Source: Catajapyx aquilonaris (lineage: Eukaryota). From it: a stretch of 61,924 bases of DNA. How positions within the stretch are numbered: the first letter of the stretch is position 1; each line of letters opens with the position of its first letter. Location: assembly GCA_000934665.2 (NCBI GenBank), contig KZ538109.1, forward strand, positions 62,001 to 123,924, in the 5' to 3' direction. Positions 1 through 61,924 of this stretch are shown here, piece after piece. Below the pieces are notes generated by a model. The model saw only the letters and a program-made list of their open reading frames with translations, was not told the origin of the DNA and did not search any database. Made by a program: the position numbers and the translations under genes.

Positions 1-923
1 GCAGCAGGACCACCCTGTACTACAACATCTCTGATTATGGCTGGCTTTACTGGATCATCCAATTCCCGCTTATTTATATGTACACTGTAAGTAAACAGAA
101 TTCATAAAATTACATGAAACTATTCTCAAAAATATTCAAAGGGGCATTATTGGAGATACAGTATAATGAAATATTTATTTGACAGGATTATTTGATCTAC
201 TGGCATCACCGAATGCACCACACGCCGTTCTTCTACAAGAACTTCCACAAGCTGCATCACAAGTGGAAGCATCCGACAGCGTTCACTGTGACCGCTGTGC
301 ATCCAGTGGAGTTCGTCCAGCTTCAGATAATCTCCTTCAGTCCAATGTTCATGGTGCCTTGTCATTACAGTGAGTACATCTGCGTCTCATACTAATAACA
401 CGAGAATGGGGATGATACCGGGTTGCTAATATCAGTGGCGGCCATGAGATATACCTGGAAGGTTGCCTAAGGTCATGCAGACTCAGTGGGTGCAATGCTA
501 TCTGATGTTTGGTGCAAATCGAGAAACAAAAATTACATTGTACTTCTCTTCTCAGTACCTCTGTTTGGATGCTTGATATACGGCTACTACCACGCGATCA
601 TAGACCACTCAGGCATCAACTTTAAGAGCTATTGGTGGCAGCCATGGCAGCCTGACTGTATCTTTCACGACAACCACCACCAGTACTTCCATCTCAATTT
701 CGGATTCAACATGTCTCTATGGGACAAGCTGCATGGGACGTACAGGAGGAAGGACAGGATATACCGAGAAGACATTTTCTACGGGCATGGGAAGCCTCTG
801 GAGAACGCTTCTAAGGAAGAGAAGATGATGGACTTGGAAGAAAGGCATGCTGAAAATCCTAAAGCGTACAAGAGCAACCAGAATGAATTTTTGGCAAATA
901 AAGTCAGCAAAAAGAAGTCTTGA
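1..923 (+). CDS. Fatty acid hydroxylase / sterol C5-desaturase-like gene, copy 1 (5'-partial)
   Basis: Exons <1-86, 186-369, 556-923 joined by GT-AG introns. His boxes HHRMHH, HKLHH, HSG and HDNHH are typical of the sterol desaturase/FA hydroxylase family. Confidence 0.9.
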
Positions 924-2192
924 CTCCACAAATTGCAGATGGCTTTTGTAAATATCAGTTTGTAAATACACGTCAGCTATTAAAATTAAGTTGTTGTCAA
1001 TCAACTGTCCCTTTCAAAAACCCAATTTCAGTTAAAAATCAGTTAGTCGATACATCGACGATACACGCTTCCATAGGGGAATGCGCAGTCCTCAATACTG
1101 TCATGCCCTCTCATATCTCTGCCTCATGAGACTCATCGTTCTGCACTTCAGTTCTTCACAACAACTTCAGGGCAATGCCTCTCACATCTTGAAAAAGAAA
1201 GTCTAGGTTTTTCTGCACATCATAACAACAGGATAAGAGGATTACCTATCAGTACCGTAAAGTGGGACGTTCGACATCTTGATATGATGCCTTATCCATT
1301 CGAGATCATCAACATTGATACAACTTTAAAGGGAGGCTGAAAAGTTGTAAGGCGTTACTTTTTATCCTTCAAATAATTCTGCATACATACATTGAAAATA
1401 ATCACATGTTAATCTAGCAATCAGAAACAATCTGTTGTCTAAAACACAAACGTATAGTACACATTGTCGTAAGTATGCAATGAATTCAATGACAACAATG
1501 CCTTTAGCAACTTTCGACAGTTAAAACTGAGAGACGGAACCAAAAGAAAACAAGACGGATTCAGGATGACCTACATAATTATATGATCCAAAATAATAAA
1601 TATCCTCTGCCACACTTCAAAAAAGTCAACGATGATGCAAGCCCAAAAAGAATCGTTCATTTTCTTTCAATATCAACCTTTCCATCATATTCTAGTGTCG
1701 GTTTTGTTGTTGTGGTTGTTGTTGTTTTTCTTGTAGCTTGACATTATCACCAGTCATGGAGAATCTACGTCGCCTTTCAGGAATTACTCATTTACCCGGT
1801 GCTGCATGCCATTTACTGGCTAAATAATATTAAATACCTGCAATTACGGAAAACAGAAAATGATGACAGGAATGTTGCAAAAACAAAGCCACGTGCACTG
1901 CTGCATCAGGTAATAATATTGTTATCAAAGCATAGTACGTGTCACCCCAATCTACAGTTGAATTTAAACTCAGCACCAGCAGGTGCATCTGTACCAAACT
2001 CGTACCAAAATTTATGTACATTACCTACACCCGTCCATTGTATGTACAATCTACAAGCAATAACATTCCAGCATCGGAGCTAAAATTTGATTAGATAATA
2101 ACTACTCTTTGCACTGCCTATACACACACACGTTACCTTAGAAGTACGAATGCACTCAAAATTGACAGCAGGTCCGCAGTAGTAGTGAAAAG

Positions 2193-3637
2193 ATGGCATC
2201 CAGTAAAATATCCGGTTATGCTGCTCCACTGACAGTAACTGTGGCCATGTTTCTTATGGGAGCCGGAATGAGAGGTAAGTCAACAGTCTCTTATATATAT
2301 GAACGGTAGTGCAACAGTCATTTTGACAATCCAACAGGCGAATGGATTTTGATACTGGCGCATGTCAAGAGATACCTGCAAGGATCCAATCCGCAAAAGG
2401 AAGGTGATGACGATGAGAACAATCCTTACTCACTCGCATACTACAAGCTCCAAAATTGGCCCCACTTCGTTATGTACAGTTTTGCATTTTCTTACATAAT
2501 CTACTTCGGAATGGGTGGTTTTCTGCATGTACGTAGTTTCGGACACAAAATTAAACCTGTCGCTCACACACACAATAATTTCAGTGGTACTACTACCAGC
2601 GACAGAAACACCATGCTTCGGAATGGAAGTGTCAACCTACCAAGTGGCACACACCTGAGATTCAACGACAGGAGATAATGCTTGGAACTATGTCTTTGAC
2701 CCTGGCCACTGCCCTCTCAGGATTTGTGGCATGTTACACATACAACGGTGGCAAAACCACTGTATACTACGAATTCAACCAGTACGGATGGCTTTGGTTC
2801 TTCCTACAGGCGCCAGCCATTTACTTCTATCAGGTATGCAGTCAACATGCACTTATTAGTATAGTTTACTTGTGTTGTAGTAATAGAGCATCCAATTTTT
2901 GTGTCAGGATTACGTGGTGTACTGGCACCATCGGATGCACCACCTTCCTTGGTTCTACAAGCGCTTCCATAAGCTTCACCACCAGTTCAAGCAACCCACG
3001 CCATTTTCAGCCACAGCCGTCCACCCATTAGAGTTCATAGAACTACAAGCCGTATATATATCTCCCATAGTGCTGTTCCCAGTGCATTGGGGTAAGACCT
3101 GAAATGAGAAAACCCACGCCATCATTTAGAACCGACATAACTTACATGCAATGATCTGTTTCAGTACCGTTCATCTGTGTCTTGTCTTTCATCTTCTACA
3201 ACGGCATTATCGAGCACTCAGGCATCAACTTCAAGAGGAGCTGGTGGCAAGTGTGGAAATCGGATGCCATCTTTCACGACAACCACCATCAGTACTTTCA
3301 CGTCAACTTTGGCCTCAATTGCGACTGGTGGGATAAGGTAAACTGTATACTGGACCTATGATCATTCACGCTATTACGCTAACACTTCTGTCATTAACAG
3401 ATTCACGGGACTCAGCGTCGAATAGACAGAATATATCGAGAAGACGTTTTCTATGGGAAAGGAAAGCCATTGGATGAAGCCTCGCTTGATGAAATACAAG
3501 CGGACATCACAGAGCGAAAGGCTGAAAATCCGACGGCTTACAGGAGCAACCGAAATGAGTTCGACTTGGATATTAAGGAGTACAAGAAAAAGTGTGATAT
3601 AAAATGGGTTCCAGTTGACTCTACACACAGTACCTGA
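2193..3637 (+). CDS. Fatty acid hydroxylase / sterol C5-desaturase-like gene, copy 2
   Basis: Exons 2193-2274, 2338-2528, 2585-2833, 2908-3091, 3165-3337, 3401-3637, in frame. Motifs WKCQPTKW, YWHHRMHH, FHKLHH, IEHSG, FHDNHHQYFHVNFG. Confidence 0.92.
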
Positions 3638-4263
3638 GGAAGTCACGTCAATTTAAGCCAATTTATACTTCTCCAGATAACAAAATCTGACAAGGCCATT
3701 TCTGGTCATTCTGCTCATGACACCCAGGTCATCTGATGATTTTAATGAATAACACATACATAGAACTAATACGGCAGTCAGTGTACTTCCATCAGCTTTG
3801 TCTACGAAAATGAAGCAAATTTCCTGCAACAATGTCGCGTGCAATTGTATCAGATTGAAAGAAATAATTTTCCTTCAATATATTGATGTTAGGGCAGAAC
3901 TCAGCACATATTTCCTAGCAATCCAGTGAGTTCATATGATTGCTGTATACGGCTTACATTTTAAATCAAAATAGAGAATAAATAATTTTAAACGTCCCTC
4001 GAAAATAGGTTAGCTTACGTTAGACAGGTAGGGGCATGAATTCTGACAATCAGGTGATTTTTTCCCCCTCCAATCATGATGGTACCAGTAATCTTTCACA
4101 ATCCTATTAAATCATGTCAAATCCTCCACAATCACCTGCAATCACTAATAAATCAAAAACAAGCCTTTGACAACCATTCACTAATCTTGCACAACCACCC
4201 ACAATTTTCAACAATCCCAATCAGGCATACACCAAAAGGAGCAGTTACCTCCACTGGGCCACA

Positions 4264-4718
4264 AGGTCCAGTATTTACCTTTCCTGGGCCATTGAAGGTC
4301 CTGGATCCTCTCTCTCCCCCCCCCCCCCNNNNNNNNNNNCCTCCCCCACTGGGTAAAGATGTGGATTTTATATGGCACCACAGGGTTCATGTTTGAAAAT
4401 AGAAACATGTGCAGCAAGGGTAGAAGGGCCTATCAAGACAGGACATATTCAGACATTTTTGCCTTTATATGTCCTGTACAGGCACTTATAGGCAGAAAAA
4501 ACTTTGAAGGGGGGCCATTTCATAAGCACAAGGTGGGTTCAAGGTCACACAAGCTTAGGTGAATGTGGGAGATTTGAATGGGGGTGTATTAGATGAAATT
4601 GGTAGCACTTTCCCCAAAAAATCATGAATTAGTAATTTCTAATTCTATTTCAAACTGTCCTGTATATTGTCGCGGTCCTGACAAAATTGGGTCGCAGTCC
4701 GCCAGTTGAATAGCCCTG
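4264..4718. mobile_element. hAT-type MITE, 5'-truncated copy (same family as 34889-35265)
   Basis: Extended similarity to 34889-35265. Ends in GTTGAATAGCCCTG, the reverse complement of that copy's left terminus. Contains a poly-C run with an N gap. Confidence 0.75.
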
Positions 4719-5174
4719 GTATAGTCTAGTCTATCAAATAAAACACCGCCTTGAATCAATTGCCACTAGTTCGGCATAAAACAATAATCCCGTTTTTCAA
4801 GAGTCTAGTTTTCTTTCATTACACCTAACCCACCTACTTCCCCTGCATTAACCCTTCGATTCTTAGAGCCTATCAGACTTTCACATAGCTTTGTGAGATA
4901 GTCTACTTGGAAAACAAAGATGATTAAACAATACAGTATTATGGATCATTAAGAGCATGGATATGAATTACTGCATAAACTGGTAATATACACCATATGG
5001 ATAACTCAGATTTCTATAAAAAAATACTCAACTGTGACACTTATGTAATGATATATTATATACATGGTCTTACTTGTTTGATATCACCACACAGCCTTAT
5101 CTGGTATATACTGGTAGTTCAATGTGCATCAGTGAAAAAATAGTCAGATATAGTCAGCTACACAAATAGCTACC

Positions 5175-6928
5175 ATGGCAGAAGCACATATTTTTAGTAG
5201 ATCATGGCAGCTGCTGTCGAGTTTCATTCTTTCACTTATTGTTATGAGTGCCATTATAGTTTTCAGCACCGGCTCCCAAGGTATGTGATACATAAATAAT
5301 ACATCCCATTTATGTATATTACATGATTGTAAGCTGTTTACAGGCAAGGGTGTATTACTGATGGCACAATTTTCTACGCCCCATGACAAAAAAAGACTTG
5401 AAAACTATAACTTCACTGAAGAGTGGGTAGCGAAAATGGCACCAAATCTCGTCTTTGGCTATGCAATTTATTTCGGAGTGGGTGGATTCTTGCATGTAAG
5501 TCGAGGCAAATGCATTCCAGCTGTTACGACCAAAATAACATAAATATCCTTCTAGTGGTATTTTTACATGCATCAACATAACAGTGCAGATCACTGGAAA
5601 TGTCAACCTAACAAATGGCCTGAACCTGGCATGAACAGCTATGCCATCATGTTAGGCACTGTTAACATGATGCTTGGTACTGCCGTGGCTTCGCTTCTGG
5701 CTTGCTGCACTGAAATGGGACTCTATACAACTATTTACGAAAGGATCCAAGATTATGGATGGCTCTGGTGGTTTCTGCAATGGCCGGTCCTGTTCACACT
5801 TCATGTATGGGACAACCTGACATTTTCAATCAAACTTTTATGTAACTGTCAATTAACCGTTGCTTCACAGGATTACACACAATACTGGGTCCATCGTGCT
5901 TTTCACATACCATTCCTCTACAAGAATTTCCATAAAGTACATCATAAATTCAAGCGTCCAACTGCCTTTGCTGCCACAGCTTTACATCCAGTTGAATTCC
6001 TTGTCCTCGAAATGCAGCAACTCATGTTCATGTTTATCTTTCCTGTTCATATTGGTAAGCATTTACCGAAGCAGGTTGGCATAGTGGATAAGGCGCCCGA
6101 CTGCTAATCGGGAGGTCCTGGGTTCGAATCCCGGGGCTGGCAACTCTGACCGTGGTTTTCTGTGGTTTCCCACGGTCCTTCCAGGAAAATTCCGGAGTTG
6201 CTTCCGTAATTAATAGGCCTCAGCCGCTTCCTTCCGTCCCTATCCCATTCCAAAAAGTGCAGTAAAATGAAAGCAAAGAGTTCCAGGCAAAACAAAACTT
6301 CCCCCCTAAAGAGCCGATAGGCTGATAACGGGGTATGAATTATTATTATTATTATTATTATTATTATTGGTAAGCATTTAAAAACTTGAAATCTAGAATA
6401 GTGCCTCATTCTGCAAGAAATTATCACAGGGAAAAATTCAGAAAGGTTTACAGAGGCATCATAATAATTATTATCATCTACACAAAAAGTTGGAAAGTAA
6501 ATGGACTGAAACTTCTCTGAATTTCATCCCCATCCTGCAATCTCATTTCAGTGCCCTTCACTGCTTCGTTGCTGTACCGCTACTACATTGGCCTATTACA
6601 ACACTCTGGCATTTACTTTGAGAGTAAATGGTACTACCCGAGTCTATTGGACACGCTCTACCATGACAACCATCATCAGTACTTCCACGTCAATTTTGGT
6701 GAATATACAGATATCTGGGACAGGCTACATGGAACTCTAAGGCAGAAAGATCGCATTTATGGTGAGAAGTATTTTTACGGAAAGGGAAAGCAACTGGGAG
6801 ATGCTTCTCCTGAAGAAATCAGGGAGGAGATTCAGGAGAGAAGGTCTGAGCATTCTGTTGGAGCAGCACGGCATAAGACTGATGTTTTAGAAAAGTTGTC
6901 AATATTGGTGACAAAGAAGGCGTTATAG
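5175..6928 (+). CDS. Fatty acid hydroxylase / sterol C5-desaturase-like gene, copy 3 (divergent)
   Basis: Exons 5175-5280, 5344-5495, 5556-5804, 5871-6054, 6552-6928. Motifs WKCQPNKW, YWVHRAFH, FHKVHH, LQHSG, YHDNHHQYFHVNFG. Confidence 0.9.
6066..6365 (+). mobile_element. tRNA-derived SINE in the last intron of desaturase copy 3
   Basis: A box TGGCATAGTGG, B box GGTTCGAATCC, (TAT)n tail, and 15-bp TSD ATTGGTAAGCATTTA at 6051-6065 and 6366-6380. Confidence 0.9.
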
Positions 6929-8439
6929 AGGAGGCAGCTCTGTCAATCTCGAACAAATACAGGACTGTTTACTGTTGCCTGGTTTGTAGCATGGAGACAG
7001 TTGCTGTGTAACTGTTGTTGGAGGATCCATAGTATGTTTTGGAAACCAGATAGTTCTCATATAGAGGTGTTCGAAATAATACAGTCTTTGAGTCCGATAT
7101 CTTATTCCTTCCTTTCCCCCGCCTAGCATCCTCCATATTCCCTTGCAGTGATGGTCACGTGTGACAAGTGGCACAACAGTACAAATTAATTTGCAAATGC
7201 TACGCAGTCTAAACCAGTCAGTCTTACCACTCAATTTCCCTTATCCTCTCTCAAGTCACTAAAAAAAAAGAAACAGTGCAATATTAGCATAATGATGCTA
7301 CTCTAGCCCAACACAAGGTCATCTCATGGATATGAAAACTAACCCTCGAGGATACGTACCAACTGAAGATTTTCAGGTATTCTTGCTCATTTTCCTAGGA
7401 TATGAATATCATGTTTTAAATACATATGTACATCGTGACATTTCCATAAAAGAGGTAGTCAGTTAAGAATAAAAAAAAGCAAGTTAGCCACAATTTTCAG
7501 GTAAAAACATGATAATGGTAACATGCAAATCATGGCCGATCACTGTTGCAAAATTATTATTTTTACAATAAAGCGATATGAACACGAGGCAAGCTAGTTA
7601 TTACAGAAACTGGCAAATAACTCACATTTCTGTAAATATCCCTTGATAAAACATATTTAGATGCCTAACGTCATTTGTGATATAATGGTCTTGCCTTGAT
7701 AGAACATACTCCTACTGGTAGTGAAACAATTTAAAAAAATGATAGTACAGCAGGTACCCGTTTTATGCAGCTGCATTTTATGCTGTTTCACATTATTGGC
7801 AGTTTGAAAATGTTTTAATTGAAAAATTGTGACAAATTTGATGATAACAACACAATCTGAACATAAACACATCATGGCAACACTTCTGAGGCCAAACACA
7901 CGACCATAAATGATATTTTTTGTCTTTCGTGGTGCCTTGTGGCGGGGTCTATCGATAAATACAGTACCATAATGTTGGTCTCGGCACTCCCCGAAGTCTG
8001 TCAAATACGCTACATCTACTGCAGTTCTTGCCGAAAGAAGGGAAGAGAAGCCTCACACTTGATGACCCTCAACCTGGAACCGCTCATTAAATGCGCATAA
8101 TAAATGTTTCAAATAGTTACCATTAAAAACAGCAATTTAAGTAGGACTACTCTGAGGGAAAATTTTGGAAATCTTGGAACCTATCTCATTTACTTACATT
8201 ATAATTTTGTATCATTTTACACCTTTCACTTTACGCTGCATTTTGATGGAACAAATTACAGGCATACAGGTACTAATCAGCATGTAATTTTAGTAGCCAG
8301 ATAGCCAGATACTGTGACGTTTCATTATTTCATTCATTGTTACAAGTCGTATCAGTTCTATATAATCACTCTTGGCTGGAAGATGTTGAAAAATTGTTAC
8401 TATTGGTAAAAATAGAAGGTGATATAGAGGGGGAGACTC

Positions 8440-8567
8440 ATGCTGGATTGCACCAACTAAATTGCCGAATCGATAGCCCTAATAGATCGTTAGGACACCC
8501 TTTTAATGTGTGATAACACTCTATTAGGAGCTATCAAATCGGTAATTTCGTTGTGCAATCAGGCATC
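8440..8567. repeat. Imperfect inverted repeat (MITE-like hairpin) downstream of the RUFY stop codon
   Basis: ATGCTGGATTGCAC..AAATTGCCGA..GATAGC..CTAATAGA pairs with TCTATTAG..GCTATC..TCGGTAATTT..GTGCAATCAGGCAT. Confidence 0.65.
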
Positions 8568-9030
8568 AGTTTTATATTGCTGCAAAATAGGATGCAAACA
8601 ACATCCAGGAAAAGTTATATGTGTAAAGCTGTACACTAATTTATTCACATTTTTATAATTTCGCTGACAACACATATAAGTCAGGTTTATGAGTAGCATC
8701 AAACATTTGAGCATGTTGACTTACATTAGCAAGGGAAGCTCGGAAGGCACTATACAGTAACGTCAACAGTGCCCGAGGAATCTCATTCAACGTCCTTTTT
8801 AGTGTTCACTTTCTCTCTCACTCTCTCTCTTGTTGCTTAAAATGATGCCTGATCAGGAATGTCATTCTTCACCCATCACCAACATGGAGACATGTCACAA
8901 AGTTGATATCATGACAAGTATACTGTTCGCATGTGCCTACACCAGATCTGTCTTCTTTACACTTAAAAATATATGATGGCAACAGTATTTTGATTCTATG
9001 TGCACAATAATTTCGACAAATAATAATGTT

Positions 9031-12000
9031 TTATGGTGTTGTAGACGGGGCTGAGGTGTAACGTTGAAGTAATAAGGTATAACAATCATCGCAAACTCTT
9101 ACTGGTTTGGCAGAGGAAGGCAACTGCATCGTGTTGTCAGAACACTGGTGGCAGTAAATGTCACCACAGTTTCGACAATGGTGCTGGAAAAATAGGGACG
9201 ATTTTTTTGTAAGGTACAAGTCTTTAGCTTCAGACAGAAGATAATGGATGCAACATTCATCCTACAGTTCTACCTGTGGACAATGCATTCATAAATGTCC
9301 AGTGCAGATTTTGCAGCCTTTAGAAATTGTCTACAATCAGAAAGGCAGAACACAGCAATTCCCCCCCATTGCCTATGCCCTATGGGAATGTCATAATACT
9401 GCAGAATTCTCATACAGTACTTCCACTCCCCAATAGACTCATGCATGCAAACAAATTCAATGCGACATCTTTCCCCACCAGCGGCCCTCTCCCAATGCAA
9501 CAAGTGTCCTACCTTTCGCCGCGTGATGTTGAACTCCTTTGTGCATGCCCTGCAGTTAGTAGCTTCCTTGTCGGGTGCCCACTGAGCGTCCAGCATCCCT
9601 CTGGAAGCCTCCTTCATGTCTTCAACCTTCAGCTTGGATTCACTTAAGTGCACTCCTAGCTCAGCAAGGGTCTTCTCATGCTCTCTGCATTGCTCCACTA
9701 AGTGCAGATGTTCTGCCTTCAGGATCTCATAGTCCTAAAGTTTGAGAAATGTATACATGTAAAATAACTTGCTATGATAGGAACTTCATATGAATAGAAT
9801 TTCGAAAACCATGGGGATGGATAATAATCAACAGCAAAAAAAAAGCAAGCACAAGAGTAACCTATGGATACCTAAAATAAAACCTGATTTCAAAGAGTAG
9901 GCCTACATTGCTAAACTCAGAGCTGTCAGTACTGCTGAGTTCTCCTATTGTTATTTTATTGTTACTAGTTTATGTCACTGAGGCAGCCACTGAGTTTAGC
10001 AGCTTACTCAATGTGTCGTATTTGCAACAACAGTATAAATTTAGGCTCACCAAGGCCTTCTCCGTAGCATTTGAACTAATTCAATTACAAGATCCCAACT
10101 TACGGCCTGAAGTATTGTTTGTTGTGGTCAGTGCCAGCTCTATGGGTCATTGCACTACCAGGGGCCACAAAGGAATCCTGACAAAAAGGCTGAACAATAA
10201 TACAGTTGACTCCGGATATAACATCCTGGGCTATAACAGACTTGAAAGGCCGGTCCTGGCAAACTTCTGAAGGGCCTGTATATTTTTACTCCTAATGTAA
10301 CATGGACTCATTTTCACCTCACCTCACTGTCAGCCATAACAGACCATATTTTGGCCCCTTGGCAGGAAAATATGTTGTTTATGATTACTCAGATTCCTTT
10401 CCCATGATGTCACTGATCTAAGCTACTCAATATCATACTTTTTCTGTTATATTTGGCAACAAATGGACGGCTGACGAAAATTACGCTTTTTTTGGGTCAT
10501 GCATAATTGATGAGAGAGCTAATTATGCATTTTTTGTGGATAGTTTCATTAATGTATGCAGTACTGGGCATTATAAGCATATGGAAAGCAGAAAACTTCG
10601 CTTATTTATTGAAGAAGTGGTGATTCGGCTATAACAGATCTCAGTTATAACATACTTCTTTCTGTGGTCCCTTGCTTGAAGCCTGTTATATGAGGGGCAT
10701 TCGGAAAGTCTTTACACTTTATTTTTTTGCCACAAATACAGAGCCCGTGCAGGTCAACAGAGAGGCACACATTATCTATAGAATCCTCCTGGGGGTGGAT
10801 TCACAAAAGAAGCAAATAGATACAACGTTGCAAGGTCAGTTCACTTTTTCGCCACCGGAGGGGTGGCGCTGCTAGTTGGATTCACAAAGCAGCGCAACTA
10901 CTTACAACCAGGCGGATCTCTACGCCTGCTCGGGAGGAGGTGTAAGCTGGAGACATGGTCGACGACTGGCTCCAATTCGGACCGGAGCTAGAAGTCTCAG
11001 ATAGACCTCACCCAGCCTTTCCCCAGATAATCCAGGATCGCATGTGCTTGAGTAACTCCCAAACACTAAATTCATGTTAATCCGAACAACTTAATTTTGA
11101 CCACGAATTTTGTGATTTTTCGCACTGTGCACAGGTTGGAAACCACTGCTCTAACCTAGGTAGTCATTCTGATCTACATTATTAGTAAGATGTTAAGAGT
11201 ATGGCATGCCTGTACATAACAATGTGTCAAGCTGGGTCTGGAAGGCATATCTGTCCTAACCTGACTTGGCACTTGGACAAATCACTGTTTGTCAAAATCA
11301 CTATTTAGAATTTCTTGCCCTAACTTTGCATGGTTGTAATGCCCCATCAACAACCTTTATGACAAAACATCTGAGGAATTTCAGATCAGACTGGGAACCT
11401 ATATCTGTGAGATCATGCTAGTACTATTGCATTAGTCCAAAAACCTGCAATAAACTAAAGGCCGTGGAAGTGACCCACCTAAAATTTAAAAATATCAGTG
11501 CTTCATTGGACAGCCCTGGTACGCAATTCCACCTCAGATCAAATCATTATCCACCTCACCTTGCTCTTCTTGTCCAGTGCTTGAGTCTTCTGCATAAGTT
11601 CTGCTATCTTTTCTCTGTCTCTCACCAATGTGTCCTGAAGTGACTGCCTCCACTCCTTTTCTACCCTCAGGTCCCCTTCCAGAGTGGACGACCTGATCTC
11701 CTTATCCGCCACCTGCTGGCCCATATTACGCAGGGATTCATGCGCAGCCTCAAGGTTTTGCTCGGCATCCTGATTCCTAACCACAAAAATAAATTTCCAG
11801 GACTGTAATTTTAATAAGCGGGCAGAACAAAATCAGGATTAAGAAAACAAAAAGCAGAGACTGGATATAACATGGAAAACGGTTATCTGACAATTTATAA
11901 GTGGAAATAAATGTATTCCTGCAAACTGTATAAGAGTCTATCCAGCCGCAAGGAATTCAGTTATGTTCAACTAACACGTAAATTGTGAAAAATGATTGTA

Positions 12001-15000
12001 TGTGACTCAGTACACCTAAGAATATATATCGGCGTTATTCTGACAAAAGGGCAAATGCGACATTTTGTCAGAATAACGATGATATTAAGCTTACTAAAGA
12101 TTTTTTCCCCTCGGAACAGTACAGAATTAGCCAGTCTCTGCTGTGATCAGGCGTCATGTGGTAAAACAATAAGTGGAAAATATCAGTCATAACACAATAT
12201 GATGATAAACTCATTAAAATCATAAAGGATGACTATAAAATTAATCCAAAAAAACCAAAGCACTAAAATTGGCCACACCCAACAGAACGGGACATGCCAC
12301 ATTTTTATTGTATCTGTGAGCATGGAAGAACTTAAAAACCAAAGTAAAATGACTGAATACCATTGACAAGGACACCTGTTGTCTCATCATTTTCTTTATT
12401 CGCGCCACACTAATAAATGTAAGAAAACTTGGACAATATACACAATGCCACTAGTACACAACTTGAGCTGCTGTACACATCTACAATTTATTTTTCATGA
12501 TTTTTTCAGTATTTATTTAGCTAGATAAACAGAATACAACCAAAATGTGGCCGTCTGTGCTGGAAGGTTTGCCAGTTCACTCCCCAGTGATAAGTTACCT
12601 TCAGTTTAGCACTGACGCTTACGATACATGATTCAGCAAAAGAAAGCGACAGATTTCAGGATAAGTCATTTAAATTGGCTGCATATTCTTTGATCCCCCC
12701 ACTCATAAATAAATACATAATTAAGCAAACAACAAATCCCATACACATGAAAAGCAAAAGTTGCCATTTTGCATAATATGGCTGTAGGCACATTGAGAAA
12801 GTCTACTCCGTTACTTTGCTAATTCGTAATATTGAACAAAAAGCCCATTAAATAAGTTAGTCAATAAATAAATAAGTAAACGAAACTGCACGTCCATTTA
12901 CCTACTTTTCCTCCAGTTTCTGCATAGTGTCAGCCATGGAGGTGGACTTCCTTTCCAGTTTAGCTATCAGATCTGCTTTATGTTTCAAAGATCCCTCGCA
13001 CTCCTGCAAAAGTTTGCATCATCCCTAAATATTGGAGATTCTTTTCCTCGACTTTTTGATTGTCACAATAAGCCCTAAGCAACCCCCACAAATCAAAGCA
13101 TATTCAAGTGCTGCAAAGGACTAGAACCAAACAATAGGCACAGTAATTTATTTGAAAGGCTTCAGTTTAAAGAGTCTCACCTTCCTTTCGAAAGCTGTTC
13201 ACAAATATTTAAAACTGCCCAGGCTTTTCTGTCTGACGCTGATTTGATACAGATACCACGGAAAACAGCTGTTACAATACTCACAGGGTTACATCCCTAT
13301 AGAGCCTCCTTTTCAGCCCTCTGGCACGTTAAGCCCTCCTTTTTATAGGCAAACTCTGTCAACAGTAGCAACAGTAATACAGAGACCCACATGCAATGGT
13401 AAGTATGGAAATATTCTACGTAACAAGGTTTTTGAAAGGTAAGCCTTTTTAAAAACAAGCCCTTCAAAAGCATTTTCTCAGTGAAATATTTCACTGCGAC
13501 TTTCTCATTTTTTTCTCCTCTGGAGGAGGAGGGCCATTTTCAACGCTGGTCAACAGAACGTTGCACTTTTCCAGGTGAGATAGCATTTCACCAATCTGGC
13601 TAGTTTTGGCCTGCAGACGACTTACTAATTCGCCCTTCTGGGTCAGCTCCTGTTCGCACTCCTAAAAGAGTATGAGAATAAGATTGGGCTCTGAAATTTT
13701 GCATTTTTCTTTTGGAAAATAGAGATTTGGGAAATATGTGCACCTTAAAATAGGCAATTTCTGCCAAGCTGTGAAAAGTGCATTTGCTGAACAAATGAAT
13801 ATGATTAATTTAATTACTTAAGTACATGCATTCCTAGAGTTCAAGTACCCCTCATGCCCATTTGGATGGGATTCAGGTACTGAGAGGTCCTGATTTTTAG
13901 TCAAAATACTCAGGTATCAAGGCTCAGCATTTCCTAGCCTTAATGCACACACCTACTTCACATATTTAAAATGCAACGATGCAATATAAGATATGTATGT
14001 GGTGCAATAAAACGTGTCAATGTGTGTCATTAAAGCTAAGTCTGTACACACAACTGAAATAGGGAAGATTCTTTAATTTGCATGTTGTTTATCTTATGTA
14101 ATACTGCAGTTGTTAATAATATTATTTGTTATATTTGGTCATTTGCATAGGTCATAATCACTAAATCATGTCACATTCTGAGTGTGTAAAAATGACTGAG
14201 TTCTCAGTTAATGCTAGGATGTAACAGTAATATTTTATGCTCTCATACCTTCACACCACCAAACCCTTTCACTTCACCTTACCTGCAACTTTTTGTACAT
14301 CTCCAGATTGATGAGTTTGATGTCGTCCAACTGCCGTCTGAGGGAGATTATGGTGTCTTGCTTTTCATGAATGTCCTTCTCCAGCAACTTCATGGCAACT
14401 TCCATCTCTGCCTTCAAACTTATCTGCAAATTATCATCATTAACCAAAACTGTTGGTACATAATGCAGGAACATTTTGACACGAGCTCTACCACCGGTGC
14501 CGTACCTGCAAATGCAATTCCTTCTCTGCTTCCTGCTTCTTTTGCCTCTCTTCTTCCAACTGCTTTTGCAACTCAGAATCATCAAGCTTTGCATCCCCCT
14601 TGTTCTTGTAAGAAGTATCAATTGATATCTGCAAGTAATCAATGTTCTTGAAACATTTCCTGCACAACAAATACTAATCAAACAAATCAATTACTGTCAC
14701 AATTACACGTTAACTAGCGAAGACCATGGTTTCATCCAGCTATTCTTTTCACAACATTACTGACCTCCTCAATGTTAACACAGGCATCTGGGTCTAATCC
14801 AAGCTTCTTCTTCAATTGGATGTTCTCATCTTGCAAAGAAAGAAGAGAATTCTTTGCAATAGCCAAATCTTCCTTCATCAGAGCATTTGTGGTGGTCAGA
14901 GTCTCAACTTTGGCTTGGAGGTTGGTCACAGTGGCACTAAATTACACCATAAATTTCATTAGAAAAAAGGCAGCATAGCAAAACATCATCACTGAATTAA

Positions 15001-18000
15001 CAAAATGTATTCCCATAGTATACTAATATTTTTTTATAATGGATACCCCGTGATAATCCTCCTTGGGCTTTTTAGGGGATCATCTTTTTAATTAACCGAC
15101 TTTAATCATTGCCTTTGCTGTGATGGATTTTGATTGTGGGAGGAAACGGGAGAACCCCGAGAAAACCCACGCGAACACGAAGAGAACCCATCGAAACTCT
15201 ATCCACATAAGTATCCTCTGTCCGATCCAGGGATTGAACTCAGGACCATAGAGGTGGAAGGCTGCAGCGCTAACTACTCCGCCACCGTGTCGCCCTGGTA
15301 TACTAATATTGTAATCACTTATAAATTCCACAGTGTAACTCTCAAACAATAAATTTTAAGTCGTACCTCTAATTACCACAGGAATACGATTTTTCATTAA
15401 GTTGATCCTGCAAGGAAACTTGAAATCTTACTTCAAATGCCTGTTCAGTTCCTCTATGTAGTTCTTCTGGTCCAATACAGTGGTCATGTTGTTCGTGTCA
15501 AGGTCTTCATCTGGGGAATCATCACTCTTGTGGCTGTTGGACCTCAAGTACAGTGAGAAGTCTATGACACCCTGCTGGCAATCCAGGTCTTCCTCCTTTC
15601 ATAATGAAAAATGTTGAGAGTAACTGTTCATGTAACTGAAGGTTATCAAGCTACTCGTGTGCGAGCATAATTGTTACCAATATTCCTTCACTCAAAAAAA
15701 TTGTCTTCAAAAATCACTATACCTGCAGCCCAATCCATTAAGAAACAAATTTGCAAGCAAGTGAAATTGCAAGCAATGGTGCTAAGTAAATGAAGCTAGT
15801 TTAAGTATCTTTTTTCTTGAATGAAGGCTGTATTTACTGATATTAAAAAGTAGGATTAGTGTATGACTGTAGAGGAGCTACTGCAAAATTATGGCAACAT
15901 CCCAGAAGCCCTGCGGAATTGATTCTCACCTTGACACAGAAGTTGCAGTCAATTACGTTTAGCCCCACAAGCAGTCCCATAATGAATACTGACTCGTCAC
16001 ACATCATGAGTGCAGATGGTTCATAAAATTCAGCCAGGCAGTCATCACGATGGTCAAGAAGCACCTTGAAGTAGTCCGCAAGCTTCTTCTGCATGAGTGC
16101 CAAGCGTAGCCAAGCTCTCGCCCTTCCCAAGTGAGTACTGAAATACAAATCATATTTAAAATCTCAGCCACTAGCATCCCTCAGAGGAGCAAGCTTCGCT
16201 GTCTAGCTGAAGATTTAATATTCCAAGATATAAATTAGAAATTCGCCTCCTCAAGCAGTGAAATTCTACTGTAAGGTAATGTAATTTACAGAGTAATACC
16301 CTTGAGCAGTCCATTACGCACAATCTTCAAAACTGAATTAAGAGACATTCCCAATACTAACCTGACTGTTGGAAGATCCCTGACGCTCACTGTGATATCT
16401 TGGGCCTCCATGCACAACTTCTCAACTGCTTGCAGTACATCCCAGAGTTCCTTTTTAGGACCCAGAAGACCCTAAAACAAAGAAATGCCATCATGTTTTA
16501 ATTTCTTGAACAAACGTTAAGCACAAAGATCGATTAAAATAGGTCTGGTCATAGGTCGCACCCATGTATTTTTTAATGCTTTAAAAAGTACAATACATGC
16601 TCATTTTCCAATGTTTCACGTTTGACTTGGTAATATGGAAGTGCCTTCAGCCTCCACTGATTTCTTCAACATGTGACGTCCAATAAATTATAAACATATC
16701 TTATGCAGAAAAATCAAGCATCTCAAAGTAAAAAGTAAGTCAATTTTAGAATGAACTTAAGAGCACATGGCTTGATTACATACAGCTATTGAAGTAGCAT
16801 CATGTGGTTTTAGGGAGGCATGATTTCTGTTAGTGTTTGGTCACTCTATCATCTAGTGTGATAATTTCAGGACAGCATCACTCGGAAAGGGAACTATCAC
16901 ATCATATTTCCAGAAGTACAGGGTGTCCACAAATAATTCTAGAAAATGCAATATACAAGGTACAACTCCCGTACATATCTCATCGCAAAGAGGAAGGTTG
17001 AAAGTTTTTTTTGGCATATCTCACCGTATGAAATGATTAGTCTCGTGCCATCTAGGAGTTAAAAATAGCGTCGGCGGTGGAAAAGGCGTGGTTCGTTGCA
17101 GGAGTGGTTAATATCACAGCTGCAAGAAGATGCCCCGGATTTCATCTTCCAACAAGATGGAACTCCTCCGCATTTCAATCTCCATGTCCGTGACTACCTG
17201 AATGGGCTACTGCTTCAAAGGTGGATCAGGTGCTCCACTGACAGCCATGCAGTGTTCCGGGCTTGGCCACCCAGTTCACCGGATTTGACGCCGTGTGATT
17301 TTTTTGTGGGGGTACATTAAGGATGAGTATTTGTGTCACCCCTCCCGAGATCTTCGGCCGAACTGAAGCACCGCATCACTTCTGTCGCGGCTTCCATAAC
17401 GCCGGACATGTTGCAACGCACCGATTTCCGGTTAAACGCCTGGCGTGTCACACGCGGTGCTCATATCGAGGGTTTGTATGTATGTAAAAAAACTTTCAAC
17501 CTTCCTCTTTGCTATGGGATATGTATGGGAGTTGTACCTTGTACATTGCATTTTCTAGAATTTTTTTACTTTGGCCCCATCATTTGTGGACACCCTGTAG
17601 AACCATTTTTAAAAATGTAATAATTCCACATCATTACTGGCTTTACCAATTCTTCCTATATTAAATTCTTGCCTCTGCTGGGTCAGAGCATAATTGATAA
17701 AATACCTTCACATCCTAATTGTCTACACTTTCACAGAATAACAATGTTGAAACCACAGATTCAAATTACTCCACTAACAAAGACAATTGCACTACTCGTA
17801 TATTAAATACAGGCACACACAAATCTCTCATCAAAAACTCTAAAATCCAAAAACCTCTGAAGGTTGATTGTATCAAAGTCCATAAAGTGCTTTTATAGTA
17901 TAAAATGATAATGCTGGACAACTTGCACAAATTTTAGAACCTGAAACCATACTGCCAGAGAGGTCAACCCTCTGAAACATTCACGATGTGAAGTTTCATG

Positions 18001-20702
18001 TATGGTTCTGGCTGAGAAAAACTTTGTGCTTCACTTACAACTGTCCGTGGTAGAAATAAGATGCAGAAGCCCTTCCCATTTTATAGGCCTATTACACTGC
18101 AAATGCCACTGTAATTCTTTTAGGATAAACGATTGTGAACCCGAATCAATATCTTGCTGAATGTAAAAAAACATGTTCCTAACCTTTTTTGGCTTCAACC
18201 CATGGCGCATGACATGCTCCAAGACAATGAAGAAGTGCTGCAGGGGAACATGGTCAATGTCCAGCATCCGACCATACTTGAGAGATGACTCGATCAGTTC
18301 CTTGACAACAAGCTTGGTTATGTTCACAAGGTTGCTGCGTTCTATCACAACTGGATCTCGATCTGCCAATGAATTAGCATCAAAAACACGATCAGTACAG
18401 GTAATCTTGGTGCACAGCTATGGAGAGAAATTATTATTTTTGGGGCAACATTGTCATAAAATATGCATTGACAAATACTTCAAAAATTAAACCACTAGGG
18501 ACTAGGCTTACATTAAGATGCCACTTACAACCTATACAAAATAATTGTCTAATTTTAAACAATTTTTGTCATATGTGGCAGGAACTTGTTCAGTACAGGA
18601 CAGTTGCACAAAATGGAAAAAATCTGCTCTAAACAGGTTTGGTTATCTGGCATGTAACATCGGTGTAGGAAACACAAGTAACATTAAACATCATTGTCAC
18701 GTATCAATGCGGGACAACAACTTAAGTAAAAATTCCAGATGGTGGAAGAAGCATCTGTTAAGCCGAATTTTCAACAAATAGTTTACACGAGTCATGTATT
18801 TTGTCCTGTGTAAACCCTGGAAAAAGGTAAAGAAAAGACCTGCTTCCTCCACCATGTGGGATTCTCTTGATTTTCTTCCACATTGTGCTACAATCAGGAT
18901 TTTAAAACTAGGTACTCGAGAGAAGAGAATTAATAAAAACCACAATATCCACCTTTCATCCCATAGAATGGGTATGGATCAGGTGGCGATGGAGACCTCA
19001 CAGGCACCACCTGCTCTGAATTATTAGCACTATTTTCTGGCACACTAAACTCCACATCCTGAAGCTCCTTCAGACACAGCCATTCCCCATCCACAGACAC
19101 ACGGAAGTTGCAGAGGTAAATTGTATCCTGCGCGCCCGCCATATTGTAATCAAACATGCTAGCAATTACAGTTCACAGCCGGAAGAGTCAAAACCCCATC
19201 CCTAAAACTGCGTCAAAAACGTAGCCACCCGTACATTACACTGTTTCACCCTCCTCTGTGGAGATCAATATTATTGATTCCAGGTTGGCTGAGGGGGAAA
19301 GGGCCCTTCGCACTGCAGACTTGCCTGCCAGATGGCAGTATCCAGAGAAAGTCTCCAGGACTAAAATCAATACAGGATTAGGCTAGGTGGACTAAGCCAG
19401 CAGTTGTAAACCAGAGATGGCACCTCTGTTACTACACAATCTTTATGCTTCGGATCTGAATCCACCCACCACCAATTTCAGCGTAATGTAGCATATGGCT
19501 CGAACATAATAACTGAGTAATTGAAATTGTTTTGCACAAGGAAACGACGACGCACTAGGTTGTGGCCCAGACCCAATATTTAATATCGGAAACTGGTATT
19601 CTGATGAAATATGCACACATATTAGAACATATACATACAGGTTGTTCCAATTGAAAGTTCTTAGTTTGCACATTTCTGGCCCTAAGTTTAAGCAGACTTT
19701 TAGTGGTTATCAAAAGTATTAGCTGCTAATGTTAGATCACATTCTAGTTTTGAATGACAATTTCCAATTGGGTATGGCCCATTGGAGCAACTGGCATCAA
19801 AATAAATTCAATTTTTTTGTAAGCCACACCCTGTCGAGAGGTGTTAAAAAGGATGGGCCTCTGAACCTAATATTTACAGGTAATGCTTTTGATATCCACT
19901 AGATGACTAGAAGTAACTGTTTAAAATTAACAACTTAATGCCAAAAATCACTAACTAAAATGAACGTTTTCACTGGAACACCATGTTGATGTCCAGAAAC
20001 TCATACACATTGTCTTATCTGAAACTCGGAAAACCAAACATTTTTTCAAGACAGGCCATAGTGAAGATTGTCTTTTGTCTCCTTCCCACTATCCTTTGCA
20101 CGAGCGATGCCGTTGGCATGCCATGTACTTCGCAGGCATGTAAACACATGCACAATGTATAAGCGCTATCGCTTGCATCATGACGTCAGAACCGCTACAA
20201 CTCACTTCGCTCATCAAACCACTTACATTTAAACGCAGCTTGGCTATTCTGCCATCCCAAGGAGAAATACCCTATCTCCAAAACTAGTAAGGGCGAAAGT
20301 CGCATGCATGCCCCTGACTCAGGAGGGATTAGTGCAGGGCATGCATGCGACTTTTACCCTTACTAGTTTTGGAGATAGGCTATTTCTCCTTGGGACCAGT
20401 GCCGGATTTCCCGTTAGGCACAGTAGGCACTGGCCTAGAGGCGGCCCGCAACTTTGACGCGGCTTTGACATACGTAGCATCTGTCAACACTCACATTTGC
20501 GTGCTTTCCTCTTCTTGGCGGACAGCTTCATGCTGTCCCTCGAGACGACCAAGGATGGCCACTTGTCCGCATCGTCAGGGGACTTGGGAGTGGACGGCGC
20601 AGGAGATGGAGTCGGTGAAGGGCTGTTGCTCTCATTGCCCCTTCCTGTCGAAGTAGTTGTCACCGGGGAGTGAACTGGCAAACCTTCGCTGGCAGACGCC
20701 AT
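9031..20702 (-). CDS. RUFY2: RUN and FYVE domain-containing protein (RUFY1/2/3 family), multi-exon
   Basis: RUN-domain exons ([14 protein letters not shown]..., [17 protein letters not shown]). Coiled-coil exons ([32 protein letters not shown]). FYVE domain [31 protein letters not shown] ending at 9031. Alternative first exons 20702-20495 and 19142-18953. Confidence 0.93.
10201..10930. mobile_element. Degraded Tc1/mariner-superfamily (Tigger-like) remnants in a RUFY intron
   Basis: TA-CAGTTGACTCCGGATATAAC start, repeated GCTATAACAGA sub-terminal motifs, and a mariner-like TATGAGGGGCATTCGGAAAGT near 10689. Boundaries uncertain. Confidence 0.4.
15031..15297 (-). mobile_element. tRNA-derived SINE
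   Basis: Minus-strand A-box-like GGTGGCGGAGTAG and B-box-like GAGTTCAATCC, A-rich tail, 13-bp TSD GTATACTAATATT at 15018-15030 and 15298-15310. Confidence 0.85.
16919..17597 (+). mobile_element. Internally deleted Tc1/mariner element with transposase fragment
   Basis: TA flanks, TIR CAGGGTGTCCACAAAT plus about 70-bp sub-terminal inverted repeats. Internal ORF fragments FQQDGTPPH and [14 protein letters not shown] are from the DDE/D catalytic region. Confidence 0.9.
20255..20395. repeat. Near-perfect palindrome with ~60-bp arms (MITE-like) in RUFY intron 1
   Basis: TCCCAAGGAGAAATA.CCTATCTCCAAAACTAGTAAGGG..AAAGTCGCATGCATGCCC is followed by its reverse complement. Confidence 0.85.
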
Positions 20703-20761
20703 CTTTGCACCAGGCCCCAACGGAACGGGCTGCTCACACCACCCAGGAGCCAGGGCAGAGG

Positions 20762-20847
20762 GCGCATGCGTGCATCGCTATCATTGGCTGGAGATGGGGC
20801 CATACGACGTGTTATTGGACGACCCACTGTTTGTTGTGAACTATTGG
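20762..20847 (-). promoter_or_regulatory. Candidate RUFY distal promoter: GCGCATGCG (NRF-1/EWG-like) plus three CCAAT boxes
   Basis: GCGCATGCG at 20762-20770; ATTGG at 20783, 20814 and 20843; CpG-rich segment just upstream of the first exon. Confidence 0.5.
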
Positions 20848-21017
20848 ATCGCGTCGCGTTGGAAGGACGGAATAAACAGCGATTTACAAAGAGCGGAGAA
20901 CTGATTTGAAATAGCGGCGGAATATAAAGTCATGCGCCTCACAGTAGGCCTACCTAGGGTTATGTAAGATCCCAAAGAAGAAGCTACTAATACTTATTTA
21001 TTAATTTATTTATTTTT

Positions 21018-21333
21018 GGCGCAAACATTCGATTTCCGCGTCTCTCTGTTTGGTGCCGTTGCCAAGGCTGGCGGCCATTTTGAAGTGTGGGCAACTCCAA
21101 CGAGGTATAAATAGGGTACAGGCAAAAATAGGGTCCGCCATCTTTGATTCGCACGTGTTCTTGCCATGTAGTTGACATGGCCGCCAAAACCACCAAAGAT
21201 GGCGGACCCTATTTTTGCCTGTACCCTGTTTATACCTCGTTGGAGTTGCCCACACTTCAAAATGGCCGCCAGCATTGGCAACGGCACCAAACAGAGAGAC
21301 GCGAACATCAAAGGCGCCAACAGAAGTTTGCGC
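21018..21333. mobile_element. Foldback/MITE-like element with ~110-bp inverted arms between RUFY and the guanylate cyclase
   Basis: CGCGTCTCTCTGTTTGGTGCCGTTGCCA...GGGTCCGCCATCTTT is mirrored at 21196-21303. Outer GGCGCAAAC/GTTTGCGCC termini. Confidence 0.8.
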
Positions 21334-21932
21334 CTCTTATGTAGTATATGCTCCCTGATATTGATTTTAAATTATTTCCTTTATTATTCCCCCAAACACT
21401 CTGGCAGCCCAAACAACAAACTGACGCTGTCCTTATCAACCTGCACCACCTTACACTGCTACGTCGCAAAGGACCATCTCCCACACACGTCCCAGTCACA
21501 AGTTTTGGAGATAACATATTGCACTAATAACCTGTCAAGTCCACAGAATGACCCCGCGACTCTAACATCGATCGAGTGTGTGTAAAGAAAGAGCGCCACT
21601 GTCTGGGAAAGGTGCACGTAAGATCAACAGGTTCCAATTTCGAAACCCACGTGCTGCCTCCGAGGAAATCACTCACGTTCCATTTATACCTCGAAATTGG
21701 TTGGAAAGACGATATGGGTCAATTTCTGGAAATCTTTTGTCCGCCTTCAGGAACTTGCGCAGGATACATCACGCAGCCTGTAACACTAGGATGTCAGTCC
21801 ACAGCAGTTTTCTGCAGACGATGCTTCTGGAAGGATCTTTGTCCACACACAGCCACTTGTCTTACTTACCAGGACTGTAAATTAACTTGGGCTGACTTTT
21901 GGGGGAAGTGACCGCACCGAAAAAGCTTCAGG

Positions 21933-24900
21933 ATGTATGGGATGATATTTGAGAGTGTGCAGTATTTTGTTCAGGTATGTTGTGTAGAGGTCACATACGG
22001 TGCATGATACAAATTATGCTTTTATTCAAATTAGGCATGTTCTTTGTTTTTTATTGGTTCATTTCATGATTCTGTGATTTTTCTGTGCAAAATTGCTTTA
22101 GTGGCGATAACTCGCTGGTTGTGTAAGTTTGTTGCAGCTTAATTAACTGCAGATTGCTGTTTTTTTGAAACTTCTGTTACGATGCAGTCTTACGTGAAGT
22201 TTTAATCAAACGCTCATAATAAAATGGTCTAGTCTAAAAAGTACACACTCCACTTTAAACTATGTCGAGTCGTAACATTTGGCTCAAGAGTGATTTTTAA
22301 TTGATATTTTTTTTAAATGAGATATTACATTTATGAGTGATTTCCACTCAATGTATTCGGTGCACCACTCAAGCTGAGTTAATTTTTTGTCACAACTGAA
22401 ATTTTCACATCCAATTATTTATTTCAGGTTGTACAAGCAACGCATCGCAAGTACATTATATTTATGTTACTTTTCTGATCCGTGCTCCATCAACATTTCT
22501 AGAATATATTCATCACTTGTAAATTAGTACAGAATATAAGGGGCCCATAATTATTACATATTTGAAACTGTTTACTATAGTTTAGTCAGGAACAGTGCCA
22601 ATAATAATGATTTGCGTCCAACCAAAAGTCTCTGAGAAAGAAGAGAAATTGTGCGCAGTCCTCTATTTTTGACAAGAGTGCTCTCTAATGGCCCGTAATT
22701 TGTCACAGCCTTTTCCCATCGCCATTATTCACTCCACTTAGCATCATTTCATCGGCACTTATGGCTGTCAAATTCGATTTTCGAATCGGACAAAATCATC
22801 AAGAAATGGCAAGTGCTTCGATTTTCTCCCGATTTTCATCCACGTCCTTGGGCTAACAACACAACGCGTCGTAACACGATCCCAGTCTTCCGCTAATGAA
22901 GTTTCCATCCCTCATCTTGTCAGAGAAGAATTAGCTTTGATGCACAGATCAGGTAGCCAAAGTTAGCGCAATTACCGCAGTTGCCAGAACTTCGTTTATT
23001 TTTGCCGGTCCATGAATAAATCTAAGGAGATGTGACCCAAACTATTGAACAGAATCAAAAGTACTGCCCATACTGCGACACAGTGGAGTACGTGATTTGA
23101 ATTATTATTATTATAGGAATCAATACCAGAAAAGGTTTTCTCCCAAATCATTATTCTGTTCAGTCTGCAGACACTTTGGATTGTTAGGTTCAAATTACAT
23201 CCAAACGTGAGATCTTTATTGAATCCTGCCTGATACGTATAAACTATTATTAATTTATGTACCCTCAGAAAGAGTATGGAGAAGAGGCATGGAAGAGGAT
23301 ACTAAACAGGGCCGGAATGCGAAACGTGGTGTTCCACACCCAGGAGGTGTACTCGGACCGTCTTCTCCCAGAACTGGCCGAGGCCACGGCCGCGGTCACC
23401 GGAGATGTGGCCACACGGGATCAGTTCCTCCACTACTTCGGCCGATGTTTCGTGCGATACTGCGGACATTTCGGGTACGACAAAATCATAATGGCCAGCG
23501 GACGGTACATGTGCGAGTTCCTCAACGGAATGGACAACATTCATCAGCAGATGAGGCTCAGCTACCCCAGGATGAGAAGTCCATCTATGTATGTCACCCA
23601 TATGGACAACAATGGGGCTGTGCTGTCATACAGAAGCTCAAGGGTCGGCCTGTCACACTATCTCATAGGTGAGTGGACATCTTTGGACATTGTTGGTATT
23701 ATTACGAAACTCCATATTGATGTCTGAGGAGGGGCAAGGGATATATGACGCAAACACGCGACATGGAGATTAAACTAGAGCAAGGATTCGTGACTGATTC
23801 AGTTAGGACGTCTCAGGAGGATTCTAGTGGTTTTCAATAAAGTGATTGAAAGAGCAGGGTTCCAAATATGTATCAATGAATATGTGACCGCAACCGAAAT
23901 TGCACAGTTTTGAGTCAAGGTTAAAGTTAATGTGATTAACTAATCCTTTTTCTCCATGATGTGTACCATTCACGGCTAATCTATTATCAGCTCCATTTCC
24001 GCCACAGGTCAGTTGGTCCAAATCGCAAAAGATTTCTACCAGAAAGACATGGAAGTGATCATCATGCAAGAATCGGAAGCATCTCCCAACAACCAAAACT
24101 ACCTGATGCGTATGCGTCTCAATTTCGACAATTCTGATTACCTCTCTATGAAGAGCGAATGTACCAAACACATCGAAGAAGTTATTGTCGTTCCATACAT
24201 AAAATATTATGCCTCTTTCAAAAACAATGTAACTAATGATTATATTTTCAGCTTCACTTTGCTCCTGTGACGTGGCATCATTTCCTGAAGCTATTCCCAT
24301 TTTGCTTTGTCTTCGACGCCACAATGACGTTGTTAGCAGTTGGAACAAACTACAGGGAACTATTTCCAAATCTGGACATGGCCGGACAGCCAGTGGAGAA
24401 CTTTTTCAATCTGAGGAGACCAAGAATACCTCTCAGCTGGAAAAATGTTAGTTCTTATATATAGGCCAAGGGCTGAAAAGTTACGCGAGTTTTCTGGTCG
24501 AGGAGACACAGTAATCAGCTTTGTAGCAGACATTCAGGCGATTGGAAACTTCGTAGTCAGGCTTTAAGAGAGATACTGATTCAGACTTATTTACACAAAA
24601 TTGAGAGCGTTGGCTATTTCGACTGTAACCAATCGTAATGGCTTACACCTACAGGGCAATATTCATGTAGAAAATAAATCAACAAAAATTAACTAGTCAC
24701 AGTCGAGTAGAGACCTCTCACTGTGCTCAGTAACGTACAGTGAGCAGTCTCTAATTCTCACATTTACCTAAGCTCGTGTGGCCTTGAACCCCCATTTTTC
24801 TGCCTACGCGCCCGTATTAATGCAAATTAGGGTAAATTTTCAACAATTTCTCACACATGAACATTTTATAACAGGTAATGTACCTGCAATCCATAATGTG

Positions 24901-27439
24901 CGAAATGGGAGTCAACGCAACCGTCAAGTCCTTGGGGTCAATGAGGGCCAAGTCGACCATGTCATCAACAGGGTCTCTAAACAAGGGCGACCCTGGGGCC
25001 GAAAAATCAGATCCCTCAAAACCCGAACCAAGTAACGAACTGACTGTACCGCAAGACACGGCCACAAAGACTCTAATTCTGAAAGGAGAAATGCGATATA
25101 TGGATGAATGGAAAGCAGCGGTGTTCCTATGCAGTCCAGTGTAAGTGATGCGGACAGGAGCGAGAGTAGCGGGTGTGCGCAGCGAGCGCAGCGCAGCATA
25201 CCCTCGCAGCGATGACTTGTCCTGAACAATTTTGCTTATTTTTCAGGATAGGGAGCATCAGCGAGATGGCCGAAATGGGCATATACTTCACTGACCTCAG
25301 CCTCCATGGTCATGGAAGGGAGATGATATTCGCCGGGCAACAGAATGCGACCAAGTGGGTCAATCGAACCTGGATTCAGTGTCTAGAAGACACGATAGCA
25401 AGCGTTGGAATATAGATAATGCCATTGGAGTATATTTTTGGTGATCTCTTTACCCTTTAGGCTTTGGACCTCGTGGTCAAATCAGCTTATTTGGTCACGT
25501 GCACCGTAAAAGCCTGGTCCTTACCCCTTTGACCCATCCTTATCTAAGAGAACTGATAAAACTGAGATTCTGAAATTAGTAATTACAAGAGACTGGTTGT
25601 GTACGATTAACATTTTGAACGAGCTTATTTACAATTTAAAATAGTTGGTATTATTAGCCTTTGCAAGTATATTAGCTGTTTAACTTTCGAATTTAATTGC
25701 TATTTTTGAAATAAGCGTAAATACATAATTATTAACAAAAGACGTCATTTGAAAATAATCTTTATAAACATTTTGCGCCTTTTTTGGTAATGTTCATAAT
25801 ATTATCATGGCAGCTCAGTAAATTATTTTAATTTGATTAGACTTAATTAAAAATTCCCCAGGTAATTCCGTAATTTTAGTAGTGTAATTTGATGCTTGTT
25901 ATAGTCACTAGCACGTAATTCAAGCAGTAGATGCTTTATCCTAGGTCAATCCTAGGTCACGTAGCCTACAGTAATCACACGGCACATGACCTAAGATTAA
26001 ACCAACAGGATAACAATAGGATAGTCGGCTCAGACCTGTCAATAACAATGATCAACTTTCACGACCAATTAATATATAACTCTCTCTCTCTCTCTCTCCC
26101 TTGACCTTTACATTCACCTGATGTCCCCCAGGCTTCACCCTGTGAAACCTCGGTGACCTTTTACCCCCATCAATTTGCTCTAAAGTCTGAGCCGGCCATC
26201 CTAAAGTTATGTGCGAACAGTCCTGTTGGTTTTCGCAGGCTTCAAGTCCTCTACGAGCAAGCAGGTCAAAGGTCAGGGGAGCTGAAACAGAGCTACGATC
26301 TTCTGGACGAATGGAAGAGCAAAGGAGAAGGTCTCCTGTACTCTATGCTTCCACAGTCAATCGCCGAGAGACTCAAATCCGGAGAATGTCCAATGGAGAC
26401 ATGCAAGGTTGGCACCATTTTTGTCAATTAATTATTCGTCATGGACAAAAAAAAGGGTCGGGCTTTTTTCTACATAGTATAGCGACTCCAAACCTGTCCT
26501 GTAATAGGTACAAACTTCTCAACTTTCTTACCCTTGCTTTCACTCCAGAACAGGATACGGGTATAGACGGTATGGAGCACTGCACGAAGTTCACGTGTGG
26601 TGTGCTTGTCACTCAATGACAAGTTGTGAATAAAACATTAAGTGGGACATAGTCATGCAGGCAAAAGTAGGCGATTGGAGTACACTTTTGAAATTTCCAG
26701 ACATTCGACGCAGTGACTATCATGTTCTGCGAAATGATGGACTTCGCCGGTATGGTTGAGCAGAATGCAATGGATGCAGTCACCTCACTCAACACAGTCT
26801 TCTCCGAGTTTGACCGAATCATGGACCGATACACTGTCTACAAAGTGAGCCTTCCTTTCACTCCTTTCAAACCGTACGCTCATGGCATTGTTTAACAGGT
26901 GGAGACAATCGGCAATATTTACATGGCTGTCAGTGGTGCTCCAGATGAGGTGCCAGACCACGCCAAAGATGTTGCTGAAACAGCCTTGGACCTAATCGCA
27001 GCCGTACCTGACATTGACATACCTTCCGGAATGAAAGTGCACATACGAGCAGGTACTCTCGAAGAAATTGGGCGAATGTGGACCATACTGCTCACGATTA
27101 CCCCCTAAATTGCAGGGATCCATTCAGGACCAGTGGTCGCCGGAGTGGTCGGGATGAAAGTGCCTCATTATTGCTTCTTCGGAGACACGGTCAACACCTC
27201 CGCTCGTATGCAGACCACGAGCATGGTGAGCAAACAACAAACAACGAATAGCCTATAACTAAGCCTAACATAAATTGTTGTTATTACAGGTCGACAAGGT
27301 GCACATTTCGTTAAATACTTACAACAGATTGATGGAGTATGAAGACTACTTCGAGACTGAATACAGGGGTACTATTCAGGTCAAAGGGAAGGGGAAGATG
27401 GACACTTATTGGTTGTTGGGAAGGAAAGAGAAGAAGTAA
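21933..27439 (+). CDS. Gyc89Da: Atypical soluble guanylate cyclase, Gyc-89D-like subunit (H-NOX, PAS/HNOBA, cyclase)
   Basis: Exons 21933-21974 ([14 protein letters not shown]), 23269-23668 (DNIH, YRSSR), 24008-24180, 24252-24446, 24875-25140, 25247-25354, 26239-26407 (LLYSMLP), 26701-26844, 26899-27052 (VETIGNIYM), 27116-27225 ([23 protein letters not shown]), 27290-27439 ([12 protein letters not shown]). Confidence 0.88.
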
Positions 27440-28283
27440 TTGCTCATAGGAGTTACACTGCATAGAACACCTCAATGCCTTATTCAGAGTAGTAGGCACT
27501 TGTTCTCTAGGTACATTATTATTGCAATTATTATATCACTGACAAGGTGCGAATATTTGGCTGAACACATCACGTAATGGTAACAAATTTTTCATCGCAT
27601 AATTTCATACAAATTTGCATACCAATTTGATAGATTTGATCAGGTGACCAACAGTGTTGCCGTAGTCGCCTCTAATCAAAGCATGTCCCACCTACATCAA
27701 GAGTAGGCTAATGAACCTGAGCCAATTACATTATATACACACCAAGCCCAAGATCACACAAGTGTTGAACATTCACCATAACAATATCACAAAATCGCAC
27801 GTGCTAATGAGAATCGCCCACTTACATAACCCGCATTGTTCTCTGCTCGGAAAGAAAAAAAAAACACGCAACCCCGCCATTAAATGCTAGAAACATCTTC
27901 ACCTTATTCACTCATGGATGTGGCAGTGAAACTAGTTCCGAGTCCTCACACACACACACACTCACATACTGAAAGGGAAACTACGGAAACTTGGCCCACA
28001 TTTGCACCAATAGTCAGACGCCAGTGACCTTATTCCTCAGGCTTGTTGTAGTTGGTTTTTGTCCAGTGGCGGGTTGGCCATTGGTAACCCCGGATTGAAC
28101 CCGTACCAGCTTCCGGGTTTTATGGGGACAAATGGAGGACTGTGACTGGTCCAATCAGCTGTGTCAAGGATAGACAATTTTTTTTATTTAAAACTTTTAT
28201 TTATTTTTTGAGACGGACTCGCCGGTTGTGCTCAGTGCTGGAGGCGACCAACGCTTCTGTAAAACGTGTCCGAACTGCTAGTT

Positions 28284-30269
28284 ATGTACTTTTTGTGGCC
28301 GATGCTGATCGGGATGTTGGTGTCCTATTCGAATGCAGCCCCCAAGGTAAGGTCAAGCAAGAAAAAAGTGCCTTGTGATTGCATAGAGTGTGCCATGTTG
28401 TTAGAACATAATGACTTGTGTACTGTACAATGATTGTTGCTTACTGTGGGCATTTTAAAAAGTTTCGAGCAATAAACAATGAGCATCATGGATATATTTA
28501 CGAATTTGAAGACCGCACCAAAAGTGAAAGTCAAAGTTTCTCCGCAGCGTTGCAATGTTTTCTAAAAAGAAATTACTGGCACTACCGAAAATCAAACGGT
28601 ACATGACTCATCCTTCATTAGGTACATTTGTTTGAATTATATTGTTTTGATACAAATTTTGTTTCACATTGCCATACCAATGTTCATACAGATTCATAGT
28701 ACTGCAGTGCTATATCTTTTCAGCCACAAGCGTTAGAAGAATTCCTTCGCAATGAGCGACAAATATGCCTGTGTAGTAAGTAATCCCCACTGTATTTATA
28801 CGAAACAAAGTTGATAACATAAGTTGGTTACAGCATGTGGCTTAATAAACAGAGAGCAACGGATAGTCGGGGGTAAGGCCACAGTAGTCAACGCTTACCC
28901 TTGGCTAGTGGCACTGCATTTCCGAAAGAAGTTCTACTGCGGAGGAACTCTTATTAACGACCAGTATGTCATGACTGCAGCACACTGTGTTGACGGGTAA
29001 GTCATCTAACTGTTTTTTTTTGGGTACAGCTTATTTAAGAGTCATATCCGTAGGCTTCCGTACCAGAACATAATCCTGGTTCTGGGTGAGCACGACCAGA
29101 ACACCACGACGGATTCCCAGTCCCTGGAGCGCAACATCGCCGAGGTGGTACGACACCCTCACTTCTCCAGGCGCACCTTTAACAATGACATCGCTCTTCT
29201 GAGGCTGGATCAGCATGTGCCGTTCAGCCAGGAGATCAGCCCGGCCTGCTTGCCCACGCAAGGTCTGAGATATATTCAGTCGACATAAATCTAACGGTAC
29301 TTATGCAAATGGCGGTGGCGAGAGATTATTGTCTCTGCTGGTGCCGGGGTCACTTATTTTGTATTGTTGTTTGTGTATTTACAGATAGGAATTTCGTAGG
29401 GGAGCAGGCAACTGTGGCTGGATGGGGACGGACCTCGGAGAAGGGGTCGCCTTCAAACATACTCAGGGAGGTCACGGTGCCTATTTTCGACAACGACAAG
29501 TGCGTGCAGCAGACCAACTACACCAAGAAGGAGATCACAGAGTTCATGATGTGTGCTGGATACGCGGATGGACAGAAGGATGCCTGTCAGGTATGGGGAG
29601 ATTGATAAATTCCAGACTAGATTTTTAAATAAAACTGAACAAATTAGTCTACACGTATGACCATTTTTACTGCAACGGTGATAAGCATCCCTGGTACACT
29701 ACTGTATGCTATTGCCTAAATAATGGGGTACATGAGACATACCCTACTCTGCGTGTAAGGTTAAACAATGTTAAAAAATAGTGTTTTCTGACTATCTCAC
29801 TACCGATATTTTGAAAGCAATGGTTTTAAAACTCTACCTCCACAGGGTGACAGCGGAGGTCCATTGCATTGGGAAAATGAACAACATCGCAAAGAAGTTA
29901 TTGGCATAGTTTCGTGGGGCCAAGGATGTGCCAGGGCAGGATACCCAGGTATGTCCATATTATGCATATCTGAACTTGTTTTGGGCCAACAATTACATCC
30001 TGTCTAGCACTCTAATAATTGTAATGAAGCAAGAGTTGCTAATTTTGTAACCGATTTAATAATAATAATAATTTTTAAACAATTCAGGTGTGTACACGCG
30101 AATCACAAGGTATCTTCAGTGGATCCGACAAAACACTAAAGACGCCTGTTACTGTGGGAACTCTTCCGAAGAAGAGAGCGAAGAGGAAGAAGAAGACGAC
30201 GACGAAGAGGACGAAATAGAAGACGACGAGGACGACGATTTCATTAAACGATTCTCTCTCTTTGATTAA
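28284..30269 (+). CDS. Secreted trypsin-like S1A serine protease
   Basis: Signal peptide exon 28284-28346. Activation site R|IVGG, TAAHC, DIAL and DACQGDSGGP (Asp189, trypsin specificity). Seven GT-AG exons, stop at 30267-30269. Confidence 0.93.
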
Positions 30270-31706
30270 CGACCCCGCTAGTCCCTTGGAAATTCCAGCG
30301 AGTAAAATAAAAGTGGTAAACGATGAACCAGTTAAAACAGCTTGTTGATATTTTAATATTTCAATTTAGATGTAGAGCCTAGGCCATACCATGCAACTGA
30401 TGCAAGATATTGCAACAATGGACCTCCACATGTTGCAGTTTATCTGGTCATATCTGCTCACACCTTATACACAAAACGGCTTGAATGCGACTGTCTTCTG
30501 CACTTCTCAGAAAAGAAATGCATATACACTGAGAAAAACTATCAGAACTAATACCAAGTAGCCTAGGTGAGTTTATTTGCATAGCCATGGGCATCGGCAT
30601 CTCAAGGATCTTGGGTTTACGTTGTTCATCTTATAGGGTTACACTATGTATACATCATACACTTTTTGCCTCCTGCTCTTTATCATGTACGATCACAACA
30701 TCAGTCATATTTTGGTATATTGCTGCCGTCATCTCCGACAAGGCTATTTCCATGAAGTTTACTACATGCTATCCAGTCCGATCTGGATTATTGTAGTTCA
30801 GCACTGACCTTGGCATATAGAATTACTATTCTGGTACCTATAGCTTGTAATGGTTAGGACTCTGGGATCCTGTTTTTCTCACGTGGATAGAGTCTGGATT
30901 TTTACATTTGTGCCAATTTTTTGTTCGTCAGGCTGATTACTTTGATTCCACGTGCACCATCACTTTAAAATTATGGACTGTAATGTTAAAATTATTAATT
31001 TATTTGCTGCCCCTATTTTTTGATGTCTTTTTGTGAAAATAACCAGTATTAATCGTATTATTTTGTCCTTGCTACATTGCTATGTCAAGGATAGATGAAA
31101 GCGATTAGCAAGATGCAGAGCACATTCGAAGAGGATAAAATAAATTCTCACGACTTTTTTCTCTTGCCACGTGTTCTTGGCATTGCAAAAACCTAAACAG
31201 GATATCTTACTAACAAGGCTTTTATGACAGATAAGGGAGAGAGAAGTTGATTTTTTTTTGCAAACAGAATTTTCTCGCGACTATAAAGCCTCCCTTAATA
31301 ATGGCTCCAACAATATATTATCGGTACTTGCTGTAGGCCTACTTGTATACCGATACTTGAAAAATTACCGGTGTCAGACTGTCAGATTGTCATTGCGTAT
31401 GACGTGAAAAATACTCTACAAGTTTTTTAAAAATAGCCATCTTCTAATCTTGTAGGACAGGTTTCCAGTGCATCCATCAGAGTTGGTATAGACAGGTCTT
31501 AATGTATAATAAAAAGGCACATGTTTCTATGTAGGCTATATCTTTGTTTAATACAACACTCTACAAGGATGGAAATCATTGAAGTACCGGTTATACACGA
31601 TACCTAGAATGAATTAATTCAATTCTTTTTGATGACATCAAAGCGATTCATTCCACAATGGTAAACTTCTTGCCCTATAGTCGTCTTCCAGTAAATTGCA
31701 TTGACA

Positions 31707-33264
31707 TTAAGGACGAAAAGTTTTTGTGAGGTACTCATGTCCTGCCACATCGGGGAGGGGAAGGGTTGGAGTAATTTTATTTGCAACTTTCGTTATACGA
31801 TCCCCCAAATTCTTCTTAAATCCGTACCCAATGAGATCGAAAAGTTCTTGTGAACTGTTATTTATAAATGCTTCGGCTGCTTCTCCTGAAAATTAAAAAC
31901 GCAATATTGATGTTGTGCAACCAACAAACCATCAAACCGTACAAGAAATTTAACAAAAACTTACTGAGGATTGCGTTGTCTTTGTATAGGTTGTTCAAGC
32001 GAATGACTATGTCGCTCGTAACTACGTCCTTCACCAGTCCTTCTAGTTTTATATGGGAATTATCATCAGTCAAGCCGAACTTGCACTGTCCTTTGGCATT
32101 AACTTTTTCTGAAACATTACATGATTGTTAGTACATTAAATTAAACACACGTTACATTGGAGTCAAGTTTCACTTCCTTACAAAAGCACTTTATGTTACG
32201 ACTCGGTGTAAAATGAGGTAATTAATAGGTTTACCTTCTCGCATTAAAACCCCTTGGTGCCAATAACCTATACAAGGTTGTCTGCGAGTCAAGGATGGCC
32301 GATACCCGTCCTAACAACAGGTTACCCCCAAGAGATTTCCTCTTGGTTACGCAAAGTAACATGCACTTGTTCAGACAGCCCATAAAATATAGTCTACAGT
32401 ATACCTGCCCTGGATATAGCAGAAACATGTATGTTGCAAAAAAAACTGCATCATACACAGGAAACCTTTTTTTGGCCGGAAAATTGATAGGAGGTTGTCA
32501 ACAACAAAAATTATTTTTTCCAGCCAAATCTTTCCTTGCCCAATTAATAATATAATTACTTACTCAATCTGGCCCACATGGTTCCTTCCCCTTGGAGCGA
32601 TATGAGAGAGATTCTGGCATCAATCTTGTACTTGGCCTTCATATACAGTTCTGGGAAAAATAACTCCCAGGGAGCTATCCCATTGTCGTAGTCCAATGTC
32701 AGCTTGCGGAGCTCCATATCTTCGAAGCCTCTTATCACAATGTCCCACATGGCCATGTTTATGTAGCTGTTCTCGTTTTGGTAGTCACTTACGGTCACAT
32801 TATCTAGATCCACCTCTGTCATTGGTGGAAGACCGAATTCTGGCAATCCTGAAAAGAAAAGTCACAAAGTGTACAACAAAATACAATTTGTAAAATTTAC
32901 ACTCCTATAGCCATTTAAAATTCGCTTTTTAAAGAGCGAATAGTGGCATAACAAAAGTTAATTTACCAGTTACAAAGTCGGATCTCATCTCATTCACCAG
33001 CTTGATTAAACATGGCTCCAACTTGTCTCGACTCACATCCATACACCGACTGACTACATCATCTGAAAATATTTATGGTTATGGTTATGGTTATGGATAT
33101 TACCACCACAAAAAGCATAAACAGATCATAATATCTCCCCTCTTGGGGACTTGGACAGAATCTTGAGTATAATGTGTTATGATGACCATCTACTGACCTT
33201 TTGGTATGACTGCTGCGAATACTGCGGACACGCTGAGGACCAGAAGACACAGTTGCTGCTTCAT
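31707..33264 (-). CDS. Takeout/JHBP family protein 1
   Basis: Five exons: signal peptide MKQQLCLLVLSVSAVFA, C-x10-C (CMDVSRDKLEPC), GLPEFGLPPM, YKIDARISLISLQGEG, RLNNLYKDNAIL. TATAAA at 33306-33301. Confidence 0.88.
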
Positions 33265-34549
33265 GATGACTCTGTACAGATACCCAGCTTAGGTGCACCA
33301 TTTATACCTCATGCCCAGTTTTTGTTGTGGTTCGAAATTGACGCAACATTCCCAAGCTACGTCATTTCTTAGAAGCATCTGCGGTTGTTGATAGTGACAA
33401 AAAATTGTGCAAGGCCTGATATGTTAATTTTAATTAGAATACCCGCGTGAGTTTTTTGGGATCTTCCTATATGCCAAGGATGGGTTCAGGCGGGGCAGCG
33501 TGCGAAAGGACAGGTCATAAACCTGAAATTTACAACAACCCTGAATTGCGCACTGTTTATTGATGACTAATGCAACAAGACAAAAAAGTAAGCTATGCGT
33601 TTATAACCGGTAGCTATAAACATTTGGTTAGTCTACTTGTAACGGTTACTGAATGTGTAATAGGTGGCAAAATATACATTTAGCACATACAGGCCCTTGA
33701 AATTGAATTTTTAAAAATCTTTCCAGTTATATGCTGCTCTTATCTGAATTTTTGCATACCGTGAATTTAATAGCCATTTAAACCCATAATAGTCAGGTTG
33801 CATAGGTCTCAAGGGGGATCATTATATATATTTTTAAAAACCTTTTATACTTATAATTATTAAGAATCGTGGTTGAGGATCGTGATGTTGTGGCACGTGT
33901 CTGCTTGTTGGTTTTCCACGTAGATATAATTATAGCTTTGTCTTTCTTGATCTTCCAGACAAACATATAGACAAATTATCTGGAAAGGTTTTTCTCACCA
34001 CTACCTATGACGAAATAACCTTAAAAAATTCATTGTTAGGACCGGTTATGGTGGCATGCAACTTCAAAACTATGACGTCAATTCCGGTCGCAAAACATAA
34101 CACGTGCGTCCTTGGCTGCGTAAGCGTATATCAATAAACAAAAACTGTTCCAAAGGTGTTATTACATAGGCTTAGTAATGTCTAGGCCTATATTCCTGCA
34201 CGTGATAGTTTAAGCACCCACCTGCATAAGTATACTGGAACAAGCGACACAAAGAGTACTTTTAAACAAAATAAAATGACCTCTGGCTGTCTTTTGGGAT
34301 GACTCTCCTGGTTCAATGTCCGGTCCTGAGGTTTTACTCTGCAATTTTCTATACAGTATATCTGTGTAGCACAGAAACGGTTTTTCTATACGAATGGGCC
34401 ATGAACCCTGAATAGGCCTACTTTGTTCGTGTCGTACACATGGTCATCATTTCGAGATTGCAACACACGTAGACTATATTGCTGTAGATCACAAAGAATG
34501 GATTGTACTTATAATTATTACCTTTGATTTTATATCATTAATTATATTT

Positions 34550-34831
34550 AATTAATTAATTTACCCCGTGACAGGGCGGAGCCCTTTTAGAGGGGAAGGG
34601 AGGTTCCCGAGGGAGGGCGCTATAATTTCTGACTTTCTGAAATACACCAGACCTTTTCTCCTGGCCCTGGGCAGAGTAGGGAGTGCAATATATTCTGCCC
34701 CGGTATGTCGGATGAAAAGCTGAAAAAGACCCGGCCAAGCAGAGGTGATCCGACGGGGACGAGATTTGAACCCCTGCCTCCCTCTTGGCTGGACAGTGGC
34801 GTAACCACCAGACCATCATGCCTCCCTTTCA
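34550..34831 (-). mobile_element. tRNA-derived SINE
   Basis: Minus-strand A-box-like TGGTCTGGTGG and B-box-like GGTTCAAATCT, AT-rich tail. TSD not clear. Confidence 0.6.
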
Positions 34832-34888
34832 ATCAATTATTATTAAGCGGAATGTTTCAAGCCTGCTACCGTGGTTCACTATCTACAT

Positions 34889-35265
34889 CAGGGCTATTCA
34901 ACTAGCTATGACAGGTCCAGTATTTGCCTTTCCTGGGCCGGTCCGGACCCCCCNCCCCCCCCCTGGTAAAGATATGGATTTTATATGGTACCACAGGGTT
35001 CATTTTTGAAAATATAAACATGTGCAGCAAGGGTAGAAGGGCCTATCAAGACAGGACATGGGGGCTCAAGGTCACACGAGCTTAGGTGAATGTGGGAGAT
35101 TTGAATGGGTGTGTATTTGATGAAATAATTCGCACTTTTTCCAAAAAACCATGAATTAGTAATTTCCAATGATATTTCAAACTGTCCTGTATATCATCGC
35201 GGTCCGGACAAAATTGCGTCGTGGTCCGGATTTTGACCGCGGTCTGCCTGTTTAATATAACCCTG
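34889..35265. mobile_element. hAT-superfamily MITE, complete
   Basis: CAGGG...CCCTG termini and 8-bp TSD ATCTACAT at 34881-34888 and 35266-35273. Second copy at 4264-4718. Confidence 0.88.
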
Positions 35266-35401
35266 ATCTACATCCATAAATTCATGTTAACTTACATTAT
35301 TTAAACAGACACTATTGCATCTTGAAAACCAGAAGATTATGTAACCAGCAATATGAAACAACGGCTGTCAAGTAAGCAGAATGATATTTATTTGACATAT
35401 G

Positions 35402-37026
35402 TTACAGATTGAAGGCTTCCTTCAGGTATTCTTGTCCTGCCAGTTTAGGTAGGGGCACTGTAAGTGCTATTTGGCTTCCCAGATCTGTGACGATGTCACC
35501 CAGGTTCTTTCTCAAGGCAGGATTTATCAGCGCCAAAATTTCTGGGCCATTTTGGTTTATGAAAGCCTCCGCTGCTTCCTCTAAAATATACCAAAGAATA
35601 TTGCGATTAGTATTTTATCCAAGGGAGATCAATAACGAATTGACATAAACATGTATAGGCATAACCATAAATTTCTTTCAGGCTAGTTATTCAATATTGC
35701 AACTGGTGGAAAATATTCGCCACTTACTGAGGATTGGATTGTCTTTGTACAGATTGTTGAGGCGGATGGTTACTTCTTCCACTCCGAATTCTTCAACAGT
35801 TCCCTTAATCGTTAAATGATGGTCATCTCCAACCAGGTCGAAATCGCACATTCCCTTGCCAATCACATTCTCTGAAAGTCACAAGACGAGTGTGCTATAG
35901 GCAGCGAACAAAACACACACAAAAAACCAACATCTTCTCCTGCAATTAATTCTTAGACGTCATATTAATTTTGCAATATATTCAGTAGGCTATATAAAAA
36001 ACTGTGCGCATGTGCAAAAGTGCCTGTGAGAATTCATATATTTTCATTAGCATGAAATTCGCAACTACCTTGACTTCCGAAGAAGATGCATTAACGACAT
36101 ATACCATGCGCAATCTCAAGGCTGCGGTTAAGTGATGGCAGTGAGGAAATACCTATGTCCTGTTAATGCATTCGTACAGTTTAACTTGCACGCAAACAGT
36201 GTAACATGTCCTATCTTGCCATCCTTGACTTTTTATAGCAGAAACTGATTTCACAATAAAATTCTCTGCTAATTGGAAATATTGCATAATATATTGTTTA
36301 GATGTACAGTACGATATAAACATGCTTCCTGAATCATAATAATAAATGTAATAAATTATATATAATTATAATAAATATAATTACTCAATCTGGCCCATAG
36401 AGTTCCTTCTCCTTGGATTGGGATCAGAGACAAGCTGGCATCCACGTTGTACTTGCCCTGCATCAAAATTTCGGGGAAAGATACCTCCCAACGGGCCACT
36501 TTGTTTTCGTAGTCCAGATCAAGGTTATTGAGAGTCATGTCCTCAAATCCCTTCAGCAATATGTCCCACACAGCCAGTCTCAGGTAGTTGTTCTCGTTTT
36601 GGTAATCGCTCACGTTCAAACCCGCCATTTTTAACTCAGTCATTGGCGGAAGCGAAAATTCAGGGATACCTTAAAAAAGTACAGGAGGTCATATATTTTA
36701 CATAATTAATATATGAAATTAAATAATAAAAAATAACTCATTAATAAGTGCAATAATTAGAAAAAAAACTTACCATCCGCAAAATCCTCTCTCATCTCAT
36801 TAACTAGATCAACCAAGCATGACTCCAACTCATCTCTTCCCATATCCATACAGCGATGTATCACCACATCTGGGTTAAATATTACAATATACTCTCATTA
36901 ATTAATACCGTCCAAATCACTTACTCACATTACCTAATGGACAATATTGTCAAAAAATGTACCTGGAGGAACAGCAGCTGAAGAAACAGCCGCAACAAGT
37001 GCCAGGAAATGTACGTGTACCTTCAT
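35402..37026 (-). CDS. Takeout/JHBP family protein 2
   Basis: Five exons: MKVHVHFLALVAAVSSA, CMDMGRDELESC, GIPEFSLPPM, YNVDASLSLIPIQGEG, RLNNLYKDNPIL. TATAAAA upstream. Confidence 0.88.
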
Positions 37027-38021
37027 GTTGTGAACGAGTGGAATCACATGGGCTCACTGTGTTTTGTGTCCTTTTATACCCTATCTTCAAGGTGACAGTG
37101 TTGTCTTACTGTAGCGAATTTACGTAATGAATTTAGTTATTAAGGATCATACCAGCTTTTTGTTGTCAGTGCAATTGACGTCTGATACTTTCCCTGAACA
37201 TGACATTCCTTGATTATGTTCAAGTCAAGGACTACCGGTAGCATTTACTGTAATATCGACTGACGTAACAGTTATGACGATACAGCTTAATGCGGAACTA
37301 AAATATTTTACTAACTCTTTCGAAAATAATTGTGCGAGCTACTAGTGTGCTATCAGACTGTGACATAAACTTATGTCACAGCAGTTCAATGTATCTCATA
37401 CAGGCTAGGCCTGCTGCAATTTAGCACCCTAAAATGACAACAATTATTTATAAGATCAGAATTTAGGAAATTCAATAATAGTTTGTAACTTTGTAGTAGG
37501 CATATATTATGCAATTTCGTTTACTTTTCGCAATACTTCCAATTCAATGCTCATTAGTTATTTAGCTACACGAACACATTTTCAGGTGATAATATATTCA
37601 GTGCCCCATGGCAATTTTTATAGCCGATGACTAAAATGTAAACTAGCCTTTCTTTTTTTCCACAAAAACGAAGGCCTTCCACAAAACCGCGCGTGTCAAA
37701 AAATGTACACTTGATTTTTAACGTGATAATGAACAGGGATCAGTATCTACAAGACGTCATCAGTAACCCTGCTTGCGTTAACATCATTTTGTTTCCAGAC
37801 TTCAATTTCAAGGTCTGCTACTGGTTTTTCTCCTTGACAAAATAAATTTTAATGTGAGAACCTGTCGAGTTCACACATGTCCGGAATGTTACAGTAAAGG
37901 TATAGTACACGTAACAAAATCTCCCAGAACATTCCTGACTCATGCAATGCAATATTAAAAAGAACTGTGTCCTTCATCTAAAGAGAACGTCTGGGGAGTA
38001 ATTGCTGGACTGACGTAAGTG

Positions 38022-38058
<37 letters not shown>

Positions 38059-38267
38059 TCCCTAAGGTCGGTTAAACCAAAGAACGATGTGACGTCACCT
38101 CCCCTAGTCTCTTTCCTCCAATCATATCCTCGAATGGCTCCGCAAGAGTGCGCATGCTCAGAAAACACGGTTTGTGTGACGTCAGCTTGTTCTTTGTCTT
38201 AAATGACTACATTTTACTTCTACAGGCAAGAAATTAAACCACTGCGCAATATGGATTCCTTTTTTTA

Positions 38268-39863
38268 TTAATGCAAGAGTGGAATGGGAAGAAAATGGTC
38301 AATCTCGGGACAGTCATACGTAACGGCCCAATGGCACGTCTGTTTTGTCTTCATGTCGATCGACCCTATGGTCAAGTATATGCAGTAAGGTTGTATCTTC
38401 TTCCACATATCCTGAAGGAATCCCTTAGACACATTCTCCATCAGGGCACCTTTGAAGCTCGCAAACACCAGGTCGTTTCCGAAGTAGTTAAACATCACTG
38501 TTACGATATCTGGAGTCAGACTATTGCTAATGAAGTCGAATCCAAGCATTCGTGGCATGGGGTTGACTTCCAGGAGATTGTGCACCGTCTCGTTGCTCAA
38601 GGTATCTTGCCAGATTTCCAGGATCTTCATATCGCTGCACTTGGACGTGAGGAACATGAGGTGATCCCAGTTTAAATTGCTCCAAGAGTCATAAATAAAT
38701 AGCTTCTGCAGCGTTGTGAAGGGCTGAGTCATATCATCATTGTTGATTGGGTATACGCCACATTGATACAAGTACAATTCTTGAAGTTGTGGGCAGATAA
38801 TTTGGAGTTGCTGGAAGTCGACATGATCACACTTGTACAGCTTGAGTTCAGTCAGATTGGACATCGAGAGATCCTTGACAGCCTTCAGGGTAGGTGAGAG
38901 TTTGAGGACACGTGACAAGGAGAGACCTATCAGTCGAGAGTACACTATCCTGTTCACAACCATCATGTGCTCTGGGTTGCAGTCCGTCAGATGCAATATC
39001 TTCATCTCTCCAAACCTGTTGAGCGGAGTCAGATCCTTGCAGTGGCCGAATATCCCAAATTCCAGCTTGGGAAAATGTCGTACCAGACACGTCAACAGGG
39101 TGCTTCCCTCGATGGCTCCACCTCCCGTCACATTGTTACAATCGCAGATTTTCAGTTGCTTAAGTGATGGGTAGGATTTGCGTAACGATCGTAGGAGAGA
39201 ACGAATCAAATACTTTTGGATGAGCAGGACCTCCAGATGTGGTACGGAGTCCAGGATGTACTTGACGTCGTCCACTCTTCCTCCGCAGTACTCGACATAC
39301 ACTCTCTTCAGATTGCGACATTTGGCTAGAGTCACCTTCTGGTTCCTGGACAACCCCCATTTCATACACAGCTCCTGAAGATCCGGACAATACTTGACCA
39401 GTTTGTTGAACAAGCCTACTTCATCCGTCACCACACTGGCCAACCGAAGAGACTTGAGCTTCCGGAGTCGAGGAAGATTCCTGGCTACCAGAATTGCGAT
39501 TGTTGGGTTGGGCTTGGAGGAATCTGACCAAGCCATCCAGAGGTGGGTCAGGTTCTTCAGTCTGTTAAGGTTTTCCAACAGACTGATCTCTTCTCCTACG
39601 GTGGCCACTGCAATGCGGGTACACCATCGGCAAACTGAGTCTCTTATGTTGACATCTTTGAAGTGCGTGACATGAGCGGACATGAAGAGGATTCCGGCCA
39701 TGTACTCATTAGCCAAGGTGACAGGGATCATATTGGACATATCCTGGATCTCTTTGGAATGTCCATTGGGATGCATTTTGCAGAAATTCAGGATCATTTT
39801 TCCTGTGTAAGTGAGGCATAATTCTTCCAATGGTGCGGGCGGCACCTTTATGCTTAAAGGCAT
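38268..39863 (-). CDS. Intronless leucine-rich-repeat protein with BC-box-like N-terminus (putative cullin-RING substrate receptor)
   Basis: 531-aa single-exon ORF from ATG 39863. Repeated LxxLxL units (LKNLTHLWM, LRKLKSLRL, CPDLQELCM, CRNLKRVYV, CPQLQELYL) of the FBXL/AMN1 type. N-terminal PPAPLEELC. Confidence 0.8.
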   Translation of the reverse strand: MPLSIKVPPAPLEELCLTYTGKMILNFCKMHPNGHSKEIQDMSNMIPVTLANEYMAGILFMSAHVTHFKDVNIRDSVCRWCTRIAVATVGEEISLLENLNRLKNLTHLWMAWSDSSKPNPTIAILVARNLPRLRKLKSLRLASVVTDEVGLFNKLVKYCPDLQELCMKWGLSRNQKVTLAKCRNLKRVYVEYCGGRVDDVKYILDSVPHLEVLLIQKYLIRSLLRSLRKSYPSLKQLKICDCNNVTGGGAIEGSTLLTCLVRHFPKLEFGIFGHCKDLTPLNRFGEMKILHLTDCNPEHMMVVNRIVYSRLIGLSLSRVLKLSPTLKAVKDLSMSNLTELKLYKCDHVDFQQLQIICPQLQELYLYQCGVYPINNDDMTQPFTTLQKLFIYDSWSNLNWDHLMFLTSKCSDMKILEIWQDTLSNETVHNLLEVNPMPRMLGFDFISNSLTPDIVTVMFNYFGNDLVFASFKGALMENVSKGFLQDMWKKIQPYCIYLTIGSIDMKTKQTCHWAVTYDCPEIDHFLPIPLLH

Positions 39864-40577
39864 AGCGATCAGTAAAAACAGTGACAACAATAGAAAGTAC
39901 TTGACTGGTAGCTTCGTGCCACTGATGTAAAATAAAGTACTTAAAAGTAACTTGCCTTATTTCTGGCCTTAATTACTTCTAGCTGGACAAAAAAAATTCG
40001 TCTTCTAGAACCTAGTGGTAAGTCTGAAGAATGAAATACAACAGTAGTGTGCTATTTCTTGGCAACAACAAAATTAGAAACTATCAATGCGAAATGTGAT
40101 TCGATCCTACTATAACGACTTATGTCACCTCTACTACAAGTATACTCTTTGAAGTTGTGGCAGAAGTAACAAGCAATCGCGAAGGTGAAGGAGGTTGCAA
40201 CTTGCGGAGAGAAACAAAAATAAAATCTTAGCACAACAATATTTATTAACGTTATTAATTATTGATTGCGATATTAATTGTTGACAACAATGAATAATGA
40301 ACTTTTCGTATCTGACATGATGGGAATAGATGGAATATGTCTGTTATGCTAAAGGTGAAATCCAAGTGGATTGTTCTATATCCTGTTTCCCACCAGAAAA
40401 ACGTAGACCAACAACATAAACACAACCAGTATTATTGAGCCTGGGGTGATTTCGTAATAGGAATGTTTTTATACAAAAATACGATACTATACAGTATAGT
40501 AGCCATGAATTTGTAATTATAGTGTCACATCGCTACCCACTGTTAAAACAATACATAAAGCATTTATTACAAGCGAA

Positions 40578-41827
40578 TTACATGTTAAGTGTTTTGTTAA
40601 TAAATTCGTTTCCTGCAATATCTGAAAGAGGTAGAGTTAGTAGCATCCGGTCGATACCTTCCTTCATTATTTGATTCAATTTTGTTTGAAATTTAGGTTT
40701 CATATAATGGAAGATTTCTTGGCCATTTTCGTTCAAAAATGCCTCTGCTGCTTCTTCTGCAAAAAATATTAAGTAACATTATTAACATTGTATCCTTTTG
40801 TCATACTACCAAGGATTGAAGGCAGCACGATTACCTATAAGTTATATCCTTTGAAACAAATTACAACATCAGAAGCTTCATAATTTTTTTACTTACTCAG
40901 TATGGGACTATCATTATAAATATTGTTGAGACGAACAGCCACATGCTCCGGTGTAATATCTATCATATTACTCTCGATAATCAAGCGATTTTGTTCATCA
41001 GCGGATTTGAATGCGTGTTCTCCTGAAATATTCACATTCTCTGGAAAATAAAGAAGACATAATGTACTGTACAACCCTGCATGTATATGTAATACTGCAC
41101 ACATGCACACTATAGTTTCACAAAATCTGTGAGTAGGCAAAAATGCAAAGGAAATGATTAGACTATACTTACTCAGTTTCGACCACATAGTGCCTTGTCC
41201 TTGTAGTCTTATTAGCGAACCATAAGAATCAATTTCATACTTGGCTTGTACAAAGATCTCAGGAATAGTCACCTCCCAATGGGAAATTAGTTTTTCGTAG
41301 TCCACCTGTAGCTTGGTCAGTTCCATCTCTTCCAAGCCTTTGATGATCGTGTCATACATGTATAAATGTAGGTAATTATTGTCGTCTTGATAATCAGTCA
41401 CGTTGAGACCACCAAACTCGAGCTCATTTAATGTCGGAAGATTGAACTCAGGCATGCCTGTAAAAGCAACGAATTTAAAAAAGAACCATGCAAAATATTA
41501 TTGATATACGGTACACAACAAAATGTGCAGCACAAATATTGTCTTGACATGTGTCTTACCATTTGCAAAGTTAGGTTTCATGTCGTTGATTAATTGTATG
41601 ATGCATGGCTCCAAATCCTGCCTGCTCACTCCCTTACAACGAGCTATGATTTCATCTGCAAAGGAACACATTGAAACTCACCATCGTAACTATACTTATT
41701 AGATTCACACATCCGATGATTCTACAATAAATTTAAAATCATTTAAGGACTTACCTCTCCTTAGCTGTGCCTCAGCAAGAAATGCTGCAGCAAAGAGAAG
41801 CAGAAAACTGCTCCAGTGAAAAGCCAT
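40578..41827 (-). CDS. Takeout/JHBP family protein 3
   Basis: Five exons: MAFHWSSFLLLFAAAFLAEA, CKGVSRQDLEPC, GMPEFNLPTL, YEIDSYGSLIRLQGQG, RLNNIYNDSPIL. Confidence 0.88.
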
Positions 41828-42120
41828 GATTCAACTGGTTCCAAAGGTACCGTATCCTAAGTTATTATATGGCTGTAATTAATATTACATTACGTAATTC
41901 TTACGTACATGTTATGAACGACGTATAACGGCATGATTGACGTACAGTACACATTTACGATGGTTATGACGGACAATTCACTGTTCCATCAACAAAATGT
42001 GTTATGCAAAAACGTGCCTGAGGCCATTGAGGCCTGGAAGATGCAGGTCTCCCAGGGCCATATGATTGTGTAAGAATAGGCCTAATTGAAGTTTCCACGT
42101 GTCATATTAACTGTAGGAGG

Positions 42121-42474
42121 GGGAGGTGTGGTGGTCGAGATGGTAACGTTTCGGCTTGCTGAGTGAAAGGCCCCAGGTTCGATCCCCGCCTGGGGAACTT
42201 TCCTTTCACCAGCGTCAGGACCGGGTCTCTGACCTGCACCAAGGAGGTGTCTGGCAACCTAACCTCCTGGGGAACAGCACATGACGCATTAGCTACGACA
42301 TTGCACCTTGTACCCATGTTCCCTCCCCAAAAATCCCTATCCTTTCCCATTGTCCCTGTTTCCTTGCACAGGAGAATGAAGTGAAAATAAATACAGAAAA
42401 CTGATGGTGGTATGCCACCCCCTATAGCTCCCGTAAGGGACATCACGGGGTAAAATGAAATAAAACATAAATAA
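42121..42474 (+). mobile_element. tRNA-derived SINE
   Basis: A box TGGTCGAGATGG, B box GGTTCGATCCC, A-rich tail. 17-bp TSD with one mismatch: ATATTAACTGTAGGAGG at 42104-42120, ATATTACCTGTAGGAGG at 42475-42491. Confidence 0.85.
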
Positions 42475-43511
42475 ATATTACCTGTAGGAGGACGGAGAAT
42501 ATTCACCCATACGGTATGTTCTCGCTATCAATGCACTACTTTTAAAATAGAAGTTTATGTCTTGGTTCGCAATTTTTCAAACAAGCAGTTACTTTGAAAC
42601 AGTTACTTTATTAGCTGATAGTATTATAGGCCGAAGGTGCATCTAATGAAACTCTTATCTACAAAAGACAAGTTCAATATTATTATTACTGTATTGACCT
42701 TGTATCAAAGGGTGATTCAAGATGCATTAACTTCGGAAATTCTTAACAGTTTAGATAATAAGGCTACCATTGATAAACGCTACAAGGAACTGTAGATAAG
42801 TTAATGCTAACTAATATTAAAGCAGCTCAGAGAGAGAGAGAGAAAAAAAAGCCAACCACTATGGAGAGTTTAGTTGGAGCAGTATTCTTGTAACCAATTT
42901 TTTAATCAAATTGCCTGGGTTAGTTTGATGAAATAGTTAATAACGTCTCGATGTTCATGGCTAGAATTTTTATGGGTAGTAACTAATATGCTATCCATAC
43001 CTTTTATTACAAAGGCTCTATGCATAACCAACTGCATATAAATTTCATTATCAAATTTTAAATCAAATTATATTTTTGATGGAATGGATGGTGTGGCATC
43101 ATCCCCATAGATTTACCAGCAAGACGTCAACATTGATCTTTGATAACATACTGACAACATCATAATATGGTAATTATTATATCCGGTCTATTATTTCAAG
43201 GTCCTCTGTGGTAGTTTTTTTTTTGAAATAATGATGTGCGATTCTGCAAGATATATTGCACAAGAATAACACTTTTATAGTTTTATATCTTGAGGATCTC
43301 TATAGAGATGTGAATCGTACTCTCCCGGAATTGTACTTTATATGAGTGATGCACTGGTGATGCATGATAGAGAATCCATATAGCCCATACTGTATAGGCC
43401 TATATTAACTCAAGCACATTCAGCTGAATTTTTTTGATTGATAGACGCTTGGATATAGATGCTTATAGTACGAGAGTTTAATGGACTGAACACATAATAC
43501 AGGGGAATATA

Positions 43512-44783
43512 TTACACGCTGATAAATTCTTTTCCTGCAACATCTGCCAGAGGTATAGTAGTTACAGTCCGGTCGCCATAATCATTCAGTACTTGATTCA
43601 ATTTCGACATTATTTTAGGTTTCATATATTGGAAAATATGCTGGCCGTTTCGGTTCAGATATGCCTCTGCTTCTTCCTCTGCAAAATAACATTACGTACA
43701 ATTATTTACGAACTAGTGTACAGTTCAGTATTATAATAATTTTTCTACAAATTTCCCCCACAACATTCCCACACCTACATTTGCCTTCAAAGGTTGTCAA
43801 AAAATTACTTACTCAGGATGGGATTGTTTTCGTAAATATTATTGAGGCGCAATGCCACAGTCTCCGGTTTAACGTCCTTCAGAGTACCCTTGATGATCAA
43901 ATGAGTTTTGTCGTCAGACGGTTTAAATGTGTGTACTCCTCCAACATTCACATTATCTGAAAAAGGCATAAAACATTAAATTCAATTATTTTTGGGGAAA
44001 CAGAGGTATTTCCTTTCCAAAAATATTGTCTCCAATATTTGATTATACTCACTCAGTTTGACCCACATAGTTCCTTTTCCTTGGAGTCTTACCAGCGTCA
44101 TGTGAGCGTCAATTTCATATCTGGCTTGTACATATAACTCAGGAATTGTCACCTCCCAATGGGCATCTTGCTTTTCGTAGTCCACCTTCAGCTTGGTCAG
44201 TTCCGTGTCTTCAAAGCCTTTGATTTTCATATCAGACACGGATAAATACAAGTGATTGTTGTCATCCTGATTCTCTGTCACGTTGAAACCACCAAATTCC
44301 AGATCTTTCACAGTCGGAAGACTAAACTCAGGCATACCTACAAAAATAATGTGTTGAAAATACTGTACAATCAGCATAACACTACTTCCTAGTTCCTATA
44401 CAAATGTCTGCCAGCTCTGCTAGCGTAACGTGCAATAGAGAAAGTTGAACAAAAATGATGAAATTTTGTCTCACCATTTTCAAAGTTAGGTCTCATGTCG
44501 TTGATTAATTTGATGAGACATGGTTCCAGATCCTCCCTGCTCACTCCCTTACAACGTGCTATGACCTCATCTGCAAAAAAAATGTTTTAAAAATAATGTG
44601 GTGTATATGTTATAAGTACACAAACTGTTATTTTTTCGACGTCACGTTTCAAAGACGGGAAAAGTACTGGTCCCGCCTCCAATTCGGCACAACCCTGCTG
44701 ATGTATAACTGACCTCTTTGAAGTAGGGCCCCAGCAAATGCAGGAGCAAAGAGAAGCAAGAATCTGCACCACTGAAAAGCCAT
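43512..44783 (-). CDS. Takeout/JHBP family protein 4 (close paralog of 3)
   Basis: Five exons: MAFQWCRFLLLFAPAFAGA, CKGVSREDLEPC, GMPEFSLPTV, YEIDAHMTLVRLQGKG, RLNNIYENNPIL. Confidence 0.88.
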
Positions 44784-45543
44784 GATAAAACTTGAAGTGA
44801 AATGGTACATGTCTCCATTTATATTGCCTTTCCTTATTCTTTCAAGGTGAACAATTTGTTACGTTACCCTCATTGACATTCTATGTGGAGTTAGACCCTG
44901 ATAAATTATCTTGTCCATTATGCAATAGGCTCTAGTCTTGTTTTAAAAGCAGGATGTCAGAGTTGAGAGAGGCACCTTTCTAATGAAAATTGTCAAGTGA
45001 TTTTACAACAAATTTGTAGTGTGACAAGTACTTAAGCAATACATTCACACGAGGATGTTAGGAACGAATAATTTTATTTTACCTAAATTCTCACAATCAA
45101 TTATTCAGCATTATTATCAGAAGTGGGTGAATAATGCAATAGTTTAATAGCCACTTATTGTGTCAAACACTGATGAAAATGGCCTTTGACATCGTCCCAA
45201 ATTCGACTGGGATATCGACTTTTTATGCATATTTCGTCGACATCACCATGACATGGTGTGAAGTACTAACCCAGTAAAAATGAGCAAAAAAAAACACGAT
45301 CCTGGATGAAACTAGTTTACCCCGTAATGCAACTATGACACACCTGAGGGAAATGAAAGTCACCTCATTGACCACTACCTACATGATTTGGGGATACAGA
45401 TGGGGGTACTTCTTGAACATTATAAAATAATAACGTAATTATAAGTATTTTCTTCTATTTTATTTCCCTGCCGCCTTTTACAGAAATTCATTGAGCATTT
45501 TAAATGCATATACAGTACAAGTGCATGAACTGCATAATTATAA

Positions 45544-48003
45544 TTAGTTAGAAGTAGTTTTAATATTGGCTACAACTTGGTTTCCAATATCAGTAATAAC
45601 TCGGCTTAGGTTGCGCTTCAAGGCGGGCTTCACATATCGGAAAAGAGTTTGACCACTGGCATCCATAGTTAACTGCATTAGTGATTCTGAAAAAATTTAA
45701 ACAAATGAATATTGAGTACAAATTGAAAATTTAAGAATTAATTTAATTAAGTTTTAAAGTACTGTAACTGACATGAATTTAAATTAGCGAAAATATATCA
45801 TTTTGTGTATAAGTACAGAAAAAGCATAAGCTTAATTTATTTCTTAATTATCAATCAAACAACTAGTCCTGCAACTTACGTAAAACCAGATTATCTTCGT
45901 AGAACTTGCTAACAGGAATCTCCACATCTTCGGCGTCGATTCTGGTTACTTTGGCTTTAATTTTTAAATTCTCCTGTCCCTGCTTCGCGTCCAACCAACC
46001 CTCTCCTTTCATCACCACACGCTCTGAAATTAAGCAAATCAATTTTTATTGATACAAATAGGATGTAAATGGTGGATAATGTCTGAAATAATTGCACTGA
46101 TTATTTTAAACAAGATTGGAAAATCACGTAAGCGTGATTAGAGTAGACATTTTCATGTTTACTGATATTTTCCCCAACGTCCGTATCGTTCAGATTGAAA
46201 AAGTGCATACTCAAACTGGCCAGCATGTCTCCGTGTCCCTTGATTGGAACGTAAACCTTTCCATCTACAGCATAGCTTAATTCTACGTCAAGCTGTGGAA
46301 CGAATATCTTCCAAGTGGCAACTTTGGACTGGTCGTCCACATTCAGGTAGGTCAAGTCTGCCTTTTCGAATCCTCTGGCTGTGATATCCATATTTGCAGA
46401 AAGTTCCATGTTCTTCGGCGGTCTATATTTATCTTCATAGTTATTCACACTAAAGCCGGTTACAGATATTTCCTTCAGCGATGGCAAGCCCAGGTCAGGC
46501 AATCCTGAAAAAGTAAGGGTTCATAGTAAAATTTTTAAAAAATATAAGGAATCCAATTAGGTTCACTCAAATGGTCCAGTTACAGCTGACTTTATAATTA
46601 TGACACTTTATTATGATTATAAGTCTTACCATGTTCAAAGCTTGGCTTCAAATCCTTGATTAATTCAATAATGCATGGCTCCAAATCTGGTCTCGCCACA
46701 TCCAAGCAACGATTAATTGCAGCATCTGTAATAATACACACCATCATCACAATCATTTGGTACAGTATATTTCCGCAATAAAGTCTATAATTAAGCACAA
46801 TTTTCTTGCAATCTATTTGCGACAACTGAGAAGAAAAACACTGCAGCGGAAATTTCGAAATTTTCTCTTCGCTCTAATGGGCAATAAATACCCTGATTGC
46901 CTACAGTAAGAAAAAATTATTTTTATTCTTGCTCTTGGCAGTACTTGAGAAGGGGAAAAAAATTTAAGGACTTCACCTTTCCAGCACGAATTTATACAGG
47001 ATGACTCTAAAGTCAGGTTACATAGGTAAATGTATTGTATGATTGGTTTCCAGTTGTGCTAACTAGCAGATTGTTGTCATTGGTACGGTTGGCACAACTG
47101 AAAGCCAACCGGCAATACAATCTAATTACCTTATCGTGACTTTAGAGTCACTCTGTATAACTGAGACACCAAAATAATTGGAAAACCCCCACTCCCTTTT
47201 GCATAACCTGCCAGGGCCTGCTGTCGTCTCCAGAATGTCCCAAAACCATCAATACCAACAGATGGAAACAATTTATGACCAGATTTGAAGAGTTCGGGTG
47301 CAAAACAGCCTAAGTCCATTTTCGTGAAAGGACACGGCACAAAAAGTATGGGCCGATGGCCTTCCGCTCTATATTTGCCTGAAAATGGGATATGTTGTCC
47401 CATATCCCATTTTCAGGCAAATATAGAACGGAAGGCCACTGGTCCATACTTTTTGTGCCATGTCCTTTGAGATAGCAACACCATGTAGTCAATGAGGAGG
47501 CCCTTTACAAGTTGGTGTAAAAGTAATAAACAAAATCGCATAAGTCTCGTATAGGTATTCACCTTGGAAAAAATTCGATTAGTGAAAAAAGCCCCTATAA
47601 AGCTCCTATAGGGAGCTTGGGGTGTACGGTACTCTATACACAGTATGTCACAGCATTATACTCTTTGTACCATTTTATAGTAAAGCTTGTCAAATGCTAC
47701 CTCGGTCCTAAATTGGTATAATAGTTAGGCCCAGAGTTTTTGTCGCAGATAGTGAGCCAAAAAAAAACTTTTATGCAGTGTAGTTTTCCGTGTTATGAGA
47801 CTTGCACGCTACTTTCACATAATCATGAAGTAAATCCAATGTGACTAGAATTTTAAAAAGCCCCTGCTGGTGTTATGTACTACATCAAATGAGACCCTGT
47901 AGTAAGAGCCTAAACTATCAGAAATTTTTGTTTCATTACCTTTCTGCAGACTCCCTGCCAATGTAGAGCACACGAGCCCAAGGAAGACCAGGCAAATATC
48001 CAT
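45544..48003 (-). CDS. Takeout/JHBP family protein 5 (divergent)
   Basis: Five exons: MDICLVFLGLVCSTLA, CLDVARPDLEPC, GLPDLGLPSL, YAVDGKVYVPIKGHG. Shorter last exon. Confidence 0.82.
46997..47155. mobile_element. Tc1/mariner-type MITE
   Basis: TA flanks; TIRs CAGGATGACTCTAAAGTCA and TGACTTTAGAGTCACTCTG. Confidence 0.75.
47326..47468. repeat. Near-perfect palindrome (MITE-like) in takeout-5 intron 1
   Basis: About 68-bp arms AAAGGACA.GGCACAAAAAGTATGG...TATATTTGCCTGAAAATGGGATATG with a very short loop. Confidence 0.85.
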
Positions 48004-49867
48004 GTTGATCTGACACGAAATGCGAAATGTGTTCATACCTGTATGCTGCTTATACTCCGGCTCACTCTCAAGGTGACCAGTTTCCCATCCTTGAACACCA
48101 AGTTAGTAAAATATACTCTACGGATATTTTTAATTAGTTGCATAATATGCGCCATCAGTTTTGCACGAGTGAAAACTTTTTGTCACTTGTGTGCTGAGAC
48201 TAATCATTGCAACAGCGTCCTTAAAGAGCTGTTTTTGGCATTGTTATTGGTCACATGATATGGAAGAGGAAGCTGAAGAAACCTTCATTGAATTAATTGG
48301 ATTTGTTTGTCGCAGTGAGCTAGAGTGTTTCCTGCCATCTTAGTTATGAAGGAAATGTGTACAGTACTGTAATTTTTTTTATTGCCACGTTTCCCATGCC
48401 ATCAAGCAACGAGGTACTCAGGAGACTCTGCCATCTATGGGCGATATTGAAACATATAAATTTCTCACACTCAGCATGACTCGACTGACTTGGTGAAGGT
48501 CGTTGAGGCGAATGGTCAGTCATCTTGGTCATGTTTACGTCGGTCTCTCAACTGTGTAGCTTCATTAACAAAGTAATCTACATTCAGATTTACAGCACGA
48601 TTCAATTATATTAACTGTAAAAATTTGAAACTTACAGTACAAGTAATAAAATTTACAATTTGACATTGGTATAGGTCACTCTAAATTACGTAAACACTTC
48701 TGTACTTTTTGCATTTCATTTGCAGCTATAGGCGAGAACTCCCTGCAGCGAAGATGAAATGATTCGCACTAGAAATATTTTGCCAAGGTTAGAGTATCCA
48801 ATCATGAGTTTCATCCTTAGTGAACGCAAGCACAGTTAAATATTGCACTAAATGATTACATAAGCACAAATCATTACCGGTAACTTAATTTAGCAAAATA
48901 TGTCATCAGAGACACAAACGAAATAGTGCGTGCAATCTTTTTACACCTTGACAATGTTTGAAGCAACAGGTTTGCACTACAGTTGATGAGAATACATTAT
49001 GTTGTATTATACAACAAATAATTCAACTGCGTGCTTAGTACATGTTTGCTAAAGCATGTAGTTTGGATGATGTTATGAATTACCAGTACAGCATTTATTT
49101 ATACAATAATTAGTGTACAATAATTTTACACTTAGGTCAAGCACTTTGTATGACAAATTGTTCTTGTGAAATCTACATTCAGGTAAAAAAAAAGAAGTTT
49201 TTTTATAGAGTCTTCTGAGTCGAGTTGCGGAAACAAAGGAGAATATCGGTTAATTTCAAGGTTACTCATTTGCTCACCTGAATGATGAACATTTGACGAT
49301 TTGCAGACATAACAATAACCTTGAAATTAGCCTGCTGCGCCATAAAGTAATACCTTGATATCCTTCAATAAATGTTACACCCATCGCCTCAAAAGGCGAT
49401 AGCAAAAAAGTGATCACTATTCGACGTTTGGTTTATTCATAAATAAAAAATAATTATACATCAAACATGCTGGGAAATTGCTGCATAAATGAAGTAATTA
49501 CAGCTTTCACAGTTGATTAGCAGTTTACAAAAGCTCTGGGTAATTCTTTCATCCGAAAGATGCACATATTTTGTCTTTATTTATGAAACAGTACTTGCTA
49601 CCATGCACCGAAAAATTGCTGTTTCATGCTTTAAGTTAAGAAATAAATAGCACAAAAACAGGGCTTGAAGTAGCCAACGTAAGTGTAAATGTAATAACCC
49701 ATGTTGTGAAACTGCAGCCATATAGGGAGAGCTACACGTCGATAACCCACAAGCTTTTTTCTTAGGTGTGATTACACAGAACAACCTTGAGCTCAGCTTG
49801 TAATGTGCATCTGTACTTTATTATTGATATTAAGGAGGTTGGCCCAGCATTGCCTTTCAACCTCCAA

Positions 49868-50021
49868 GGATAGGGAAGGAAGGAAGCGGCTGTGGCCTAT
49901 TATATGGAAACAACCCCGGAATTATCCTAGGAAGACCGTGGAAAACCACGTTCAGGGTTGCCGGCCCCGGGATTCGAACCCAGGACCTCCCGATTAGCAG
50001 GCGGACGCCCTATCCACTATG
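49868..50021 (-). mobile_element. Partial SINE of the same family as 6066-6365
   Basis: Reverse complement CATAGTGGATAGGGCG..CTGCTAATCGGGAGGTCCTGGGTTCGAATCCCGGGGC matches the 6066 copy. Confidence 0.85.
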
Positions 50022-50268
50022 TATTTAGGGAAGTGCACTTTGACATACGTTGTATTGCCCTAACATACTGTTGTAAATGCAGTAACGACCTTACAGTACG
50101 CTAGTACTTCGTGTTGCACGCACATGTAGGAGAAAATATCAGTCGAAAGCCAATATTATAATCACTGCTTATTAGGCTTAATTATATAATCATCAATTTT
50201 TCATCATATCACCTTGAAAAGGGGAATAAAAGCCGACATTTCATACACCCTTCCTGATCAGAATCATC

Positions 50269-51479
50269 ATGAAGGTCCAAGTGTGCTTACTGGTGGCTCT
50301 CATGCCAGTCATCTTCGCAGGGGTCATCCCAGAAAGTTGGTATTTTTAAACGCTCGGTAGTTCTGATTAGACTCTGAATTTATTTATTTTCCTGCACGAT
50401 ATACTTTAATGAATATTTCATATCCATTTCAAAATCACTTGCAGCCAAAAATGATCGTGTTAAGTGATTTTTTGATATGCGCTGAATATTGCCATGTTGC
50501 TTCAGTGTATTTTTCCAACTATTGCAAAAACATTTGTCATTTTCTCTCTGCATATTTCCAGATGACGTACTTTCTCGCTGCAAGGATAAAAGCCCAGAAG
50601 CTATGGGACCATTCCTTGTCAAGCTTATCAACGAGATGAGCGAGGACTTTACAGACGGTAAGACCTATTGTCACTTAACTTTTATACATTATTGTTTAAT
50701 GCCCATATGTGGAGCCTGTAGATGTGCTGTTTCAGGTTTACCCGAGTTTGGTTTGCCATCCATGACGGAGCTGGCAATCGAGAGTTTCTCCATGAAAGAA
50801 AGCTCAAACGATGATAGTTACTTCAACATAGATTTGTGGGACATTTACGCCAAGGGTCTGGAAGAGGCTAAAATGACCAATATCGAGGTCGATTACGACA
50901 ATAAAGTTGTTCATTGGGAAGCGACTGTTCCGGAGCTCTTCGTGCGAGGAAAATACAAGATTGACGCTAAGCTGTCCTTCATTCCCATCCAAGGTGATGG
51001 AACAATGTGGGGAAAGCTGGGTAAGTCTACAGTACATGGCAGGTCCATCTTGAGCATTGAGTAAAACCATTCAATATTATTTACACTGCAGGAACTAGTC
51101 ACGCCAGAGGATATGCCAAATTTGATCTCGTTGGTGAAGATAAGCACTTGAAGGTAGTGGTCAAAGTAGAGGACCTGGACGCCAACAAAGCCACAGTCCG
51201 ATTCAATAATCTCTTCCCAGGAAATGAAATCTTGAGTGAGTTTCTGCCTTCAAAGTGTCGCAATTTTTAATACTACGTGTAACGCTTTTTACTGTTGCAG
51301 AGGAAGCGGCAGAATCCTTCATTAACGACAATACATTAGAAATGTTCGATCTCATTGAACCTGAGCTGGTTAAGAAACTGAGCAAAGTCGCCACGGAACA
51401 TATGGACAACATCGGAAAGACTCTTCCTATTGAAAAGTTGGCAGGGGAACAACACCTTAGAAAAGCATTCAATGTCTGA
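50269..51479 (+). CDS. Takeout/JHBP family protein 6 (inverted orientation)
   Basis: Exons 50269-50335, 50562-50658, 50736-51021, 51092-51235, 51301-51479. Motifs CKDKSPEAMGPF, GLPEFGLPSM, RFNNLFPGNEIL. Confidence 0.9.
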
Positions 51480-52476
51480 TCATTGTGACCCATTGTGAAG
51501 TGAGAAGAAATTGAGTCGAAAACTGATGTCGTGAATTCTTTACGTTAATGACTGATGGATGTCAATAAAAACTATTGTGACGTAAACATTCAGCATAACT
51601 ATACCTGATTATTCTCCTTCATGTGCATTCCTCATATATAATAGTCACTAAAATGTCCAGGAAAATAATAAAACATACGGTACCGAAGAAAATATGTTAA
51701 TAACATTCCTCCTTTCATGAAGGAAGGTGTGGGTCTGGTTCCTTTGTAAATAGTTAATTTTATTGCTCCTTATTTTCGAATAATAATTTTTTGCATACCT
51801 TATTTGGATTCTGCGACACCATATTATTCAAAGCGGCTGATGTTTTCATTCGAAATCTTCCTAAATATATAGATGTAATTGTTAAAACAATTTCATACGA
51901 CAGCGAATTGGTGGTAGTCTTCTTTGCAAAAATATTCCTGAGCACACTGCGGCGTCATATCCACCACATGTCACTAGACTACAGCGCAAACTGCCACTTT
52001 CACTGAAGGGGAAAATTATTCCAAATGATTCGTGATGGTCCAGGAATGGAAGACAACCCAGGCAAACGAAGATGATATATTTCAGCAGGTTAAATCTTGA
52101 TGTGTGCATTTGAAGGGTATTAATATATTATTCACTCTGTATGTAGACTATGAGATGGTCATACTAGGGAATCCAACAAATTTAAATCAAATATGGCGCA
52201 CAAAATTCTGATTTTGATATTGATTATTTATTGATGATTGCAATGTATTTTGAGTGGCAATTAAAACAATATGGGCAATGTTTCATTTCCAATGACTCAT
52301 ATTATGTATTGCATTTAACACATGGAGTTTCAACGCACAGGATAATCAGGTTTTTAAAAGTATGTTTATATCGCATTTTTATTAACATTCACTAACTCTA
52401 AACATCAGTGTTATTAACTTGGAAATTCACGACATCAGTTATTTATTCAATTTTTTATCACTTTACAACGATCGCT

Positions 52477-54571
52477 CTAGATATTGAAAACTTTTCTAAG
52501 ATGTTTTTCTCCTGCCAACTTTTCAATAGGAAGAGTTTTTCCGATGTTGTTTGCATGTTTCGTGACGAGTATGCCCAGCTTCTTATTCAACTCAGGTTCG
52601 ATGAGACTCAGCACTTCCAAGGTATTTTGGTTAATGAAGGATTCGGCCGCTTCCTCTGCAATGATTTAACGCCATTTAACACCACGTAAAGCAACTAAGA
52701 AAAATGAGGACTATTTGAAGACAGAAACTCACTCAAGATTTCATTTCCTGGGAAGAGATTATTGAATCGGACTGTGGCAGTTTTGGCCTGCAGGTCATCC
52801 ACTGTGCACAACACTTCCAAGTGCTTATTGCCGCCAGCAAGATCAAATTTGGCAGTTCCATTGGCGACACCATTTGCTGCAGTGAATAGAAAAATATTGA
52901 ACATTTTTGCGAATGCTTTACATAGCGGGGTGATATAAGCTACAGACTTACTCAGCTTTCCCCACATGGTTCCATCACCTTGGATGGGAATGAAAGACAA
53001 CCTTGCGTCAATCTTGTATTTTCCTCGCACAAAGAGCTCCGGAACAGTCGCTTGCCAGTGAGCAATTTTGTTGTCGTAATCAACCTCAATCTTGGTCATT
53101 TTAGTCTCTTCCAAGCCCTTGATTATAATGTCCCACAAATCTATATTGAAGTAGCTATTATCGTTTGTGCTGTCTTTCATAGTGAAACTCTCGATCTCCA
53201 GCTCAGTCATGGGTGGCAAACCAAACTCAGGGATACCTGAAAATAGAATGGATTCAAACATTTCATTTTTGATCGGAACACACCGCAAACAATGTACAAT
53301 ATGTCTCAATAGGTCGTGGCCAATTTATCCTGGTCTTGAAGCAACCCTTCACACACACCTCCTCACCGTGGGGCCTGTGTGAAGGGTTGCTTCAAGATCA
53401 GGATAAATTGGCCACAACCTATTGAGACAGATTGTACAGGCTGCACATAATATGAAAATTAAACATAAATATATAAAAGTTAAGTGACAATAGGACTTAC
53501 CGTTTGCAAAGTCCTCGCTCATCTCGTTGATAAGCTTGACAAGGCAAGGTCCCATACCTTCTGGGCTCTCATCTTTGCAGGTAGAAATTACGTCAGCTGG
53601 AAATATGCAGGTTATAAATTATTCCCTATTAGCAGAGTTTGATATGAATTCATGGCACATCATCGCAAATCGAGTGGAATGTACTGAACACCATATAATT
53701 ATTTAAATCAATGTAGATCACAACCCTCTTTTCCTGGTCATTGCTGCTGGCCTCAAAATTAAGGAAAGATTGCTAGATTTATGGGGGAACTACTTCCTGT
53801 TTCCATGTAGACCAAGGCTACTTAAGGTTAGTGCCAGTATGTGGAAGAACCTTGAGAGGTGAGCAAGGCTGCAAGGACTTTGCCTCACGCGAAAGGCTGA
53901 TGGGGTGTCAGGCTGGAGTCAGTGGCTTGCAAATACATGCGCAAGTCATAAAAAGAAAATAATTCATAGAGACTACTTATTGCACACATATTCATATTTA
54001 AAAGAGGGTAAAATCAATTAATATTGCATATATTAAGTAATATAGCGCATATGGCGTACAACAATGCATAATGTTTTTTTAAACTATCAGTTTTAAAAAA
54101 TACAGCAAGGCAAAAAATTGAAATCAAATGTAACCTTTGACAAAATAGTTGAAAATATTTGTACCTATCAGGAAACTCCTGATCTACTGTAGGTACCTTA
54201 CATGGCGAATAATGATATCATATTTTAAAAATTCATACGTGAAATTGACAGCAATTTAGAGGCATGTTAGTCAGCATCTAATAAAGACAGATTGTGTCGA
54301 GTTTTCTACAATGCTGAAGCAATAAGGTAAGTTAATTAATTAGTTCACTAATACTCGAACGTAATAATTCTAATGCCAGCAAGAGTTATTGGAATGCATA
54401 TGAAATGTTTATGAAAGTATATCCGGAGGAAAATAAATATAACCAGTCAAAGCACTGAAGCTGTGACAAAATGACCAAGAAATTCATTCTTAAACATTAC
54501 GAACCTTCTGGGATGACCCCTGCGAAGATGACCGGCACGAGAGCCACTAGTATGCACACCTGGACCTTCAT
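52477..54571 (-). CDS. Takeout/JHBP family protein 7
   Basis: Five exons: MKVQVCILVALVPVIFAG, CKDESPEGMGPC, GIPEFGLPPM, RFNNLFPGNEIL. Confidence 0.9.
53292..53438. repeat. Palindromic MITE-like insertion in takeout-7 intron 2
   Basis: About 62-bp arms TGTACAAT.TGTCTCAATAGGT.GTGGCCAATTTATCCTG.TCTTGAAGCAACCCTTCACAC. Absent from the matching introns of copies 6 and 8. Confidence 0.85.
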
Positions 54572-57500
54572 GATGATTCTGCGAGAGAAGGGTATCTGCA
54601 ATGTCGGCTTTTATTCTCCTTTTCAAGGTGATAAGGTTCTTGTTCTACTTTAATTTCTTTACGTAACATTGTGCATGATACATACCGGAACTTGTAAAAA
54701 AAAATACATGCAAGTCACTAAAAGGAGGCTGCTAAATGCTAACCACGGACTATATGTGGTGATCGGATAAACATTTGCTTCCTTGATAGCTGTCCTTTTA
54801 GAAAATACTAAACCATGTACTGCACGTATGGGTTTATGGATTTCAAACTATTATAATAATTGAAAGCTGCACTAGTGTGACCTTCATGTTCGATTGAAAA
54901 AGTCACCTACGAATTGTTATATAAGTGTGAGTGTAGAAATATAATATAACCTAACTGGCATATAGTTACGAATAGCATTGTGTGATCATGTGTACAGTAC
55001 AGCACGTAACAGAGTTCAAGGCTATTCATGAAGAATGATTAATATCAGTTGAGCAACCGAATGACCAGGTTAAGGTCAATTGAGGTGGTCAGCAGATATG
55101 TGGACGTAAATACAAATCAATCCATCAGGATGCTCAAATTTTCAAAGAGTCATATCGACGCTTAGTTAAAACAGATGATTAAAGATTTAATAATCGCGTT
55201 TTCAAATAATTTATTTAAAGGTTTCGTAAGGTAAATCCGGGGATGGCTGATCATATTGTTATTTTTATGGTATGAATGAAAAGACATTTTAGACAATTTG
55301 TTGTTTGCATTTACAATCCCTCACGCGGCCCAGATTTAAAAGTTGTTAGCAGTCACCTGACTATAGAGTGTGCACAAGGAACAAGATAAGGTTGATAGTG
55401 GAAAGGAGTGAAGTAGATCTTAATCACCATAATGTGATGTGGGGATATGGGAGAGAGAATTCTGAAGGAAAAAATACGCGAAAAATCCCCCATGTGCCAT
55501 AAAACCAGATCACACCCACGATTGTACTTCTAAAAAATATTGTACCAACTTCTATTCAAAGACGAATTTCCTGCAATGCCAACCAAACCTGTCGATATTT
55601 TTCCCGTGCGACATTGTATTAATACGGTACATGAAATATCAAGACTAATTTTCCTGTTCACCGTAATACAGTATAGGTCTATATTTTATCACGTGCTATA
55701 GGCCTATAGGATTTTACTGATTCACTTCTTTTACTTAACCTTGCACTTGAAGGTCAGACATGCAAGAAGTGACACCTTGAATTTTACATTAAAGGCACCC
55801 ATTCTGAGTACTACTACTGTATATTATTACCATTCAATTTTACAGAACAAAAAGCAGTAGAAACTGCGCTGCAACTCATGGCCTCCATATAGTGTCAGTA
55901 GGTCTATATTGACATTTCAAAATATACTATAAACGAAGGGCAGTACACTCTAGAACTGGTACTATATATGACAATATATTGTAGAATAAAATAATGAAAC
56001 AGTGGGTAAGTCTTAGAAGAACTATGGATTCGTACGATTGTTTTGCGTGTTAGTGACCAAAAAATGTCATCTTGACAATAATTTTCAAATCTACGAAAGT
56101 GTCAATGCTGTCAATGTGGAAAATTTCAGGGTTTTTGATGAAGCGAGTAAAAGAAAACATTTTTAAAATGATCAATAATTATTTGAACTTTATGACGAGA
56201 TAAAATAAGCGCAGTTGAGCAATCACGCGGTTAAATACTGTAGTTGGCCTTATAGTTTGATACCCATGCAAAATTTTATTCTACACTATATTGCCATAAT
56301 AACATTTTGTGCAGCGGAATATTCCTCGTTCATATTATCCTTTTCCAACATTCAAATCTATTGTGTCAATCACTTGACATAAAGTAGAGATACATTAACT
56401 CAGTCTCTCTATACAGTATACTCTACTGTATATCTATCGACAGAAATTAACATGGAAAATAATCTTCCTTTTATATGCAATTACATGGAACAACCTTGAG
56501 CTCAGCTCGTAATGTGCATCTGTACAACTGTAAAGCAATAATGGGCGAGTAAATGAGAATAATTGTCTGTCGTATTTAACAACTTAATAATGCAATATTT
56601 CAGTGCTAGAGAAACACCGACTGATATTAAGTGACATCAACTCCTATCGATAGTATAGTAGTTAGTCATGCTCCAAAACCATTTCTGGATCTAGGAAAAT
56701 CATCACGAATGGACCAGGAACTTTTAAACTCCAGACATTTGGCATATTACACGACTACTAAGACAGTTCATTACACTCATGGCGTGACTATCACCTGTAA
56801 TGAGTGTTACCATAGTATGAAATTATGCTACTTTGCGTAACATATTGCGTGCTTATGCATTACACTCAGGGCAGAACTTTTACCGCTATTTTTATTATTA
56901 TGACATATTGCCGTATATTGCTGCATTACTTAAAACCCTGTATCTTCGAAAATCACATAAATTGAGATAATTGAACTGCTCTTTGGAAGCCACACCTGTT
57001 GGTACAAATCCCGTAGGAGAAACCCTTCAATCTATTGAAATGCATATTGCTTGCTTAAGGTGATATTTTATAGAAATAAATGTTGGTTGAACAATTTGGA
57101 AATACCTTACATATAGGGTATTTAATGCCTTTTTAATAGATTATTATGAAAATTATTGTTCGTTAGCAATGTGCGACTCAAAAAATTGGCCATCACATGC
57201 AATATTGTTGTAAATACAGGTATTAAAGATAAAATTCCGCCTCATTTCTAGCAATTTCTATAATGTTAAAATTCATTCACTTATGTCGCGTCTCCAAGTA
57301 TGACAAGAAATTACCACACTGTTCAAATATAAGAAACAATAAAATAAATTATTTTAAAACGTACCAGGACCACACCTTTATTGACAAGTGAAGTAATAAT
57401 AATAATATTGTTATTGTCATTTTCTTCAGCATATTTTATTCCTTTACTGCATATTTACCGTACATATTGCATTCTGATGCATTGGTGTTGTAACACATAG

Positions 57501-57636
57501 GATAATCTTTAGTAAGATGTTTACATGACATTTTTATTGATATTCACTACATCCATCATTGGAGTTATTAACGTGAAAATTCACCACAACCGTTGTCCAC
57601 TCAATTCACCATGGATTTTAATGATCGCTCTACACT

Positions 57637-59390
57637 CTACAGATTGAACGCTTTTTTAAGATGTTGTTCTCCTGCCAGCTTTTCAATAGGAAGAGTTTTT
57701 CCGATGTTATTTGCATGCTCTGTGGCAAGATGGCCTAGTCTCTTAACCAACTCAGGTTCCATGAGACCAATCACTTCCATGGTATTGTCGTTAAGGAAAG
57801 CTTCGGCCGCTTCCTCTGCAATGAATAAACATAAGCCGGCGTTACACGTAAATCAAAATTACGACTCTTTGAAGACAAAAACTCACTCAAGATTTCATTT
57901 CCTGGGAAGAGATTATTGAATCGGACTCTGGCTGTTTCGGCCTCCAGGTCCTCCACTTTGACCACTACATTCAAGTGCTTATCGTCACCAACAAGATCAA
58001 TCTTGGCATATCCTCTGGCGTGACTAGTTCCTGCAATGTAAATAAAAAAATATTGAATGGTTTGACTCAATGGTCAGGTTGGACCTGCCATGTACTGTAG
58101 ACTTACCCAGCTTTCCCCACATGGTTCCATCACCTTGGATGGGAATGAAGGACAGTTTGGCGTCAATCTTGTATTTTGATTGTACGAAGAGCTCCGGAAC
58201 AGTCGCCTCCCAGTGAACAACTTTGTTGTCATAATCGACCACAATTTTGGTCATTTTAGTTTCTTCCAAGCCCTTGACTATAATGTCCCACGAATCTATG
58301 TTGAAGTAACTATCATCGTTTGAGCTTTCCTTCATGGAGAAACTTTCGATTGCCATCTCCGTCATAGATGGCAATCCAAACTCAGGTATACCTGAAAAGT
58401 ATAGAGTTGATCCATTTGGTATTTTGATAGTTAAATGAGGTAAGCCTTATCTTATTTGGAGAATGAACAATGTATAAAAATATAAGTGACAATAGGTCTT
58501 ACCGTCTGCAAAGTCCTCGCTCATCTCGTTGATAAGCTTGACAAGACATGGTCCCATAGCTTCTGGGCTTTCATCCTTGCAGCGAGAAATGACTTCACCT
58601 GGAAATATGCAGAAGGGCAATGCGAAATGTTTTCGAAATATTTGTCACTCACTCTGGTGTAATATGTCAACATTAAGCTCGTGTAAACTAATAATAAGTT
58701 AATGAAGCACACACTTATTATTGAATTTTGGGAAAGGTCACACTTAAGATTTGATATATCCATGATACATAATGACGCATCTGCTTACATTATGCATGTG
58801 TGGAAAAACTTTCGGATAAGACCAAACATTGGGTCATAACACGATGGTCCGTGAGATCGTAAATGACTGTAGTTTTTAGGACATAATGAACAGCATATTT
58901 AAATTAATAAAGATCACAGCCCTTTATTTCAGATCATTTCTGCTGACCTCAAAAAGAAGGAAAAGTCACTAGTCCACGTAGAGATTGTAGACCAAGGCTA
59001 TTGCAGGTTAGTGACAGTATGTGATGCCTTGAGAGGTGTGCAAGGCTGCAAGGTCTTTGTCTCACGCAAAATAAAAGACTCATAGAGGTCAAACCGGAGT
59101 CCGTGTTATGCAAATACACTCGCAACATTTTGGAAGTCAGGCACAAAAGAGCATAATTCATATTTCACACTAATTCATAATTAAAATAGGGCAAAATTAA
59201 ATTGCAAGTGATATTGGAATGTGAATGAAATGCTCACCAAACTACCCATATATTACAGAAAAATAAATAAAATGTCTAAGCAAAATCACCAAGAGATATA
59301 TACTATTTAAAAAAAATACGAACCTTCTGGGATGACCCCTGCGAAGATGACTGTCACGAGAGCTACCAGTAAGTACACCTGGACATTCAT
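57637..59390 (-). CDS. Takeout/JHBP family protein 8
   Basis: Five exons: MNVQVYLLVALVTVIFAG, CKDESPEAMGPC, GIPEFGLPSM, RFNNLFPGNEIL. Confidence 0.9.
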
Positions 59391-60368
59391 GATGATTCTG
59401 AGAGAGAAGGGTGTCTGAAATGTCTTCTTTTATTTGTTTTTTCAAGGTGATAAAATTCTTGTTATACTTTAATTTCCCTACGTAAAACTGCATGATGGGA
59501 ACTTTTATAACAAGACTGACAAAATCACATGAGACTTTTTTCTGGAACGTCGTAAATATGGGAAATGAATGATAGATCGTCCGCATATATCCTGACAGAA
59601 TTGGAATAAAATGAGCGATTGACCGCATAACCGGAAATGTGCGGTCACCTACGGTTGCGGTTGACCATAAAACCTTACACTATTATGCACAGGTCATAAG
59701 ACAATTATTCATTTCAACATGAACAGAATATATTTAAAAATTGAGGTTTTGTGTCACTGTTTGCTAAAGGCTCACAGAGTCTATAGTAACGAAAGTTGTT
59801 ATTTTCCAACCATAATTTACATCCTGAATTTTCAGATTGCATGTAATAAAGCCAATAAAACACTATAATGTCATCACATTTTAGTAGATAATTTCCAAGA
59901 AAATATTTTCATATATTACCGTAACAACCAAATAAAACTTTTCCCCGCGCGTTAAACCACGACTTTTTCCTTATTTTAAAATGTTATAAGCACTCTCCTT
60001 TGTTTACGGGTCCCCATTGCTACCTATAGTACCTCTATATACGTACACGTGACAAAATAGTTGTAATCATCGGAGGTGCAAAACTTAGCAAAATGACATT
60101 TCTATGCATGTCACATTTTGAGAATAAAAAATTCATAGTGACTTATAAATCACTCCAGGTACTCATTCAGTATACTGTACTGGATAATCCACCCGATATA
60201 ATTAGGATTACGTATAGGGTATAACATTCGATATAGTGTACAGTATACATCACATAACAGGGTTCAAGGCTATATTCATGACGAAGAATAATTATTATCA
60301 GTTGAGCAACCGGATTACAAGGTTAAGTCAACTTAAGGTGGACAGTAGCGGAGGGCACGTGGACGTAA

Positions 60369-60614
60369 TCTACATCTACATCTACATCTACATATATAAA
60401 TAAAGCTGTTTGTGATCTGTCTGTCTGTCCGCCTGGAACGCCAACCGTTATTTGCCTGCTATCTGTGGTCCGCCTCCTACACCTCCAACCTCTCCCGTCC
60501 TTCCGACACGGCCTTCCTTTAATGAAGATTCTTAATTACATGCATTTTTTGCATGTCATTTTCAGCTTGCTTTCCATTCATTTCTTCCCGAGAAACGCCG
60601 GGTGTCGCAGCTAG
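60369..60614 (+). mobile_element. Non-autonomous Helitron
   Basis: 5' TC, 3' CTAG preceded by a GC-rich hairpin (CCCG..CGGG), inserted between A and T, with internal (CTGT)n. Absent from the paralogous region upstream of takeout-7 (about 55105). Confidence 0.75.
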
Positions 60615-61699
60615 TTACGAATATGTTCATAAGGATGAAAAATGCTCAAGTGGTGGATCCTATTGTTATTTTCTGACGGTGGAAATGGATTGATTATTAT
60701 TATTATCGGTCAAGAATCCAGTCAAATTATAGATGACTATAGGGCTACTGGTTATAGGTAATCTTTACTTTATGACAGTCATGAAGCCTTGGTATAAATA
60801 GGCTATTAGAAAATCGTGTTTTTAATACTTTAATTCCTTGGCCTGAGTAATCGATGACAATTAATAGGTAATCAAGAACACTGGTTGGGTTGATTCTTGC
60901 TACAATTGTTGGTTACAATATTCTAAACAGATAATAACAAGAATGAACTATTTGTTTGAATTCATGATCCATCATCGGTATCATGCATCCCAGATTAAAA
61001 TGTTATCATTTAAAAGTTACCTGACAAGGAGCAAATGCTGATATAGTGGAAAGGAGTGTAGACGGTAAATTTTTAGAGATGATTTTCCTGCACGGAATAT
61101 TACACAATCATAATACGATATAATTATCACTAGCATGTTACACAGCACAAGTCCACGTGTGGATATCATGTTTTCATTACGACTTACTAGCACGACAGAA
61201 GAGAGACGATGAGAAAGTAGACACTCGAACCAGGTGCGAGCATGATTAAATGGATCGGTAAAAAACCATTTACAACCGTAAAAAAGCGAGACACCTCAGT
61301 TACGATCCTATGACAACCAAATCAGTACTGCACGAAGTGTACTAACAGTACATATTTAAAAAATCCCCTCGTGGCACGTGATTCACAAGATGCGTGTTGG
61401 TATTATTTCAATGTTGCAATGGTAACTTAGCCTGTAAAAAAATTAAACGTGAAATATGATCCTTTGATATCTTGGTCTTACTTGATGATGTTCATGGTAT
61501 ATTATGTAGATATGAGTGTTAATAGGAATCCATGCTAAAATTGGAAATGTTGCCCAATATCTCACCTAATTTCTATCAGGGAATTTGATTCGTGATAGTC
61601 AATTTAGCATGTTTCATTTGCTAATATCTTCAAATCACTATAAAATATTGCAACAACAGAGTGACATCTATTATTGTCTTATGTGCTGTGGCTTGATGC

Positions 61700-61924
61700 A
61701 GGACCACCTAGCTGTAGGCTGGTATACCGGCATCTCAAATTCTACGTGACATGAGGTAGAATTATAGTCCGGTCGAGGAACCGAAACCCGTGAGTTTTTT
61801 GGAGGGGACCTTTTTTTATGATCGCAGATCATTTTTGACATCCTAAGGATGAAATTTAGCGTGGGAGCCATTTTTGTAATCTTGGCGTTTGCCCGCCATC
61901 TTGAATCCAAAATGGCCGCCGGCT
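61700..61924. repeat. Probable DNA-transposon-derived fragment running off the window end
   Basis: CCGCCATCTTG and AAAATGGCCGCC motifs also occur in the 21018-21333 element. No termini visible. Confidence 0.35.

Follow-up and report, generated by a model that had tools for sequence, protein, structure and literature searches.

A TATA-proximal element, probably regulatory, marks one clade of takeout-family genes in Catajapyx aquilonaris

Proteins of the JHBP/takeout family bind hydrophobic ligands, and in 2010 Benito et al. reportedly described the regulation of Drosophila takeout by Pdp1-epsilon. The available text of two papers likewise places Drosophila takeout under the control of the clock and Pdp1-epsilon (PMC5318429, PMC6160090). 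In the brown planthopper, RNAi against Ftz-F1 is described in the accessible part of the report as lowering most takeout genes (PMC5318429), and the moulting epidermis of the silkworm shows expression of 16 JHBP genes (PMC2542385). FTZ-F1 and PDP1 had each been tied genetically to takeout-family expression before, and no cis-element for the FTZ-F1 link to takeout-family genes was found in the searchable literature. The FTZ-F1 consensus is YCAAGGYCR in the portion of PMC7239656 that is available, where it lies within 500 bp of the start in the Drosophila targets ftz, Edg84A and Adh; fly Ftz-f1 CUT&RUN motifs, in the excerpts at hand, all keep C at position 8. MBF1 bridges FTZ-F1 and bZIP activators to TBP (PMC3062615). 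Here we describe a paralogue footprint over 10 lineages that supplies an exact nine-base candidate target.

The DNA analyzed (the window) is a 61,924-nucleotide stretch of C. aquilonaris contig KZ538109.1, and eight of its genes had been assigned to the takeout/JHBP family in an initial annotation. This assignment was confirmed for all eight: PF06585 scored above its curated cut-off in each (39-71 bits against 29.2, with exon 3 alone), and each first exon is hydrophobic and signal-peptide-like according to an in-house score. The nearest solved relative is a locust yellow protein, a weak match (E 0.005). On the minus strand lie G1 (31707..33264), G2 (35402..37026), G3 (40578..41827), G4 (43512..44783), G5 (45544..48003), G7 (52477..54571) and G8 (57637..59390), while G6 (50269..51479, plus strand) is inverted relative to the array. 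The span first given for the eight genes, 37072..59485, leaves out G1, whose ATG is at 33264. G5 is the most divergent of the eight (30-39% identity to the others) and G6-G8 are recent duplicates with 81-88% amino-acid identity.

The 9-mer TCAAGGTGA, which reads TCACCTTGA on the gene strand, had been reported shortly upstream of a TATA-like box in six of these genes, and we found all six copies where they had been placed, with gaps of 7-18 nt. They are located in G2 (37087..37095, minus strand, 8 nt before the TATA box TATAAAA at 37072..37078, minus strand), G4 (44842..44850, minus, 18 nt before TATAAAT at 44817-44823), G5 (48068..48076, minus, 13 nt before the TATA-like TATAAGC at 48048-48054), G6 (50209..50217, plus), G7 (54623..54631, minus) and G8 (59442..59450, minus). 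In the last three the element stands 7 nt before the non-canonical TATA-like box AATAAAAG (50225-50232, 54608-54615 and 59427-59434, respectively). Because G6-G8 are recent duplicates, the six carriers amount to four independent lineages. The constant gene-relative orientation is also present; it is inherited and hence no independent evidence. The two remaining genes look intact and lack the element: the G1 promoter contains a TATA box, TATAAAT (33300-33306), and the CRE-like ATGACGTAGC (33356-33365) without any CAAGGT element, and G3 (TATA-like box at 41862-41869) is without it though its sister gene G4 carries it. One further copy of the 9-mer in the window (15926-34) is inside an apparent coding exon of an unrelated gene. 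With 13,137 occurrences of TCACCTTG in the 285.6 Mb genome, or about 0.13% per 58-nt single-strand window, the presence of the element in the array promoters exceeds chance.

The genome contains about 115 JHBP/takeout paralogues, 92 of them with a confident first exon, and start codons were picked blind to the motif. A clade of 17 genes is marked by an unsplit third exon. The form T[ACT]ACCTTG, whose degeneracy was fixed only after the genes outside the window had been inspected, lies 60-88 nt upstream of the start codon in 15 of the 17 clade genes, among them every one of the nine outside the window (9/9). The exact 9-mer is present in three of the nine, which represent two lineages whose promoters are still alignable to that of G7, and exact TCACCTTG in four of six outside lineages (p ~5e-11). 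Between -110 and -45 from the ATG, T[ACT]ACCTTG was found in none of the 75 other, split-exon paralogues and in none of 23 dropped gene models; in a wider window (-200..-45) it appeared in 7/75 split-exon paralogues. The battery of takeout genes envisaged initially is thereby narrowed to a single 17-gene clade, and a family-wide battery is ruled out. Use of the element outside the family was also rejected: the genome has 22 other matches to the 9-mer plus TATAAA, and of these one, locus L064, is followed by a clear signal-peptide exon. Single-exon queries in homologue searches gave no match, and a search for the odorant-receptor family returned one weak match.

The element was absent from 46 unrelated TATA+Inr sites and from seven cuticle-gene promoters (0/46 and 0/7), as expected if the 9-mer is not common in unrelated promoters. 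Some of the control sites are not promoters, since the pattern that defined them was hardly more frequent than its reversal (75 vs 66). A clade-specific role in supporting a weak TATA box, as a helper of the basal machinery or of an unknown factor with no hormonal signal to carry, is in our view very unlikely. Such a role would suit the four lineages in which the element is 7-8 nt from the box, three of them with the weak AATAAAAG, but it is contradicted by the lack of genome-wide pairing with TATA (24 vs 46 in the control, and 11 vs 33), by the 46 TATA+Inr sites without the element and by the variable spacing to TATA, which spans 7-19 nt among carriers. A general core-promoter element was rejected on the same TATA/Inr counts. 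One clade gene, C2736_550, has the element and no TATA match. Helical phasing was discarded as well: although the gaps fall into clusters of 7-8 and 17-19 nt, others measure 11-13 nt, and the lineages share ancestry.

De novo motif discovery returned ACCTTG as the top 6-mer, in 10 of 11 lineages, and in 2000 resamples the best 6-mer reached eight lineages once. We conclude that selection keeps ACCTTG, because it is shared by 10/11 lineages despite a synonymous identity of only 44% (398 of 910 four-fold sites identical; random expectation 25%). The 9-mer had also been said to be shared by paralogues whose flanks do not align, and after masking this was true of 49 of the 55 lineage pairs. Inheritance by neutral descent or gene conversion, with the motif common to the genes merely as duplicates, would account for the near-copy promoters of G6-G8 and for the six pairs that still align. 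It is nevertheless largely refuted, and to us scarcely credible, given the 49 unalignable pairs, the agreement of flanking columns in 3-7 of 10 lineages where ACCTTG agrees in 10/10, the 44% synonymous identity and the 30-62% protein identity of most carriers. What stands is a compact, selectively kept promoter element that is not common in unrelated promoters. In one takeout subfamily it probably serves as a genuine regulatory switch, whose binder we infer from its sequence.

Read on the antisense strand, all 15 copies have CAAGGT and a terminal A, and 13 have a pyrimidine at position 1. The element thus read fits an FTZ-F1/ERR site at 8/9 positions; position 8 is G in 11 copies, A in three and T in one, and the consensus C is found in none of the 15. 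Within 400 nt, none of the 17 clade promoters contains the canonical TGACCTTG or the exact ERR half-site CAAGGTCA. A literature search found no paper with NR5A or ERR bound to CAAGGTGA, and among the matches listed for the exact 9-mer none was on topic by title. The nuclear-receptor input suggested at the outset is retained as the best-fitting binder type, with the reservation that YCAAGGYCR is missed at position 8 in 15/15 copies. Among the DNA-binding domains encoded in the genome are two of NR5A type, L144 (FTZ-F1) and L146 (HR39), and one of ERR type (L158); MBF1 gave a weak match (E 0.004). Altered receptor specificity was rejected, the FTZ-F1-type domain looking ordinary.

The absence of the nuclear-receptor C would be accounted for if the sense-strand CACCTTG were read beside the TATA box by a zinc-finger repressor of the Snail/ZEB type or by some other non-receptor protein. 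ZEB/Snail-type fingers prefer CAGGT(G/A), which the G or A after AGGT resembles, and the Snail consensus fits CACCTTG. However, the NR5A consensus, unlike that of Snail, predicts both the invariant flanking T (15/15) and the antisense pyrimidine at position 1 (13/15), and a literature search for the Snail consensus string found no paper, so that we hold this reading to be distinctly unlikely. The best reading is a putative sub-optimal NR5A/ERR-type site beside TATA, accompanied by a bZIP site.

All the TTACGTAA-type sites listed initially were recovered: those at 37120, 41890 and 54659 and the variants, which span 44858-67 and 59477-86. G2 has the PAR-bZIP-like ATTACGTAAA (37119..37128), with one mismatch to RTTAYGTAAY; G3, the gene without the 9-mer, has a perfect consensus, ATTACGTAAT (41889..41898); G4 has GTAACGTAAC (44858..44867) and a second bZIP-like site, ATTGCATAAT (44917-44926); G7 has the PAR-bZIP-like GTTACGTAAA (54658..54667); and G8 has a decayed site, TTTACGTAGG (59477..59486), with more than one mismatch. 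To these we add a bZIP-like site absent from that list, ATTATGCAAC in G5 (48137..48146), and ATTATATAAT in G6 (50181..50190), possibly a CpG-decayed ATTACGTAAT. A site within one mismatch is present in 7/11 lineages compared with 13/92 background windows (p 2e-4). The PAR-bZIP neighbour is thus enriched but loosely kept: among the 17 clade genes it is perfect in two, within one mismatch in 11 and at 2-3 mismatches in six, and its position drifts from -71 to -143. Enrichment of a PAR/C-EBP-type site does not identify the bZIP, and Giant, C/EBP and ATF4-type factors read the same sequence class.

These observations bear on the possibility that PDP1/Vrille reads the bZIP site as a daily clock input next to the nuclear-receptor site, so that the clade would cycle over 24 hours. 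The enrichment in 7/11 lineages agrees with it, as do the clock and Pdp1-epsilon control of takeout given in the available text of PMC5318429 and PMC6160090 and the seven genome matches to the three-part pattern, all in the 17-gene clade, although this pattern was fitted to these very promoters and its reversed control gave five. We nonetheless judge it unlikely, considering the wandering and mostly imperfect site, the other factors able to read it, the expression of JHBP genes in moulting silkworm epidermis (PMC2542385), and the status of the clade as a lineage-specific expansion with only putative orthology to fly takeout. The circadian input is borrowed from Drosophila takeout and is unsupported for the clade, where moult or juvenile-hormone timing would fit as well.

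We therefore propose, with a probability of roughly 0.55, that a bZIP-like site, a sub-optimal FTZ-F1/HR39/ERR-type half-site and a TATA box form a clade-ancestral promoter for moult- or juvenile-hormone-linked co-activation. The ancestor would have had, in order, the bZIP-like site, about 15-45 nt, the antisense YCAAGGTRA, 7-19 nt, TATA, a short leader and the ATG, and our computations show that selection has kept the middle element as the flanks diverged. Most likely a monomeric receptor of the FTZ-F1/HR39/ERR type would recognize this element as an extended half-site slightly below the optimum; bound beside the TATA box, such a receptor would help to load TBP, possibly via MBF1. The second input would come from a bZIP of the PAR/C-EBP class at the less constrained upstream site. 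A peak of the receptor would switch the clade on together, the most plausible time being one tied to moulting or juvenile hormone. It is rather improbable that TCAAGGTGA is instead no weak FTZ-F1 site but the sequence favoured by a separate reader (a shifted NR5A/ERR in a TBP/MBF1 complex, or an undescribed factor), forming with the bZIP site a private two-input cassette, its exact composite confined to the clade, for hormonal and clock or nutrient timing of secreted carriers.

If the half-site reading is correct, it suggests that scans with the YCAAGGYCR consensus would miss real sites. Its value is limited by the fact that duplicated promoters commonly share motifs and by the indirect identification of the binder. 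Natural controls are at hand in G3, which lost the element that its sister G4 kept, and in the 75 other paralogues without it at that position.

Like Drosophila takeout under Pdp1-epsilon, the clade consists of takeout genes with a possible PAR-bZIP input; unlike it, the site is loosely kept, and orthology and rhythmicity are only putative. As in the Drosophila FTZ-F1 targets of PMC7239656, in its available part, a nine-base element with a CAAGG core lies in the proximal promoter and fits at 8/9 positions; the differences are that G, A or T takes the place of C at position 8 and that the candidate site adjoins TATA. The ERR response element TCAAGGTCA, as given in the accessible text of PMC10484738, has the same 5' TCA extension and AGGT-A half-site, from which the clade element differs by one half-site substitution kept across 10 lineages. 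Finally, the planthopper study likewise ties FTZ-F1 to takeout-family expression, by RNAi evidence only (PMC5318429, available text); where its main text, in that form, does not use the word 'promoter', the clade offers from sequence a candidate direct site.

Eight JHBP/takeout genes (G1-G8) span 31.7-59.4 kb of the window, G6 on the plus strand and the remaining seven on the minus strand, and exon 3 passes the Pfam PF06585 cut-off in all eight. The 9-mer that the initial annotation had placed at six of these promoters was confirmed at every position; it reads TCACCTTGA on the gene strand and lies 5' of a TATA-like box, at a gap of 8 nt in G2, 18 nt in G4, 13 nt in G5 and 7 nt in G6, G7 and G8, where the box is AATAAAAG. 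G1 and G3 lack the element, and the single further copy in the window (15926-34) falls in an apparent coding exon of an unrelated gene. The bZIP-like sites listed alongside are also present, with additional ones in G5 and G6. Other features of the window include two copies of TCAAGGTTA in opposite, facing orientation, forming an inverted repeat in the stretch that separates the divergent promoters of G5 and G6 (49256-49324), a long inverted repeat inside G7 intron 2 (53273-53445), possibly a small foldback element, and an intronless open frame of 562 codons on the minus strand between G2 and G3 (38268-39956), within the array, whose leucine-rich-repeat matches are weak and below cut-off. Reading of open frames in 471-30270 points to three putative tandem sterol-desaturase-like genes and to a putative RUN/FYVE gene, soluble guanylyl cyclase and trypsin-like protease.

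A one-exon search of the genome gave 107 matches, and exon profiles run on about 490 kb around them identified 115 second exons of JHBP/takeout genes, a lower bound for the family. First exons were located by a finder that scored only signal peptide and splice donor and recovered all eight window starts. We kept 92 of the 115 genes; the other 23 scored too low, had too little sequence upstream or lacked exons, and none of them has the motif at the tested position (0/23). The expansion is very large compared with the 23 members reported for Drosophila, and it occupies contigs C67, C3108, C3619, C4009, C2142, C1160 and others, with many tandem arrays and several genes that look broken. The 17 genes with an unsplit third exon form one clade (FastTree support 0.983) in a midpoint-rooted tree of these 17 and 25 representatives of the other 75, and resolve into 11 lineages.

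Between -110 and -45 relative to the ATG, T[ACT]ACCTTG is found in 15 of the 17 clade genes, including 9/9 outside the window, and in 0/75 other paralogues. This degenerate form was chosen after the outside genes had been inspected; in the same interval, the exact 8-mer TCACCTTG occurs in 5/9 and the exact 9-mer in 3/9 of them. By lineage, the 8-mer is present in 4/6 outside lineages, against about 0.13% expected per window from its genome-wide count of 13,137. The element may predate the clade, since in a wider interval 7/75 other paralogues have the motif, among them the sister-group gene C1728_34218, which carries it 17 nt before a TTAAAAG box. The promoter at G000:C360:80382 (L035) has a second copy, CCACCTTGA, just 3' of its TATA box. 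A split-exon subgroup (G000:C3619:977, C4009:4025/9980/13164, C7414:4009, C7583:2481 and C8118:3326) keeps G[TC][AG]ACCTTG 140-340 nt upstream, at a position that corresponds in the alignment, a weak footprint because these promoters still align overall; one member has canonical TGACCTTGG and most have TAACCTTG. Pairs of TTATGCAAC/TTACGTAAC recur in the C3619/C4009 genes, and an ETS-like CTTCCTG/CTTCCTT recurs in takeout promoters of C67 (12/12 kept genes), C3108 (7/9), C1160 and C7197. Promoter signatures thus seem to differ from one subgroup to the next.

A generic core-promoter element, common in unrelated promoters, was ruled out by three controls. A genome-wide count gives 24 cases of TCACCTTGA with TATAAA after it and 46 of the reversed control; with AATAAAAG as the box, the counts are 11 and 33. 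From 75 hits to a TATA+Inr pattern we fetched 58, giving 46 non-redundant sites, of which none has T[ACT]ACCTTG and two have a bare ACCTTG within 60 nt; only some of these sites are true promoters, as the pattern scarcely exceeds its own control (75 vs 66) and a hydrophobic frame follows 13/46. Among cuticle-protein loci (30/66 examined), the element is in 0/7 candidate promoters. An unrelated secreted-protein gene (L064, G000:C4275:15783-15817, minus strand) has CAAGGTCACCTTGA before its TATA box, in which canonical CAAGGTCA and the TCACCTTGA element overlap and form an inverted repeat. By eye, the cysteines of this protein are spaced as in odorant-binding proteins, but a Pfam match was found for 0/3 exons.

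Neutral inheritance does not account for the similarity of these promoters. When each lineage is represented by a single gene, no 6-mer is shared more widely than ACCTTG (10/11 lineages; 9/11 with G3 in place of G4), while the best 6-mer of upstream control windows reaches 4-5 lineages and that of 2000 resamples reached 8 once. Four-fold degenerate sites are identical between lineages at 398/910 (44%; random 25%). With element and TATA masked, 6/55 promoter pairs still align at z > 3, and the columns flanking ACCTTG agree in 3-7 of 10 lineages. Computationally, these data show an element beside the TATA box that is kept by selection in one clade; it is real, with stronger support than the window alone could give.

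The analysis also shows a bZIP-like neighbour that is less strictly kept. Using the consensus of the initial annotation, RTTAYGTAAY, with at most one mismatch, we found it in 11/17 clade genes and 7/11 lineages, against 13/92 background upstream windows (p 2e-4) and 4/25 other-paralogue representatives (p 0.008). It is perfect in 2/17; in three of the 11 the best match is the AT-rich ATTATATAAT, which may reflect chance or CpG decay, and without the ATTATATAAT lineage the enrichment stands at p 0.002. Across the genome, the three-part pattern is matched 7 times, always in the clade (control 5); as the pattern was fitted to clade promoters, this shows only that no other gene has the exact composite.

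An NR5A/ERR-type receptor would bind the element and help to load TBP, perhaps via MBF1, which links FTZ-F1 and bZIP activators to TBP (PMC3062615); the MBF1 match in this genome is weak. The circadian input proposed initially draws on fly takeout, described in papers citing the original work as under clock and Pdp1 control (PMC5318429, PMC6160090). The proposed mechanism has outside support: Ftz-F1 RNAi lowered most planthopper takeout genes (PMC5318429), and the moulting silkworm epidermis expresses 16 JHBP genes (PMC2542385). For the clade, control by the moult or by juvenile hormone is no less likely than a daily rhythm.

Candidate receptors in the genome include two NR5A-type domains and, by reading of sequences, ERR, HR4, HR38, HR3, E75, EcR and USP types. 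A set of divergent nuclear receptors whose P-box region reads C[DN]SCK (L163-L169; C214, C8228, C23), putatively HR96-like, has also expanded in tandem. A Snail/ZEB factor is a possible alternative reader, judged by the consensus of such factors; a literature search for that consensus string gave no match, and a search for NR5A or ERR binding to CAAGGTGA gave no report among the papers listed. Nor was a prior description of the element found in the literature searched, where most subscription journals are missing.

Read on the antisense strand, the 15 copies have a pyrimidine at position 1 in 13 cases, then CAAGGT, then G (11 copies), A (3) or T (1) at position 8, and a final A. The ERR element is TCAAGGTCA (PMC10484738) and the FTZ-F1 consensus YCAAGGYCR, its C kept in fly CUT&RUN motifs (PMC7239656). 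Our element agrees with the latter at eight positions, including the 5' extension typical of NR5A/ERR receptors, but position 8 is never C, so that it falls outside strict NR5A sites; this absence is weak evidence, as only about three changes happened there. The initial interpretation holds in part: the element beside TATA and its looser bZIP neighbour stand, and the eighth position departs from the consensus. The genes belong to a known family, JHBP/takeout, and the element is a variant of an already known sort of regulatory element.
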